DNA from: Gemmatimonadota bacterium
GTDB taxonomy: Bacteria; Gemmatimonadota; Gemmatimonadetes; Palauibacterales; Palauibacteraceae
Assembly: GCA_963666735.1 (NCBI GenBank)
Contig: OY762926.1
Coordinates: 3,200,001 to 3,264,000, forward strand
Direction: 5' to 3'
Length of the DNA stretch: 64,000 nt
Part shown: positions 1 to 64,000 of the stretch, piece after piece
How the letters are laid out: each line of letters opens with the position of its first letter
How positions within the stretch are numbered: the stretch's first letter is position 1
Program-made: the position numbers and the translations under genes
Notes under the pieces: model-generated
The model's database searches: none
The model's input: only the letters and a program-made list of their open reading frames with translations
What the model was told of the DNA's origin: nothing

Positions 1-2
1 CG

Positions 3-119
3 CCCCACATGCCGGCCGGCGCGGGCAACGCGGATCGTGCGCTTCGTTATGACTGGGCGTTCTGGGTCGACTACCAGGACGAACTGAACGAGCGCTTCAG
101 CGCCTGGCTGGCGCGCTAG
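3..119 (+). CDS. 3' end of ABC transporter substrate-binding protein (polyamine/PotD-like), partial
   Basis: Frame reads PHMPAGAGNADRALRYDWAFWVDYQDELNERFSAWLAR*, resembling the C-terminus of PotD/PotF-type binding proteins; cut by the window edge. Confidence 0.55.
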   Translation, partial: PHMPAGAGNADRALRYDWAFWVDYQDELNERFSAWLAR

Positions 120-161
120 ATGGCGATGCCGGGGAGCACCGGGGCTCTGTAAACGCGCGCG

Positions 162-2579
162 TCAGAACACCACCCGATAGCTGACGTTCAGACCCCGCCC
201 GGCCTCCGGCATGATCTCCTTGACCCGGGAGAGGTGGTTGCGGTACTCGGTATTCCCGGCGTTGACGAGGCTCACGGTCAGGACGTTCAGACGCCCGCCG
301 AGCGTAAGCCGCACCCCCGCGGTGGCGTTGAAGACGGTGTACCCACGCGTCGGCGTCTCGAATTCGCCGACCCGGTCCTGCCCGTCCGCCATCTCGGCCT
401 CCGCCCGGACATACCACGACGGCCGCTCGTACTTCAGGGCCACATGTCCCTTGAGCGGAGGAACGAGAGGCAGAGGCCGATCGGTCTCCTTGAGACTGCC
501 ATTCACCAATGAGGCCACTCCCTCCAGCGCCAGCCCCCCCCCGGCGTCAACGTCCACGCCGGCTTCGAAGCCGCTGAACACGGCGTCGTTGCCCTGGAAC
601 TGATAAATGGGGAGGCGCACGCGGCTCAGGCGGCCCGTGTCCTCCCCGTAGATGTGGTTCTCGATGTCGTTGTGGAAGCCGGTTACCTCGGCCCTCAGCC
701 GGTCGGACTCGAAGCGGAGGAAGACGTCGAGCCCCCTCCCGACCTCGCTCTCCAGAGATGGGTTTCCGACCTCGAAGACGTAGGCCGCCAGATGCGGCCC
801 TTCCGAATAGAGTTCGGGGACATCGGGTGTGCGAACCGCCCGGGAAACGCTGGCGCCGAGCACCAGCCCCGAGGCGGACTTGTAAAGGACACCCAGGGAC
901 CCCGACAGGGAGTGGAATGTGCGGTCACGAATCTCACCGATGTCCGAAACTCGATCTTCCGCCGGATCGGCCAGGGTCCAGTCGTAGCGTAGCCCCGACT
1001 CGATCAGGACGGAGCCCAGGTCGACCTCCTCGAGCAGGTACAGGGCCGCCTTTAGCCGACGCGTGTCCGGCGTGTGCAGGGATCCCCCGTATCCGAAGTC
1101 CTCCCAGGACGCACGGCCGCCCATCGCGCCCGCCGTAAACGGTCCCCATCTCTCATGCCGGCCCAGGACGTCCGCGCTTGCGCGCTGTTGCTCGAAGAGC
1201 GTGCCCAGAATGTCCGGTGCTTCGAGCTCGCGGTGCGTGTACCAGGTGTGAGTCGCGTCGAAGCGGAGGTTGTGGAAGGGTCCGGCCGGCTCCTCGACCA
1301 CGGTCCGGAACTTCGAGGAGAGGCGCTCCATTTCGATGCGCACCCCTTCCTGGTGTCCACCCGTGAAACCACCCGGGATGCCGTAGTAGTTGCGGTAACC
1401 GCGGAAGGACCCCCCCAGGCGACCCCAATCGGCCACGTAGGCCGTCCCCGCGCCTCCGCTCAACAGTTCGCCGTCGGTGTTGAGAAGCGTGCCGACGGGG
1501 GTCTTCAGATCTCCCGCCGTCCGGGCGGCCACCTCCACTCGCAGCGGCACGCGCCCCGCGAGGGGGAACACGGCCGATGCGCTGCCGGCCAGCGAGCCGG
1601 TCGAGGTCTCCGTCTGCAGTGTCGCCGCGCCCGTCAGGCGGTGCGGCATGGCCGTCGGAATCTCGTCGCGGATGACGTTGATGACCCCGCCCAGCGCGTT
1701 GCCCCCGTAGAGCAGTGCACCGGGACCCCGCACAACCTCGATCCGCCGTGCCGAGGACGGATCGAGTGCGGTGGTGTGATCCGAGCCCGAGCTGGAGGCA
1801 TCCCCGACCGCGGTCCCGTCCTCGAGCATCAGTACCCGATCGCCGCTCATTCCCCGGATCACCGGTTGCGCAACCGATGGACCCATCCTGGTGGCGGCCA
1901 GCCCCGGCATCGACGCCAACGTCCCGGCTACGGTCGCCGTCAGCTGGCGCTGCAAGTCATCGCCCGCCATGACGCTGACCGGCCGGATCGCCTCGGCCGC
2001 GGTCCGCTCGCTGATCGTCGCGGTCACCACCAGGTCCGCCAGCCCAATCGGAGACGGTACCAGCTCGATCACGATCTCCGCCGACTCCGCCACCGCCCGG
2101 CGCGCACGCACGGTCCCCACGGTGACATCCACGGTGGCGCCCCGATACCCCAGGCGCTCGGCTCGAAGGGTGTACACGCCCGCGGCCATCCCGGTCAGGT
2201 GGAAGGTCCCGTCCCCGCGGGTCACCGCCCGGGTTTCCCTCCCGACCACCGATACGTGCGCTCCCGCCAGCGGTTGACCGGTGCCCGCGTCGCGCACGTT
2301 GCCCTCGAACACGTACGCCTGCCCCGGCCCCTGCCCCGCCAGGTCGCCGATGTTGGCGAGAGCGGGCCACGAGAGGCCAACCGCCGCAAGCATTGGCGCC
2401 AGAAGGAGGAGACGCCCGGCGATCGAACGAGCGGGCGGCCGGACGCCGGATCGCGCGGGGCCGAGCCAACGCGGAACCGGCCCGACGCGATTCTCGACCG
2501 GGTAGGCTGAAGGCATGGTTCCTCCCACGCCGGTGTGTCCAGGGCGTGTGCAATGGCCACAAGGCTGCATCGCGGGCAC
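162..2579 (-). CDS. TonB-dependent receptor (ZnuD-like, probable metal uptake); true start probably downstream of 2579
   Basis: Signal peptide, carboxypeptidase-like N-domain (GNVRDAGTGQPLAGAHV), plug motif RIEVVRGPGALLYGGNALGGVINVI, C-terminal Phe (YRVVF), ELYSEGPH loop. Confidence 0.9.
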   Translation of the reverse strand: MPAMQPCGHCTRPGHTGVGGTMPSAYPVENRVGPVPRWLGPARSGVRPPARSIAGRLLLLAPMLAAVGLSWPALANIGDLAGQGPGQAYVFEGNVRDAGTGQPLAGAHVSVVGRETRAVTRGDGTFHLTGMAAGVYTLRAERLGYRGATVDVTVGTVRARRAVAESAEIVIELVPSPIGLADLVVTATISERTAAEAIRPVSVMAGDDLQRQLTATVAGTLASMPGLAATRMGPSVAQPVIRGMSGDRVLMLEDGTAVGDASSSGSDHTTALDPSSARRIEVVRGPGALLYGGNALGGVINVIRDEIPTAMPHRLTGAATLQTETSTGSLAGSASAVFPLAGRVPLRVEVAARTAGDLKTPVGTLLNTDGELLSGGAGTAYVADWGRLGGSFRGYRNYYGIPGGFTGGHQEGVRIEMERLSSKFRTVVEEPAGPFHNLRFDATHTWYTHRELEAPDILGTLFEQQRASADVLGRHERWGPFTAGAMGGRASWEDFGYGGSLHTPDTRRLKAALYLLEEVDLGSVLIESGLRYDWTLADPAEDRVSDIGEIRDRTFHSLSGSLGVLYKSASGLVLGASVSRAVRTPDVPELYSEGPHLAAYVFEVGNPSLESEVGRGLDVFLRFESDRLRAEVTGFHNDIENHIYGEDTGRLSRVRLPIYQFQGNDAVFSGFEAGVDVDAGGGLALEGVASLVNGSLKETDRPLPLVPPLKGHVALKYERPSWYVRAEAEMADGQDRVGEFETPTRGYTVFNATAGVRLTLGGRLNVLTVSLVNAGNTEYRNHLSRVKEIMPEAGRGLNVSYRVVF

Positions 2580-2711
2580 GGGACGTTAGGCCGGCGTGAC
2601 GGCTCGGGGCAACCTCGTGCGGCGTTGGAAACCCTTTGATGCCCCCGGGGCGTCAAAGACGGTGTGAGAGACAGAAGAAGGGCTCGGCGGTGGCTCCCGT
2701 CGAGAGAGAAG

Positions 2712-5189
2712 ATGCACAGGGGTCGGTGGCTCATGCTTCTGGCCGTGGCGATTCTCGCCGGCGGCCTCGGCTATCTGGCCTTCGAAGCCCGGGTGGCGCG
2801 CGAGTTCGCGGCGCTCGATTTCTCTTCCCCGGCGCGCCTCCTCGCACGGCCGTGGACCCTCCGCGCTGGTGATCGGGTCGACCCGCAGCGCCTCATCGAC
2901 CACCTGAAGAAGGTCGGCTACCGGCCGGTCTCCGGCGGTACACCGCAAGCCGGAGAGTTCAGCGCCCGCGGCCGCGATCTTCTCGTGGGCCGCCGCACGC
3001 TTCGCTTCGGAGCCTTCGTCGACCCCGGCGTGCGCGCGCGGGTGCGTTTCCGGAGCAGCTTTCGGAGCAGCCTCCAGAGCAATGCGCGCATCTCGTCGAT
3101 TCGGGACGCCGATGGCAACGACATCGCCCAACTCCTGCTCGATCCCGAGGTGATCGGGACGTCCCTCGGAGAGCGCAGCCGGGACCGGGTGCCCGTCCGG
3201 CTCGACGAGGTGCCGGAGCACCTGGTCGCCGCGTTGCTGACCGTGGAGGATCGCCGCTTCTACGAGCACGGCGCGCTGGATCCTCGCCGCATCGCCGGCG
3301 CCGCGCTCTCGAACCTCCGGCAGCGGCGGGTCGCTGAGGGTGGAAGCACGATCACCCAGCAGCTCGCCCGCACGCTCTTCCTGTCGACGGATCGCACCGT
3401 GCTCCGAAAGCTGCGTGAGGCGGCGATCGCGGTGGCGCTGGAGAGACGTTTCTCCAAGCGGCGCCTGCTCGAGGCCTACGTGAACCATATCTATCTCGGG
3501 CAGCACCGGGGGACCGCCATCCACGGCTTCGGGCGCGCCGCGCAGTTCTACTTCGGGCGGGACATCTCGGAGTTGAAGCTGGGCCAGTCGGCGATGCTGG
3601 TCGGGATTGTCAGGGGGCCGAGCGTGTACTCGCCCCATCGCCACCCGGAGCGTGCCCGGGCCCGGCGCGACATCGTGCTGCGGCAGATGCACGCCGTCGG
3701 GCACCTGGACGACGCTCGGCGCGACGCCGAACTGGAAGCCGATCCGGAGATTCGACGTCCTCCGGAGCGGAACTTCGATGCCCGCTGGTATCTGGATTTC
3801 CTGAGGCGGGAGTTGGCGGCCGGGGATGCTTCGCTGGAACTGGGGGGTGGCGGTCGAACGGTGCTTTCTTCGCTCGCACCGGAGCTTCAGCGCGCCGCCG
3901 AGACCGCGGTGTCGAACGGGATCCTCAGCATGGAGCGCCGGCGTCCCCGCTTGAAGGAGCAGTCCGGCCCGCTCCAGGCGGCGCTGGTCGCCCTCGACCC
4001 GCGGACCGGCGACATCCTGGCGATGGTCGGCGGTCGCTCGTACGGCACGTCGCAGTTCAATCGCGCCGCGGACGCCCGGCGTCAGCCGGGAAGCGCCTTC
4101 AAGCCGGTCGTGGCGCTGGTCGCCCTGGCGCCGGAAGCAGAGCCTTCTTTCACCCTGGCTTCCATGCTGAGGGACGAACCGCTCGCACTCGACACGCCCG
4201 CCGGCGTGTGGAAGCCGGCGAACGCGGACCGCGCGTTCCTCGGCCCCATCAAGCTGCGCGAGGCGCTCGAGGGGTCTCGCAACGTGCCCTTCGCCCGCCT
4301 CGGCCTGGCGGTCGGTCCCGACAGGATCATCGAGACGGCGCACCGGCTGGGCATTGGGAGCCCCCTCGCGCCATATCCGAGCCTGGCGCTGGGCGCCTCC
4401 GAGGTCACGCTGCTCGAATTGACGGCGGCCTATGCGGTGCTGGCGGCGGAGGGCCGGCGCACTCGGCCGGCCTCGGCGCTAACGGTGCTCGACCGCGACG
4501 GTACGGCGCGCCGGGAGACCACGGCCCCCCGCGAGTCGGTCGTCAGTCCGGCGGAGGCGTACCTGATCACGTCCGCGCTCAGGGGTGTCGTCGAACACGG
4601 GACCGGGAGCGGCGTCCGTGCCGCGGGGTACCGGGGTCCGCTGGCGGCGAAGTCCGGGACGACGAACGACTCCCGCGATGCCTGGTTCATCGGCTACACG
4701 CCCGAACTGGCGGTCGGCGTATGGGTGGGATTCGACGACGGGACGCCGGTCGGTCTCCCCGGCTCCCGGGCCGCGCTCCCGATCTTTGCCGATTTCATGA
4801 TCCGCGTTCTGGGACCGCGGGGCGGTCGCGACTTCCGCTTCCCCGCGGGAGTGGAATGGGTCGATGTCGAGCCCGCGACCGGACGGCGCGCCGGGTGGGG
4901 GTGTCGAGGCGAGCCCGAACTGTTCCTCGCCGGCACGGCGCCCGACGTCTACTGCGGCTACGGCCCCGAACCGTGGCGCCGGCGTACGCTGTCTCCCGAG
5001 TCGCCGGCGACCGGCGACGACCCCGGATCCTTCAGACGTGGGCGTGTCCGGGTCGGTGCTGATGGTCGTGGCGGCCCTGATGCAGGACGACGTGCAGCAA
5101 CGAGCCGCTCACGAACGCCTGATACATCTCGAGCACCGAGTGGTCGTCCGGCAGCAGTTCCGTCCCCGCGAGCACCCCAAACACCGTAG
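2712..5189 (+). CDS. mrcB: Penicillin-binding protein 1B (transglycosylase/transpeptidase)
   Basis: N-terminal TM, UB2H-like region, GT51 motifs EDRRF and GGSTITQQL, transpeptidase motifs SAFK, SRN, KSG. Confidence 0.9.
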   Translation: MHRGRWLMLLAVAILAGGLGYLAFEARVAREFAALDFSSPARLLARPWTLRAGDRVDPQRLIDHLKKVGYRPVSGGTPQAGEFSARGRDLLVGRRTLRFGAFVDPGVRARVRFRSSFRSSLQSNARISSIRDADGNDIAQLLLDPEVIGTSLGERSRDRVPVRLDEVPEHLVAALLTVEDRRFYEHGALDPRRIAGAALSNLRQRRVAEGGSTITQQLARTLFLSTDRTVLRKLREAAIAVALERRFSKRRLLEAYVNHIYLGQHRGTAIHGFGRAAQFYFGRDISELKLGQSAMLVGIVRGPSVYSPHRHPERARARRDIVLRQMHAVGHLDDARRDAELEADPEIRRPPERNFDARWYLDFLRRELAAGDASLELGGGGRTVLSSLAPELQRAAETAVSNGILSMERRRPRLKEQSGPLQAALVALDPRTGDILAMVGGRSYGTSQFNRAADARRQPGSAFKPVVALVALAPEAEPSFTLASMLRDEPLALDTPAGVWKPANADRAFLGPIKLREALEGSRNVPFARLGLAVGPDRIIETAHRLGIGSPLAPYPSLALGASEVTLLELTAAYAVLAAEGRRTRPASALTVLDRDGTARRETTAPRESVVSPAEAYLITSALRGVVEHGTGSGVRAAGYRGPLAAKSGTTNDSRDAWFIGYTPELAVGVWVGFDDGTPVGLPGSRAALPIFADFMIRVLGPRGGRDFRFPAGVEWVDVEPATGRRAGWGCRGEPELFLAGTAPDVYCGYGPEPWRRRTLSPESPATGDDPGSFRRGRVRVGADGRGGPDAGRRAATSRSRTPDTSRAPSGRPAAVPSPRAPQTP

Positions 5190-5649
5190 CCACGATGATC
5201 GCGGCCACCCCGATCAGGGCGCCCCGCACGCCGTGCCGGGGTTCGAGCAGCCACCAGATGAGCAATCCGACCGCGACGCGGTGAAGGACGAGGGCGTACG
5301 TGAAGGGTGTGCTCGACGGCCCGACCAGCAGGGCGCCGCCCTCGAGGAGGGCGTGCAGCACCATCGATAGCACCCCGAGCAGGATCGTCGCGTTGTCCGT
5401 GTGCCGCGCAAGGGTCTCGGAGAATCTCTCAAGCAGGTAGAGGAGACCGACGCCGGCGCCGACGGCGAGGAGGGGTGCGATCTGACGCTCGAGCCACACG
5501 TGGGGAAGCACCTGCCACGCGATGAGGAGCGGCAGCGCAACGAAGACGATCGTGTCGATGAGCCGCATGGTGCGCGGCCTTCGATGCAGCACAACGTACA
5601 GAACGGCGCCGACGGCCGGCGCCACGAGCACTGCGATCAGCTGAACCAC
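5032..5649 (-). CDS. Integral membrane protein, ZIP-like metal permease with His-rich C-tail
   Basis: About 6-7 hydrophobic segments; HALLEGG and LHRVAVG resemble ZIP metal-site motifs; ends HQGRHDHQHRPGHAHV; last gene of the CDF operon. Confidence 0.7.
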   Translation of the reverse strand: MVQLIAVLVAPAVGAVLYVVLHRRPRTMRLIDTIVFVALPLLIAWQVLPHVWLERQIAPLLAVGAGVGLLYLLERFSETLARHTDNATILLGVLSMVLHALLEGGALLVGPSSTPFTYALVLHRVAVGLLIWWLLEPRHGVRGALIGVAAIIVATVFGVLAGTELLPDDHSVLEMYQAFVSGSLLHVVLHQGRHDHQHRPGHAHV

Positions 5650-5661
5650 TCAGCGTCCGGG

Positions 5662-5994
5662 CTAGCCCTGCACGGCCGGTCCGTGATGATCGCAGTGATC
5701 GCCGTGCTGATGGTGGAGATGGCCGTCGACGACATAGTCGACGTGCCCGTCGTGTTCCACCGCTTCGTGGCCGCAGCCCTCGCCGTGCACGTGCGCGTCG
5801 TCGTGGCTCTCACAATCGTGACCGTGCCCCGGCGCCGGTCCGTGGTCGTCGCAGTGGTCCCCGTGGACGTGGTGCAGGTGGCCATCGACGACATAGTCGG
5901 TGTGGCCGTCATGCTCGACGGCCTCGTGGCCGCAGCCCTCGCCGTGCGTATGGCTGCTGTCGTGGTGCTCACAGTCGTGGTCGTGCTCGCCCAT
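5662..5994 (-). CDS. Small His/Cys-rich metal-binding protein with two tandem ~50-aa repeats
   Basis: 30 His and 6 Cys in 110 aa; repeat HxHGEGCGHEAVEHDGHxDYVVDGHLHHxHGDHCDxHGP twice; GGAG RBS upstream. Confidence 0.85.
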   Translation of the reverse strand: MGEHDHDCEHHDSSHTHGEGCGHEAVEHDGHTDYVVDGHLHHVHGDHCDDHGPAPGHGHDCESHDDAHVHGEGCGHEAVEHDGHVDYVVDGHLHHQHGDHCDHHGPAVQG

Positions 5995-6018
5995 GATCTC
6001 TTGCTCCCGTTGGTTCGC

Positions 6019-7113
6019 CTAGTGCGGCCGCGCGGTGGCGACGAGGTGGTCGACGTGGTGGTCCTCGTTGCAGTGTGCGGCCGAGCTCTCCACCTGAACC
6101 GTGATGTGTTGAATGTTGAACTTGTTGTACGCGATCTCCTGAATCTCGTGCAGCAGCTTCGCCGAATCTCTCTCGTGTTCGGGGTCCACCAGAACATGCG
6201 CGGTGAGCGCGTCGTAGCCGGGCGCGAGCGTCCACACGTGAACGTCGTGGATGACCGTGACTCCCTCGAGATCTTCGATCTGGTGGCAGAGATTGTACAC
6301 GTCGACGTGTTCCGGCGTCCCTTCGAGCAGTACGTGCACGACCTTGGCCAGCAGGCGCCATGTGCTGAGCAGGATCAGGATGCCGATGAGGACGCTGAGG
6401 ATCGGGTCGGAGATGTACCAGCCGAAGGCCCACACGAGCACGCCGGAGATGATGACCGCCACCGAGCCGAGGATGTCGGCGATCACGTGAGCCAGGGCGC
6501 CCTCGACGTTCACGCTGTGCTTCGCCGACCGGTGGAGGACCCAGGCAGCGGCGAGGTTGGCGAGAAGTCCGAGAACCCCGATGATCAGCATCAGGCCACC
6601 CTCGACCTCCGGAATCTCCCGGAAGCGGTGGTACGCCTCGAAGATCACCCAGGCGGAGATCAGCCACAGCGTGAGGGCGTTGATGAGGGCGGCGAGGATC
6701 TCCAGCCGGTGGTACCCGAAGGTGCGCTCCACGGAAGCGGCACGCGTCGCGAAGTGCACCGCGAACAGCGCCAGGCCGATCGAGGCCGCGTCCGTGAGCA
6801 TGTGTCCCGCGTCGGCGATGAGCGCCAGGCTGCCCGACAGGATGCCGCCGATGACCTCGACGAACATGAAACTCGCGATGATCACCAGCGCGATCGTGAG
6901 ATCCCGCTTGCTGGCGTTTCTCAGTTCCTCGGAGTGATCGTGGGCCCCGAAAATGCCGTGGTGGTGATGGTGGTCATGACCGTGGCCATGGTGGCCGTGA
7001 CCGTGGTGATGGTGTCCATGATCGTGGTCATGGTCGTGATCGTGCCCATGGTTGTGATCGTGGTCATGGTCGTGGTCGTGATCATGATCGTCATGACTGC
7101 CGTCGTGGCTCAT
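6019..7113 (-). CDS. czcD: Cation diffusion facilitator (Zn/Co/Cd efflux, CzcD/ZitB family)
   Basis: SLALIADAGHMLTD, TFGYHRLEILAA, HVIADILGS, HDVHVW, HITVQVE motifs; long His-Asp N-tail. Confidence 0.93.
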   Translation of the reverse strand: MSHDGSHDDHDHDHDHDHDHNHGHDHDHDHDHGHHHHGHGHHGHGHDHHHHHGIFGAHDHSEELRNASKRDLTIALVIIASFMFVEVIGGILSGSLALIADAGHMLTDAASIGLALFAVHFATRAASVERTFGYHRLEILAALINALTLWLISAWVIFEAYHRFREIPEVEGGLMLIIGVLGLLANLAAAWVLHRSAKHSVNVEGALAHVIADILGSVAVIISGVLVWAFGWYISDPILSVLIGILILLSTWRLLAKVVHVLLEGTPEHVDVYNLCHQIEDLEGVTVIHDVHVWTLAPGYDALTAHVLVDPEHERDSAKLLHEIQEIAYNKFNIQHITVQVESSAAHCNEDHHVDHLVATARPH

Positions 7114-7224
7114 CGGAACCATGCCCAGCCAGGGTTGAACATCAGCCTGCAGTCGGACGGGGACCTGTCCCGCGCACCGGGTCCAACCCCCCCTCCGCAA
7201 AGAAGGGTGATTCGACAAATGTCG

Positions 7225-7704
7225 TCAAGGGACCGCGGTGTAGTGGCCGTGGATGCAGAGCCAGCGGCCGTCCTCCCGCACGAAGATCCTCGTCGACTTT
7301 CCCCTGCTCGTGAAACGTCCCGCGTCGGTGTAGCCGGAATCCGTCCAGTAGTAGGTAATCCAGGCCACATCGCCCCGCATCGTGACTTCGGGTTGGTGCA
7401 TCTCCGTGTGTACGTCGCGCGCGCGCGTTAGGTAATCTCCGTAGCTCCTGAGCTCGAGCGCCCGGCCTTCGGCGAGGTAGACGTCGTTTTCCCCGAAGGC
7501 GGTGAAGTCCGGGTGGATGTACTGCGCGTAGGTGTCGAGGTCGCCGGCTTCGATCGCGGCCCACATTGCGACGAGCGTATCGATGACGTCCTGTTCGTCG
7601 CTCTGGGCCCACGCCGCCGGCGGGGCCAGTGTGGCCAGAACGAGGACGAAGGAGATCGGCAGCCCGACCCGCCGCCCCGACCTCCGCGTCGCTCGGCGGG
7701 CCAC
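7225..7704 (-). CDS. Secreted NTF2/SnoaL-like (DUF4440-type) protein
   Basis: Signal peptide ending AWA-Q; AIEAGDLDTY ... STRIFVREDGRWLCIHGHYT typical of the NTF2-like fold; GTG start inferred. Confidence 0.75.
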   Translation of the reverse strand: MARRATRRSGRRVGLPISFVLVLATLAPPAAWAQSDEQDVIDTLVAMWAAIEAGDLDTYAQYIHPDFTAFGENDVYLAEGRALELRSYGDYLTRARDVHTEMHQPEVTMRGDVAWITYYWTDSGYTDAGRFTSRGKSTRIFVREDGRWLCIHGHYTAVP

Positions 7705-7709
7705 GGAAG

Positions 7710-8276
7710 TCAGCGGCTCTCGTAGACGGAGGCGTTGCCTTCGGCGTCGAACTGGATGACGTCGTAGGGGTCGACGCGGTCCCCGAACTCCATGCCCGGA
7801 GAGCCGACCGGCATCCCCGGCACCGCGAGCCCGCTCGCGGAGGGCTTCTCGGCGAGGAAGCGGGCGATGACTTCCGCCGGGATATGGCCCTCGAACACGT
7901 AGCCGCCCACGAGCGCCGTGTGGCACGACTGCAGTTGGAGCGGCAGGCCCGCGTCGATCTTCACGCCGATCATGTCGTCGGTGTTCTCCACGTCGAGCTG
8001 GAAGCCGGCTTCCCGCATGTGGTCCACCCAGAGCGCGCAGCACCCGCAGGTGGGCGACTTGTAGACCTTGATCGTCGGGGTTTCGGCGATGGTCGCGGCC
8101 AGTGCCGCATCGACCGTCGCAGCGAAGGTCGCATCGGCCATGGCGTGAGCGGGAGTCGCGGCCGCCGTGTCTCCGCTGTCCGCCGACGCCTCCGGCGCGC
8201 ACCCGCCGACGAGCAGCGCCAAGCCGATCGAGGCCGCTCCGACGCCCACCTTTCCGAACTTTTCGTTCAACATCAT
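7710..8276 (-). CDS. DUF411/CopG-type periplasmic metal-binding lipoprotein
   Basis: Lipobox LVGGC; VYKSPTCGCC, SCHTA, EGHIP, GLAVPGMPVGSPGME motifs. Confidence 0.9.
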   Translation of the reverse strand: MMLNEKFGKVGVGAASIGLALLVGGCAPEASADSGDTAAATPAHAMADATFAATVDAALAATIAETPTIKVYKSPTCGCCALWVDHMREAGFQLDVENTDDMIGVKIDAGLPLQLQSCHTALVGGYVFEGHIPAEVIARFLAEKPSASGLAVPGMPVGSPGMEFGDRVDPYDVIQFDAEGNASVYESR

Positions 8277-8435
8277 CACTCCCGGTTCGATTCCTGCCGC
8301 TCGATCCCCCAAGTTATCCGTGAGGGGGCTCGCACGGTACCATTACGATACGATGGTGCGCGGCATCATGGGGCTATCATGCACGCGGATGCGGGCGCCA
8401 CGCGGGTGGCGGGCAAACCCTGAGAGCGGCGAGGC

Positions 8436-9527
8436 GTGATGGAGAGACTGTCACAACTGTGGAGCGAAGCGGTGGCCTTCATGGCTCCGCGCTGGCTGCC
8501 CAGCCTGATCGTGATCGCGGCCGCCGGCCTCGTCTACCTCGTGGCGCTGATGGTCCTGGGCCGCGCGCAGAAGCATTGGGTCACGCGAACCGCGACCCAA
8601 CTCGACGATCTCGCCGTGCGGCTGCTCCGCCAGGCGCTGCTGCTCTCGAGCGGGGCCTGGGCGGTCTGGCGCCTGCTGGAGATCTGGACCCTGCCCACCG
8701 TGGCCCAATGGGTCTACGCCATCTGGATCGGCGTCCTCTTCTTCCCGTTGAGCCGCTTCGTCGGGGATCTCCTGACGGCGCTCGAGACCGAGGTCGTCTC
8801 CCGCACCTCGACGCCGCTCGACAAGACGGCGCTCCCGATGGTCAACACGGCGATCCGCTTCGCGATCATCGCCCTCGGCATCGTCCTCGCGCTGGCGGAA
8901 CTGGGCATCAACATCGCGCCGCTCCTCGCCGGCGCCGGCGTCATGGGTCTCGCCCTTTCGCTCGCCGCCAAGGACACGCTCTCCAACGTGATCGCGGGCG
9001 TGCTCCTCATCGTCGATCGCCCCTTCCAGGTCGGGGACCGGATCGAACTGTGGACCGCGCCCAACGAGACGGGGTCCTGGGGCGACGTGATCGAGATCGG
9101 GCTCCGGGCCACGAAGATCCGAAATCCCGACAACCTCGTCGTCGTCGTCCCGAACAATCAGATCATGCAGCGCGACATCATCAACTACACGATGTCGGGC
9201 GAAGACATCAGGCTGCGGATCCCGTTCTCGGTCGCCTACGAGTCGGACATCGAGCGGGCGAAGTCGCTGCTCGTGGACATCGCCCTGAGCGTGGAGGGGG
9301 TGAAGGCCGATCCCGCGCCGATCGTCATCGCCCGCAGTTTCGGCCCGTCGGAGGTCAAGCTTCAACTGCGCGTCTGGATTCTGGAGGCGAGGGCGAGACG
9401 GCGCATCGCCGACGACATCAGCGAGAGGGCGCTCCCCGCCTTCGCGAAGGCGGGCGTGGAGATCCCCTATCCGAAGCGGGAACTCTACATCCGGTCCTCG
9501 GATGGGTCGCTGGCCGGCGGGGGCTGA
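8436..9527 (+). CDS. mscS: Small-conductance mechanosensitive channel
   Basis: LLAGAGVMGLALSLAAKDTLSNVIAG, DRPFQVGDRI, VPNN, IPYP motifs. Confidence 0.9.
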   Translation: MMERLSQLWSEAVAFMAPRWLPSLIVIAAAGLVYLVALMVLGRAQKHWVTRTATQLDDLAVRLLRQALLLSSGAWAVWRLLEIWTLPTVAQWVYAIWIGVLFFPLSRFVGDLLTALETEVVSRTSTPLDKTALPMVNTAIRFAIIALGIVLALAELGINIAPLLAGAGVMGLALSLAAKDTLSNVIAGVLLIVDRPFQVGDRIELWTAPNETGSWGDVIEIGLRATKIRNPDNLVVVVPNNQIMQRDIINYTMSGEDIRLRIPFSVAYESDIERAKSLLVDIALSVEGVKADPAPIVIARSFGPSEVKLQLRVWILEARARRRIADDISERALPAFAKAGVEIPYPKRELYIRSSDGSLAGGG

Positions 9528-10869
9528 GTTGAGGCGCGCCGGGACGCCGGGACGCCGGCCGCTCCTCGCGATCTCCGCAGCAGTGGCGGCGGGTCTCCCC
9601 GGAGGGTTGGCCGGCGCCGGCCAGGACACGTTCATCGCGCTGCAATCGGAGTTGTTCACCAATGTGACGGTGATCGACGGCCGCGGCGGGCCACCCCGGC
9701 CTTCCTCCGCCGTTCTCGTGCGGGGCGGCCGCATCCAGGACGTCGGCGCCCAGGGTTCCGTGGCCGCTCCGGAAGGCACCGTCGTCGTGGATCTCTCGGG
9801 CTCCTATCTCATCCCCGGGTTCATCGACGCCCACGCCTCGCCTCGAACCACGGACGAATTGCGGGCACTGCTGGCGGCCGGGATCACGGGCGTGCGCGAC
9901 GGAGCCGTTTCGCTGGCCGCCTTCGTGGAGCGGGGCCGCGGAGGCTTCGGCGAAGACCCCGTTCCCGCCGTCTACATCGGCGGGCCCGTCCTCGATGCCG
10001 GGGACGCGCCGCGCGGCGCGGCGCTGGCATCGGAAGCCGCCGCCGTCGCCGAGGTGGCGCGGCAGGCCGCGGACGGGGCCGGCTTCGTCTCCGTCGCCTC
10101 GAGCGTGCCTCCGTCGTGGCTGGTCGGGATCGCGCGGGCCGCGCGCCGGGCGGACGTGCCGCTGTGGGCCGACCGCCGGGAGGGGGGCTGGCTGCTGGCC
10201 CTCCGTGCCGGGTCCGCCGTCGCGAGCCCGCTGGTCTCCGGCGACTCCGAGTTGCTGCCGGAGAGCGCGCGCGGACCCTTCGAGGCGTTCGCGGGCGCCG
10301 GGCGGGTCCCGGGCCGGATCGCCTGGCTGGAGCGGCTGGAGCCGCACGGACCCGATGTCGACCGTGCCGTCGCCGCGCTCCTTTCGAATGACTCGGCCCT
10401 CATGCCGTTACTGGCCAGCGCGTCCGCCCCCCTCGACTGCCCGGCCGAGTCCGCCGCCTGCACGCCGCCGTCCGACGACGAACGGACCGCGCTTCAGGCG
10501 GTCTGGCCCAAGGCCGAGGCGCTGGTCCAGACCTTCCACGGCCACGGGGTCCGCCTGCTCGTGGGATCCGATGCGCCGCGAACGACGGCGTGGGGTGAGG
10601 GTTTTCACCGTGAGATGCAGTTGCTCGTGGAGGCCGGCATCCCTCCCCTCGAAGTTCTCGGGATGGCCACGAGGAACGGCGCCATAGCGCTCGGCCAACT
10701 GCACGAGCGGGGGACGATCGAGATCGGGAAGCGCGCGGACTTCCTCGTTTTGGAGGCGAATCCCGTCGCCGACATCCGGAACGCGCGCCGCATCTCTCTC
10801 GTCGTGATGGACGGGCGGGCCTGGACCCTCGGTCCCGATGACGCCTGGAGACGCGTCCGCTTCAACTGA
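9502..10869 (+). CDS. Amidohydrolase family protein (metal ligands appear degenerate); start uncertain
   Basis: DLSGSYLIPGFIDAH, GSDAP, ATRNGA, GTIEIGKRADFLVLEANP. Confidence 0.8.
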   Translation: MGRWPAGAELRRAGTPGRRPLLAISAAVAAGLPGGLAGAGQDTFIALQSELFTNVTVIDGRGGPPRPSSAVLVRGGRIQDVGAQGSVAAPEGTVVVDLSGSYLIPGFIDAHASPRTTDELRALLAAGITGVRDGAVSLAAFVERGRGGFGEDPVPAVYIGGPVLDAGDAPRGAALASEAAAVAEVARQAADGAGFVSVASSVPPSWLVGIARAARRADVPLWADRREGGWLLALRAGSAVASPLVSGDSELLPESARGPFEAFAGAGRVPGRIAWLERLEPHGPDVDRAVAALLSNDSALMPLLASASAPLDCPAESAACTPPSDDERTALQAVWPKAEALVQTFHGHGVRLLVGSDAPRTTAWGEGFHREMQLLVEAGIPPLEVLGMATRNGAIALGQLHERGTIEIGKRADFLVLEANPVADIRNARRISLVVMDGRAWTLGPDDAWRRVRFN

Positions 10870-11050
10870 CTACACAGCCTACGATGCTCCAGCAAGATCT
10901 CATGTTGTCCAATGTAGTCCGTAACACGCTGATATGCAGCGTGTTAGATCCCTGCGGGAGGCAATGGCCCCGGCGCGGACATGGACGGCCCCGGCGGCCG
11001 ATCGCCTTCGGGGCGAGCGATCCGGCCGCAGGTCTCAGTCTCATTGGGGC

Positions 11051-11647
11051 TCAGAACGAGACGTATCCGCCCATCTGGAAGCGCTCGTCGGACTCGTCGA
11101 CATGGAGGATGAACCGCGCCCCGTAGCGCCGTCCGAACGTCAAGCTCGCACCGGCGGTCGGCTCAACGTAGTCGCTGCCGTCGTAGTGGATCCCCACGCG
11201 GAACCTCGGGCGAACGAGCCAACTGGAACGTCCAAGCAGGACCGAGGCGCCGATATGGTTGCGCGATCCGGCCTGTCGAAACAGAGGGATGGCGATCCCG
11301 GTCATGCCGCCCAGGTCCGTGACGTAGGGGCCGGCGCACCGGTAGGTCTCCACCATCCCGTACAGCGACACCGGCCCCGCGACCCGCCCGTTGATGCCGA
11401 CGTATTGTCCGGGACACTGGTTGTCCCCCACGATCCCGGCTTCGAGCATGAAACGGCGCGCTGCCTCCCGACGGTCCGGTGCCTCCTGCCCCCAAACCTG
11501 CGAGGGCAACACCGCCAGGCACGCCAACGACAGCCAGAAGACATGAGTACGCCTTGCCCCAATGCTGATTCTACCGGCTGGCTCCACGGAGTTGGCGAAC
11601 TCCCCGGCGGCGTAGCGTCGTCGCCAAGCTCTGGCGAAATCGAACAT
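11051..11647 (-). CDS. Hypothetical exported protein (possible small outer-membrane beta-barrel)
   Basis: AGGAG RBS before ATG; hydrophobic signal-like stretch ending VWG-Q; alternating beta pattern and C-terminal YVSF. Confidence 0.5.
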   Translation of the reverse strand: MFDFARAWRRRYAAGEFANSVEPAGRISIGARRTHVFWLSLACLAVLPSQVWGQEAPDRREAARRFMLEAGIVGDNQCPGQYVGINGRVAGPVSLYGMVETYRCAGPYVTDLGGMTGIAIPLFRQAGSRNHIGASVLLGRSSWLVRPRFRVGIHYDGSDYVEPTAGASLTFGRRYGARFILHVDESDERFQMGGYVSF

Positions 11648-12355
11648 GGTGGTCTCCTCGCTTCACCTGAGGTCGTTCTCTGAGCGCCGTCGCCGTTCGG
11701 GCATCTCGACGGTCAAGACCGACACTTGAGAGCTGGCGGCGCATGTCAGCCCGCGATAGAGGGGAATCCCTGAAACCAGCTGTGGGATCACCCGGAAAAC
11801 TCGCCGCTTCGGCAGCGTTCGCGGTCAGGTAGTTCGCCCGCTTCCGGCTGGCCGCGCCAGTCGTCGGAGGTTCCCCCGCCGACCACCAATCACCACCGGC
11901 CGCGGCCGTCGAGTCGGGGCCGAGCCTCCTTCCCAACCCAGCAATAGCCCGGTCGTGCGCGGCGTGACGCGCCCGGGACCTGCGCTGGACGAGGGATGGC
12001 GGGCATGTCCGCTCCCCTGCGCCCGTCCTCGTGGGAGATGGAAGAGCGACACCTTGCCGGTTGCTCGGTCGCCATCGAAGGCGAACCCGTCAGGAGTTCG
12101 AGACCAACGGCTGGCCCGAACGCTGACGGCCCTCACGTCTCATAGCGTCTCAGGTATTCCCATCCATCCATCCATCAAGGTGTGTTTTTCTCCGCCTACT
12201 TCGACGCAAACGCCCGCTCTGCCGCTATCGCGCTCTGTGGAGCTGTCCCGCTTTCACGGACGGTTAGTTTCTGTGGTTGATCGCCTCCGGTTCTTCTCCT
12301 TTCAGCCTCCCTCAGGCGCTCGGGAGAGGATGTCGGTGTGCGCCGCGGGTGCGCC

Positions 12356-13204
12356 TCAGGCCGCATGGTTGCTCTCGTAGTCGGCCGGCGACTCGTAGCC
12401 GAGTGCCGAGTGCAGCCGCCGGGTGTTGTAGAAGCCCTCGATGAAGCCGAAGACCTCCCGTCGCGCCTCGTCCGCCGTGCGGAACGAGCGCTTCCAGATC
12501 AGCTCGCACTCGAGGGTGGCGAAGAAGCTCTCGCACATGGCGTTGTCGTACGCATCGCCCGCCGAGCCCATGGACTGGGCGATGCCCGACTCGCGGCAGC
12601 GCTCCCCGAAGGCGAGCGAGGTGTACTGCGAGCCCCTGTCGGAATGATGCACGACACGACCCTCGGGACGACGCCTTGCGAGAGCCATCGCCAGCGCGGT
12701 CTCGACGAGCTCGGTCCGCATGTGCGTCGCCATGGCCCAGCCGACGACGCGGCGGCTCCAGACGTCGAGCACGACGGCCAGATACAGCCAGCCAGCCCAC
12801 GTGGGGACGTAGGTGATGTCGGCCACCCACAGCTCGTCGGGCCCCGAGGCCGAGAAGTCACGGTCCACCAGGTCCGGCGCGGGGCGGGCCTCGGCATCCC
12901 TCTTCGTCGTCGCCGTCTTGAAGCGCCGCCTGGTCGCGCCCTCGATCTCCAGCCCCCTCATCAGCCGCCCCACGCGCTTCTGCCCCACCCGCTCGCCCTC
13001 GGCCCTGAGCGCCGCGTGGATCCGCGGACGGCCGTACGTCTCGCCGCTGCCGGTCCATATCTTCGCGATCCGCGCCTCCAGTTCCGCGTCCCGACGCGCG
13101 CGGTCCGAGGGAGGACGCCTCAACCAGTCGTAGTAGCCGCTGGGGGAGAGACCCAGCACCCGGCACATGGCCCGAAGCGGGAACTCGGCCCGGTGCGCCC
13201 TCAT
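12356..13204 (-). CDS. IS3 transposase OrfB (DDE/rve integrase core)
   Basis: WVADITY, HHSDRGSQY, DNAMCESFF, YNTRRLHSALGY. Confidence 0.95.
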   Translation of the reverse strand: MRAHRAEFPLRAMCRVLGLSPSGYYDWLRRPPSDRARRDAELEARIAKIWTGSGETYGRPRIHAALRAEGERVGQKRVGRLMRGLEIEGATRRRFKTATTKRDAEARPAPDLVDRDFSASGPDELWVADITYVPTWAGWLYLAVVLDVWSRRVVGWAMATHMRTELVETALAMALARRRPEGRVVHHSDRGSQYTSLAFGERCRESGIAQSMGSAGDAYDNAMCESFFATLECELIWKRSFRTADEARREVFGFIEGFYNTRRLHSALGYESPADYESNHAA

Positions 13205-13515
13205 GAACGCATACCCCCGCCGGGGATCGATCCGCTCTCCCTCGCGAACCAGGCCGCGGCTTTTTTTAGGATGTCGCGCTCCATCCTGAGCCGCTTGTTC
13301 TCCCGCTCCAGGCGCCGCAGCTCGCTGCGCGCCTCCGTTGTCAGCCCGTCGCTACGGAACCCCTCGTCCACATCCGCCTGCCGGACCCAGTTCCGGATCG
13401 TCTGCTCCGACGGCTCGAACTTCCGGGCGAGTGACGCGGCACTACGCCCGCCCCTCACCAGTTCCACCAGCCGCTCCCTGTACTCGGATGGATACCGCCC
13501 CTTCCGGCCCGCCAT
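13201..13515 (-). CDS. IS3 transposase OrfA (HTH); -1 frameshift into OrfB
   Basis: HTH_Tnp_1-like, ends ERDILKKAAAWFA; CTAAAAAAAG slippery sequence at about 13260-13269 (minus strand). Confidence 0.93.
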   Translation of the reverse strand: MAGRKGRYPSEYRERLVELVRGGRSAASLARKFEPSEQTIRNWVRQADVDEGFRSDGLTTEARSELRRLERENKRLRMERDILKKAAAWFARESGSIPGGGMRS

Positions 13516-13589
13516 GGAACACCTCCTTGCTTGACCCCAATGGATAGGTGTCCGTCAAAGCGGGGCAACTCCACTGCCGCTACTGGCCG

Positions 13590-14279
13590 CTATCGGGTGC
13601 GGTAACAGTAGGCGTCCCGCCGGCGCGTCAGATCCTCGATCACGGCCGCCTTGAAGGATTCCGCGCACTCCGAGCCGCCCAGTGCTCCGCGGTACTCCTC
13701 GATGTCCACGACTTCGGCACCCAGCCAGGCGCGCCGGAAGGGTCGCGGGAAGCGTTCCCCCGGCGCCTGAATGTGATGGAGCCCCCCACTGTAGGCGATG
13801 AACAGCCGGCCGTCCGGCATCGCCCGCAGGATGTCCGCGATCCCCCCGCGGACCGTCATCGGATTCCCTTCGCGGTCCAGCCCCGTTCGGCGCATCATCC
13901 GCCCCTCGGGAAGGATGAGGAGCACGGCCTCCGGATCCCGAACCTGCCGCAGCACTTTCTCCCACGTGTCATCGCGTTCGCGCGTGACCGGTACCACGTG
14001 CTTGGTGATGAGCAGAAAGAGCCGTCCCAGAATCGGCCGAGCCGCGGTCTTGTCCGCCAGCGGCAGGACCCCGTGCGTCGCGAGCTGCCAGAGCAGGCGG
14101 TTGGGTACCGCCGCAAGGAACACGGGCTCGAAGAGACTCGTGTGATTGAGCAGGGCGATCACGCGCAGACCCGCCCATGGTTCGTCGGCGTCTCGAACCC
14201 ATTCCAGCCGAACCCGGCAGAAGGCCTTGCCCGCGACCTTGATCGAGAAGAGAAGAAGAAAGACGATATAGCTGCGCAT
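13590..14279 (-). CDS. Lysophospholipid acyltransferase (PlsC-like)
   Basis: NHTSLFE (HX4D/E block I) and ILPEGRM (block III) motifs. Confidence 0.8.
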   Translation of the reverse strand: MRSYIVFLLLFSIKVAGKAFCRVRLEWVRDADEPWAGLRVIALLNHTSLFEPVFLAAVPNRLLWQLATHGVLPLADKTAARPILGRLFLLITKHVVPVTRERDDTWEKVLRQVRDPEAVLLILPEGRMMRRTGLDREGNPMTVRGGIADILRAMPDGRLFIAYSGGLHHIQAPGERFPRPFRRAWLGAEVVDIEEYRGALGGSECAESFKAAVIEDLTRRRDAYCYRTR

Positions 14280-14351
14280 TTTGCGCAGTGTGCTCCCGGG
14301 GTTGGCGAGCGGTCAAGAGTTCCGGCGCTTCGGCCGGAGGAGGAGAACGGC

Positions 14352-15431
14352 ATGTTCCGAGTATGTCCGAGAACGGTCGGAGGGTCGCTGGGCGCGCTGA
14401 TACTCGTTGCGGGCGCGGGAGTCGGCCTCTGCACTCACGGCGTGGCCGCCGCGCAGGATCACACGATCATCGCCCTGAGCCACGACGACTTCACGGCCTA
14501 CGAGATCGATCCGGCGACCGGCCGCATCGTCCACCATTTCACGGCCGAGAACCAGCCGCACGAAGCGGTGGTGAGTCCCGATGGCGGCACAATCTTCGTG
14601 GCGATCCCCCGCGAGCCGGCCTACGTCGTGATCCTGGACGCGGAAACCTTCGAGGAGAAGGGGCGGATCGAGTCGGAGTACTTCCAGCGACCTCCGGACC
14701 TGCGGCCGTACGGCTCCGAGATGATCACGAACCGCTCGGCTCTCCCGCACGGCGTCGCGCTGAACCGGGACGGCACGAAGCTCTACGTCGGCGTCGAGTG
14801 GTCCGAGGTGCCCGGCCTCGTCATCTACGACGTGGCGCGCGGGGAGGTGGCGGGGAAGATCGACCTGCTCCTCGAAGGCGGACACTTCCTTGCCGTCGAC
14901 CGGCGGACCGACAAGCTGTACTACCCGCACCGCGACGATGACCGGGTCGTCGTCATCGACACGCGCACGGACGAAGTCGTGAAGATCATCGATGTCGCCG
15001 GCGGTCCGGTCGGCGTCGACTTCACGCCCGACGGGGAGGCGTGGGTGCATTCCGACTACGACGGCACCGTCACGGTCATCGACACGTCGAGCGACGAGGT
15101 CGTGGCGATGATCGACACCGGCGGCTGGGGCGCCGGCCGCATCGCGGTCTCACCCGACGGGCGATACGCGGCGTCCACCCGAAACGACACGGAGAATGTA
15201 GCCATCATCGATGTCGCAAAGCGGGAGGTGGCGGGTTACGTCACACTCGGCCCCGGGCCCGGCTTCCCGCTCTTCTCACCCGATGGCAAGAGGCTCTACG
15301 TGATGGTGCGCGGAAGGGGCGATGTCGCGGTCATCGACCTGAAGGCAGACGGTTCGGGCGCCATTGCGGCCCGCTATCCCGCAGGGGTGACTCCGTTTGG
15401 CGGCACCCTCCTGCCGAAGGGTTCCAACTGA
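14352..15431 (+). CDS. Secreted YVTN/YncE-like beta-propeller protein
   Basis: GGAGGAG RBS, signal peptide, repeated VSPDG..xYV / VVVIDT blades. Confidence 0.85.
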   Translation: MFRVCPRTVGGSLGALILVAGAGVGLCTHGVAAAQDHTIIALSHDDFTAYEIDPATGRIVHHFTAENQPHEAVVSPDGGTIFVAIPREPAYVVILDAETFEEKGRIESEYFQRPPDLRPYGSEMITNRSALPHGVALNRDGTKLYVGVEWSEVPGLVIYDVARGEVAGKIDLLLEGGHFLAVDRRTDKLYYPHRDDDRVVVIDTRTDEVVKIIDVAGGPVGVDFTPDGEAWVHSDYDGTVTVIDTSSDEVVAMIDTGGWGAGRIAVSPDGRYAASTRNDTENVAIIDVAKREVAGYVTLGPGPGFPLFSPDGKRLYVMVRGRGDVAVIDLKADGSGAIAARYPAGVTPFGGTLLPKGSN

Positions 15432-15533
15432 GAGAAGACCGAAGTTGGCATTGATTCAGGCATGACCCCATCTTCGGGCGCCCGGCGGTACGCGTCCGGC
15501 GCTACACGGCGTCAGTATTCAGGAGTGCATCCC

Positions 15534-16460
15534 ATGAAAGCTCGATCTCTGTTCTTCGCGACACTGTGCACCGGTCTCTTCTCCACCCCCGTCCTCGCGC
15601 AGCGTGATTTCTCGGCTGTCCAGATCGAGGCGACGCATGTGGCCGGCAGCGTCTGGATGCTGGTGGGGAGCGGCGGCAATATCGGCGTGTCCTCGGGCTC
15701 CGATGGAGTGCTGATGGTCGACGACCAGTTCGCGCCGCTGGCGGACAAGATTCGCGACGCGCTGCGGGAGGTGGGACAGTCGGAGGAGGCCGCGGAGCCG
15801 CAGTTCCTTCTCAACACCCATTTCCACGGCGATCACACGGGCGGGAACGTCGAGTTCGGAGACGCCTCCACCATCGTGGCGCACACGAACGTGCGGACGA
15901 GGCTGGTGGCGGGCGGATCGCCCGAGGTGGCGCTGCCCGTCGTCACCTTCGATGACGCCGTCTCCATCCACTTCAACGGCGAGGAGATCCGGGCGTTCCA
16001 CATCCCGCACGGACACACGGACGGGGACGCCCTCATCTACTTCACCGGCTCGAACGTCCTCCACATGGGAGACGACTTCTTCGCCGGACGCTTCCCCTTC
16101 GTCGACATCGACAGCGGCGGGAGCGTGGAGGGGCTCGCGAACGGGATCTCGGACGTGCTGGGCAACGTGCCCGCCGATATCCGCATCATCCCCGGGCACG
16201 GCCCGCTCTCTTCCGTGGACGACCTGCGGACGTACCACCGCATGATCACCGAGACGATCGCGATGGTCCGCGGGAAGATCGACGCCGGGATGAGCAGCGA
16301 GCAAGTCCAGGGCGAGGGCGTCGCCGAGGAGTGGGCGGACTGGGGCGCCGGGTTCATCTCGACGGAACGCTGGCTCGACACCGTGCACCGCAGCCTTTCC
16401 GGCGCGGCGGGCGGTGAGGACGTCGAACACGGCCACGGCCACGGACACGGACACCATTAG
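15534..16460 (+). CDS. Secreted metallo-beta-lactamase-fold hydrolase
   Basis: NTHFHGDHTGGN, GHTDGD, HMGD, IIPGHG; signal peptide; His-Gly C-tail. Confidence 0.92.
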   Translation: MKARSLFFATLCTGLFSTPVLAQRDFSAVQIEATHVAGSVWMLVGSGGNIGVSSGSDGVLMVDDQFAPLADKIRDALREVGQSEEAAEPQFLLNTHFHGDHTGGNVEFGDASTIVAHTNVRTRLVAGGSPEVALPVVTFDDAVSIHFNGEEIRAFHIPHGHTDGDALIYFTGSNVLHMGDDFFAGRFPFVDIDSGGSVEGLANGISDVLGNVPADIRIIPGHGPLSSVDDLRTYHRMITETIAMVRGKIDAGMSSEQVQGEGVAEEWADWGAGFISTERWLDTVHRSLSGAAGGEDVEHGHGHGHGHH

Positions 16461-19277
16461 GTGAGCGAGGATGGAGGCCGCGCCGCCGGGGACGGCGGCT
16501 GGGTTGCGGACGGCTACAACGCGGGGTACGCGGAGGGGCTGGTCGAACGGGCGCTCCGCGACCGGGGTGTGATCCCGCCCCCACTGGCGGGCTGGGATCC
16601 GTCGGCCGGGGCGGCCATTGAAGCGCCACCGGGGACGGCACTTCCTGCCCCTCCCCCCGCTCCTCCCCCGCCCGAACCCACGCCTGCCGAGGCGGAGGTC
16701 GTGGCGACGGAGGACCTGCGGCTCGCCGCCATCGCCGGGGCGCTCGTCGAGGCCTACCGGGCGTACGGGCACCTCGGAGCGCGCATCGACCCGCTCGGCT
16801 CCGAGCCCCCGAGGCACCCGCTGCTCGAACCGGACTACCACGGCATCCGCCGCGAGGAACTCGCGCGCGTGCCCGCCTCCGCAGTCTGGCTGAAGCACCT
16901 GGGCAACAACGCCGCCGAGGTCATCGACCGCCTCGAGGAGATCTACTGCGGCCCGATCGGCTACGAGCTCGACCAGATGGAGAACCCGACCCAGCGCGAC
17001 TGGCTCGTGGATTACATCGAGTCGCACCGCCACCGGCTCCTCATGAGCCGCGTGCGGGCGACGGCGTGCCTCGAGTGGCTGACCCGCGTGGAAGGGCTCG
17101 AGACGTTCCTGCACCGCACCTACCTCGGGAAGAAGCGCTTCTCCGTCGAGGGACTCGACATGCTCGTGCCCATGATGCGCGGGATCATCGGGAGCGCGGG
17201 GCGGCGCGGGGCGCGGCAGGTGTTCGTGGGTATGGCGCATCGCGGGCGCCTGAACGTGCTGGCCCACGTCATGGGACTGTCCTACGAGTCGATCGTGGCC
17301 GAATTCGAGGAGCAGGCCGCGCGAGGCATCATGACCGCCCTCCCGGAACACGGCTCCGGCGACGTCAAATACCATGTCGGCGGCCGGTCGCAGGTCGCGG
17401 AGGACGAGGTCGAACTGGACGTGCGGCTCGCCCCCAACCCGAGCCACCTCGAGCACGTGAACCCCGTCGTCCTCGGCATGGCCCGGGGGGCGCGCTTCAC
17501 CGGCGAGGCCTCCGACTCCTCGGCCATTCTCCCGATCATCATCCACGGCGACGCCTCCTTCGCGGGACAGGGGGTCGTGGCGGAGACGCTGAACCTGTGC
17601 CGGCTGCGGCCCTACGAGACGGGCGGCACGCTCCACATCATCACGAACAACCAGCTCGGCTTCACCACCCTTCCCGGCGACAGCCGCTCCACGCGGTATG
17701 CAAGCGATCTGGCGCTCGGCTTCCGGCTCCCGGTCGTGCATGTGAACGCGGACGACCCCGAGGCGTGCATGGCCGCCGTGCGGCTCGCCGTCGACTACCG
17801 GTTCGAGTTCGGGGAGGACCTGGTCATCGATCTCGTGGGCTACCGGCGCTACGGGCACAACGAAGGGGACGAACCCTCATACACCCAGCCCATGATGTAC
17901 GAGCGGGTCGCCTCGCACCCGCGGGTGCGCGCGCAGTTCGCGGAGGCCGTCATCGAGCGGGGGCTCATCTCCCGTGAGGAGGCCGACGACATGGTCGCGG
18001 GTGTGGAGGCGGAACTGGAAGCGGCCAGGGGGGCGATCGCCGCGCACAAGGAAACGGACGAGCAGACGGGGGCGGCGCCGGACCCGAAGCGGCTGTTGGA
18101 TCCGGCGGAGCCGGCGCGGCCGACCGGCATTCCGGAGGCGCGGCTGCGGGAACTCAACGAGGCGGTCCACCGCTGGCCCGAGGGCTTCACGCCCTTCCAC
18201 AAGCTGGGGCGCCAGCTGGAGCGACGCCGTGCCGCGCTGGATGCGGGGATCGACTGGGGGCATGCCGAGGCGCTCGCGCTGGCGGGCCTGCTCACCGAGG
18301 GCGTCCCCGTGCGCCTCACCGGCGAGGACACCGAACGCGGCACGTTCAGCCACCGGCACCTCGTGCTGCACGACGCCGAGGACGGACGCTCGCACACGCC
18401 CCTGGCCCACATCGAGGAAGGGCAGGCGGCCTTCAGGATCGCGAACAGCCCGCTGTCCGAGATCGCCACGCTCGGCTTCGAGTACGGCTTCTCCACGATC
18501 GCCGCCAACGCGCTTGTCATGTGGGAGGCGCAGTTCGGCGACTTCGCCAACGTCGGGCAGGCAATCATCGACCAGTTCATCGTGTCGGGCCGCACCAAAT
18601 GGGGGCTGGAGTCGCGGCTCGTCCTGCTCCTGCCGCACGGCTACGAGGGGCAGGGACCGGAACACTCGAGCGCCCGGCTGGAGCGCTTCCTGCAACTGGC
18701 CGCCGAGGGCAACATCCGCGTCGTGAACTGCACGACGCCCGCGCAATTCTTCCACGCCCTGCGCTGGCAGGCGCTACGGGCGACCTGTCGCCCCCTCATC
18801 GTGATGACGCCCAAGAGCTTGCTGCGCCACCCGCGCGCCCGCTCCACCATCGGCGACCTCACCGGCGGCGCCTTCCGCCCGGTTCTCCCGGACCCCGACT
18901 TCCAGGCCGATCCGTCGCGCGTGAGCCGGGTCATCGCGTGCAGCGGCAAGGTCTACTTCGACCTGCTCGCCGAGTCTCCCCCCGCGCACGACATCCCGAT
19001 CCTGCGCGTGGAGCAGCCCTACCCGTTCCCGGCCCTGGAACTTGGAGCCGCCCTTGCGCCGTATCCTGAAACGGCAGAAGTCTGCTGGGTGCAGGAGGAA
19101 CCGGAGAACATGGGGGCATGGACATACATGCGACCGCACCTGCGAGAACTCATCGGCCGCGAGCCCATCTACATCGGCCGCCCCGAGCGCGCCAGCCCGG
19201 CAGAGGGCTATTTCGGCAAGCACATGCGGCGCCAGCGCCGCCTGCTCCGCACCGCGCTCAGGTTGCCCGAGGAGTAG
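16461..19277 (+). CDS. sucA: 2-oxoglutarate dehydrogenase E1 component
   Basis: GMAHRGRLN, GDVKYH, NPSHLE, HGDASFAGQG (TPP), RRYGHNEGD, WEAQFGDF, LPHGYEGQGPEHSSAR, TPKSLLR. Confidence 0.98.
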   Translation: MSEDGGRAAGDGGWVADGYNAGYAEGLVERALRDRGVIPPPLAGWDPSAGAAIEAPPGTALPAPPPAPPPPEPTPAEAEVVATEDLRLAAIAGALVEAYRAYGHLGARIDPLGSEPPRHPLLEPDYHGIRREELARVPASAVWLKHLGNNAAEVIDRLEEIYCGPIGYELDQMENPTQRDWLVDYIESHRHRLLMSRVRATACLEWLTRVEGLETFLHRTYLGKKRFSVEGLDMLVPMMRGIIGSAGRRGARQVFVGMAHRGRLNVLAHVMGLSYESIVAEFEEQAARGIMTALPEHGSGDVKYHVGGRSQVAEDEVELDVRLAPNPSHLEHVNPVVLGMARGARFTGEASDSSAILPIIIHGDASFAGQGVVAETLNLCRLRPYETGGTLHIITNNQLGFTTLPGDSRSTRYASDLALGFRLPVVHVNADDPEACMAAVRLAVDYRFEFGEDLVIDLVGYRRYGHNEGDEPSYTQPMMYERVASHPRVRAQFAEAVIERGLISREEADDMVAGVEAELEAARGAIAAHKETDEQTGAAPDPKRLLDPAEPARPTGIPEARLRELNEAVHRWPEGFTPFHKLGRQLERRRAALDAGIDWGHAEALALAGLLTEGVPVRLTGEDTERGTFSHRHLVLHDAEDGRSHTPLAHIEEGQAAFRIANSPLSEIATLGFEYGFSTIAANALVMWEAQFGDFANVGQAIIDQFIVSGRTKWGLESRLVLLLPHGYEGQGPEHSSARLERFLQLAAEGNIRVVNCTTPAQFFHALRWQALRATCRPLIVMTPKSLLRHPRARSTIGDLTGGAFRPVLPDPDFQADPSRVSRVIACSGKVYFDLLAESPPAHDIPILRVEQPYPFPALELGAALAPYPETAEVCWVQEEPENMGAWTYMRPHLRELIGREPIYIGRPERASPAEGYFGKHMRRQRRLLRTALRLPEE

Positions 19278-19526
19278 ACGCTCTCAGGGCCATCGACCTC
19301 GGCCGCTCGGAACCCTTCCGAGAGTTGATCGGCGCGGGTCCCGTAAGAAGAAATCCCTGCAAGCACATGCGGCGATCCCCATCTCTTGACGCCCGGCGCG
19401 CCCGCACGGGAAGTTGGTGCCGCTCCACGAGAAGCTGTTGAACCTCGGCACTCAGCAGAGCGTAGATGCCGGAACGGTTCGGTGACGCACTCGAGATGGC
19501 TACGCTGGCGAAGGAGGTCTCTAACA

Positions 19527-20923
19527 TGCGCGATGATCGGCCGGACCACGGAGCTACGCCGGAGGACTCGAACGGGGATAGCCTCCGTTGGATCGAGGAC
19601 CCGAACTGGAGTCCCGGTTGGCCGGCCCAGTACGCCCGGGAAGCCGGTGGCCAGTGGACCGCCGCACACCGCCGGCTGATCGCCAAGCTTCGCGCCGAGG
19701 GTGCACAGTACATCAACCGGAAGCTGGACAACCTCCGCTCCCAGCTCGGTGTCCCTCACAACGGCTGGACCTTCGACCGGACTCAGGGCCCCGCTCAAGT
19801 CGTCATGGACGCCCAGGATGCATTGAAGCGTCTCCAACTTCGCGCTCAGGCCAACCGGACCGACAGGCAACGACTCCGCGATTTGCCCTCACTCGCGACC
19901 CCCGTATCCGAGGGACCGCGCAAACCGACCACTCAGGAGTGGTGGAAGCTTTCGGCCATTCTGGGCGTCTGCATCGCGATCGAGGCTGTTGCGAACAGTT
20001 ATCTGCTGGCGTCGGCGTTGACCACCGGCCTCGTCGGCGCCTTCATCACCGCCATCGTGGTCTCCTTCCTGAACGTCGGAGCCCTCGGCGCCGGCATCGG
20101 CCTGCTGTTGTCGGCGCTCCGCCGCCGGGCGGCCCAGAACGGTCTGTTCTATGGTTGCGTGGCTGCGTGGGGAGCCGCCGCTCTCCTCCTCAACCTTCTC
20201 GTTGGCCGGCACCGGGAGGCGTTTGCCCGCCTGATCGACGCGAGAGAGGAACAGATGAGCGCCGCCATCGAAACGAATATGGCGACGGCCACCGAGATGG
20301 CGTCGACGATTCCCTATATCCCGTCATCGTGGCAATTCGAATCGCTCCTCTTCTTCTGCCTCGGCATCGCGCTCTGCGTCTTCGGTTTCTTCAAGGGATA
20401 TACGTTTATCGGAGCGGGAGATCCGCATCACGCGCGACGCGAACTCGACAACGAGAAAGCAGCGATTCTGAGCGAGTACCACTCGCTGTCCGAGCGCTAC
20501 CGGGGGCGCTTGACCCAGGAGCTGCGGGCGAGCGTCGCGGGGTGGGTCGAGACCCTGGACCAGGCATGGCAGAACGCGATCAACGAACAGGAGGACCTGA
20601 AGGCCAATTGGTCCGGGGGGTCGCTGCTGGCGCGAGTGGAGACGCTGTTCATAGCCGCCTACAACGACTCGCATGCGACGAAGATCGATCAGGCGATGCT
20701 CGACGAACACCGGGACCAGGCGGACATCGACATTTCCTTCCCCGCGACACCGGCGGACGAGCAGGTGCCCGACGATGCGCGTGACATCATCCGCAGATGG
20801 ACCGACACGGACCAGAAGGCGTTCTTCGAGGACATCCACGAGCAAACGAGGGCGGTCGACGGAGTCTGGACGGACTACAGACCCTTGATCGTGGATGAAC
20901 TGGCCGGAACCGAACAGTCATGA
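19527..20923 (+). CDS. Hypothetical membrane protein (about 4 TM segments plus long helical domains)
   Basis: AAGGAGG RBS before ATG 19527; hydrophobic helices in the central part; ATGA overlap with the next gene. Confidence 0.75.
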
Positions 20924-21713
20924 GTTCGACATCGGACGCGGGCAGTGGATCGTCGCTGCTTTGGAAGGGCATCCTCGTCGTCATCGTCCTCGGTCTGTTC
21001 TACGCGGGGTATCGACTGTGGTACGCCGACCAGCTCCGGGTCCACTATGCGGATGGATTCTGCCCCCGGGGAACGTGGCCTCAGGAGCGGGAGGGCGTGG
21101 TCGTCCCCGGGCATACGGTGATCCTGATCGACACGTCGGATGAGATCACGCCGGAGGATGCGGAGGCGGCATTCGACCGGATCGACCATTGGTCGCGCGA
21201 TACCTCCAGGCCCCGTTCCTGCAGAAGATATCCATCTACGGCCTGCCGGAGTCGATGGCGGCGATGCCGGAACAGAGCGGGCGGTCGTGGTGCATCCCCA
21301 GGCCCGGCGCCATGGCGAACGTCCTGTATGAGAACCCCAGAGCAGTGGAGATCGAGTTCCGGCGGTTCCTGCGTGGCGTGAAGACGGAACTCGATTCCCT
21401 GAGGCAGAGGGAACAGGCGGCACAATCCCCCATCGCGGAGACGATGGCGCACCTCGCGCAGCAGCACGAAGATCTCGACTCGTTCGTGCTGGTTTCGGAC
21501 ATGCTGCAGCATTCGACGCTGGCGACGCACTATGGTGGCGATACGTCCCTGACGCCGGAGGCCAGGAGCGAGTGCGAAACGATGTCAGGTGCAGGTCGAC
21601 TGAGGTCCGTGTGGGTGTACTACGTCGACCGGAAACTCGAGGTGCAGGGTAACCTGTGGCCCACGGCCTGGTGGGCCGAGTGTCTCAATGGGGTCCAGGC
21701 ACAGACTCTTTGA
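20920..21713 (+). pseudogene. Membrane-anchored VWA-like protein split by a 1-nt frameshift near 21203 (or a sequencing error)
   Basis: Frame 1 gives TM + HTVILIDTSD ... HWSRDT; the -1 frame continues LQAPFLQKISIY ... SPIAETM ... FVLVSDMLQHS; one extra C in ACCTCCAG would join them. Confidence 0.7.
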
Positions 21714-21732
21714 GATGTGACCTTGAGAGGGC

Positions 21733-21801
21733 GGGTCAGCGGCCCCGGGTCTGGATCGTCTGCTTCATGTCCGAGAGTTCGGAGACCACCTTCTGGTGGA
21801 G
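21733..21801 (-). repeat. Diverged copy of the 3' end of the gene at 25024-25368
   Basis: 62/69 nt match to 25021-25089 by manual alignment; encodes LHQKVVSELSDMKQTIQTRGR*. Confidence 0.95.
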
Positions 21802-21877
21802 CCCTGCGGAGGGATATTTCGGCAGGCACGTGCGGCGCCAGCGCCGCCTGCTCCGCACCGCGCTGCGTCTGGACTGA
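21800..21877 (+). repeat. Diverged copy of the sucA 3' end
   Basis: 21800-21864 matches 19194-19258 at 60/65 nt; encodes SPAEGYFGRHVRRQRRLLRTALRLD*. Confidence 0.95.
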
Positions 21878-22323
21878 AACGCGCGCCACGGGCCGCTTGG
21901 CTTGAAACCGCCGGCCGCTTGATAGCACCTTGATCTGCAGCTGGAGGTTCTTGGGACCGAGGCTTCGGCCGGTGGGCCGCTTGCCGCACGGAACCTCCAA
22001 CGGGAGTCGTCAGAGGATGGGGCTGGATGTGATCATCGCGCTCGTTACCATATTCGTGGCTATCGTCGGCGTCGGCGTCACGCTGGCTGGTCTCACGCGC
22101 AAGCTCGGAGAGAACATCAACGGTGTACGCGACGAGCTTCGGGGCGACATCAACGGTGTACGCGACGAGCTTCGGGGCGACATCAACGGTGTACGCGATG
22201 AGCTTTGGAGCTGTCCCGCTTTCACGGACGGTTAGTTTCTGTGGTTGATCGCCTCCGGTTCTTCTCCTTTCAGCCTCCCTCAGGCGCTCGGGAGAGGATG
22301 TCGGTGTGCGCCGCGGGTGCGCC

Positions 22324-23172
22324 TCAGGCCGCATGGTTGCTCTCGTAGTCGGCCGGCGACTCGTAGCCGAGTGCCGAGTGCAGCCGCCGGGTGTTGTAGA
22401 AGCCCTCGATGAAGCCGAAGACCTCCCGTCGCGCCTCGTCCGCCGTGCGGAACGAGCGCTTCCAGATCAGCTCGCACTCGAGGGTGGCGAAGAAGCTCTC
22501 GCACATGGCGTTGTCGTACGCATCGCCCGCCGAGCCCATGGACTGGGCGATGCCCGACTCGCGGCAGCGCTCCCCGAAGGCGAGCGAGGTGTACTGCGAG
22601 CCCCTGTCGGAATGATGCACGACACGACCCTCGGGACGACGCCTTGCGAGAGCCATCGCCAGCGCGGTCTCGACGAGCTCGGTCCGCATGTGCGTCGCCA
22701 TGGCCCAGCCGACGACGCGGCGGCTCCAGACGTCGAGCACGACGGCCAGATACAGCCAGCCAGCCCACGTGGGGACGTAGGTGATGTCGGCCACCCACAG
22801 CTCGTCGGGCCCCGAGGCCGAGAAGTCACGGTCCACCAGGTCCGGCGCGGGGCGGGCCTCGGCATCCCTCTTCGTCGTCGCCGTCTTGAAGCGCCGCCTG
22901 GTCGCGCCCTCGATCTCCAGCCCCCTCATCAGCCGCCCCACGCGCTTCTGCCCCACCCGCTCGCCCTCGGCCCTGAGCGCCGCGTGGATCCGCGGACGGC
23001 CGTACGTCTCGCCGCTGCCGGTCCATATCTTCGCGATCCGCGCCTCCAGTTCCGCGTCCCGACGCGCGCGGTCCGAGGGAGGACGCCTCAACCAGTCGTA
23101 GTAGCCGCTGGGGGAGAGACCCAGCACCCGGCACATGGCCCGAAGCGGGAACTCGGCCCGGTGCGCCCTCAT
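22324..23172 (-). CDS. IS3 transposase OrfB
   Basis: Identical protein to 12356-13204. Confidence 0.95.
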   Translation of the reverse strand: MRAHRAEFPLRAMCRVLGLSPSGYYDWLRRPPSDRARRDAELEARIAKIWTGSGETYGRPRIHAALRAEGERVGQKRVGRLMRGLEIEGATRRRFKTATTKRDAEARPAPDLVDRDFSASGPDELWVADITYVPTWAGWLYLAVVLDVWSRRVVGWAMATHMRTELVETALAMALARRRPEGRVVHHSDRGSQYTSLAFGERCRESGIAQSMGSAGDAYDNAMCESFFATLECELIWKRSFRTADEARREVFGFIEGFYNTRRLHSALGYESPADYESNHAA

Positions 23173-23483
23173 GAACGCATACCCCCGCCGGGGATCGATC
23201 CGCTCTCCCTCGCGAACCAGGCCGCGGCTTTTTTTAGGATGTCGCGCTCCATCCTGAGCCGCTTGTTCTCCCGCTCCAGGCGCCGCAGCTCGCTGCGCGC
23301 CTCCGTTGTCAGCCCGTCGCTACGGAACCCCTCGTCCACATCCGCCTGCCGGACCCAGTTCCGGATCGTCTGCTCCGACGGCTCGAACTTCCGGGCGAGT
23401 GACGCGGCACTACGCCCGCCCCTCACCAGTTCCACCAGCCGCTCCCTGTACTCGGATGGATACCGCCCCTTCCGGCCCGCCAT
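23169..23483 (-). CDS. IS3 transposase OrfA
   Basis: Identical protein to 13201-13515. Confidence 0.93.
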   Translation of the reverse strand: MAGRKGRYPSEYRERLVELVRGGRSAASLARKFEPSEQTIRNWVRQADVDEGFRSDGLTTEARSELRRLERENKRLRMERDILKKAAAWFARESGSIPGGGMRS

Positions 23484-23821
23484 GGAACACCTCCTTGCTT
23501 GACCCCAATGGATAGGTGTCCGTCAAAGCGGGGCAACTCCACTTCGGGGCGACATCAACGGTGTACGCGACGAGCTTCGGGGTGACATCAACGGTGTACG
23601 CGACGAGCTTCGAGGCGATATCAAGGGCTTGCGCGGTGAGATGGCGACCCTGCGCGCCGAGCTTCGAGGCGACATCAAGGGTGTGCGGGCCGAACTCGGC
23701 GGCCGAATCGATGCGGTCGCCGCCGAACTGACCAGGACGCGCATAGCGGTGGCCAGGATCGAGGGCAGCGTGTTGGGCGTTCCGCTGCCGGACACCGGCA
23801 CGGATCCGGCCTGACCGGCCG

Positions 23822-24151
23822 CTACCGCTGAGCAGCGCTTCCTGACCGCAACAGCACATGGGCCCGTTCGATCTCGCGGTGGAAGCGTTCGGGGAGGCGG
23901 GCCCAATCGTGTACTTCGACGAGGAAGGGGATCGAGGAGTCCTGCAGCGCTTCGACGAATTCCGCGAAACAGCGGATTGGAATCTCTTGGAGATTCGGGC
24001 CGCGGAGCACCAGGTCGAGATCGCTGCCCTCGTGACTCCGCCCGGTGACGCGGCTGCCGTAGGCCCAGACTTCCACGTCGGGCAAGTGTTCGCGCAGCAG
24101 GGCCTCGATCACCGTCCGGTGCCGGCTCCGGAGGTGCAGCCGGTCAGCCAT
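23822..24151 (-). CDS. mntA: Minimal nucleotidyltransferase antitoxin (MNT)
   Basis: VWAYGSRVTGRSHEGSDLDLVL (GSx10DxD); overlaps the stop of the HEPN gene. Confidence 0.88.
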   Translation of the reverse strand: MADRLHLRSRHRTVIEALLREHLPDVEVWAYGSRVTGRSHEGSDLDLVLRGPNLQEIPIRCFAEFVEALQDSSIPFLVEVHDWARLPERFHREIERAHVLLRSGSAAQR

Positions 24152-24566
24152 CCCCCGCTTCCTCGATGGCGGATGCGAGCGCCCGGGCGTCCGCGACAAA
24201 GCCGGGCAGCAGCCGCAGCGTCGCCTCGGCGAAGTCCTTTCCGTAGTCGTGCGCGGTCTTGTTCCGGTTGTCCCTGTACAGGAGCCAGCGCTCGGCGGCC
24301 TCGACATCGATGAGGTCGTGCTTGGCGGCGTGCCTGAAGAGGTCCTTGAAGACAAGGCGGTCGGCCTGCCGGTTGCTGGCGAAGAACGCGGCGAGCCGCT
24401 TCCGAAGGAGCTTGCCGCTCTGTTCCAACACAAGTTCGAATTCCTTCACGCATGCGGCGCGAAAGATGTCGTAGGCGATATCGCCCGGCTCGCAGCGCGC
24501 CAGTTCCTCAAACGCGCGTTCCAGGCTGTCGATACAACGCCTGAGAAACGTCGTGTCGATGCTCAT
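24144..24566 (-). CDS. hepT: HEPN toxin / nucleotidyltransferase substrate-binding protein (HI0074 family)
   Basis: ACVKEFELVLEQSGKLL and RNKTAHDY (RX4HXY) motifs; GGAGGAG RBS. Confidence 0.9.
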   Translation of the reverse strand: MSIDTTFLRRCIDSLERAFEELARCEPGDIAYDIFRAACVKEFELVLEQSGKLLRKRLAAFFASNRQADRLVFKDLFRHAAKHDLIDVEAAERWLLYRDNRNKTAHDYGKDFAEATLRLLPGFVADARALASAIEEAGDG

Positions 24567-24588
24567 GCCGGCGTGGCTCCTCCGTCCC

Positions 24589-24900
24589 TCATAACTCGGA
24601 GGGAGTGAGTAACGGGATAACTCGCCGTCCCCTCTGCCGGTAGATGTGGAAGTCGGAATCGAGCGTCATGACCGAAGCGTGCTCCGTCAACTCGACGATC
24701 CTCACCAGGCACGCGCTGCACTGGAAGACTCGGATCGGCGCCGAAGCACCGGAGGATGAACGAAGTCTCGGACAGGACCGCTTCGCAGGTAAGCAGCGGC
24801 GCCTTCAGCGTGTCGAACTGCCGTCGCGCCCAATCATGCCGCATCTCACCACGGTCGATCAGCGCGACGACGGGGCCCGTGTCAACGACTACGGTTGGCG
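24589..24900 (-). pseudogene. PIN-domain (VapC) toxin with an internal deletion/frameshift and no clear start
   Basis: VVVDTGPVVAL ... TCEAVLSE in one frame; LVRIVE ... VMTLDSDFHIYR ... IPLLTP in another; the central part is missing. Confidence 0.8.
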
Positions 24901-25023
24901 GCAACGTAGTCGGCGTCAACGAGCATGGCCTCTTCGAGCAACTCCGGGGTCGGAACTCGGAGTCGCGGTCGAGTGCTTCGCCAAGAATCTCGCGCAACTG
25001 GGGGATCCAAGAAAGCGGAGGGG

Positions 25024-25368
25024 TCAGCGGATCCGGGTCTGGATCGTCCGCTTCATGTCCGACAACTCGGAGACCACTTTCTGGTGGAGAACGCCGAGGG
25101 CCTGGCTGTTGCCGTCCTCCTCGGAGTCGGAGAGTTCCTCCAGACGCGTCTTCGCTCCATCGTACTTGCGCTCCAGCCGGTCGATCATGGCCATGATCTG
25201 CACTTTTCGGCCGGCGCGGGCCTCGCGGAGCTTCACCCTCAGCTCCTCGGCCCCTTCGCGGTACTTCTCGACCGTCGCGGTCGTCCGCTGCAGCATCTGC
25301 TCGTAGTTGTCGGAAAGCTCCATCCAAACCGCCTCGGTCAAGAACTTCGCGGTGCGACGCCTCGCCAC
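25024..25368 (-). CDS. Small helical/coiled-coil hypothetical protein
   Basis: 114-aa charged helical ORF after actF; its duplicated 3' end shows several synonymous changes, supporting coding status. Confidence 0.75.
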   Translation of the reverse strand: MARRRTAKFLTEAVWMELSDNYEQMLQRTTATVEKYREGAEELRVKLREARAGRKVQIMAMIDRLERKYDGAKTRLEELSDSEEDGNSQALGVLHQKVVSELSDMKRTIQTRIR

Positions 25369-25474
25369 ACCGGCATGGTTCGCACCGTCACCTCATACTG
25401 CCAGCATCTGAAAATAGAGGCCGGAGGCCGGCCGGGGCACCCCCTGTCGTCCGCGGGCGCCGCCGGGCTGCCGC

Positions 25475-26755
25475 CTAGGGGCCGCGGCCGGGACTCCCCA
25501 GCGCGATCGTCTCGCGCAGCGGGACCTTCGGGAAGGTCGTCGAGTAGGCGCTGTATGCCAGCGCGAACAGGCCGAGGAAGCCGGCCGAGATCATCGCTTC
25601 CGGCACGCCGAGCGGCAGTCCCTCCCCGTGCCAGATCGACGGCGCCACCATGTTCCAGCGTTCGACCCAGAAGCCGATCAGGATCAGCAGTCCGACGAAC
25701 GCCAGCCAGCGCGAACTCATCTTCGGGCTCCGTCCCAGGAGGAAGGGGAAGGGGAGAGCGAAGATGAGCACCATCTGGAGCCAGAACATCCAGCCGAAGG
25801 CGCCCGTCGAGCGAGGCATGAAGAAGTTCGTCTCGCGCGGGATGTTGCCGTACCAGATCACGAGATACTGGGCGAACCAGAGGTAGGTCCAGAACGCCAC
25901 GAAGGCGAACGTCAGCTTGCCGAGGTCGTGGAAATCGTACTTGCCCCACAGCTGCATCCCGCCGGCTCGTCCGTTGGTGCGGTGGGCCACGATCGCGACC
26001 AGCGCCAGCATGCCGAGCCAGCCGCCGATGAAGTAGTACGGCCCCCACACCATGCTCATGAACCCCGGCGTGAGCGACATCCCGAAGTCGAACGCCAGGA
26101 GCGAGAAGACCACCGCCCAGCTCAGGATCAACACGGCGGACAGCCGCCCGATCCGGTTGCGGCAGCGCTCGACCTCCACGTCGTCTCCGCGCCAACCCCG
26201 GGCGAAGAGGGAGACCACGGCCTTGCGCCAGCCCCGATTCTCGGCGGCGACCAGCGGCGCGTCGGCCCGGATCGAGTAGAAGAGCCACACGAAGCCGAGC
26301 AGGTAGAGCACCGCGAGCAGGACCCCGTTTCGCAGGAAGACGCCCTCGAGCGTCAGCCAGTCGCGGTTCAGGTGCGATGTCTCCACGGGCCCGATCCAGG
26401 GGAAGACGTGCTCGGCCCCGAGCCGGAGCGTGAAGAACAAGGCGAAGGAGATGGGGAGGAAGGCCCCCGCCGCCTCGGCCAGCCGGCGGAATTTCTTGCC
26501 CCAGTGACCCTTCGCGACCTGGAGGACGGCCCCGAACACGACGCCCGCCATCGAGATCGCCGTCCAGAAGAGGAAGTTCGACCACACGCTCATCCAGGCG
26601 CGCTGCGCGTCCCCGCCGACCGTCGTCGCGAAGCCCGCGGCCCCGATCGCGACGGCCGCCAGCCACACGGCGAGCCATACCGTCGGAATGCGGCCGCTGA
26701 TCGTCTTCAGCGCCTCGCCCGTGGTGAGCGTCGGACGGCCGTCGTCGCCGCTCAC
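25475..26755 (-). CDS. actF: Alternative complex III subunit F (NrfD-like membrane protein)
   Basis: About 10 TMs; HDLGKLTFAF, FWTYLWFAQYLVIWYGNIPRE signature; GTG overlapping the actE stop. Confidence 0.9.
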   Translation of the reverse strand: MSGDDGRPTLTTGEALKTISGRIPTVWLAVWLAAVAIGAAGFATTVGGDAQRAWMSVWSNFLFWTAISMAGVVFGAVLQVAKGHWGKKFRRLAEAAGAFLPISFALFFTLRLGAEHVFPWIGPVETSHLNRDWLTLEGVFLRNGVLLAVLYLLGFVWLFYSIRADAPLVAAENRGWRKAVVSLFARGWRGDDVEVERCRNRIGRLSAVLILSWAVVFSLLAFDFGMSLTPGFMSMVWGPYYFIGGWLGMLALVAIVAHRTNGRAGGMQLWGKYDFHDLGKLTFAFVAFWTYLWFAQYLVIWYGNIPRETNFFMPRSTGAFGWMFWLQMVLIFALPFPFLLGRSPKMSSRWLAFVGLLILIGFWVERWNMVAPSIWHGEGLPLGVPEAMISAGFLGLFALAYSAYSTTFPKVPLRETIALGSPGRGP

Positions 26756-27384
26756 TGTCCGCCACCCGTGCCGGGCGTCTCGCCCGTTGCGCCCGTTTCC
26801 GCCTCGGTCGCCGCTGCTTCGGCCGCTGCCGCCTCGGCCTCGGCCGCCGCCGCTTCCTCGGCCATCGCTTCTGCCTGCAGCTGCCGCACGTACGCGACCA
26901 GATACCAGCGGTCCATGGCGGGGATGCGCCGGTAGGGCGGCATCAGCCCGCGTCCGTTCGCGATCATGCCCCAGATGTAGCCGTCCGTGTATCCGCGCGT
27001 GAGCTCGCCGCGGATGTTGAGGAGGGGGATGTTCGGGATCCGGTTCTGTCCCACGACCGAGCCGTCGCCCGCCCCCGTCACGCCGTGACAGGGAGTGCAG
27101 AACTGGTTGTACAGTTCCGCGCCCCGGGCCAGGCCGGCTTCGGTGCCGGAGATCGGGCTGACGAGCATGGAGTCGGCCGCCATCAGGTCGTACGTGCGCT
27201 CGCCGTCGATCGGCATCGTGCCGGGCACCGGCGTCCGCGCCCGCTCCTCGAAGGCCTCCACCGAGGGCTGCCACGACATCGTGTTGAAGAACGGCGTGCG
27301 CTGCTCCAGATGCTTGATCTGGTCGTCGCAGGCGCCCGCCGCGAGGGCCGTGAGCAGCACGGCCACCGTCGCCCGGCCGCTCAT
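26752..27384 (-). CDS. actE: Alternative complex III subunit E (monoheme cytochrome c lipoprotein)
   Basis: Lipobox AAGAC, CTPCH heme site, GLMP distal Met, DRWYLVAYVR. Confidence 0.92.
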   Translation of the reverse strand: MSGRATVAVLLTALAAGACDDQIKHLEQRTPFFNTMSWQPSVEAFEERARTPVPGTMPIDGERTYDLMAADSMLVSPISGTEAGLARGAELYNQFCTPCHGVTGAGDGSVVGQNRIPNIPLLNIRGELTRGYTDGYIWGMIANGRGLMPPYRRIPAMDRWYLVAYVRQLQAEAMAEEAAAAEAEAAAAEAAATEAETGATGETPGTGGGQ

Positions 27385-27884
27385 CCCTGCACCTCGACGT
27401 CCACGGCGGCGGTATCCCGCACCAGCGCCTCGGCGGCGGCGCTGCCTTCGCCGTTGGCCGGGACGAAGATCCCCCAGCGGTCGACCGAGAAGGACGTGCG
27501 ATAGGCCGGGTCGAGCTTGATCACCGGCCGCTTCGTGTGCACGAGCAGCGCGACCAGCCCGAAGATCCCCGTGAGCAGCACCGTGAGTTCGAACATGAAA
27601 ATGACGAACGGGGGCAGCGACACGAGCGGCTTGCCCTGCGTGACGAGCGGATAGGCCAGCGACGTGCCCGCCGTGAGCAGCAGCCCGAGCGTGCAGCCGG
27701 TGATCGCGCCCGTCAGCGCCCACACCCGCACCGGCGAGGAGTGGATGTCCATCGCCTCCTCGATCTCCGGCGACGGTATCGGCGAGAAGACCTCGATGTC
27801 GCGGTGTCCCGCCTCCCGCAGCCGCGCGATGGCGTCGAGCGTGCCGGGCAGCGTGTCGTACTGCCCCAGGACGCCGCTACTCAT
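27381..27884 (-). CDS. actD: Alternative complex III subunit D (DUF3341)
   Basis: VFSPIP, two TMs, GKPLVSLPPFVIFMFELTVL. Confidence 0.92.
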   Translation of the reverse strand: MSSGVLGQYDTLPGTLDAIARLREAGHRDIEVFSPIPSPEIEEAMDIHSSPVRVWALTGAITGCTLGLLLTAGTSLAYPLVTQGKPLVSLPPFVIFMFELTVLLTGIFGLVALLVHTKRPVIKLDPAYRTSFSVDRWGIFVPANGEGSAAAEALVRDTAAVDVEVQG

Positions 27885-29244
27885 CCTCTTCCCCCTGTAC
27901 ATCGCCGTGTGCGTGCGCGTGCTCGTGTGCGAGATGTTCCTTCACCTCGGCGATCGAGATCACCGGCAGGCTGCGCGAGAAGAGCAGGAACCAGAAGAAG
28001 AACCAGCAGAAGCTGCCGACGAGAATCGACATCTCCACCCAACTCGGCGTGTAGAGTCCCCAGCCGCCCGGTTCGTACTCGTGGGCGAGCGAGGTCACGA
28101 TGATGACGAACCGCTCGTACCACATCCCGATGTTGACGAAGATCGTGAGCGCGAACAGCGCCGGCAGCGTCGTGCGGACCTTCTTGAACCACAGCGCCTG
28201 CGGCACCACCACGTTACAGAACACCATGACCCAGAACGGGAGGGCGTAGGCCCCCATCGCCCGCCAGCGGAAACTCTCGATCTCGATCGGGTCCGCCGAG
28301 TAGTAGGCGAGGAAGAACTCCGTCCCGTACGAGAAGCCGACGATGAGCGAGGTGAGGAGCACCAGCTTCGCCATGTTCTCGAAGTGGTTCTCCGTGATGT
28401 ACGCCTCGAGCCCGAACGCCCAGCGCAGCGGGATCATGATCGTGATCACGAGGGCGACCCCGCTGAAGATCGCCCCGGCCACGAAGTAGGGGGCGAAGAT
28501 CGTCGAGTGCCACCCCGGCACGATCGAGAGCGCGAAGTCCCACGAGACCACGGAGTGCACGGACAGCACCAGCGGCGTCGCGATCCCCGCCATGTAGAGG
28601 TAGATCCGGCGGTAGTGCCGCCACTCGCTCACCGTCCCCTGCCACCCGAGCGAGAACGCGCCGTAGATCTTGTACATCCAGCCCTTGGCCCGGTCGCGCA
28701 GGATCGCGAAATCGGGGATGAGCCCGGTGTACCAGAACAGCGCGGAGATCGTGAGGTAGGTCGAGACCGCGAACACGTCCATCACGAGCGGCGACCGGAA
28801 GTCCGGCCAGATCTGCCGCTGCGACGGGTACGGCATCAGGTAGTAGAAGTACCAGACGCGCCCCAGGTGGATGAGGGGGAAGAGTCCCGCCGTCATCACC
28901 GCGAAGATCGTCATCGCCTCCGCGGTGCGGTTGATCGTCGTGCGCCAGCCGGAACGGAACAGGTAGAGGATCGCGGAGATCAGCGTCCCGGAGTGGGCGA
29001 TCCCGACCCAGAAGACGAAGGTCGTGATGTAGACGCCCCAGAAGACGGGATGGGTGATGCCCGCGACGCCGATGCCGGCCCCGATCTGGTAGAACCACGC
29101 CCCGAACATGAGGGCGAGACCCGCCGCCGCGACCCCGAGCACGAGATAGAAGCGCTTCTCGGGCATCGCGATGGGGCGCGTGATGTCGCGGTTCGCGTCG
29201 GCCAGAGTCGGGTGGGCGGGCACCCTCTTCTCCGCGGTGGCCAT
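27877..29244 (-). CDS. actC: Alternative complex III subunit C (NrfD/PsrC quinol-binding)
   Basis: FVFWVGIAHSGTLISAIL, HLGR, FRSPLVMDVFAV, SVHSVVSWDF, GWHSTIFAPYFVAGAIFSG. Confidence 0.95.
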   Translation of the reverse strand: MATAEKRVPAHPTLADANRDITRPIAMPEKRFYLVLGVAAAGLALMFGAWFYQIGAGIGVAGITHPVFWGVYITTFVFWVGIAHSGTLISAILYLFRSGWRTTINRTAEAMTIFAVMTAGLFPLIHLGRVWYFYYLMPYPSQRQIWPDFRSPLVMDVFAVSTYLTISALFWYTGLIPDFAILRDRAKGWMYKIYGAFSLGWQGTVSEWRHYRRIYLYMAGIATPLVLSVHSVVSWDFALSIVPGWHSTIFAPYFVAGAIFSGVALVITIMIPLRWAFGLEAYITENHFENMAKLVLLTSLIVGFSYGTEFFLAYYSADPIEIESFRWRAMGAYALPFWVMVFCNVVVPQALWFKKVRTTLPALFALTIFVNIGMWYERFVIIVTSLAHEYEPGGWGLYTPSWVEMSILVGSFCWFFFWFLLFSRSLPVISIAEVKEHLAHEHAHAHGDVQGEEDE

Positions 29245-32200
29245 CAGTGCGCCTCGTCGCCCTCTCCGGCCGCGGCCGGCTCACCGTGGCCGCCGGCCGC
29301 CATGTGCTTGTGCGTGACGTCCTCGAGGTAGGTGATGGCGGGACGCACCCCGAGTTCTCCAAGCGCGTGGTAGCCGCGGGCGCTCTTCGCCTGGCGGGAG
29401 ACCTCGCTCTCCGGATCCTTGAGGTTGCCGAAGGTGATCGCGTTGGTCGGACAACTGGACTGGCAGGCGGTCGTCACCTCCCCGTCCATCACGGTCCGCC
29501 CCTCGTCCTTGGCGTCGATCTTCGCCTTGTTGATCCGGTGCACGCACATCGTGCACTTCTCCATCACCCCCACCTCGCGGACGGTGATGTCCGGGTTGAG
29601 CTGGAGGTTCAGGGGCCAGGCGAAGGCCCCGCCCTCGCCGCGGCCGCGCGCGCTGTCGTGGTTGAACCAGTTGAAGCGCCGGACCTTGTAGGGGCAGTTG
29701 TTCGCGCAGTACCGGGTGCCGACGCAGCGGTTGTAGACCTGGACGTTGAGCCCCTCGGGGCTGTGGTACGTCGCGTACACCGGGCACACGGGCTCGCACG
29801 GCGCGTCGCCGCAGTGCTGGCAGAGCATCGGCTGCTGGACCGTCTGGAATCCGCCGTCCTCCGTCTCCTCCTCGAAGCGGTGGATCCGCATCCACGACAT
29901 CTCCCGCCGCAGCGCGGCCTGCTCTTCGCCGACGGTGGGGATGTTGTTCTCCGAGTAGCAGGACGTGACGCAGGCGCCGCAGCCGGTGCAGGAGTTGAGG
30001 TCGATGACCATGCCCCAGCGGTACGGGCTGTTCGGATCCGAGTCCCACGCGGCCTCGACCATCTCGACGAGGTCGATCTCGTGCTCCTCGATCTCGTGCA
30101 GCGCGTCTTCCACGTTCATGGCGTGGACGATCTCGCGGTCGAGGTCGTCGGTGGAGCCCTGCGTGACGACGAGCCGGGCGGTCTCCCCGGTAGCCGTGAC
30201 GTCGACCGCCGTCCCGGCGTACGCCAAGGCGCCCGAGCCGGGGTCCGCGTTCGCCGCGAGCAGGTCCAGCGGGTTCACGCCGCGGTTCCGCGCGTTGCGG
30301 CCGTATTCCGTGTGCCCCTGCCCGAGCGGGATCGCCACCGTGTCGGGGCGGATGCCGCGGTACACGTAGACAGGGGCCTCGATGGCGCCCTGGGCGGACT
30401 CGACGCGGACGAGGTCGCCCCGGTCGACGCCGAGTTCGGCCGCCATGTCGGGGTGCATCTCCACCCACGAGTTCCACACGGCCTTGGTGATCGCGTCGGG
30501 CTGCTCCTGCATCCATGAGCGGTTCGCGCCCCGGCCATCGTAGAACTGGGCCGTCGGGTAGACGACGAGCTGTGTGCCGGAGGGCGCCTGCGGGAGCTGG
30601 AAGCCGCCGACGTCGCCGCCCGCGGGAGCATCGTCCTCGCCGGCCCCGGCGCCGTCGGCACCCGCCCATGCCGCCGCCGCGGCGCCGCCGCGCCGGAGCG
30701 CGTCGAGCCACGCGGCGTGGCCGCCGAGCCGCTCGGTCCAGGCGCTCCGCAGCACGGTCGCGTAGTCCGACCCGCCGAACGCGCCGCCCTGTCCCGCCGC
30801 GTTGGCGACGTCGAGCAGCAGGTCTTCGCGCTGGCGCGTGTCGAACACCGCGTGCATGAGCGGCTGTCCGAGCGCCATCGCGCCGTCCGCCAGTTCCGCG
30901 TCGCACCACGACTCGAGCGCATGGTGGCAGGGCAGGACCCACCCGCTGGCCGACGCCGTCTCGTCGAGGTGCGGTGTGATCGCGACCGTGTTCGCCACGT
31001 TCGCCATCGCCTCCGCGAACCCGGCCGCGGCGGGGAGCGCGTAGGCCGGGTTGCACCCGGCGACGATCAGCGTTCGCACCTGGCCGGCCCGCATGCGCCC
31101 GATCAGAACCTGCATGTCCGCGAAGCTCGCCGTCGTGCCCTCGGGCGCCCCGTCTCCCGGAAGGACCGAGCGGCCCACCGCGCCCAGCACCTCGTTGAGC
31201 GCCGCGACCGCTTGGTGCGCCCGCCGGGCATCGGCTCCCTGCGACTCGAGCCCCGGCGGGATCGCGACCGCGTTCTCCGCGGCGGCGAGTTCCTCTCCGA
31301 GGGCGCGGATCGCGTCGGCCGGAACCCCCGCGGCGTCCGCAGCCGCCTCCGGCGATACAACGGGCAGTCCGGCGGGAAGCTCTGCGCCGCGGGACGCGGC
31401 CACGACGCCTGCGACCGCGAGCGCCACCGCGCCCTCGGCGCCCGCGCGGGCTTCGATCCACTCGTCCGCGTTGGCGCCGGTGAGCGAGAGGCGCGGTCCG
31501 ACGAAGGTGAACTTCGCGTGGTGGTGGGCCTCGATGTCGCGCGCCGTCGCGAAACCCGCGGACATCTGCGTCGGAGCGAGCCATGTGCCCAGGAAGTCCG
31601 CCCCGAAGCAGGCGATCCGGTCCGCCGAGGAGAGGTCGAAGCGCGGCATGCCGGCGCCGCCGCTCACGTCCGCGGTCCCGGTCGCCAGCGCGTCGTTCGA
31701 GAACGGCTCCCACGCGATGTGTTCGACCCCCATCACGCGAGCCCAGTCCGCGATGAAGCGGCCCGTCGTGCCCGTGACCCGGCCCGTCAGCAGCACCCCG
31801 CCGCCGACCCGAACCGCATTCGTGAGCGCGGCCATCGCATCTTCCCAACTCGCGAACTGGAAGGGAGGCGCACCCTCTTCGGTCGACGGGTTCCGCTGGA
31901 GCGGCTGGCTCACGCGATCCGGATCGTAGAGGTCCTGGAGCGTGGAGTGCGTCAGCGACGAGAGGCCGCTCGCGCCGCCCCCGAACCGCGAGTTGGGGCT
32001 CAGGCCGAGGACGCGGCCGTCGCGCACCTGCGCATGGACGGCGACCGGTTCCGGACCCGCGTCCGGCAGCACCGTCGCGTAGGTCTCGGAAACGCCCGGC
32101 GTGATCCCCTCTTCCTCAACCAGGTGCGGGATGAGCTTGTCGGCGAAGTCCGGCGGGCCGCAGGCGGCCATCGTCGCGGCTCCGGCGCCGGAAGTCCCCA

Positions 32201-32348
32201 GCACCTTCAGGAACCGGCGGCGCGAGGTCCCCGTCCCGTTCACCGCGCCGTCTGCGGAGCCTTTCGTCGCGCCGGGCTCGGGCCTGACGTCGCCCGAGCA
32301 GCTTCCGCCGCACCCGCAGCCGCCGTTGCCCCCGTTCAGAAGTGACAT
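29244..32348 (-). CDS. actB: Alternative complex III subunit B (molybdopterin-oxidoreductase-like + Fe-S domain)
   Basis: Tat motif SRRRFLK followed by lipobox MAAC; CTGCGAC, CQHC..APCEPVCP, CVGTRYCANNCPY, EKCTMC, CQSSCP. Confidence 0.95.
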   Translation of the reverse strand: MSLLNGGNGGCGCGGSCSGDVRPEPGATKGSADGAVNGTGTSRRRFLKVLGTSGAGAATMAACGPPDFADKLIPHLVEEEGITPGVSETYATVLPDAGPEPVAVHAQVRDGRVLGLSPNSRFGGGASGLSSLTHSTLQDLYDPDRVSQPLQRNPSTEEGAPPFQFASWEDAMAALTNAVRVGGGVLLTGRVTGTTGRFIADWARVMGVEHIAWEPFSNDALATGTADVSGGAGMPRFDLSSADRIACFGADFLGTWLAPTQMSAGFATARDIEAHHHAKFTFVGPRLSLTGANADEWIEARAGAEGAVALAVAGVVAASRGAELPAGLPVVSPEAAADAAGVPADAIRALGEELAAAENAVAIPPGLESQGADARRAHQAVAALNEVLGAVGRSVLPGDGAPEGTTASFADMQVLIGRMRAGQVRTLIVAGCNPAYALPAAAGFAEAMANVANTVAITPHLDETASASGWVLPCHHALESWCDAELADGAMALGQPLMHAVFDTRQREDLLLDVANAAGQGGAFGGSDYATVLRSAWTERLGGHAAWLDALRRGGAAAAAWAGADGAGAGEDDAPAGGDVGGFQLPQAPSGTQLVVYPTAQFYDGRGANRSWMQEQPDAITKAVWNSWVEMHPDMAAELGVDRGDLVRVESAQGAIEAPVYVYRGIRPDTVAIPLGQGHTEYGRNARNRGVNPLDLLAANADPGSGALAYAGTAVDVTATGETARLVVTQGSTDDLDREIVHAMNVEDALHEIEEHEIDLVEMVEAAWDSDPNSPYRWGMVIDLNSCTGCGACVTSCYSENNIPTVGEEQAALRREMSWMRIHRFEEETEDGGFQTVQQPMLCQHCGDAPCEPVCPVYATYHSPEGLNVQVYNRCVGTRYCANNCPYKVRRFNWFNHDSARGRGEGGAFAWPLNLQLNPDITVREVGVMEKCTMCVHRINKAKIDAKDEGRTVMDGEVTTACQSSCPTNAITFGNLKDPESEVSRQAKSARGYHALGELGVRPAITYLEDVTHKHMAAGGHGEPAAAGEGDEAH

Positions 32349-33145
32349 GCCGCGCAATCCGTGGGGGCCCGGGTCCGGCCGTAGTCCGTGTCGATGTCCC
32401 GTGGGTAAAACCCTTCCGGCTGGCGAGGCTCGGGCGCCCGTGGAGGCGGGTTGTCCCGCGCCAGCGTGTGGTCGGTCGCGAAGTCGGCGTCGGACGGAGG
32501 CTGCCGGTGGCACTCGAGGCACCAGCCCATCGTCAGCGGCGCCCACTGGTAGACCCGGTCCATTTCCTCGACCGGCCCGTGGCAGTCCCGGCACTCGAGG
32601 TTGCGCAGGTGCGCCTTGTGGCTGAACTGCACGAACTCCGGCAGCTTGTACACCCACTCCCACTCGACCGGCTCGCCGCGCGCTTCGTACTGGCGGAGTT
32701 CCTCGACCGGCGGAAGCCCCGTGCCCGCGATGCGGTGGCACCCCATGCAGACCTCGAGCGACGGGACGACTCCCGACACCGACCGCTCCGTCCCCACGTG
32801 GCAGTACATGCAGTCGATCTGCAGGTCCGTGACGTGGAAACGATGGTTGAACGGGATGGGCTGCTCGGGTCCGCGGCTCGCGTTCTCGTGATCGTAGATC
32901 GCGCGCCACTGCGGGGGCATCGTCGCGAGGTTCTGCTCATCGGCGTACTGAGCCGATGCGGCCGCCGTCTCGCCCTCGCCCGCGGCCTGCGGATCCGCGC
33001 TCCCCTGCGCGTGCAGGAACGAAGACGGATCGAGACTCGCGACCGCGAGCTCGAGTTCGCCGGTTGGAGGCCGGTACAGCGCCAGAGCGGTGGCGCCGAG
33101 GGCCGCAGCGAGGACGCCCGCGGCCGCGCGAGAGCTTATCTTCAT
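32336..33145 (-). CDS. actA: Alternative complex III subunit A (pentaheme cytochrome c)
   Basis: Five CxxCH (CMYCH, CMGCH, CRDCH, CLECH, CAACH), PEQPIPFNH, LTMGWC; GAGGAGG RBS. Confidence 0.95.
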   Translation of the reverse strand: MKISSRAAAGVLAAALGATALALYRPPTGELELAVASLDPSSFLHAQGSADPQAAGEGETAAASAQYADEQNLATMPPQWRAIYDHENASRGPEQPIPFNHRFHVTDLQIDCMYCHVGTERSVSGVVPSLEVCMGCHRIAGTGLPPVEELRQYEARGEPVEWEWVYKLPEFVQFSHKAHLRNLECRDCHGPVEEMDRVYQWAPLTMGWCLECHRQPPSDADFATDHTLARDNPPPRAPEPRQPEGFYPRDIDTDYGRTRAPTDCAACHF

Positions 33146-33295
33146 CCGCCTCTCTGAGGAGGAATCGACGATGTGAGCCGCCCGTCAGCCTCCGGTGGCG
33201 GAGGCGCGGGTCGCGAACAAGGTAAAGCCCGCCCCGGTGGATGCAACCGTCGCCCGGGACGCCCCATCCAACGCCCGGCGAGGCACCCGCCAAGG

Positions 33296-33324
33296 TTGAC
33301 CGATTCAGGCCGTTCCTTTAGCAT
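33296..33324 (+). promoter_or_regulatory. Sigma70-type promoter of the tRNA operon
   Basis: TTGACC-17 nt-TAGCAT about 50 nt upstream of tRNA-Val. Confidence 0.65.
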
Positions 33325-33376
33325 TGTGTCGTCCGAGCGGGCTCCCACCCGGGGTCCGCTCGTCGTGTCTTTCGGA

Positions 33377-33450
<74 letters not shown>

Positions 33451-33467
33451 TCGGAACGCCGCTACGG

Positions 33468-33542
33468 GGGGCTGTAGCTCAGCCTGGTTAGAGTGCCGGT
33501 CTGTCACACCGGAGGTCGCGGGTTCAAATCCCGTCAGCCCCG
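33468..33542 (+). tRNA. tRNA-Asp(GTC)
   Basis: Acceptor GGGGCTG/CAGCCCC, anticodon arm CCGGT-CTGTCAC-ACCGG, GGTTCAAATCC. Confidence 0.96.
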
Positions 33543-33565
33543 TTTCCAAACAACGTGTCGAGCGA

Positions 33566-33639
33566 GGGGCCGTAGCTCAGTCTGGGAGAGCGCTTGAATC
33601 GCACTCAAGAGGTCGCGGGTTCGAGTCCCGCCGGCTCCA
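33566..33639 (+). tRNA. tRNA-Ala(CGC)
   Basis: Acceptor GGGGCCG/CGGCTCC with G3:U70, anticodon arm CTTGA-ATCGCAC-TCAAG. Confidence 0.95.
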
Positions 33640-33713
33640 CTGCCGTCGCGTCCACCCCCTGCCACCCCGGCGAAACCCTCGCCCCGGGCAGCACGGGTAG
33701 CGTCCGGCGGCTC

Positions 33714-33785
33714 GCCACCGTAGCTCAGGGGTAGAGCACCGCATTCGTAATGCGGCGGTCGTCGGTTCAAATCCGACCGGTGGCT
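33714..33785 (+). tRNA. tRNA-Thr(CGT)
   Basis: Acceptor GCCACCG/CGGTGGC, anticodon arm CCGCA-TTCGTAA-TGCGG. Confidence 0.96.
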
Positions 33786-33846
33786 CTGGCAACACCCCTC
33801 CGCCCTGGCCGGCCCGACACGCCGCCAGCCGGAGGGAACAGCACAA

Positions 33847-33919
33847 GCGGGTGTAGCTCAGCTGGTAGAGCGCAACCTTGCCAAGGTTGAGGTCGCCGGT
33901 TCGAATCCGGTCACCCGCT
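33847..33919 (+). tRNA. tRNA-Gly(GCC)
   Basis: Acceptor GCGGGTG/CACCCGC, anticodon arm CAACC-TTGCCAA-GGTTG. Confidence 0.96.
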
Positions 33920-33995
33920 CTAGAAGGCCGGCTCGCCGCTCCGTCAGCGAGCGCGAGCCCGGCCCCGCGCCAAGCGCGCGGTCCGCAGTACCCCT

Positions 33996-34069
33996 CGGGG
34001 CGTGGCTCAGTCCGGTAGAGCGCTGCGTTCGGGACGCAGAGGTCCCCGGTTCAAATCCGGGCGCCCCGA
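33996..34069 (+). tRNA. tRNA-Pro(CGG)
   Basis: Acceptor CGGGGCG/CGCCCCG, anticodon arm CTGCG-TTCGGGA-CGCAG. Confidence 0.96.
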
Positions 34070-34248
34070 TTATATCCCCTGGCCCATCGCGCTGGGCGTA
34101 CTGTTCCGCCCGCCCGGGCTATGCGATAACCTCCCGGATTACGCGGGCCGCCGAAGGCGGTCGTAGCGAAATCCGGGCGCCGCGGCCCGGTCAACATGCT
34201 GATGGCGTCGGGCTTGGAGCGTTCACTGCCGCCGGAGAGATTCACGCG

Positions 34249-35196
34249 TTGAAATGCACAAGATCGACCGATTGCCGGGAGAGTCCTCCCGACTCGGATG
34301 TAGCCCATTTGCGGCAATCAGACCGCGAGTCACGGATCGGAGCCGACTCTCGAGAGCGTGCCACGTGGTGGCGCGTGCCGACGACGATTATTGCGCTCAT
34401 TGGCCTTTTCTTCGGCCCCAACCTGATCGGCCGGCTTTTGGTGACACTTGGTGGTGATGGAAGCGACGACACCCCGCAACCTTCTTTCGGAGAAGATCGC
34501 TTTCACGCCAGGTATTCCTTCAAGAAGGCGCCGTTTGTGCATCCGAAGATCGTCGGGGACCTCGTCGGCGGCCTGAGCGACCGTGGCGACCAAGTGGTAG
34601 CGATCAATCTGCTCGATTCCCAGGACAGCAACCGCTATTTCGGAGACATCTTGGTAAGCCCCCAGGCGAATCCACTCGTCCCGTCGTGGCCATGGGTCTA
34701 CACCCTCGAAGATCGTGTCTGGAACATGAACGGATACGAGGATCCGGACCCTTTTTGGGGAAGAGAGTTCTCTGCGTATCGGTTCCTTGGCTCGACACGG
34801 AGCGGTCTGGACGTACTTCACTTCACCTACTCCGGGGGAGGATCGGGCCGCTTCAACACCCTAGTGTTCGTTCAGGTCGAAACGGATTCTGGTGCCGAGT
34901 ACCTGCCGCTCCGAGACGCAGGCGGGCGGCAGTTCATGGAGCCGGAGTCGAGGCATCGAGAGTTGGTTCGGCTGGTTGGGACAATCTCGCTGGGGGATCG
35001 CTGGCTCGGAACTGTAGAGGTTACAGGAGATGACGTAGTTGTTCGAGGCCGCGACCTGAGTGAGCGGTGCGAGGAGGGCGGGACCAACACGATGGAGGCC
35101 GTAGAAGTGAGCTCCTTCACGAGCGTTGTCTGTAAGGAGGGCAGCGCAGATCATCCGCCGCCAGTCCGCGTCTACAGGTCACCCCCGCGACGCTAA
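34249..35196 (+). CDS. Hypothetical membrane-anchored protein; start uncertain
   Basis: 315-aa ORF with one TM (IIALIGLFFG) and a globular beta-rich domain (YSGGGSGRFN). Confidence 0.65.
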   Translation: MKCTRSTDCRESPPDSDVAHLRQSDRESRIGADSRERATWWRVPTTIIALIGLFFGPNLIGRLLVTLGGDGSDDTPQPSFGEDRFHARYSFKKAPFVHPKIVGDLVGGLSDRGDQVVAINLLDSQDSNRYFGDILVSPQANPLVPSWPWVYTLEDRVWNMNGYEDPDPFWGREFSAYRFLGSTRSGLDVLHFTYSGGGSGRFNTLVFVQVETDSGAEYLPLRDAGGRQFMEPESRHRELVRLVGTISLGDRWLGTVEVTGDDVVVRGRDLSERCEEGGTNTMEAVEVSSFTSVVCKEGSADHPPPVRVYRSPPRR

Positions 35197-35338
35197 GGTA
35201 TCACGACACATGTAGGGATTGATCCTGACGATCCGGGAAGTCTGCCCGTAGGGAGGGGCGGGCATTGGAGAGGCACCCGCCCGGGAAAAGAAATTGCGCA
35301 AGGTGGTTGAAAGCGAGCCTCTCGAAGCCCGGGGAACA

Positions 35339-38197
35339 ATGACACCGAACGAGTTCATTGCGAAGTGGCAGGCCTCGGAGCTGAAGGAGCGCTCCGCGGC
35401 GCAGGAGCACTTCATCGATCTGTGTCGGCTGCTCGGGGAACCCACACCGGCGGAGGCCGATCCGAAGGGCGAGCACTACTGCTTCGAGCGCGGGGCGCGG
35501 AAGGACTCCGGCGGGGACGGATGGGCGGACGTGTGGAAGCGGCACTGCTTTGCGTGGGAGTACAAGGGGAAGCACGCCGACCTCGACGCCGCGTTCGACC
35601 AGTTGAGACAGTACGCGCTCGCGCTCGAGAACCCGCCGCTCCTGATCGTCTCGGACATGCGCCGGTTCCGGATCCGGACGAACTGGACGAACTCCGTGAG
35701 CAAGACGCTGGAGTTCAAACTGGACGATCTCGCCGACGCCGCCGTCCGGGACAAGCTCAAGTGGGCGATGTCCGATCCAGAGCGGCTACGGCCGGGCGAG
35801 ACCCGCCAGACGCTGACCGAACGCGCCGCGCAAACGTTCGCGCAGCTCGCGCAGTCGCTCAGGGACCACGGCCACGCCCCACACGAGGTGGCGCACTTCG
35901 TGAACCGCCTCGTGTTCTGCATGTTCGCCGAGGACGTGGGGCTGCTCCCCGGCGAGATGTTCACCCGCATGCTCAAGCACGCGCGCCAAGAGCCCGAGCA
36001 GTTCGCCATCTTGGCGCGCGACCTGTTCGGCGCGATGTCGGCCGGGGGCCGCGTCGGGTTCGAGACCGTCCAGTGGTTCAACGGCGGGCTGTTCGAGGAC
36101 GACGCGACCCTCCCCATGGACAAGGAGCAGATCGAGACGACGCTTGAAGCGTCCGAACTCGACTGGTCCAACATCGATCCCTCGATCCTCGGCACGCTGT
36201 TCGAACGCGGTCTCGACCCGGACAAACGCTCGCAGCTCGGAGCGCACTACACGGACCGGGACAAGATCATGCGGATCATCGATCCCGTGATCGTCCGCCC
36301 GTGGCTCGCAGAGTGGGGGACCGCGAAAGCCCGGATCGCCGACAGCCTCGAACGCGCAAACGCGGCGAAATCAAAGGCCGCGACTACGCGAAACCGCAAA
36401 CAAGCGGAGAACTCGCTCGGCTCGTTCCTCGAGCGGCTACGGAAGTTCACCGTGCTCGATCCGGCCTGCGGCTCCGGCAACTTCCTCTACCTCGCGCTCC
36501 ACTCCCTCCACGACCTGGAACACCGAGTGCAGCTGGAAGCCGAGGCGATGGGACTTCAGCGCGCTTTCCCATCGGTCGGTCCCGCCAACGTGAAGGGAAT
36601 CGAGTTGAACGCGTACGCGGCGGAGTTGGCGCGCGTATCGGTGTGGATCGGCGAGATTCAGTGGATGCGGCGCAACGGGTTTCCGGGCTCGCGCGAGCCG
36701 GTCCTCGATCCGCTGGAGACGATCGAATGCCGCGACGCGATCATGGCCTCGGAGGGCGGCGAGCCGGAGTGGCCCGAGGCGGATGTCATCATCGGCAACC
36801 CGCCGTTTCTGGGCGGCAAGCTGCTCATCACAAACCTCGGCGAGGAATACGTCTCGACCCTGTTCCGGGTGTACGAGGACCGGGTGCCCCGCGAAGCTGA
36901 CCTCGTCTGCTACTGGTTCGTGAAGGCCGGCGAACACTTGGGCAAAGGGGCGTCGAAGCGGGTCGGCATGGTCGCGACCAACTCGATTCGGGGCGGAGCA
37001 AACCGCCGGGCGCTGGAGCGGGCGACGGACGGCAGGCCGATCTTCGACGCGTGGAGCGACGAGCCGTGGGTGGTGGATGGGGCGGCCGTGCGCGTCTCGC
37101 TCGTGTGCTTCTCACAATCTGAGGACGAACTCACGCCGGGGCGCCGGCTCGACGGCGAGGCAGTGGACGAGATTTACACGGACCTGTCGGCGCGTCGCGG
37201 CGAGGCTGGCGTCGACCTTACGAAGGCGCGGCGCCTCCCTCAAAACGCCGGCGTGGCCTTCATGGGCGACACCAAGGGTGGCCCGTTCGATGTTCCTGGT
37301 GAGGTCGCCCGAGAGTGGCTTCGGGAACCCTCCAATCCCAACGGCCGTCCCAACTCGGACGTACTCGCACCGTGGATGAACGGCATGGCCATCACCCGGC
37401 GCCCCGCCGACAAGTGGGTCGTCGACTTCGGCTGGAACATGGTGAAGGAGGAAGCCGCCCTGTACGAGGCTCCGTTCGAGCATGCCCAGGAACACGTCTT
37501 CCCGATGCGGCAGCGCAATCGGCGCGAGGCGTACCGCATAAACTGGTGGCGACACGTCGAGCCGAGACAGGGCATGTGGAAGGCTCTCGACGGGCTGTCT
37601 CGGTACATCGTCACACCCACCGTTGCCAAACACCGCCTCTTCGCTTGGCTCGACGCCCGGATCTGCCCCGACCATCAGCTCATCGTCATCGCGCGCGACG
37701 ACGACACCACGTTCGGGATCCTGCACAGCCGCTTCCACGAGGTCTGGTCGCTCCGCAAGGGCACCTCGCTCGGGAAAGGGAACGACCCCCGCTACACCCC
37801 CACCACAACCTTCGAGACCTTCCCCTTCCCGGAAGGACTCTCGCCCGACGTCTCCGCCACGGACTACGTGACGGACCCGCGCGCCCAGGCGATCGCTTCC
37901 GCGGCACGTCGGCTCGTCGAACTCCGCGACCGCTGGCTTAACCCGCCCGAGTTGGTGGAGTGGGTTGAGGAACCCGTCCCCGGCTATCCCCCGCGCCCGG
38001 TCCCCCGCGACGAAAAGGCGACTGCGCTCAGGAGGCGCACCCTCACCAACCTCTACAACACCCGCCCACAATGGCTCCTCGATGCCCACGCGCAACTCGA
38101 CGCCGCTGTAGCCGCCGCCTACGGCTGGCCCAGCGACATCACCAACGACGTGGCGCTACGGAAGCTCCTTGCACGAAACCGGTCGGACTACACTTAG
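35339..38197 (+). CDS. Type IIG/IIL restriction-modification enzyme (MmeI/YeeA-like: nuclease + N6-adenine MTase + TRD)
   Basis: N-terminal ADVWKRHCFAWEYKG (PD-D/ExK), LDPACGSGNF, IIGNPPF, ATNSI, RYTPTTTFETFPFP, LTNLYN, HAQLDAAVAAAYGW. Confidence 0.92.
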   Translation: MTPNEFIAKWQASELKERSAAQEHFIDLCRLLGEPTPAEADPKGEHYCFERGARKDSGGDGWADVWKRHCFAWEYKGKHADLDAAFDQLRQYALALENPPLLIVSDMRRFRIRTNWTNSVSKTLEFKLDDLADAAVRDKLKWAMSDPERLRPGETRQTLTERAAQTFAQLAQSLRDHGHAPHEVAHFVNRLVFCMFAEDVGLLPGEMFTRMLKHARQEPEQFAILARDLFGAMSAGGRVGFETVQWFNGGLFEDDATLPMDKEQIETTLEASELDWSNIDPSILGTLFERGLDPDKRSQLGAHYTDRDKIMRIIDPVIVRPWLAEWGTAKARIADSLERANAAKSKAATTRNRKQAENSLGSFLERLRKFTVLDPACGSGNFLYLALHSLHDLEHRVQLEAEAMGLQRAFPSVGPANVKGIELNAYAAELARVSVWIGEIQWMRRNGFPGSREPVLDPLETIECRDAIMASEGGEPEWPEADVIIGNPPFLGGKLLITNLGEEYVSTLFRVYEDRVPREADLVCYWFVKAGEHLGKGASKRVGMVATNSIRGGANRRALERATDGRPIFDAWSDEPWVVDGAAVRVSLVCFSQSEDELTPGRRLDGEAVDEIYTDLSARRGEAGVDLTKARRLPQNAGVAFMGDTKGGPFDVPGEVAREWLREPSNPNGRPNSDVLAPWMNGMAITRRPADKWVVDFGWNMVKEEAALYEAPFEHAQEHVFPMRQRNRREAYRINWWRHVEPRQGMWKALDGLSRYIVTPTVAKHRLFAWLDARICPDHQLIVIARDDDTTFGILHSRFHEVWSLRKGTSLGKGNDPRYTPTTTFETFPFPEGLSPDVSATDYVTDPRAQAIASAARRLVELRDRWLNPPELVEWVEEPVPGYPPRPVPRDEKATALRRRTLTNLYNTRPQWLLDAHAQLDAAVAAAYGWPSDITNDVALRKLLARNRSDYT

Positions 38198-38298
38198 CTT
38201 GTCCCCGATATGCAAGCCGCCTTGCGAGGGACTCCCGAGAGGATATGACCCCCAGATTCTGGATCCTAAGTTCCAAATGCGAGGATGGGTGAACCTTC

Positions 38299-39237
38299 CT
38301 ACCACTTGTACGGTGTGACATCAAACGTGAACGATGTCCCATGAAGCTCTTGTTTCAAGGGTCGCATCATCGTTTCATGCCACTCCGCTCTCGCGACTTC
38401 CTCACCCGGCCTGAAGCGGTCGATAAGAACGCGCAACGCGTCCAGTAGAAACCACCGCGCATAGCTCGCCACGCTCTCCATATCTACAGGCGACCGTGCC
38501 GGCATAATGGAACCCTTCCCCGCATCATCCAGGCGAAAGGTCTTGAGAAAACCACCACTCGCATGTGCCTCACTCGACCATCGACGATACAGCGTCTCGT
38601 AGTCATCCAACCACCCAAGATGCTGAGCAAGCTCCCACAAATTGTTCGGACCATCCCACAACGAGTACCAACGCCTGTACTTCTCTTGTCTCTGAACCTC
38701 GTCCAGCACGCCTCGCATGTAAGGAGCATCAAGAACCCTCTGCAACCGCCCTAACTCCTGATCAACTCGCTCCAATATCTCATCAGGAATATCCCGCATG
38801 AAGTCGTCCGATAGTTCCCCATCGTGAATCCGCGTATACCAGCGTATCCGATCACGGACATTATTGTATATCCATGCCAACGCGCGACGATCGGTGTTCG
38901 CTTCACAAATGTACTTGATACCAAGCGCCGCTTCGAACGACCCGCGCAACATCATCTTTGCGGGATCGACACAGGAATTGGACAAAGATGCCTCAATGGC
39001 GTCCGTGGTCTCAATGATGTGTCGAAAAAGGATCACGGGTGCTGTGAACGCCTCTGGACGTATCCAATCCGGTCGCGTTTGAGCGATCCGCGCAAAAGCC
39101 TGTGTGGAGTAGTTGATAGCTTCGTGCAGCATAGGTCTGGCGACCTCGATCAGGCCGCTTGCACGCTCTACTGCGGCAGCTCGATCCAACATGGGTCTAA
39201 ACGCGTTGGTTGACGCGGCCTTCAGTCGCTCCACCAT
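38299..39237 (-). CDS. DUF5677-like (HEPN/Abi-like helical) protein, possibly 5'-truncated
   Basis: MLRGSFEA..YI and YETLYRRWSSEAH motifs; visibly lower GC than the flanks. Confidence 0.6.
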   Translation of the reverse strand: MVERLKAASTNAFRPMLDRAAAVERASGLIEVARPMLHEAINYSTQAFARIAQTRPDWIRPEAFTAPVILFRHIIETTDAIEASLSNSCVDPAKMMLRGSFEAALGIKYICEANTDRRALAWIYNNVRDRIRWYTRIHDGELSDDFMRDIPDEILERVDQELGRLQRVLDAPYMRGVLDEVQRQEKYRRWYSLWDGPNNLWELAQHLGWLDDYETLYRRWSSEAHASGGFLKTFRLDDAGKGSIMPARSPVDMESVASYARWFLLDALRVLIDRFRPGEEVARAEWHETMMRPLKQELHGTSFTFDVTPYKW

Positions 39238-39238
39238 C

Positions 39239-39442
39239 TCAGTCTTGGCTTCGGGTGTCAGCACGCCCAAGCAGTTCGACGGCCTGATACCGCGAGACCG
39301 TAGGGTAGTCGTGGAGGAAATCGTCAAGTCGGTCACCCGCTTCGAGATGCTCCATCAGTATCCGCACCGGAACCCTCGTGCCGGAGAACACCGGAATCCC
39401 GCCTAAGATGTCCGGGTCCCTGTCGATAAGCCTGTCCGTCAT
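39239..39442 (-). pseudogene. DUF433 (VapB45-like) antitoxin, 3'-truncated copy
   Basis: DPDILGGIPVFSGTRVPV ... DYPTV; homology to 43703-43927 stops at 39268. Confidence 0.85.
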
Positions 39443-39618
39443 GATTGCCTCCGTCGGCGATCTCTTGCTGGCTCCCGCAGAGCACGCAGTCTAACGATAG
39501 CCCCATCCGACACGCCTCTGCATCTCTCCTCGAAGCAGGTCCGAGGATCGAGCCACTCCAGACCGCTTCAGTTCGTCACGCAGGCCCGCCGGATCGGACC
39601 GTGCCGGTGCACTCACGT

Positions 39619-40428
39619 TCACGATCCGGTCGTTGAGTCCGAAGCGGCCCCGTCCCTCGGACACACGGATCTCATGTAGCACTCGTCGCATTCCGGTGCG
39701 CGCCTCGCGTGACACCACCTGTTCCCCAGATGCCATGCTGGCCAGTCGAGTTCCCCCGGCCACTCCGGGTTGAGTTCGCGAGCGCGCAGAGGAAGCCGGA
39801 GTCTCTGCTTGTCCTTCGTCGAGCGCAGCTGGCTGTGTTCGAGCCTGTCGAGAAGGCCCAGTCGCTCGAACACCCGCAGGACGTGAGTGTCGACCGCAAT
39901 GTCGGGCATGGGCGTCGTGAGGCGGATGCCGAAGTCACGAATCAGGATGTTCACGGCCATGTTGGCGATCTTCGGGCCCACTCCGTCGAAGGCCAGGAAC
40001 CGTCTGGCAACGGCAGCGCCGCTGCTCCCGTCGGCCCAGATACGCGAGGCGTCCCCGCCGTACCTGTCCCCGACGCGCCGGATGGCCGCCGGAAGCAATC
40101 GTGCCATCTCGGTGCCCAGCCGGTGGCCCGAGGACGCGAGCACGGAGGCCCACTCCTCCTTCGGAAGCCTCAGCAGCGTGTCCAGGTCAAAACCCGAGGC
40201 GGCCTCACGGATCGTGTGTGGAAGACCCCATGCGATGTCGGCTTTCGTTTGCCGGTCCGCGATGCAGGCCAGCACGAACGCGTGCGGGTAACCCTCGAGG
40301 TCGTTCACGAGGTCGCGCGCGTCGTCCTCGACATCGATGCCGCTGACGCCGCGCTTCCGCTCAAGCGACTCCGCCCCGAACCGCTTCAGGCGTGAGGTGA
40401 TATCGTCTACCGGCCGATCTGCCGTCAT
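39619..40428 (-). CDS. HhH-GPD superfamily DNA glycosylase/endonuclease III-like protein with Fe-S cluster loop
   Basis: HhH FDGVGPKIANM, VDTHVLRV, C-X7-C-X2-C-X5-C (WCHARRAPECDECYMRSVC). Confidence 0.85.
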   Translation of the reverse strand: MTADRPVDDITSRLKRFGAESLERKRGVSGIDVEDDARDLVNDLEGYPHAFVLACIADRQTKADIAWGLPHTIREAASGFDLDTLLRLPKEEWASVLASSGHRLGTEMARLLPAAIRRVGDRYGGDASRIWADGSSGAAVARRFLAFDGVGPKIANMAVNILIRDFGIRLTTPMPDIAVDTHVLRVFERLGLLDRLEHSQLRSTKDKQRLRLPLRARELNPEWPGELDWPAWHLGNRWCHARRAPECDECYMRSVCPRDGAASDSTTGS

Positions 40429-40764
40429 CGACACACCATTGACGCTACCGCAGCACCGGGTCGGGGCACTACGGTCCTCGCGCCATCCGCGTGCCCTTCG
40501 CGCCTGCGCAAGCTCATAGCTCGCCTGCATTCGCATCCAGTGATCGGCCGTGCCCCAGCCGAGAGCCTCCAACGCGAGCGCCATGTTCGCCGAGACTCCC
40601 GCCTTCCCGTGCAGTAGGCGCGACAGAGTCCCCCGCTCGCACCCCAGTCGCGAGGCCGTCTCGGTCACGTTCCAGCCGACCTCGTCCATGCTCTCGCGGA
40701 CCACCTCGCCCAGATGCGGAGGGTTGAGCATGGGATCCACGCGCCCGTCTCCTACGCTGTTCAT
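40429..40764 (-). CDS. higA: HigA-family antitoxin HTH, lacking a stop and in frame with the glycosylase
   Basis: MLNPPHLGEVVRE ... TLSRLLHGKAGVSANMALAL ... WMRMQASYEL; GAAGGAAGG RBS before ATG 40764. Confidence 0.85.
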
Positions 40765-41151
40765 GATCCTTCCTTCATCGCGTCGGCGGCAATCTACCCG
40801 TCGCTCGGATCGCCTCCGGCCTACGTTCGGCCTCCACTCCGTCGGCTGGCCGGCCTGAATCGCGTCAACGCGCCCCACCACACCAAGTACATCACGGAGG
40901 GTTTTCCGGAAACGCGAAAGCCCGTGCCGGAGCACGGGCCTCGGAAGGAGGGCAAGTCTACGCTTGCGTCTCGAAAGGGAGCCTGTGTCATGGGGCCGGG
41001 GGCGTCAAGGTTCCGGTGCGGGGCAGGACTGGCATCGACAGCTGGTCCAAGGACTACTTGCATGCCGGACCAGCCGTTAGGAGTTTCGTCCAAGACGATC
41101 CATCGGACCACCGCCCAGATAGGGAGACACGGAGTCCGATCATTTAGACCC

Positions 41152-41179
41152 CAGGGACGCCTCGTGCGTCCCTGTTTTT
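41152..41179 (+). terminator. Rho-independent terminator
   Basis: CAGGGACGC-CTCGT-GCGTCCCTG followed by TTTTT. Confidence 0.75.
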
Positions 41180-41212
41180 CTTGGATTGACCCGACCAAGT
41201 GGCAGGCGGCAC

Positions 41213-42772
41213 ATGTCGACGGAACAGGAATCGGCAAGGACCCAGCCAACGTCCACGGTGACGATTGATCCGGACGACCCGGGAAGCCTGCCCGAAGGGA
41301 GGGTCGACTACGCGGCCCTGGACCGCACGACCGAGGCGGACCTGATCGCGCAGCAACGCGAGGACGACGCCGAAGCGATGCGGGACATGGCGCGGTTCGC
41401 GCGCCGGGTTCGCAGGCGCATGGGCCTGACGCAGGTGGAGTTTGCGCGGCGCATCGACGTATCGCACGAGACGATCCGCAACTGGGAACAGGGCAAGCGA
41501 GGCCCCACAGGCGCCGCCAGAACGTTGCTCCGGATCCTGGACAAAGCCCCGGAGATCGCGCTTCGGGTGCTGAACCGGGATGCCGCCGCTTTGGTCATCG
41601 TCTTGCTGGGCATGAGCCTCGCAGCTTGTCAGCACGATACCCGCACGCACGCCGGCGTCTCGGTTCAAGTAGAGGACAGCGCGGGCGTGCGGATCGTCGA
41701 GTACGTGGGAACCCCAATTGTCAACGCGTCGTTCCAGTTTCCCGCGCAGCCACGTTACCGCCACGGCGCCAACCCGGGTGACTACACCTTCCAGGGGATC
41801 CACCCCGGCACCATCCTCCCGGACGGGAGCGCCGTAGTATCGGATGTGTTCAACGGCGAACTGGTCGTGCTGAGCCCGGACGGCGCCACGCATGAAGTGC
41901 TTGCCGGGCCGGGAGAGGGACCGGGCGAAGTCGGCTACGTCGGGGCTGTGTATGCGCTGGGGCAGGACAGGGTTCTCGCGGCCGATCGCGACCTGGGCCG
42001 CGTGACGGTCTTCGCCGGCGGGTCGGTCGAGCGCACGGTGGATATCCGGAGCGCCTACGGCCTCGGTGTCCTCGGAATCAGTTCATCCGGACAGCTGCTG
42101 CTGGCCACGAGCAGCTTCCGCTCCGGTTTTGAAGAGCCGTGGCTTCCGGGACACATGGCCCGGTTCGACATGGAAACCAGCGCCCTCGACACGGTGGCAT
42201 CCTATGACTTCGCGTCGCGACCTCCTCCGGGGCTGCGGTGGGACCCCATCGGTGCATTCGGCCGGGTTGCGGGCGTCGCCGGTCAATTCGTCTACACGCG
42301 TTCCGACAAGCCCGAGGTCACTTGGCGTAGTCCTGGCGGGACCGTTACGCAGATCGTTCGCTGGCAGGCCAAGGCGGCTCCCCTGACCGAGGAGTTGCTC
42401 GCGGGCATCGAGGCCGGACTCCGCGCGGGCAACCGGATGGCCAATCCCGTCGCTGCGGATGCCGCTATCGATCGCATGACCGATGAGCACATGGCCGTGT
42501 ACCGGGCGAGGATCGGCGGGCCGATGCCGCTGTTTGCTATTCCCTTCGGAGACCTCGAGGGTCGGGTGTGGTTGCCTTCCTGGCGCGCGGGCGCTGCGCG
42601 CGAAGGCGCGTCGCACTACACCGTCATTTCCGCCGACGGAGAGTGGCTGGGGACCGTGGAGGGCCCGCCGGGACTTCGGATCCTGGACGTGGCCCACGGG
42701 CTCGTGCTCGGCGTCCAGCGGGACGAAATGGATGTGGAGAGCGTCGTGGTGTACGAGATGGTGAGGGAATAG
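41213..42772 (+). CDS. XRE-HTH antitoxin domain fused to a 6-bladed beta-propeller lipoprotein
   Basis: GLTQVEFARRIDVSHETIRNWEQGKRGPTGAARTLL, then hydrophobic stretch + LAAC, DSAGVRIVE, GPGEGPGE, VQRDEMDVESV. Confidence 0.85.
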   Translation: MSTEQESARTQPTSTVTIDPDDPGSLPEGRVDYAALDRTTEADLIAQQREDDAEAMRDMARFARRVRRRMGLTQVEFARRIDVSHETIRNWEQGKRGPTGAARTLLRILDKAPEIALRVLNRDAAALVIVLLGMSLAACQHDTRTHAGVSVQVEDSAGVRIVEYVGTPIVNASFQFPAQPRYRHGANPGDYTFQGIHPGTILPDGSAVVSDVFNGELVVLSPDGATHEVLAGPGEGPGEVGYVGAVYALGQDRVLAADRDLGRVTVFAGGSVERTVDIRSAYGLGVLGISSSGQLLLATSSFRSGFEEPWLPGHMARFDMETSALDTVASYDFASRPPPGLRWDPIGAFGRVAGVAGQFVYTRSDKPEVTWRSPGGTVTQIVRWQAKAAPLTEELLAGIEAGLRAGNRMANPVAADAAIDRMTDEHMAVYRARIGGPMPLFAIPFGDLEGRVWLPSWRAGAAREGASHYTVISADGEWLGTVEGPPGLRILDVAHGLVLGVQRDEMDVESVVVYEMVRE

Positions 42773-42891
42773 CGTCCCCGCCGTACCTGCCCGCGATGTG
42801 CCGAATGGCCGCGGGAAGCAGTCGTGCCATCTTGGTCGCCGGGGATTGCGAGGCCCTCACCGGTCCACACCGGATCCGAGCACGGAGGCCC
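42772..42891 (-). repeat. Degenerate internal fragment of the HhH-GPD gene
   Basis: Matches about 40049-40152; encodes KMARLLPAAIRHIAGRYGGDA vs EMARLLPAAIRRVGDRYGGDA. Confidence 0.85.
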
Positions 42892-43357
42892 CGCAGGCCG
42901 GACACCGTCCCCGCAGCGCCCCGTCTCGGATGTGGCCGCACTCCCGGCACGTTCGCTTCTGCCGCGCGCGCCGCCCGATGACCGCGAGCGCGTCCGCCGT
43001 CTCGTCCCTCGCCTCTACCTCCGGCGCGGCGTGGGTCGGGGACGGAAGGCGTCGGCGCGTATCGCGGTCGATGCGCACCGGGACGGCCGGGAGGATTGCG
43101 TCCCGCCCCCCGCGCTGGAGTCCGGGGACGGGTCGCCGCCTGCGCTGCGTCCAGCGTCGGGCGCAGCGCGTTGCAGTCGCGCGTGTCCGATGACGCGTCC
43201 CGCATCCGTCCTTCACGGTCTCACCGGGGAGGCCCTCCGACGGCGTGCAGGTCCACGCCTCCACCGGCCGCCGCGTCCGCTGCGCCAGCCCCTCCGCAAT
43301 CCGCCGCAACCAACGAACCCGCGCCGTCAAGCCAACCTTCTCGTTTCTCTCCTGCAT
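42857..43357 (-). CDS. Hypothetical Arg-rich protein with C-terminal zinc ribbon
   Basis: MQERNEK...; CGTRHRT...C and CRECGH...CPACG motifs. Confidence 0.45.
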   Translation of the reverse strand: MQERNEKVGLTARVRWLRRIAEGLAQRTRRPVEAWTCTPSEGLPGETVKDGCGTRHRTRATATRCARRWTQRRRRPVPGLQRGGRDAILPAVPVRIDRDTRRRLPSPTHAAPEVEARDETADALAVIGRRARQKRTCRECGHIRDGALRGRCPACGASVLGSGVDR

Positions 43358-43702
43358 TCTGTCAGTACGGTGTGGACCGGCCGGACCCGAATGTAGCACG
43401 GGCAGCCAAGTCGGGGTTAACCCCTCCTCGGCGCTCCGCAACCCGATCGGGGGCGCCGTGTCGGAATCCCAAGAGGGTGGCCGTCGATTAAGCGCTGGCT
43501 GTGCCAAGAGAGATGCGGAGCCCCGGCGGATGGGGCTATCGTTAGACGGGATGGGCGGTCGGTGTGAGCGAAGACGCAGTCGCCGACTGTTGGCGCGCGC
43601 GCCGAACATCTCGAACGTGCGGGCCCGGGACCCTGGGGAAGGGCAGGAACGGTGACATCCAAGACTCCAGGCAGTGATCGGGAGGCGCGGGCGGAGGCAA
43701 TC

Positions 43703-43927
43703 ATGACGGACAAGCTTATCGACAGGAACCCCGACATCCTGGGCGGGACTCCCGTGTTCTCCGGCACGAGGGTCCCAGTGCGGATACTCATGGAGCATCT
43801 CGAAGCGGGGGACCGACTCGACGATTTCCTCGACGACTACCCTACGGTCTCGCGGGATCAGGCGGTCGAACTGCTTGAGCTTGCCGCGACGATGCTGGTG
43901 GGCGGTGGCAATGAGAGTCCTGTTTGA
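43703..43927 (+). CDS. DUF433 (VapB45-like) antitoxin
   Basis: GGAGG RBS; NPDILGGTPVFSGTRVPV; overlaps a truncated MRVLFD toxin start. Confidence 0.9.
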   Translation: MTDKLIDRNPDILGGTPVFSGTRVPVRILMEHLEAGDRLDDFLDDYPTVSRDQAVELLELAATMLVGGGNESPV

Positions 43928-43928
43928 C
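43911..43928 (+). pseudogene. First six codons (MRVLFD) of a DUF5615/VapC45-like PIN toxin; remainder deleted
   Basis: Typical N-terminus in the typical overlap position after DUF433, then immediately the convergent hicB end. Confidence 0.6.
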
Positions 43929-43947
43929 TTGCGCCCGGCCGACTCCG

Positions 43948-44376
43948 CTAAACGGTCGCGTCCTCCGCGACGAGCCGCCGCCCCACCTTCGCGAGCGCTC
44001 TCTCGATCTGTCCGATGTGTGAGCGGTGATTCGGGTTCAGAAGCTTCCGAACCGCTCCCTCGCTTAGGCCCAGGCGCCGCGCCAGACCGACCTTCGTAAG
44101 CCCCTGCTCCCGCATGGCGGTGTAGAGAGCGAGCTTCGCCGCAACGACCAGTGGGACCGCGATCATCTCCTGCTCGCCCACCGCGGTCTCCGGCACCGGA
44201 ATGTCCTCGCGACACTGCATGTACGAACCGAGCGCCACGGCTAGGGCGTCCTCGGCCATGGCCAAGGCTTCGTCCCGTTCGTCGCCGCATGTCAGCGCCT
44301 CCGGCACATTCGGGAACGACACCGAGTAGCCGCCGTTCTTCTCGGGCGTCAGCTCACAAGGATAAACGTACCGCAT
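43948..44376 (-). CDS. hicB: HicB-family antitoxin with C-terminal HTH
   Basis: YSVSFPNVPEALTCGDERDEALAMAEDAL, AKLALYTAM, KLLNPNHRS. Confidence 0.92.
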   Translation of the reverse strand: MRYVYPCELTPEKNGGYSVSFPNVPEALTCGDERDEALAMAEDALAVALGSYMQCREDIPVPETAVGEQEMIAVPLVVAAKLALYTAMREQGLTKVGLARRLGLSEGAVRKLLNPNHRSHIGQIERALAKVGRRLVAEDATV

Positions 44377-44436
44377 CAGAAGTCCTCCTCACGGATTTCC
44401 AGTTGCCGCTCGCCGCACGAACTCCGCACCGTTCAC
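44376..44436 (-). pseudogene. Collapsed hicA toxin (N- and C-termini only)
   Basis: GTG-NGAEFVRR joined directly (out of frame) to RQLEIREEDF*, whose TGA overlaps the hicB ATG. Confidence 0.65.
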
Positions 44437-44875
44437 TTCTTCAAGATCGTACGCAAAGGTACGAAAGTCGAGTTGCCTTCGATCAGCAGGTACATGCGCC
44501 AACTCCGTCGTTGAGGCTTGTGCCATCCAGCCGTACGTTGGCTGGGAATAGTCATGCGACCGGCGCGGTTGCCGTAGCGACCCGATTGAACGGTTGCCTC
44601 GGGGCGGCAGCTCTCTCATGCGGTGAGAGGCTGCCGCCCCGCTTACATCCCCGACGCGATGAGTCTGCGTGGGGAGGAGTGAGCAAACCGGCTTTCCTTG
44701 AGTATGCCAAGCAACGTCATCGCGCGTTCAACGCGGTGAGCTGCCGCGCCGCCGCGGGGTGCGAGCCGACCGGGACACAACCGGCCGGCAGGGTGTATCA
44801 CGATCCAGATGCGGGGGTGCGGATGAAGACACCAGACTCGATTGCCGTCGACCGGGCGCTCCCGCTCGAGCGGAA

Positions 44876-45137
44876 GTTCCCCAACGAGGAAACGCGACGC
44901 GCCATGGCTGAAATCGACGAGATGATAAGACGCGCGCAGAGCGTTTCGCGACCGCGGACGAGCCGCTTGAGGAACTCGAAGACAATCATCCTCAGCCGGA
45001 AGGCGACGCGAAGGTGCCGAACGCTGAAACCCGCCGGGCCATGGCCGAGTCGGAGGAAATGATGAGACGAGGGACGGCTCGATTCGCGAGCGCGGAAGAG
45101 ATGTTTGCCGAGCTTGAGAAAGCCGGCGACCATTAAG
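44876..45137 (+). pseudogene. Two tandem diverged RelB/DinJ-like antitoxin C-terminal fragments
   Basis: FPNEETRRAMAEIDEMIRR... and VPNAETRRAMAESEEMMRRGTARFASAEEMFAELEK*; similar to VPNAATIEAM...FASVEDLF of the DinJ at 48295. Confidence 0.65.
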
Positions 45138-45150
45138 ACCGGCCCGGGCG

Positions 45151-45630
45151 CTACCCGGCGAATTCGTACACGAGGTCGTCGCCGGACACACCCGTGATTC
45201 GAAGAACGACCGTGCCCGCGCCGGGTCCGTAGGACTGCTGGTAGCGCGTCCTGACCAGGGCGAGGTCGAAGTCGAGCGACTCGGTGACCCACGCCTCGCA
45301 GGCATCGCCGTTCGCCTCATGAGCGAGCACGGCCCGAAGTTGCACGGGATCCGACTCCAGGAACGTCTTGGAGATCACCAACGTGAAGTCGTGCCTCCGG
45401 CAGCCGCCGGCGTACGAGACTTCGATGGTCAGCCCGTGTCCGTCGACGGCGGCCGAGTTCACGACGTAGGGGTCGCCTCCGCGGTTGCGGCCGTCCTCGA
45501 CCACGACGTTGCGTTCGGGGGCACCTGGAGCGACCGGCGATTCACCGCATCCGAGCGCGGCGAACAGGCCGAGCAGAAGCCCGGTCGAGGCCGCAACCCT
45601 CGCCGCAGGACCCAGTCGGGCTAGCAGGGG
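45151..45630 (-). CDS. Putative lipoprotein with no ATG/GTG before its signal peptide (possibly 5'-truncated)
   Basis: The open frame upstream of the tracked ORF reads GLLLGLFAALGC (lipobox); mature part YAGGCRRHDF ... HEANGDACEA. Confidence 0.6.
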   Translation of the reverse strand, partial: PLLARLGPAARVAASTGLLLGLFAALGCGESPVAPGAPERNVVVEDGRNRGGDPYVVNSAAVDGHGLTIEVSYAGGCRRHDFTLVISKTFLESDPVQLRAVLAHEANGDACEAWVTESLDFDLALVRTRYQQSYGPGAGTVVLRITGVSGDDLVYEFAG

Positions 45631-45633
45631 CCG

Positions 45634-46464
45634 CTAAGGGCGCAGCAGCAAGCCTGCGGTCAGTCCCGCTTCGCTTGCCTTCATGTTTGAACGAACGGTG
45701 AAGACGACGTCTTCGAACTCCGTGATCCACGCTTCCCGGGCGTAGACCGAATAGCTCGCCTCGACCCGCAGCGCGACCCGCTCGCTCAACGTCTTCTCCA
45801 GTCCGATCCCGGACTTCCAGACCGGAAAGTTCATGTCGCGGTCCTCCCGGCCGGACTCGAACTGTGAGGGATCGCAGGGTTCGGTCGTGAAACAGCCGTC
45901 GAAGCGGTTGGTGAACTGCGCACCGGCAAAGCGGACTCCGGCGAGGACGTGCAGGCTGATGCCTCGCGACTGCAAGCCCCCCGGACTGCCGCCGAGCCTC
46001 AGCGTCATCCCGTAGCTGGTTTCCTTACCGAGGTTCCACCGGACCGGCCAACTTTCGCCGAGTTGCTTTCGTTCCGGCGAAATCCCCACGCCCGCGAACT
46101 GCGCCTCCGCGGCGCCGCCGTGCGTCTCCACGTCAACCGCCGCATCCAGAAAATAGGCCCCGCTGAAGAACGGCAGCCGGTACCCCGCGACCAAACCGGC
46201 CCCGTACGAGAGACCGTCCCCGGAGACCTCGTCTTCGAAGACCTGCCCGCGCCTGGGCTCCGGCACCAGCGTGTTGGGCGCCGTGTTGTCGACCGACCTC
46301 TGCATCGTCGCGCTCAGCTGCCCGAGCGGGAACGCCACGCCCACGTAGAAGCCGCCGTTTCCGGCCGAGCCATCGTCCGCTTGACCGGCAAGACCCGCTA
46401 TGGCTCCGAACGCCGCCAAAACGAGGCAGCCAAGCAAGCCTGTGGTCGACACTCGTGGGAACAT
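45634..46464 (-). CDS. Outer-membrane beta-barrel protein
   Basis: Signal peptide, GGFYVGV, GLVAGYR, GIGLEK..S.RVALRVEASY amphipathic strands. Confidence 0.75.
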   Translation of the reverse strand: MFPRVSTTGLLGCLVLAAFGAIAGLAGQADDGSAGNGGFYVGVAFPLGQLSATMQRSVDNTAPNTLVPEPRRGQVFEDEVSGDGLSYGAGLVAGYRLPFFSGAYFLDAAVDVETHGGAAEAQFAGVGISPERKQLGESWPVRWNLGKETSYGMTLRLGGSPGGLQSRGISLHVLAGVRFAGAQFTNRFDGCFTTEPCDPSQFESGREDRDMNFPVWKSGIGLEKTLSERVALRVEASYSVYAREAWITEFEDVVFTVRSNMKASEAGLTAGLLLRP

Positions 46465-46465
46465 C

Positions 46466-47734
46466 TCACGCTCCGTTCTGTGCAGGGCCAGACGCGCACG
46501 TCCGATCGACCAGATACCGGTGAAGGTACGGGATGCCGAATTCGCCGTACGTGGCGCCCCAGATCTCGTCACGGCTCGCGAGGGCAACCGCGAGACGGGG
46601 GTCCCAAGGTACCAGCGAAGTGCGGCCGTGCCCGATCTCTACCGTACCTTCCAGCGTTCCATCCGAATCGTATACCTCCCACACATCGACACGGTCCTCA
46701 CGCATCTCTCGAAGCAACCAGATGGTTCCGTCCGTTCCTGCGACGACCTGCCGGACCGGGGGGAGGTATTCCGGAACCCAAAAAACTCCGCGAGCAGCAC
46801 GACGCCTGCGCTCGAGTGTTGTCTCGGTTAGCTGAAGACCTGAGGAAGGGTAGTAGTCCCCGGCCCTCCAGCCTGCGTACTCGTCCGCCAAGCGGCGTTC
46901 CATCGCGCGGGTGACTTCGCGCGGTTCGTACTCGACGGACCGGTGCAGGAGCGTGTCTCCGCGGATCGATATCACCAGAAGGTCGAAGGTCGGCGGGGTC
47001 GCGTCTTCACGCACTTCCCCGATCCGTACGACCGCGGCGCCGTCGGGCTTGACCGCGGTGAGGTATTCGCCGAGGCCGAGAGGGGGGAGGTCCCTGAGGG
47101 GGTGTGTGCCGGGGAACAACCCGGCGTCCCTCTCATTCTCAATCGCGTTACCCGGCCATTCCATCTTGGCGATCGTGTCGAGGACTTCGCCGGATCGTGA
47201 GAGGCGGCGCAACGCGAGTCCTGGGTTCTCGCCTCGGGATGACAAGGCCAGTCCATCGGTGATGCGGCGCCTGCCAATGAGCGTGCCGTCGGCGAGCATG
47301 CGGCCCGGGGTCAACAACGACCCCTCCTCGGGCACGCTCCGCGAGAACTGGATGATTTGGTCCGGCCGGCGCTCGTCCGCGGTGAACAGCTGGATCCGGT
47401 TGAAGTCGGCTACCCAGAGGGTGTCTCCGATCCAGCCGACGGCGCGCGCCGCAAGCTCTATATCGCCTGGCCCCTGGCCAGCACGACCGATCCGGCGAAG
47501 CACTTGGCCATCAAGAGAGAAGACCGTGACCGCGGGCACCATGGCCTGAGCGACGTAGAGGGCGCTGTCGGGACCGATCGCGAGATCCAGGACGCTCGCA
47601 ACGAGGTCCGTGCTTTCCACGGATCCGATCCGCAAAACCTCTTCCAACTGCCAGGGCGTCGGACACGCGACCTGTGCGCGCATCCCCGCCGGAGCGCAAA
47701 GAAGCACGGCAATCGCACAAATCAGCAGACGCAC
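46466..47734 (-). CDS. Secreted 6-bladed beta-propeller protein
   Basis: GGAGG RBS + GTG, signal peptide, EEVLRIGS, IGRAGQGPGD, GDTLWVAD. Confidence 0.85.
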   Translation of the reverse strand: MRLLICAIAVLLCAPAGMRAQVACPTPWQLEEVLRIGSVESTDLVASVLDLAIGPDSALYVAQAMVPAVTVFSLDGQVLRRIGRAGQGPGDIELAARAVGWIGDTLWVADFNRIQLFTADERRPDQIIQFSRSVPEEGSLLTPGRMLADGTLIGRRRITDGLALSSRGENPGLALRRLSRSGEVLDTIAKMEWPGNAIENERDAGLFPGTHPLRDLPPLGLGEYLTAVKPDGAAVVRIGEVREDATPPTFDLLVISIRGDTLLHRSVEYEPREVTRAMERRLADEYAGWRAGDYYPSSGLQLTETTLERRRRAARGVFWVPEYLPPVRQVVAGTDGTIWLLREMREDRVDVWEVYDSDGTLEGTVEIGHGRTSLVPWDPRLAVALASRDEIWGATYGEFGIPYLHRYLVDRTCASGPAQNGA

Positions 47735-47753
47735 ATATGCCTCCCCCTCGTTC

Positions 47754-47871
47754 AGCAGGCGCGATACGGTCCCCCGCCCGCACCCCAGGCGCGAGGCCGT
47801 CTCGGTCACGTTCCAGCCGACCTCGTCCATGCTCTCGCGGATCAGTTCGCCCAATGCGGAGGGTTGAACAT
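47754..47871 (-). pseudogene. Truncated, frameshifted second copy of higA
   Basis: Closely matches about 40614-40731 (RESMDEVGWNVTETASRLGC); 1-nt deletion after the NPPH codons. Confidence 0.85.
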
Positions 47872-48026
47872 CGGGCCCGCGGACAAAGACCCGAGTCACG
47901 TTCACGGGAGTCGGCAGCATCATGAACCTGAGGATCGAGTTGCCTGGTGCCGACAGTTCCCTCCCCCCAGCCGGGAGGCGTCGCGGGACTACCCGAAGAG
48001 GCAATCGCCGTGAACGACCGCGAGGG

Positions 48027-48308
48027 TTAGAGGCCAAGTGCCGAATGGGAGCCCAGACGCACCAGACGCAGGATATCGGTCCCGGACTTCTGGTAAATCA
48101 TCAGCAGGTCCGGCTTCAGGTGGCAGTCGCGGAAATCTTGCCACTCGCCGCTCAGCGCGTGGTCGTGGTGACGGGGCTCCAGCGGCCGGTCGTTGGCCAG
48201 GGTATCCACGACTGTGGCCAGGATGGCGTCGAGGTATGCTCGGTGCCGGCCCCGCGACTCCCGCTTGTAGTCGCGCTTGAACCGGCTGGTGCGCTCAATC
48301 GTCCGCAC
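48027..48308 (-). CDS. yafQ: YafQ-family mRNA interferase toxin
   Basis: FKRDYKRE, DHALSGEWQDFRDCHLKPDLLMIY, RLGSHSAL. Confidence 0.93.
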   Translation of the reverse strand: MRTIERTSRFKRDYKRESRGRHRAYLDAILATVVDTLANDRPLEPRHHDHALSGEWQDFRDCHLKPDLLMIYQKSGTDILRLVRLGSHSALGL

Positions 48309-48555
48309 GCAGATCGTCGAAGAGGTCCTCCACGCTGGCGAACGGCGGGAGGTCACCCCGGCGGGCTTCCCTCATCGCTTCAATGGTGGCGGCGTTGGGA
48401 ACCAGCGGCGCGAACGGCAGCGCTTTCTCGTGGGCGACCTTGGTCAGCAGCAGGCGCAACGCGCCGGAGACGGTCAAGCCCATGGCCGCCAGCACCGTGG
48501 CCGCCTCCTCCTTTATTGCTTCGTCAATGCGGGCTTGGACGAGCTGGTTCGGCAT
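48295..48555 (-). CDS. dinJ: RelB/DinJ antitoxin
   Basis: VQARIDEAIKEEAATVLAAMGLTVS ... LPF ... PNAATIEAM. Confidence 0.93.
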   Translation of the reverse strand: MPNQLVQARIDEAIKEEAATVLAAMGLTVSGALRLLLTKVAHEKALPFAPLVPNAATIEAMREARRGDLPPFASVEDLFDDLRADD

Positions 48556-48614
48556 GTCGAGCATCCATCTTTCGGGTTGACGTACAATATCATGCAGGAT
48601 CGCAGGCTGGCCGG

Positions 48615-48785
48615 TCAAGGTTTCGCATCGAGCAAGTCCACGGACAGGCAACCCTCAACCGCCTCGCGGATGTTTCGCAGCAGCTCGTCGAACGACTCGC
48701 CTTGGGATACGCATCCCGCGATGGCCGGTACTTCCGCCCAGTAGCCGCCTTCCTCCGCCCGATGAACGACCATCACCGCGCCCAT
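48615..48785 (-). CDS. Orphan short HicB-family (UPF0150) antitoxin, not in the ORF track
   Basis: MGAVMVVHRAEEGGYWAEVPAIAGCVSQGESFDELLRNIREAVEGCL..* (56 aa). Confidence 0.8.
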   Translation of the reverse strand: MGAVMVVHRAEEGGYWAEVPAIAGCVSQGESFDELLRNIREAVEGCLSVDLLDAKP

Positions 48786-48802
48786 CGGTCATGAACGTTG
48801 GC

Positions 48803-49225
48803 TCAGCGGGTTCGCCAGAGCCGCAGCGACGAGATGCCCCCGGCTCTCGAGGCGCGACGCACATATCGTTCGTCCGCCGTGACGAACACACCTCCGAGGC
48901 CAAGCGCCACGGCATGGTACGCGGCGTCGTAGAAGGCGACTCCGTACGTCACAGCCAGAGACACGGTGCGCCTTCTCCAGTTTGCGTCGAGCCGCGCCTC
49001 CGTCAGGCCGAAGTCGGCCAGCGATGCCAGGAGCGCGTCGGCGTCATCGGGAAACCGCCTCGCCAGCGTGTTGCCCACCTCGTAGATCCAGAGTTGAGGA
49101 ACGACCAGATCGAGGGTCCCCGACACCGCCTCCTCACGTAGCGCGAGCGCCGCGTCCGTGTCCTGCTCGCTGCCGCCCGGAAGAACCCACTTCAGAAGAA
49201 CCGACGCGTCCGGCGTTACGATCAC
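48803..49225 (-). CDS. vapC: VapC PIN-domain toxin
   Basis: DASVLLKW, WIYEVGN, FYDAAYHAVA, FVTADE; GTGA overlap with the antitoxin. Confidence 0.9.
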   Translation of the reverse strand: MIVTPDASVLLKWVLPGGSEQDTDAALALREEAVSGTLDLVVPQLWIYEVGNTLARRFPDDADALLASLADFGLTEARLDANWRRRTVSLAVTYGVAFYDAAYHAVALGLGGVFVTADERYVRRASRAGGISSLRLWRTR

Positions 49226-49455
49226 GGCAGCCGTTGCTCCCGCTCCTCCCGTATCCATCGGACGATCTGGCCGGTCTCGACGGCTGGCAATCGCGCTCGC
49301 AATGCGTCCATCCGGGCGGAGGCGTCCCGCTTCCCGGAAGCACCCGACCACTCGCGGATGGCGGCGTTGACGGCGCGGCTGCGGGTACCGCGCGGCAGCC
49401 TCTGCAACACACGCCACGAGTCCTCGTCCATCATGATGTTGACCCGTCGAGCCAT
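49222..49455 (-). CDS. RHH-like antitoxin
   Basis: 77 aa, RVNIMMD...RSRAVNAAIREW; GGAGG RBS; coupled to vapC. Confidence 0.8.
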   Translation of the reverse strand: MARRVNIMMDEDSWRVLQRLPRGTRSRAVNAAIREWSGASGKRDASARMDALRARLPAVETGQIVRWIREEREQRLP

Positions 49456-49485
49456 ATTGTTTTCCTCCCGAGTACGCCGGACAGT

Positions 49486-49500
49486 GTGTAAAGATTACAC
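49486..49500. promoter_or_regulatory. Palindromic operator candidate between divergent TA operons
   Basis: GTGTAA-AGA-TTACAC; ATGGCA/TACCAT repeats also flank the AbrB-type start (about 49545-49585). Confidence 0.5.
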
Positions 49501-49572
49501 ACCATCACGCATCCTCGCAAACCTCCCCGGCGTGACCTTGATCGATGGCACCAGAATGGCATCATTATTACC

Positions 49573-49854
49573 ATGGAAACTACCATCGACAAAGCTGGCC
49601 GCCTGGTTGTGCCCAAGGCGGTTCGGGAGGCGAGCCGGTTACGCCCCGGAACCCGCGTCCGCTTCCGGGTCCGGGACGGCCGCGTCGAGATCGAACCCGT
49701 ACCGCTGGACGTCTCGCTTGAACGGCATGGTTCCGCCGTGGTCGCGGTGCCGCGAGAGGGACGGCCCGTCCTGACGGCGGCGGAGGTCGAGGAGACGACC
49801 TTCGGCCTCCGCTCCGGCGCACCCTCGGCAGAGGGGACTCAAGGGGCCGGGTGA
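49573..49854 (+). CDS. AbrB/MazE/SpoVT-family antitoxin
   Basis: TTIDKAGRLVVPKAVRE..LRPG. Confidence 0.92.
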   Translation: METTIDKAGRLVVPKAVREASRLRPGTRVRFRVRDGRVEIEPVPLDVSLERHGSAVVAVPREGRPVLTAAEVEETTFGLRSGAPSAEGTQGAG

Positions 49855-50282
49855 CCCGTTACCTCTGCGACACAAGCGCCCTCGTCGCGACCGTTTGCTC
49901 ATGGCATGAACACCACGCGCGAACCCGCGCCGCGATCGAGCGACGCGAGCGGGGAGGCGAAGAGCTTGTTCTTGCCGCTCATTCGCTGGCGGAAACGTAC
50001 GCGGTCCTCACCCGGCTACCCGGACCGAATCGCCTGCGATCCGGGGACGCCCTCGCGCTGCTGGAGGCCAACTGGGGCGACACCCCGGTCGTGCACCTCA
50101 CGGCGGCCGAGACCTGGCGCACGCTGCGCAGAGCACGGCGAAGCGGAGTGATCGGCGGACAGACGTACGACATGCTCATCGCGGCTAGTGCGCTGAAGGC
50201 TCGCGCCTCGACGGTCATCACCTGGAACGTCCGCCGCTTTGCCCCCGTGGCACGCAAGATCGACATCGAGGCGCCCCTCTGA
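49851..50282 (+). CDS. vapC: VapC PIN-domain toxin
   Basis: DTSALVA, HSLAETYAVLTRLP, GGQTYDMLI, TWNVRRF. Confidence 0.9.
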   Translation: MTRYLCDTSALVATVCSWHEHHARTRAAIERRERGGEELVLAAHSLAETYAVLTRLPGPNRLRSGDALALLEANWGDTPVVHLTAAETWRTLRRARRSGVIGGQTYDMLIAASALKARASTVITWNVRRFAPVARKIDIEAPL

Positions 50283-50309
50283 CGATCGAACCGGCAGATG
50301 CCGCCCCCG

Positions 50310-51023
50310 TCAGTTGCCGTCGGCGAGATTGATCTTGTGCACGATCTCGCCGTCTCTCCGCACCAGCAGTCCCTGAAACTCCTCCGCAAGGCCCGTCCGC
50401 CTGTGTCCGGCGGGCGCGCTGCCAAGAAAGATCCTGTTCGCCCCGGTGCCCACCGTGACGCCGTTCAGGCCGTCGTCGTCCAGGGTCAGCAAGAGACCTT
50501 CCTGGATACGATCCGTGTCGAGGCCCAGACTGACGCGATAGCGGCCGTCCACCGGCAACAGGCCGTACCCCGTCCGCTCGAACCCCTCGTGGTCGTTGAT
50601 CACCATGCCCGTGCTCGGCGCGAGACGCCTGCCGATGTTGGGATCGGGCACCGGATCCCCGACGACCAGGCGATCGAATCCGTCCTCACTGAGGATGAGC
50701 ATCCCGGTGGTTTCGTGGATGTAGTCCTGGTAGTAGCCCATGTAGGCGTCCGGAAACCGGGGTCCCCATATCTCGCGCACGCGGGCTTCATCGGTGCGAA
50801 CGCGGTTGACGGCCTCCGGGACCGGGGCGCCGATGAGGATTCTCTCGCGCCCGGCCTCGTCCTCGATGATCAGCCCACGGGTTCTGATCACATCATCCGA
50901 AGCCGTCCCGCTTCTGACGAAGAGCACGGCCAGCGCGATGGTCATCAAGGCAGAGTAGACCTGCAACCAACGAATCGTACGCTTCAGTGGTTCGGTACTC
51001 GTGCTCACGGAATCCTCCTTCAT
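50310..51023 (-). CDS. Hypothetical membrane-anchored beta-rich protein
   Basis: One N-terminal TM, IRTRGLIIEDEAGRERILIGAP, repeated G-x-x-I-x-D/S..G.ER units. Confidence 0.75.
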   Translation of the reverse strand: MKEDSVSTSTEPLKRTIRWLQVYSALMTIALAVLFVRSGTASDDVIRTRGLIIEDEAGRERILIGAPVPEAVNRVRTDEARVREIWGPRFPDAYMGYYQDYIHETTGMLILSEDGFDRLVVGDPVPDPNIGRRLAPSTGMVINDHEGFERTGYGLLPVDGRYRVSLGLDTDRIQEGLLLTLDDDGLNGVTVGTGANRIFLGSAPAGHRRTGLAEEFQGLLVRRDGEIVHKINLADGN

Positions 51024-51100
51024 ACGGCGGATTTGTCGCCCCGGCTGCTGACACGCCTTGTGACAGCGGAACGTTCGACGAGGGTTGTCAGCCGGGGCTC

Positions 51101-51745
51101 ATGAGCGACACGGTCCACGTGCCCGGCATGGGGGACCTTTCGAGATCGCCGATGGCCTACTACAGGGTCGGCACGGGTGGCGGCGGCCCAATGGTCGACG
51201 GACTGAACAGCGCCCCGTTCGCTCCGCGCGCGGACTGGGACATGACCGGGCGCGGGACGATCATCGTGGGCGACGGAGAGACGTACCGGCTCCACGAGTT
51301 CGCCCGGGGTGGCGAACCTCTCAGGACGATCGTCGGTCCGGAGGTGAAACGCCGCGCAGTGCCGCGGGCCGAACGCGCGGACAGCATGAGAGCGCTCGAC
51401 GCGCGTATCGATTCGCTTCCCGTCCCGCTGGACGAAGTCCTTGGCGTCGCGCCTGAGATCCTCAGGGGCGAGATCCCGGACTCGCTGCCGGTCTTCAACT
51501 CCATCCACGTAGGAGCCTCCGACCGGATCTGGGTCGAGCGCTGGCCCCCGGAAGGCATGGCCTCGTCGCGGTACTTCGACGTTCTGGAATACGACGGACG
51601 CTACGCCGGCACCGTCGTCGTACCGGCCCCGCTGTTGACGGATCCGCCGCCGTTCTTCGGCGACGACACCATCGTCGGCGTCGTCATGGACCCGACCTTC
51701 GAGGTGCACACGGTCGTCGCCTTCCGCTTTCGACTCCCTCGATAG
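51101..51745 (+). pseudogene. C-terminal half of a 6-bladed beta-propeller protein (no signal peptide)
   Basis: DTVHVP, APFAP, DRIWVER, FDVLEYDGRYAGTV; the N-terminal blades are absent. Confidence 0.65.
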
Positions 51746-51752
51746 AGTTCCC

Positions 51753-52967
51753 TCAGCCCTCCGGTTCGAGCGACACCAGCCGAATCACCCGGACGGTGGG
51801 CACATCCAGCTCGTCCCGTTCGATGTAGGCCAGCAGGCCGTCCGGGCCGAAAGCACCTGGGGTCCGCAGTCCATCCGCAGCCAGAGTGCCGATGTAGCGG
51901 CCGTCGGGCGTCACGATGTCGGTCGGACCACCGTCGCGGTCGCCGTCCGCTGCCCTTCGGGTCACCCAGATCCGGTCCTCCCAGTCGACCTCGACGTCTC
52001 CGATGACCGGCACCTCGTCGGCGAAGTCAAGCTCTTCCACGCCTTCGCGTTCCACCTGGAACGACGATGGCAGATCTTGGAGTTGAGCGGTGGTTTCACG
52101 GTAGCGCTCGCGCTCCGCCTCCATGATCGCTTCGTCGACGGCCAGCGGCGCAATCGGCCGCTCGACGACTCCGGTTACGCTCCCGTCGAGTCCGATCAGC
52201 TTCACGCGGTAGCCGATCGAGTCGGCAAGGGCGAGCCGGCCATCGGTCAGCACGTCGTAGTAGAGTCCCGGCTCGAAGGCGCGCCCCGCCGATATGCGGA
52301 TAGTCCTGGACGAATCAAAGGCGAAGTTGTCGTCGTCGGCATCCTCGGGGAGAACCCAGGCGGTGTAGAGGATTTCGGGCTCGGTCCCATCCAGCGGGAT
52401 GAGGTGAATCGGCCGACCCTCGTCGTCGGGGGAACTCGCCGCCCGCGAAGACGCGTCCATCGAAACGAAGCTCGAGGCGACCAGGCGTCCGTCGGGGAGG
52501 GCCAAACCGGAAAAGAGGATCGCATCCATTTGGACGCGCCGCACGAAGGTTCCACCGGGGTCGAAGAAATCGACCTGCGAGAAGCCCAGCACCGTGTAAG
52601 AGCCGTCGCGGGCGACGATGGCCGAGCTGACGTTGCCGAACTCGCCCGGCCCCTCTCCCTGTCCTCCCACCGTGCGCAGCAAGGATCCGTCCCGTCCGAC
52701 CACCAGGATGTGCTCGGCCTGGGAGTCGAAGATGTGCAGGTTGCCCTCGCGGTCGAAGGCCACCGAACTCACGCTGCCGAAGGTGTCCCACGCGTCACCG
52801 ACCACCGACCCGACGGTGAAGACCTCTTCGGTGACGGCGTCCAGCATCACGTCTGGACCCTCGAGGGTTCCGCGGGTGCCGATCGCCCGGTCCTGCCCTG
52901 CGTCGCCGCAGGCCCCGGACAGGAAGAGCGGAGCGAAGACCAGCAGCTGTTTCGGGTTCGCCGGCAT
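51753..52967 (-). CDS. 6-bladed beta-propeller lipoprotein
   Basis: AGGAG RBS, lipobox SGAC, GGQGEGPGEF, DRIWV, FGPDGLLAYIERDELDVP. Confidence 0.88.
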   Translation of the reverse strand: MPANPKQLLVFAPLFLSGACGDAGQDRAIGTRGTLEGPDVMLDAVTEEVFTVGSVVGDAWDTFGSVSSVAFDREGNLHIFDSQAEHILVVGRDGSLLRTVGGQGEGPGEFGNVSSAIVARDGSYTVLGFSQVDFFDPGGTFVRRVQMDAILFSGLALPDGRLVASSFVSMDASSRAASSPDDEGRPIHLIPLDGTEPEILYTAWVLPEDADDDNFAFDSSRTIRISAGRAFEPGLYYDVLTDGRLALADSIGYRVKLIGLDGSVTGVVERPIAPLAVDEAIMEAERERYRETTAQLQDLPSSFQVEREGVEELDFADEVPVIGDVEVDWEDRIWVTRRAADGDRDGGPTDIVTPDGRYIGTLAADGLRTPGAFGPDGLLAYIERDELDVPTVRVIRLVSLEPEG

Positions 52968-52985
52968 GGTTACTTCTCCTCAACT

Positions 52986-54476
<1,491 letters not shown>

Positions 54477-54493
54477 CGTCTATCTCCTTCGGT

Positions 54494-54547
54494 GTTCAGG
54501 CAGCTCTCGGACAGCTTCGGATAGCGTTCAGACAGCGTTCAGACAGC
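54494..54547 (-). repeat. Imperfect 11-bp tandem repeat (5 units) that includes the sahR stop codon
   Basis: GTTCAGGCAGC TCTCGGACAGC TTCGGATAGC GTTCAGACAGC GTTCAGACAGC. Confidence 0.7.
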
Positions 54548-55504
54548 TTTCCGGGCGGTGGCCGCGAAGAGCGCCGGCCCCGACGCCTCGGGCTCCGGCG
54601 CGAGCGGAATGTGATGATACGCTTCGAGGCCGGCGAGACACGTCCAATCCCGCATCTGGTCCTCGGTGAAGCCGGGCCACAGGTGGCCCATGGTGTCGCG
54701 GTATTCGTCTCTGTCGTGCGCGCGCATGTCCACCACGAGCAGGCGTCCGCCCGGAGCCAGGGCGCGGGCCGCCTCAGCCAGCACCCGTCCGGGGTCCACC
54801 GCGAAGTGGAGCACGAGCATCAACACGGCGAGATCGAGTGCATCGTCGTCGACCGGGAGCGACTCCAGTTCGCCCTCGCGGATGTCGACATTGTCGCGCT
54901 CGCCAAGGCGTACAGCCGCCGCAGCCAGCATTTCCGGTGACCGGTCGACCGCGACGACCCGCGTCACGAAGGGCGCGATCATGTTTGCGAGCGTTCCCGT
55001 CCCCGCGCCGAGGTCCCCCACGGTCCACTCCGGATCGAACAGACCGAAGAGGGGTGCGAACCGTGCGTCGCTCCCGAACAACTCATCGCGGAGGGCGTCC
55101 CACTCGGCCGCGGATTCCAAGAAGAAGGCTGCGGCGCCCCCCCGGCGCTCGGCGAGTACACTCTCGGCCCGTTCCGCATCGTCCCGGATCCAGCGGGCGC
55201 CGGCGAGGCTCCCCTCCGCCAGCCGCCAGAGATCCCGGGCCCCCGACTCGAGTTCGCCGTCCATGCGGTAGTACCGGGTCTTCCCCTCCTGCCGCCGGCG
55301 CACCCAGCCATCATCGGCGAGTACCCGCAGGTGACGCGAAACCGTGGACTGCGGCAGCTGCAGGACGGAGACGAGTTCCGACACCGTGAACTCGTTACGG
55401 TCCAGCAGGGTGAGAATCCGGAGCCGGTTCTCATCCCCGAGGGATTCGAAGCGGGAGAGAAGGTCCCGTGTCGGCGCCGGCACTTGGCTGATCATCGTAT
55501 CCAT
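54539..55504 (-). CDS. sahR: ArsR-family regulator fused to a SAM-binding methyltransferase domain (SahR)
   Basis: ArsR HTH (LQLPQSTVSRHL) + VGDLGAGTG; directly upstream of ahcY. Confidence 0.85.
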   Translation of the reverse strand: MDTMISQVPAPTRDLLSRFESLGDENRLRILTLLDRNEFTVSELVSVLQLPQSTVSRHLRVLADDGWVRRRQEGKTRYYRMDGELESGARDLWRLAEGSLAGARWIRDDAERAESVLAERRGGAAAFFLESAAEWDALRDELFGSDARFAPLFGLFDPEWTVGDLGAGTGTLANMIAPFVTRVVAVDRSPEMLAAAAVRLGERDNVDIREGELESLPVDDDALDLAVLMLVLHFAVDPGRVLAEAARALAPGGRLLVVDMRAHDRDEYRDTMGHLWPGFTEDQMRDWTCLAGLEAYHHIPLAPEPEASGPALFAATARKAV

Positions 55505-55506
55505 AA

Positions 55507-55522
55507 ATCCAAATATATGGAT
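55507..55522. promoter_or_regulatory. Putative SahR operator
   Basis: AT-rich palindrome ATCCA-AATATA-TGGAT 2 nt upstream of the sahR start. Confidence 0.6.
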
Positions 55523-55655
55523 ATGACAATGTTGGCGCTACGCTCAGTTCCTCAATCCCGGCCCGAGGCGATTCCGAGACCGATACCTGCAACCGGTGAT
55601 GCGCCACTTGCGTTGCTCCTCTCTCGTTCCCGGGCCGGACCGTTCGGCCGTCAGC

Positions 55656-55683
55656 TTGACCCTATCACGGTACAAGCTAGCTT
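55656..55683 (+). promoter_or_regulatory. Sigma70-type promoter of tRNA-Pro(GGG)
   Basis: TTGACC-16 nt-TAGCTT, similar to the promoter at 33296. Confidence 0.55.
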
Positions 55684-55695
55684 CACGGTCCACGT

Positions 55696-55769
55696 CGGGG
55701 CGTGGCGCAGCCCGGTAGCGCGCCTGAATGGGGTTCAGGAGGTCGCGAGTTCAAATCTCGCCGCCCCGA
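55696..55769 (+). tRNA. tRNA-Pro(GGG)
   Basis: Acceptor CGGGGCG/CGCCCCG, anticodon arm CCTGA-ATGGGGT-TCAGG, GTTCAAATC. Confidence 0.95.
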
Positions 55770-55806
55770 TTTTCTTGCCCAGCCATGAACACGGAGGATT
55801 GGGACC

Positions 55807-56412
55807 ATGAAGCCTCGGCTGTCCGTGATCCTCGCATTGCTCGCCGTGAGCGTCGCCGTGCGGCTGATTCCCTACGTGCTGGCGCAGTTCGGGATGACGG
55901 TCGAGCCCGGCAACACGGTCTATCCGTGGAACTTCTCGCCGTTCCTGCCCATCTGCCTGTTCGGCGGAGCCATGTTCGCGCGGGCCCGCATGGCGTACCT
56001 GGTCCCGTTCGCGGCCTGGCTGCTCGGAGACCTCGGGGTCTGGGCGCTCACCGGACGCGCCGACTGGGCGTTCTACGCGCACCAGCCGGTGATCTATCTC
56101 TCGGTCGCCCTCGTCGCCTTCATCGGCTTTTCCCTCCGGCGCGGGCGGTCGTGGAAGCGCGTCGCCGGCGCGGGGCTCGGGTCGTCGCTCGCGTTCTTCG
56201 TGCTCAGCAACTTCGGCGTTTGGGCGTTCGGCGGCGGCGCGATCTATCCGCTCAACTTCGCCGGCCTCGTCGAGTGCTACGTGATGGCGATTCCGTACCT
56301 GCGGAACACGCTGGTCAGCATGGCGGTCTTCCTGCCGCTCCTGTTCAGCCGCGTCGCCCTGACCAAGCCGACCGCCGTCCCCGGGTACCGCCTGGCCTCC
56401 AGCCGTACCTGA
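55807..56412 (+). CDS. DUF6580-type membrane protein (putative ECF-S-like cobalamin transporter)
   Basis: WNFSP..CLFGGA, FFVLSNFGVW, YP..FAGLVECY.MAIPY.RN. Confidence 0.75.
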   Translation: MKPRLSVILALLAVSVAVRLIPYVLAQFGMTVEPGNTVYPWNFSPFLPICLFGGAMFARARMAYLVPFAAWLLGDLGVWALTGRADWAFYAHQPVIYLSVALVAFIGFSLRRGRSWKRVAGAGLGSSLAFFVLSNFGVWAFGGGAIYPLNFAGLVECYVMAIPYLRNTLVSMAVFLPLLFSRVALTKPTAVPGYRLASSRT

Positions 56413-56422
56413 GGGCGGCGCG

Positions 56423-57376
56423 ATGACCCACCGCGTCGTCTCGCTCATCGCCAGCGCGACGGAGATCGTGTGCGCCCTCGGCTTCGAGGACGAACTCGTG
56501 GGCCGCTCCCACGAATGCGACTACCCGCCCGGCGTCGAGCGCCTCCCCGCCTGCTGCTCCTCGAAGGTGAAGGTGGAGGCGAGCAGCAAGGAGATCGACG
56601 ACCAGGTCCGCTCGCTCGTGGGCGACGGACTCTCGGTGTACCGGGTCGATCCGGATCTGCTGAACCGGCTTGCCCCGACCGTCATCGTCACACAGACGCA
56701 GTGCGAGGTGTGCGCCGCCAGCCTGCAGGACGTCGAGCGCGCCGTGTGCGAACTCGTCACCTCGAACCCGGCCATCGTCTCGCTCGAGCCCATGGCGCTG
56801 GGGGATGTCTGGAAGGACATCCGCGCCGTCGCCTCCGCGCTCGGGGAGCCGGCCCGCGCCGACGAACTCGTGGCTCGGCTGACGGCCCGTCTCGATGCGC
56901 TCCGCGCCCGCGCGCGATCCCTGGAGTCCCGTCCCTCGGTGGGCTGCATCGAGTGGACCGACCCGCTGATGATGGCGGGGAACTGGGTCCCGGAACTGGT
57001 GGAGATCGCCGGCGGCACGGACCCGCTCGGTGAAGCCGGAAAGCACTCCGGCTACGTGGATATCGAGCGCCTCGTAGAGGCCGATCCCGACGTGATCGCG
57101 ATCATGCCGTGCGGCTTCGACATCGAACGCGCCCGCCGCGAGATGACGGCCCTCGTCACACGCCCCGAGTGGGAACAGTTGTCCGCCGTGCGCAACGGAC
57201 GCGTCGTGATGACGGACGGGAACCAGTACTTCAACCGCCCCGCCCCCCGCGTGGTCGAGTCGGCCGAGATCCTCGCCGAATGCCTGCACCCGGACCACTT
57301 CGACTTCGGCCATTTCGGCCGCGGCTGGACCTGGTGGGAGACATCTGAACCGTCTCGGAGACGGCGCACGGGTTAG
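56423..57376 (+). CDS. btuF: Cobalamin/Fe-siderophore-type substrate-binding protein (BtuF-like)
   Basis: RVVSLIASATEIV, GRSHECDYP, TQTQCEVC, GNWVPE, PCGF, NRPAPR; no signal peptide. Confidence 0.8.
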   Translation: MTHRVVSLIASATEIVCALGFEDELVGRSHECDYPPGVERLPACCSSKVKVEASSKEIDDQVRSLVGDGLSVYRVDPDLLNRLAPTVIVTQTQCEVCAASLQDVERAVCELVTSNPAIVSLEPMALGDVWKDIRAVASALGEPARADELVARLTARLDALRARARSLESRPSVGCIEWTDPLMMAGNWVPELVEIAGGTDPLGEAGKHSGYVDIERLVEADPDVIAIMPCGFDIERARREMTALVTRPEWEQLSAVRNGRVVMTDGNQYFNRPAPRVVESAEILAECLHPDHFDFGHFGRGWTWWETSEPSRRRRTG

Positions 57377-57404
57377 CGACTTTGTTCTCCCGGAGGAGAG
57401 GAAC

Positions 57405-58979
57405 ATGGGCTCAAGATCGATTGTCGCGGCGGCTTCCTTCCTGTCCTTCCTCTCCCTGCCGGGTTCGGCGGTCTCCCAGGAGGCCTCCACGCCGCTCGCC
57501 ATCGTCGGGGCGACGATCATCGACGGACACGGCGGCGCCCCCATCGCCGATGGGACCCTCGTCATCGAGGGCGACCGTATCACTGCGGTGGGTCCGAGCG
57601 CGGACGTCGCAGTCCCCGGCGGCGCGGAGGTGATCGACGGGAGCGGCAAGTTCGTCACGCCCGGCTTCGTGGACACCAACGTCCACATGTCGCTCGCCTT
57701 CGGTCGCGGGCCGCGGGTCGAGGAACACGCGGCGTACTGGGCGCACCACGAGCAGGTCATCCTCCAGGGGCTCCAACTCCACCTGAAGCACGGGGTGACG
57801 ACCGTCCGGGACAGCTACGGCGTCCTGCGTCCCATGCAGCGGGTCAAGAAGAAGATCGATTCCGGAGAGGAGATCGGCCCGCGGACGTATCTCGCCGGCA
57901 ACATCGTGGGCTGGGGCGGCCCCGCCTCGGAGACTTTCGCCGGGCTCCCCGAGTCGGAGATCAGCTTCTTCGCCGAGCAGATGAACGACGAGGTCACGCT
58001 GGGGAGCGGGGAAGAGATGATGCACATGACGCCGGACGAGCTGCGCGTCGCGATCAATTCCTACCTCGATCACGGGCCCGACTTCATCAAGTACGGCGCC
58101 ACGCACCACTTCAATTATCCCGCCGGAATCTCGTTCTCGCCGCGCGCCCAGCGGGTGATCGTCGAGGAGACGCACAAGCGCGGCCTCGTGGCCGAGACCC
58201 ACGCCACGAGCCTCGAAGGCCTGCGTCTCTCGATCCTCGCCGGGATCGATCTCATCCAGCACCCGGACAACGTCGGGAACCGCACGATCACCGATGAACT
58301 CGTCGACATGATCGTAGAGCGCGACATCGTGTGCTCGATGCTCATCAACCAGTTCACGGGCCCCAGCTGGCAGTTCCACGTCCGCAACATGGAGCGCGCG
58401 CGGGAGGACCTCGCCGAGGCCCAGGCGCGAGAGCGCCAGCGGCGCATCCCTCCGACGACCGCGGAGATCCGCCGCCGCGTCCAGGACACCGGTCTTCCGC
58501 AACCGGGATCCGTGATGGAGGGGCGCTATACGACGAAACGGACAAACGCGAAGAAGCTCATCGACGCCGGCTGCATCGTGACCGTCGGCACGGACAACAC
58601 GCTGTTCGGGCGCGGGGGCGTGGCGGCGGACTTCCTGCGCGAGGAGCCCGAGAACATGGAGCACCAGCTGCCCGGCCTGGGCACGATCTTCGCGATCGAG
58701 GGGCTGGTCGAACTCGGCATGACGCCGTCCGAGGCGATCGTCGCCGCGACGAAGAACGGAGCCATCGCGAGCAAGGCGCTCGACGAGTACGGCACGCTCG
58801 AGGCGGGGAAGGCCGCGGACATCCTCTTGCTCGACGCGAATCCGCTGGCCGACATCGCGAACATCCGGCGCCTCGGGATGGTGATAAAGGGCGGCCGGAT
58901 CGTGGACATCGACGCGCTCCCCACGAACCCGACCGCGCTCGACTGGGTCGCCGGGGCGCCGAAGGGCTCCCGTCCCTAG
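57405..58979 (+). CDS. Secreted amidohydrolase family protein
   Basis: Signal peptide, PGFVDTNVH, GVTTVRD, VGTDN, GTLEAGKAADILLLDANPL. Confidence 0.9.
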   Translation: MGSRSIVAAASFLSFLSLPGSAVSQEASTPLAIVGATIIDGHGGAPIADGTLVIEGDRITAVGPSADVAVPGGAEVIDGSGKFVTPGFVDTNVHMSLAFGRGPRVEEHAAYWAHHEQVILQGLQLHLKHGVTTVRDSYGVLRPMQRVKKKIDSGEEIGPRTYLAGNIVGWGGPASETFAGLPESEISFFAEQMNDEVTLGSGEEMMHMTPDELRVAINSYLDHGPDFIKYGATHHFNYPAGISFSPRAQRVIVEETHKRGLVAETHATSLEGLRLSILAGIDLIQHPDNVGNRTITDELVDMIVERDIVCSMLINQFTGPSWQFHVRNMERAREDLAEAQARERQRRIPPTTAEIRRRVQDTGLPQPGSVMEGRYTTKRTNAKKLIDAGCIVTVGTDNTLFGRGGVAADFLREEPENMEHQLPGLGTIFAIEGLVELGMTPSEAIVAATKNGAIASKALDEYGTLEAGKAADILLLDANPLADIANIRRLGMVIKGGRIVDIDALPTNPTALDWVAGAPKGSRP

Positions 58980-59112
58980 CATCCGGCCTTCAACCCAGGG
59001 AACGGAGATCTCTGCCCGCGCGTTCCTTGATTCCGATCTTTCGTCGTGCCCCCGTTACCCCGTATAGTGTCCGCCACCCAGCCTGCGACTCGCCAAGTTC
59101 GCGGCTCGAAAG

Positions 59113-60249
59113 ATGAAAACATTGGGAGCCCTCACGCGAGGGCCGGGATCACTTGTAATGACAACGGCATCACGCTGGACCGAACTCAGCGTTCAGAACT
59201 TCCGCGGGCTCTCGGAGCTGCGGCTCGAAGGCTTCGGGATTTTCAACGTTCTGTTGGGCGCCAACGACGTCGGCAAGACGTCCGTCCTAGAGGCCATCTT
59301 CCTGCTGGCTGGTCTTGGTAATCTGGAACTTCCGATCCGGATCCAGAATTTTCGCAACTTCATCGTTCCCGATATCGAAGGGTTCGGTTTGCTCCTTCAT
59401 GGCCTCGATTCCGACTCGCACGCGACTCTGGCGGCCCACTCCGCGGACGGGTCCCGCCGGACCTTAGAGCTTTCTACGCCCCGGGACGCTTCGATCGTCG
59501 ACCCTGATCCCCCCTCCAGTGGCGATCGGCGGCTGAGTCAGTCTGCTTTCTCCACCCCCATGGGCCGTCGCGCCTTGGGATACACCGGCTCTGTCACGCC
59601 GAACACCTCCGACGACCCGATCGAATTCTCGGGCACCCTGACGATGAACAGCGATGGGTTCGAACGGAAAATGGATCCTGGGCACGCGTCAGAGCACATC
59701 CTACCGGCAAGGTATCTCGCCCCTAACGCCAGTTACGACGCGAAGCTCATTTCAGACGTAGCTGTCCACAAGAAAGCTGCCGAGTTGGTCGAGTACCTTC
59801 AAATCATCAATCCAGCTGTCACAGACCTTACTTCCGATGGAAATCTCGCGTACGCTGACATTGGGCTCCCAACGATGCTGCCGCTAAACATGCTCGGTAC
59901 CGGTATGAGTCGGGCAACGGCAATGATCACACCCTGCCTATTAGACAACAGCCGCATTCTGATGATTGATGAAATCGAAAACGGACTTCATTATCGCGCA
60001 ATCCCACCGCTGTTAGAGATCCTCCTGCGCGTCTCGTACGAGCGGAACATGCAAATGTTTATTACGACACATAGTCGCACCGTTCTCGAAGATCTGTATT
60101 CTGTGTTGCAACGTGAGGAGTGTGAGCTGTATAGGGAGGGAAGTTCCAGCTACGCGCTTCAACGTGAACAGAACGACATTGTCGGGGTCTACCGCTACGG
60201 ATACTCAGATCTTGAGTATGCATTGAAACACGATATCGAGATCAGATGA
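59113..60249 (+). CDS. ABC-type ATPase of the AAA_15/AAA_21 class (defence/TA-associated)
   Basis: VQNFRG, Walker A GANDVGKTS, signature-like LGTGM, Walker B ILMIDEIENGLH, H-loop ITTHS; lower GC. Confidence 0.9.
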   Translation: MKTLGALTRGPGSLVMTTASRWTELSVQNFRGLSELRLEGFGIFNVLLGANDVGKTSVLEAIFLLAGLGNLELPIRIQNFRNFIVPDIEGFGLLLHGLDSDSHATLAAHSADGSRRTLELSTPRDASIVDPDPPSSGDRRLSQSAFSTPMGRRALGYTGSVTPNTSDDPIEFSGTLTMNSDGFERKMDPGHASEHILPARYLAPNASYDAKLISDVAVHKKAAELVEYLQIINPAVTDLTSDGNLAYADIGLPTMLPLNMLGTGMSRATAMITPCLLDNSRILMIDEIENGLHYRAIPPLLEILLRVSYERNMQMFITTHSRTVLEDLYSVLQREECELYREGSSSYALQREQNDIVGVYRYGYSDLEYALKHDIEIR

Positions 60250-60290
60250 TGCCCGCGACGTGGAAAGTGTTTGTGGAGGGGAAGGCGGAT

Positions 60291-61540
60291 CGGAACCTGC
60301 CAACGAATGTGAGACACTTTCCGATTCAGTTTAGTGAGGCCTCCTTCCTCCCGTTGGCCGACTCCGATCCATCAACCGGCGTGACGGGGAGTGCGCGGTT
60401 GATCCAGACTTCCTCCGGGAGTTCCACAGCCCTCGGCGGGCCGACGACGAAGCGGTCGGGGCGGGCGGCGTAGGCCGCGGCCAGCACGTTCCGCCGTTGC
60501 TCGATCACCTCGGGGGCGCGGCCGAGGTGGACCTGCTCGGGGGTGAGCAGGCCGATGCCGCCGTGGCGGTGTTGGGTGTTGTACCACTGGAAGAACTCCC
60601 GGCAGAAGTCCTTCGCCTCCTCGATGCAGCCGAACCGACCGGGGAAGCCCGGGTGATACTTGAGGGTCTTGAAGTGCGCCTCCGAGTACGGGTTGTCGTT
60701 CGAGACCCTGGGGCGGCCCAGCGACTGCGTGACGCCCAGGTCGGCCAGGAGCTGCGCCGTGCACTTGGCCGTCATGGGGGATCCCCGATCCGAGTGCAGC
60801 GTGAGGACCCGGGGCCGCACACCGTGCCTGAGACACGTCTCGCCGACCAAGTGTCCGGCCAGGCCTGCGGTCTCGCGCTCCGCCACCATCCATCCGGTGA
60901 CGTAGCGGCTGTAGATGTCCAGGATCACGTACAGATAGAAGTACCGCCACTTCTCCGGCGCCAGCAGCCGGGCGATGTCCCAAGACCACACCTCGTTCGG
61001 TGCCTTGGCCACCACCTCGGGCTTCGGGTGGTTGGGATGGCTGCGCTGAGCCCGGCGCTCGCGGACCGCCCGGTTCTCGGCCAGGATCCGGTACATCGTC
61101 CGCTCCGAACACAGATAGACGCCCTCGTCCAGCAGCGTCGCGTACACCTCCGCCGGCGCGCGGTCGGCGAAGCGCGGCGAGCACAGCACGCCGAAGACCT
61201 CCGCCCGCTCCGCCGCGTCCAGGGCCCGGGCGGGAGCCGGCCGGGGCCGCCGCCGCCCGGTCTTCGGCCTCCGGCGACGGTAGAACGTGGCGCGCGCGAC
61301 CCCGAGGGCCTCGCACGCCGCGCGTACGCCCACGTGCCCGGCCAAGCCTCCGGCCGCGCTCAAGAGCGCTTCCCGTCCCCGGGGCTCACGCCCGGCAGCC
61401 CCGCAACTTTTCCCTGGACATCGATGATGATGCGCGCCTTGCGGAGTTCCTCGCGCAACCGCGCGTTCTCCCGCTCCAGCTTCCGCACCCTCCTCGCCTC
61501 ACGCTTCCCGCCCGAGGGCTTCGGTCCGCGTCTCTTCGCC
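60291..61540 (-). mobile_element. Truncated IS3-family element (orfB intact, 5' part of orfA and its IR lost); outer end at about 60291-60308
   Basis: End sequence CGGAACCTGCCAACGAATGTGAGACAC; orfA remnant ends RIIIDVQGKVAGLLG-like at about 61360-61540. Confidence 0.8.
60326..61363 (-). CDS. IS3-family transposase OrfB
   Basis: VWSWDI, ILDIYSRY, LHSDRG, SNDNPYSEAHFKTLKY, WYN..HRH. Confidence 0.92.
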   Translation of the reverse strand: MSAAGGLAGHVGVRAACEALGVARATFYRRRRPKTGRRRPRPAPARALDAAERAEVFGVLCSPRFADRAPAEVYATLLDEGVYLCSERTMYRILAENRAVRERRAQRSHPNHPKPEVVAKAPNEVWSWDIARLLAPEKWRYFYLYVILDIYSRYVTGWMVAERETAGLAGHLVGETCLRHGVRPRVLTLHSDRGSPMTAKCTAQLLADLGVTQSLGRPRVSNDNPYSEAHFKTLKYHPGFPGRFGCIEEAKDFCREFFQWYNTQHRHGGIGLLTPEQVHLGRAPEVIEQRRNVLAAAYAARPDRFVVGPPRAVELPEEVWINRALPVTPVDGSESANGRKEASLN

Positions 61541-61627
61541 TGGGCTTACCCCGTTTTAGTGGACAGGTGAAAGTGGTGGTTTCCTCCATTCTCGCCACCT
61601 CGCGGGAGAGGGCCGCGGCCCGGGGGG

Positions 61628-62479
61628 TCACGCCGCCTCTCCTTTCTCGCGCGCCTCGAAGCTGGCGGGCGACTCGTAGCCGAGGCTCGAGTGCCGCCGG
61701 CGCGGGTTGTACCAGCCCTCGATGAACCGGAACACCCCCCGGCGGGCCTCGCCGGGCGTCCGGAACGAGCGCCGCCAGATCAGTTCGCACTCCAGCGTGG
61801 CGAAGAACGACTCGCACATGGCGTTGTCGTAAGCGTCGCCCACCGAGCCCATCGAGGGCCTGACCCCGGCCCTCCGGCAGCGCCCGCCGAAGGCGTAGGA
61901 CGTGTACTGGCTGCCTTGGTCGCTGTGGTGGATCACCCCGTCGGGGCGCCGCTGCGCCAGCGCCATGTCGAAGGCATCCAGCACCAGGGACGTCCTCAGG
62001 TGCGTCGCCATCGACCAGCCCACGATGCGGCGGCTCCAGGCGTCGAGCACGACGGCCAGATAGAGGAAGCCCGCCCAGGTCGGCACGTACGTGATGTCGG
62101 CCACCCAGAGTTCGTCGGGTCCGGAGGCCGAGAAGTCTCGGTCCACGAGATCCGGCGCGGGCCTGGACTTCGCGGCCCGCTTCGTCGTACTGCCCTTGCG
62201 GCGCCGGCTCACCCCTTCGATCTCCGCCGCCCGCATCAGCCGCGCCACCCGGCCCACACCCGCCTCGCGGCCCCGCGCCTTGAGTTCCGCATGGACCCGC
62301 GGCGCCCCGTACGTCCCCCCGCTCATGGCGTGGATCTCGACGATCTCCGCACTGAGCGCCTCGTTCTCCCGCGCCCGCCGAGACGGCTCCCGCGTCCGCC
62401 ACGCATAGTACCCGCTCGGGGAGAGACCCAGCAGGCGGCACATCACGCGCACGGGATACATGGCCTGGTGATCGCTCAC
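61628..62479 (-). CDS. IS3 transposase OrfB
   Basis: WVADITY, HHSDQGSQY, DNAMCESFF, WYNPRRRHSSLGY. Confidence 0.93.
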   Translation of the reverse strand: MSDHQAMYPVRVMCRLLGLSPSGYYAWRTREPSRRARENEALSAEIVEIHAMSGGTYGAPRVHAELKARGREAGVGRVARLMRAAEIEGVSRRRKGSTTKRAAKSRPAPDLVDRDFSASGPDELWVADITYVPTWAGFLYLAVVLDAWSRRIVGWSMATHLRTSLVLDAFDMALAQRRPDGVIHHSDQGSQYTSYAFGGRCRRAGVRPSMGSVGDAYDNAMCESFFATLECELIWRRSFRTPGEARRGVFRFIEGWYNPRRRHSSLGYESPASFEAREKGEAA

Positions 62480-62784
62480 GAACCGGAACCCCCCCGGGGG
62501 ATCGATCCGCTCTCCTTGGCGAACCAGGCCGTGGCTTTTGCCAATATGTCGCGCTCGATCTTCACCCGGCGAAGCTCGCGCTTCAGTTCCCGGACTTCCT
62601 TGCGCTCGACCGTCGTCAGACCGTCGGTGCGACGCCCCTCGTCCAGGTCGGCCCGCTCCACCCAGCGCCGGATCGCCGTCGCCGAGGGCTCGAACTCGCG
62701 AGCCAGCCGGTCCGCGCTCCGTCCCGCACGGACCAGTTCCACCATCCGCGCCTTGTACTCCGGCGCGTATCTCCGTCCCGACAT
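62476..62784 (-). CDS. IS3 transposase OrfA
   Basis: GAGGAGG RBS, MSGRRYAPEYK ... ERDILAKATAWFA. Confidence 0.9.
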   Translation of the reverse strand: MSGRRYAPEYKARMVELVRAGRSADRLAREFEPSATAIRRWVERADLDEGRRTDGLTTVERKEVRELKRELRRVKIERDILAKATAWFAKESGSIPRGGSGS

Positions 62785-63241
62785 GTGACACCTCCTCGTT
62801 GTGACCAACGCTCAAAGGTGTCCACCAAATCGGGGTAACTCCACAAGAGTGACTTGGGATTGACGATCGAGCGATCGTTCTGGTTGCCGAACGACGTGGG
62901 TCCCGGATGCTTGGAGACGCTGCTGGAAGGAGTGGCGGTTGAAGGGCACCATGGAGTGTTCAGTTGCTTGGATCAGTACGTAGAGTGTCTCGACGGGTTC
63001 GGTCGTGGATACGAGGGGCCGACGGGAAAGGGACGAATCTACGCGTATTGCGAAGCGGTTGATGCGGAGCGAAGGGAAGAACAACGCGACTACATGAATG
63101 ACGAACATTGGGATCTCAATGCGAGTGTTCTGGAGCCCTTGCGAGCGTTCTTGGGTGGGCTGACCTGACAGAAAGCGACGAGCAGGCGCTGGATTGTACA
63201 AGTGTGGTATGTACAAATACGGTAATCACCTGACACCCGGC

Positions 63242-63367
63242 CTCGCCGACATCTCGAACATCCGACGCCTCGGGCTGGTGATAATGGGCGGCCGGATCGT
63301 CGACATCGACGCGCTCCCCACGAACCCGATCGCCCTCGACTGGTCCGCCGGGGCGCCGAAGAGGTAG
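63242..63367 (+). repeat. Diverged copy of the amidohydrolase 3' end
   Basis: 63242-63361 matches 58845-58964 at 110/120 nt and ends in its own TAG. Confidence 0.95.
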
Positions 63368-63394
63368 CGTTGCGGCTCGGCCGTTAGTGTTAGT

Positions 63395-64000
63395 TCAGGG
63401 CATCAGGGGCAGCAGCACGTGCGAGGCGTTTCCCGCCTCGTGGTGGACCGTGTTGTTCGCGACGCGCCACCGGCGGTCGCGCGGATTCCCCGTGTTCCGG
63501 TTGATGTCGAAGTTGGGGAAGCTGCTGCTGTAGACGTCGACCCGGATGCGGTGTCCCGCCTTGAAGAGGTTGGCGGCGGGTTCAAGCGGGAACTCGAGCC
63601 GGTAGACGTCGCCCTCCTCCATGAGCACCGACTGCTCGAACCCGTCCCGGTAGCGCGCGCGCAGGATCCCCTCGGAGACCGGGAACGCGTATCCGCTCGG
63701 GTAGTCCGGGCTCGTCGGATGGACGTCGAGGAGCTTCACGTAGAAGTCCGTGTCCGGCGCGTCGGATGAGATGAAGAGGACCGCCGTGATATCTCCGGCG
63801 ATCGTCAGATCTTCGGGGAGCGGCGCGGTGTGGAACACGAGCACGTCCGGACGGGAGGCGATCGGCATGCCGGGGATGCCGTGGCCGGGCAGCGTCTCCA
63901 TCTCGATCTGGTCGCGCGGGCCCATCCCCTGGAATCCGAACTCCAGCGCCGGCCCGTAGGCCACGATGCAGCGGCCGTTGCTGGAGACCGTATTGCGCGG
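63395..64000 (-). CDS. CocE/NonD family hydrolase, C-terminal part (partial)
   Basis: RPDVLVF, SSDAPDTDF, GILRARYR, GHRIRVDVYSSSFPNFDINRNTG. Confidence 0.9.
   Translation of the reverse strand, partial: PRNTVSSNGRCIVAYGPALEFGFQGMGPRDQIEMETLPGHGIPGMPIASRPDVLVFHTAPLPEDLTIAGDITAVLFISSDAPDTDFYVKLLDVHPTSPDYPSGYAFPVSEGILRARYRDGFEQSVLMEEGDVYRLEFPLEPAANLFKAGHRIRVDVYSSSFPNFDINRNTGNPRDRRWRVANNTVHHEAGNASHVLLPLMP

What the first reader, a model, noticed from the sequence alone, without database searches (positions are those of the whole stretch)
19194..25089. Integrase-free cassette stacking: fused 3' ends of both flanking genes separate two cargo blocks
Seen: sucA> cargo A <X' | sucA'> cargo B <X. X' (21733-21801) is a 62/69 copy of the convergent gene's end and sucA' (21800-21864) is a 60/65 copy of the sucA end. 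They are joined over a 2-nt AG microhomology, and each keeps its reading frame and a stop. Many differences are synonymous (CCG/CCT, GCA/GCG, GGC/GGA, GAG/GAA, AAA/AAG), so the copies look like orthologous alleles from another lineage, not decayed duplicates. Inference: each cargo is an alternative allele of one intergenic slot. A donor slot bounded by ~65-70 bp of each flanking gene circularised or joined illegitimately and was added in tandem. The junction would also allow precise excision of either cargo by recombination between the short repeats. No recombinase is encoded nearby. With the similar case at 58845/63242, this is my best candidate for an undescribed gene-acquisition mechanism.
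Basis: partly seen in the sequence, partly recalled or inferred. Interest (0 to 1): 0.78.

Follow-up and report, generated by a model that had tools for sequence, protein, structure and literature searches.

The report
Gene cargo stacked by circle integration
A sponge-associated bacterium added a foreign gene block next to its existing one, most likely by recombining in a small DNA circle with ordinary repair enzymes instead of an integrase, and its genome carries several similar scars.

Summary
The structure is real: sucA> cargo A <X'|sucA'> cargo B <X, 60/65 and 62/69 copies joined over AG. Contigs of 3 of 4 laid runs, from three studies, cross the joint unchanged. The sucA-X gap is a variable slot across the genus; only this genome has both ends twice (1 of 25, 1 of 23). 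Relatives give the order of events. G014 matches the working sucA before a 34-bp identical block and the echo plus cargo B after it; L102 shares all 7 diagnostic bases of the working X. So cargo B was resident and both sides of the joint are foreign: a 2,606-bp donor circle carrying cargo A entered by one crossover. The 58845/63242 pair shows the same switch, and three more double-echo stacks occur elsewhere in the genome. No shared att core; nearest tyrosine recombinase about 285 kb away; Ku/LigD, ComEC and DprA present. The chemistry is known from the laboratory (PMC3240628), so this is a new variant, not a new mechanism. An unchecked note of this scan reports the same layout in another genome (e1-7070514).

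The parts
16461..19277 (+). sucA (2-oxoglutarate dehydrogenase E1), 938 aa, intact; last 19 bases (long RLPEE tail) inferred to come from the donor
   Evidence: Pfam E1_dh, Transket_pyr, OxoGdeHyase_C; tail comparison
19194..19258 (+). Left copy of the 65-bp sucA arm; first 31 bp resident-type
   Evidence: 1 mismatch to G014 in bases 1-31 against 4 for the echo
19225..19258 (+). 34-bp block identical in both sucA copies (also 21831-21864): inferred crossover interval
   Evidence: G014 switches from left copy to right copy across it
19526..20923 (+). Cargo A gene 1, 465 aa, hydrophobic membrane-type protein of no named family
   Evidence: no Pfam, NCBIfam or PADLOC hit; unnamed Atlas clusters; 84-86% relatives in 4 genomes
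20920..21713 (+). Cargo A gene 2, about 265 aa, possibly vWA-like (lead only); 1-base assembly error at 21202
21733..21801 (-). X': 69-bp foreign allele of the 3' end of gene X, with stop
   Evidence: 62/69; differs from L102 at 7 of 7 diagnostic sites
21800..21801 (.). AG microhomology joint between X' and sucA'
   Evidence: spanned by contigs of 3 of 4 runs
21800..21877 (+). sucA': donor-type first 31 bp, shared 34-bp block, then the displaced resident tail (RLD stop)
   Evidence: 0 mismatches to G014 in bases 66-78, 5 of 32 in 79-110
22017..23814 (+). Cargo B: small membrane-anchored 33-bp-repeat (coiled-coil-like) gene, split by IS3; the commonest occupant of this slot
   Evidence: in the slot in 8 of 20 relatives; 92-93% to G014
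22206..23541 (-). IS3-family element with 3-bp target duplication (CTT); many near-identical copies in the genome
   Evidence: Pfam HTH_Tnp_1, rve; ends; copies
23822..24566 (-). Cargo B: HEPN-type substrate-binding gene plus minimal nucleotidyltransferase (type VII toxin-antitoxin-like pair; scores under the NCBIfam cut-offs)
   Evidence: same pair in this slot in G007 and G050
24589..24930 (-). Cargo B: frameshifted PIN-like remnant (label from my reading of the translation, not from a family hit)
   Evidence: matching DNA next to X in G002, G007, G042, G050
25024..25323 (-). Gene X, 99 aa conserved helical protein (weak sll1863-family hit, under cut-off); resident copy
   Evidence: 7 of 7 diagnostic bases shared with L102
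58845..58973 (+). Second case, left copy: 3' end of an amidohydrolase-family gene
   Evidence: relatives match this copy in its first half
63242..63370 (+). Second case, right copy after a 4.4-kb insert; relatives match it in its second half
   Evidence: G017 and G011 have the empty site; switch seen in 5 of 5 relatives

Best explanation
The sucA-X gap is a variable slot whose content is normally swapped between related lineages by homologous recombination in the flanking genes. Here the swap went additive. A donor piece [sucA 3' arm - cargo A - X 3' arm] was closed on itself at a 2-nt AG microhomology (a 2,606-bp circle, or an equivalent join point already made in the donor) and entered a cargo-B chromosome by ONE homologous crossover in the 34-bp block that donor and resident shared. 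That restored a full sucA with the donor's tail, pushed the resident tail and cargo B downstream, and left X'|sucA' as the scar. Short, diverged arms make pop-out rare, so such stacks persist; longer arms are trimmed later by microhomology deletions. Shown: structure, slot variability, allele switch across the block, foreign bases on both sides of the joint, repeats of the layout elsewhere. Inferred: the circle itself, RecA as the crossover enzyme, Ku/LigD or microhomology joining as the closer, uptake route (competence, phage or vesicles), and whether AG is the first joint or a later deletion joint.
For: Crossover signature: G014 matches the working copy at 4 of 5 sites in bases 1-31 (G007 at 5 of 5), then the echo in bases 66-110 and cargo B at 92-93%. 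Working X equals L102 at 7 of 7 sites, so X' is foreign. L055 carries cargo A with a 50-bp X-end-like tail, so cargo A has sat next to X in another lineage; G042 has a 27% homologue right after sucA. Same switch at 58845/63242 in 5 of 5 relatives, empty site in 2 of 5. Three more double-echo stacks (genome 1220040, 2534630, 2669816). At 2534630 G017 carries only cargo 1 and G020 carries cargo 2 next to the right-hand gene; the displaced end is 98.0% to G017 against 94.6% for the working end. At 2669816, 4 of 5 relatives carry only cargo 2 and G020 has cargo 1 next to the right-hand gene. Direct bias 74 vs 8. Perfect blocks differ in sequence and length, 16-92 bp, over 20 pairs, no consensus by eye. 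Ku beside a full LigD, ComEC, DprA present. Laboratory precedent: PMC3240628 (passages and Discussion read).
Against: No donor genome was found: no relative pairs the echo's first 31 bp with the long sucA tail. The two resident stand-ins are different genomes and flanks are mosaic: L102's sucA end and G014's X end do not match this genome, and sucA's last 1.4 kb is only 75-97% to the otherwise 96-98% G017. The switch rests on 5 sites. 2 of the echo's 5 bases and 3 of X's 7 are seen in no close relative and could be decay. No clean switch at genome 3583559. Pooled synonymous share 40% fits duplication plus decay as well. No circle was observed. A perfect block of 34 bp is short for RecA (own knowledge). 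Transforming DNA enters single-stranded, which Ku/LigD do not join (own knowledge).
Confidence: 0.68

Rival explanations
1. Homology-facilitated illegitimate recombination of a linear fragment: homologous anchor in sucA (or X), far end joined at AG to the resident gene upstream of the slot, so DNA is added with a duplication; later gene conversion or decay blurred the alleles.
For: 2-nt microhomology; ComEC and DprA present; sucA 3' 1.4 kb is mosaic; proposed for additive arrays in Vibrio (PMC5361080, passages). At genome 2534630 the data fit this and the circle equally.
Against: Predicts one resident side at the joint; here both sides look foreign. As described it usually deletes resident DNA (PMC3240628, Introduction passage); here nothing is deleted.
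Confidence: 0.16
2. A remnant island or cis-mobilisable element integrated by a distant tyrosine recombinase, with the 34-bp block as att core and sucA' as the displaced gene end.
For: Crossover near a gene's 3' end with a replacement tail is what att islands do (own knowledge); 8 tyrosine recombinases in the genome; cargo A lies beside such elements in L054 and L055.
Against: No common core among 20 pairs; arms mid-gene and at 5' ends; donor carries homologous sequence upstream of the core and the end of a second gene; nearest tyrosine recombinase about 285 kb away; no serine recombinase found.
Confidence: 0.08
3. A spontaneous tandem duplication of the slot in the resident, then replacement of one copy's cargo by an ordinary allele swap, then decay.
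For: Direct-repeat bias and erosion by deletion are what tandem duplications give; pooled synonymous share only 40%.
Against: Predicts resident bases next to the joint on both sides; both sides differ from the resident stand-ins at 4 sites each, and X' there equals the genus consensus.
Confidence: 0.06
4. Assembly chimera of two strains.
For: Metagenome-derived genome with 4.67% contamination; a 1-base error lies 600 bp away; the best-matching runs may be the source sample.
Against: Joint bridged with 0 differences in contigs of three runs of three studies, one from 2016.
Confidence: 0.02

Closest known systems
Recircularisation of trimmed linear DNA followed by single-crossover (Campbell) integration, E. 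coli conjugation assay (PMC3240628; passages and Discussion read)
   Same: End-joined circle, one crossover, insertion flanked by a duplicated part of the homologous arm (109-950 bp there; 38-600 bp here); 56 of 60 clones, ten times more frequent than HFIR.
   Different: There an engineered plasmid under selection, identical arms, frequency about 4e-9; here natural, inter-lineage alleles, arms of two genes, repeated at several slots of one genome.
Homology-facilitated illegitimate recombination (HFIR), and its proposed role in Vibrio cholerae type VI effector/immunity arrays (PMC5361080, passages)
   Same: No integrase; one homologous exchange plus one microhomology joint; old cargo pushed downstream.
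   Different: HFIR joins donor to resident and usually deletes; here donor seems joined to donor and nothing is lost. Cargo here is unrelated genes in housekeeping slots, not one effector family.
Minimal mobile elements of Neisseria (definition read in passages of PMC3787668 and PMC1797815; original papers not seen)
   Same: Different cassettes between two conserved genes, mosaic flanks, no mobility genes.
   Different: Those are replacements by two crossovers; this is an addition with duplicated gene ends.
att-flanked islands and cis-mobilisable elements at 3' ends of protein genes (recalled; also named in notes e1-7546143, e1-5249361)
   Same: Replacement 3' end, displaced original end downstream.
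   Different: No conserved core, second gene's end on the element, arms also mid-gene and 5'.
Transformation-induced merodiploids of Streptococcus pneumoniae (PMC3784515, abstract only)
   Same: Incoming DNA yields tandem duplications without a dedicated recombinase.
   Different: 100-900 kb and bounded by repeats such as IS861; here 2-6 kb and bounded by a microhomology joint.

Membership tests
Circle plus single-crossover integration | Insert flanked by direct copies of the homologous arm, no resident DNA lost | tested here: met
   G014 order sucA, repeat gene, X is all retained
Circle plus single-crossover integration | Reciprocal chimeric copies (resident/donor left, donor/resident right) | tested here: met
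   for the resident halves at sucA and 58845; donor halves inferred, donor unsampled
Circle plus single-crossover integration | Free circle and RecA dependence | not testable with these tools
   contigs cannot show circles
HFIR | Microhomology of about 3-10 bp at the joint | tested here: inconclusive
   2 bp here; 0-12 bp or inserted bases at other joints
HFIR | Joint links donor to resident DNA, usually with a deletion | tested here: not met
   both sides look foreign, no deletion; rests on 4 sites a side
HFIR | Natural competence | tested here: inconclusive
   ComEC and DprA genes present; they are also present in non-competent control genomes
Minimal mobile element | Two conserved flanking genes with different cassettes among relatives | tested here: met
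   empty in 7 of 20, repeat gene in 8 of 20, other cargo in 5 of 20
Minimal mobile element | Incorporation by homologous recombination alone (replacement) | tested here: not met
   this allele needs a non-homologous joint; the slot as such may qualify
att island / cis-mobilisable element | Conserved att core and a cognate integrase in cis or trans | tested here: not met
   no shared core, none in cis; action in trans on one site cannot be excluded

The most novel reading that the evidence does not exclude
In sponge-associated Gemmatimonadota, end-joining (Ku/LigD, found in 33 of 36 genus genomes) routinely turns incoming chromosomal fragments of relatives into small circles that integrate by one crossover. 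This converts allele replacement into allele stacking at any variable slot: a common, integrase-free route of gene gain that also ferries cargo between slots and leaves a countable scar.
Probability: 0.3. Interest if true: 0.72.

Novelty: new variant of a known kind. Interest (0 to 1): 0.5.

Why it matters
Many variable spots between core genes lack mobility genes and are explained by replacement, which swaps content but cannot add one lineage's cargo to another's. This locus shows an additive route with a readable signature (back-to-back foreign gene ends plus reciprocal chimeric arms) that can be counted in any genome set. If it tracks Ku/LigD, it would give natural evidence for a role of bacterial end-joining in gene transfer, which so far rests on laboratory capture assays (PMC6379672, abstract and passages). 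It also warns that such scars can be mistaken for att sites or assembly errors.

Tried and rejected
A 15-bp motif at the right end of cargo A in L052, L054 and L055 looked like a mobile-element end; in this genome it has 0 matches at up to 1 mismatch and 12 at 2, within shuffled controls of 1-35: it is just the cargo's tail. The tyrosine-recombinase elements showed no long gene-end echoes at their borders (output was cut). Serine recombinase families: none found. Metagenome scan for the 34-bp block: 0 hits; for the X end: 4 loci, none doubled. No second genome with this stack. Early idea that X' was the displaced resident end (it matches G017 and the genus consensus) was dropped after L102. 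Site L063 had no informative orthologue; site L064 gave no clean switch. Excision could not be judged: contigs end at the repeat, and no skip joint was among the 15 of 24 joints shown. Runs with small word shares were not used. Cargo A function unresolved. Gene calls outside the window come from my own rough hexamer model. No baseline of echo density in unrelated bacteria was run; 16 direct vs 5 inverted pairs in 440 kb of relatives' loci is from loci chosen near cargo. Paper searches listed no paper describing this double-end scar; most subscription journals, including the original HFIR and minimal-mobile-element papers, are not in the library (PMC122325 not held), and no supplements were read, so absence from print is not shown.
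Full report
Observation. The window lies in a single-contig 3.98-Mb, 68.5% G+C genome. Runs holding the stretch are labelled sponge metagenome or coded organisms, and close relatives of its cargo are titled Gemmatimonadetes or Longimicrobiales; 'Palauibacter-like' comes from an unchecked note (e1-749998). The two copies are as described: 21733-21801 vs 25021-25089 (62/69) and 21800-21864 vs 19194-19258 (60/65), overlapping in AG, each with frame and stop. Contigs of X15, X17 and X4, from three studies, cross the joint without a difference; none was listed for X1 in a cut table. One of the high-share runs may be the source sample, but X4 is a 2016 study. The same call shows a 1-base error at 21202 in this assembly.

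Anatomy. Left: intact sucA. Cargo A: a 465-aa membrane-type protein and an overlapping 265-aa partner; no family hit, only a weak vWA lead. Cargo B: a 33-bp-repeat gene split by an IS3 with a 3-bp target duplication, a HEPN/nucleotidyltransferase pair and a PIN-like remnant. Right: gene X, 99 aa.

The slot. Of 20 relatives fetched, 7 have an almost empty gap, 8 have the repeat gene in it and 5 have other cargo; none shows echoes of the gene ends. Eleven more loci and G042 add no echo. Only this genome has the X end twice (1 of 23 with a match, 36 searched) or the sucA end twice (1 of 25). Cargo B's other modules sit next to X in G002, G007, G042 and G050. Cargo A protein matched 1 of 35 genus genomes, at 27%, directly after sucA in G042. 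Four close copies (84-86%) lie at unrelated loci of other genomes; L055 keeps a 50-bp tail translating like the X end, and L052 joins cargo A over a 7-bp microhomology to a 148-bp, 95% echo. So cargo A both has X-adjacent history and travels between slots.

Order of events. G017 (96-98% over most of the window) first suggested X' was the displaced original. L102, 98% on the X side, shares 7 of 7 diagnostic bases with the working X and has the repeat gene after sucA, so working X plus cargo B is resident and X' is foreign. G014 matches the working sucA in bases 1-31 (1 mismatch vs 4), both copies equally in the 34-bp block, and the echo afterwards (0 vs 9, 5 vs 24 mismatches), continuing into cargo B at 92-93%; G007 also pairs the working-type first part with the short tail. 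The pre-event allele is thus left-copy start plus right-copy tail, the pattern of one crossover in the block. Both sides of the AG joint then belong to the donor, which makes the incoming unit a 2,606-bp circle or an equivalent donor join point. Caveats: the donor is unsampled, the two stand-ins are different genomes with mosaic flanks, and the switch rests on 5 sites.

Generality in this genome. Near repeats are 114 direct of 120, far ones 366 of 736; single-copy local pairs 74 direct vs 8 inverted, a set that includes some paralogous domains. Of 29 with one copy in a called gene, 22 lie downstream of it, 11 include the 3' end and 4 the 5' end. Eighteen joints were aligned: four jump back 4.1-6.2 kb like the focal one; most others jump forward 90-2,646 bp within one gene or operon, so echoes are eroded by deletions, with 0-12 bp overlaps or a few inserted bases. 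At 58845/63242 two of five relatives have the empty site and all five switch from left to right copy. At genome 2534630 G017 has cargo 1 only and G020 has cargo 2 beside the right gene; the displaced end is closest to G017 and the other echo is foreign (88% vs 95%). At 2669816 four of five relatives have cargo 2 only and G020 has cargo 1 beside the right gene. At 1220040 G011 has cargo 1 only and G017 has both cargos with a different piece of echo, either a shared stack eroded differently or an independent event. At 2867887 relatives are empty and the echo is a deleted form of an arm of at least 1.46 kb. Against: no clean switch at 3583559, and 144 of 356 pooled differences synonymous (all changes in a changed codon counted as non-synonymous).

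Enzymes. Eight tyrosine recombinases, the nearest about 285 kb away; no serine recombinase found (genome 94% complete). Perfect blocks of 20 pairs share no visible consensus. Ku lies head to head with a three-domain LigD and is in 33 of 36 genus genomes; ComEC, DprA and MutS are present. Presence does not show involvement.

Known systems. PMC3240628 (passages, Discussion) reports that in E. coli trimmed linear DNA recircularises and integrates by a single crossover, giving 109-950 bp duplications in 56 of 60 clones. PMC5361080 (passages) proposes HFIR for additive arrays in Vibrio. PMC3787668 and PMC1797815 (passages) define minimal mobile elements as replacements. PMC3784515 (abstract) covers large merodiploids; PMC6379672 (abstract, passages) shows end-joining capture of foreign DNA; PMC13617665 (passages) invokes recombination at flanking core genes for small islets; PMC3410848 (passages) gave nothing relevant. 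Eight searches listed no description of this double-end scar, but the library lacks most subscription papers and no supplements were read. The scan noted the same layout in another genome (e1-7070514) and single-end versions read as integrase-less islands (e1-7546143, e1-5249361); these are unchecked and were not tested here.

Verdict. Real; best read as additive integration of a foreign slot allele through an end-joined circle and one crossover (0.68). It works like laboratory circle integration, sits in a minimal-mobile-element-type slot, and fails the tests for HFIR proper and for att islands. New variant of a known kind; interest 0.5. The bold reading, that end-joining makes this a routine route of gene gain in this lineage, has probability about 0.3.

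Noticed in passing
window 21202: 1-base deletion in this assembly splits cargo A gene 2; contigs of two runs carry the base.
   Followed up: yes
window 20050-21343: Runs X1, X15 and X17 hold a second cargo A allele (182 differences) at three to seven times the depth, so another organism in the same samples carries it.
   Followed up: no
window 39261-47874: Island with HTH genes, HicB-like, RelB/YafQ and PIN genes after an MmeI-like gene (35339-38197); holds direct echoes 40049/42772 and 40608/47749 and a 199-bp inverted pair 39261/43686.
   Followed up: partly
window 11051-13515: Second identical IS3 copy plus one extra gene at a site that is empty in relatives.
   Followed up: no
genome 88981-94460 (L061): A 3.7-kb gene is echoed just downstream as four fragments joined by deletions, about 670 bp in all.
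   Followed up: partly
L055:1268-1389 and 8848-8968; genome near 177580, 201327, 1065854, 1113576: Conserved non-coding stretch with a strong inverted repeat beside a family of 430-510 aa tyrosine recombinases (genome 146148, 188596, 204048, 1115227, 2933708): candidate transfer origin of a small integrative element family.
   Followed up: no
genome 158505-162226: About 3.7 kb array of roughly 75-bp units at 72% identity, outside my gene calls.
   Followed up: no
window 19526-21713: Cargo A is a conserved two-gene module (membrane protein plus possible vWA partner) with unnamed clusters mostly in Pseudomonadota; function open.
   Followed up: partly
window 22017-23814 and L032, L096: The 33-bp-repeat gene varies in repeat number among relatives and is tandemly doubled in G008.
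   Followed up: no
window 33395-34066: Cluster of six tRNA-like repeats just before the variable region.
   Followed up: no
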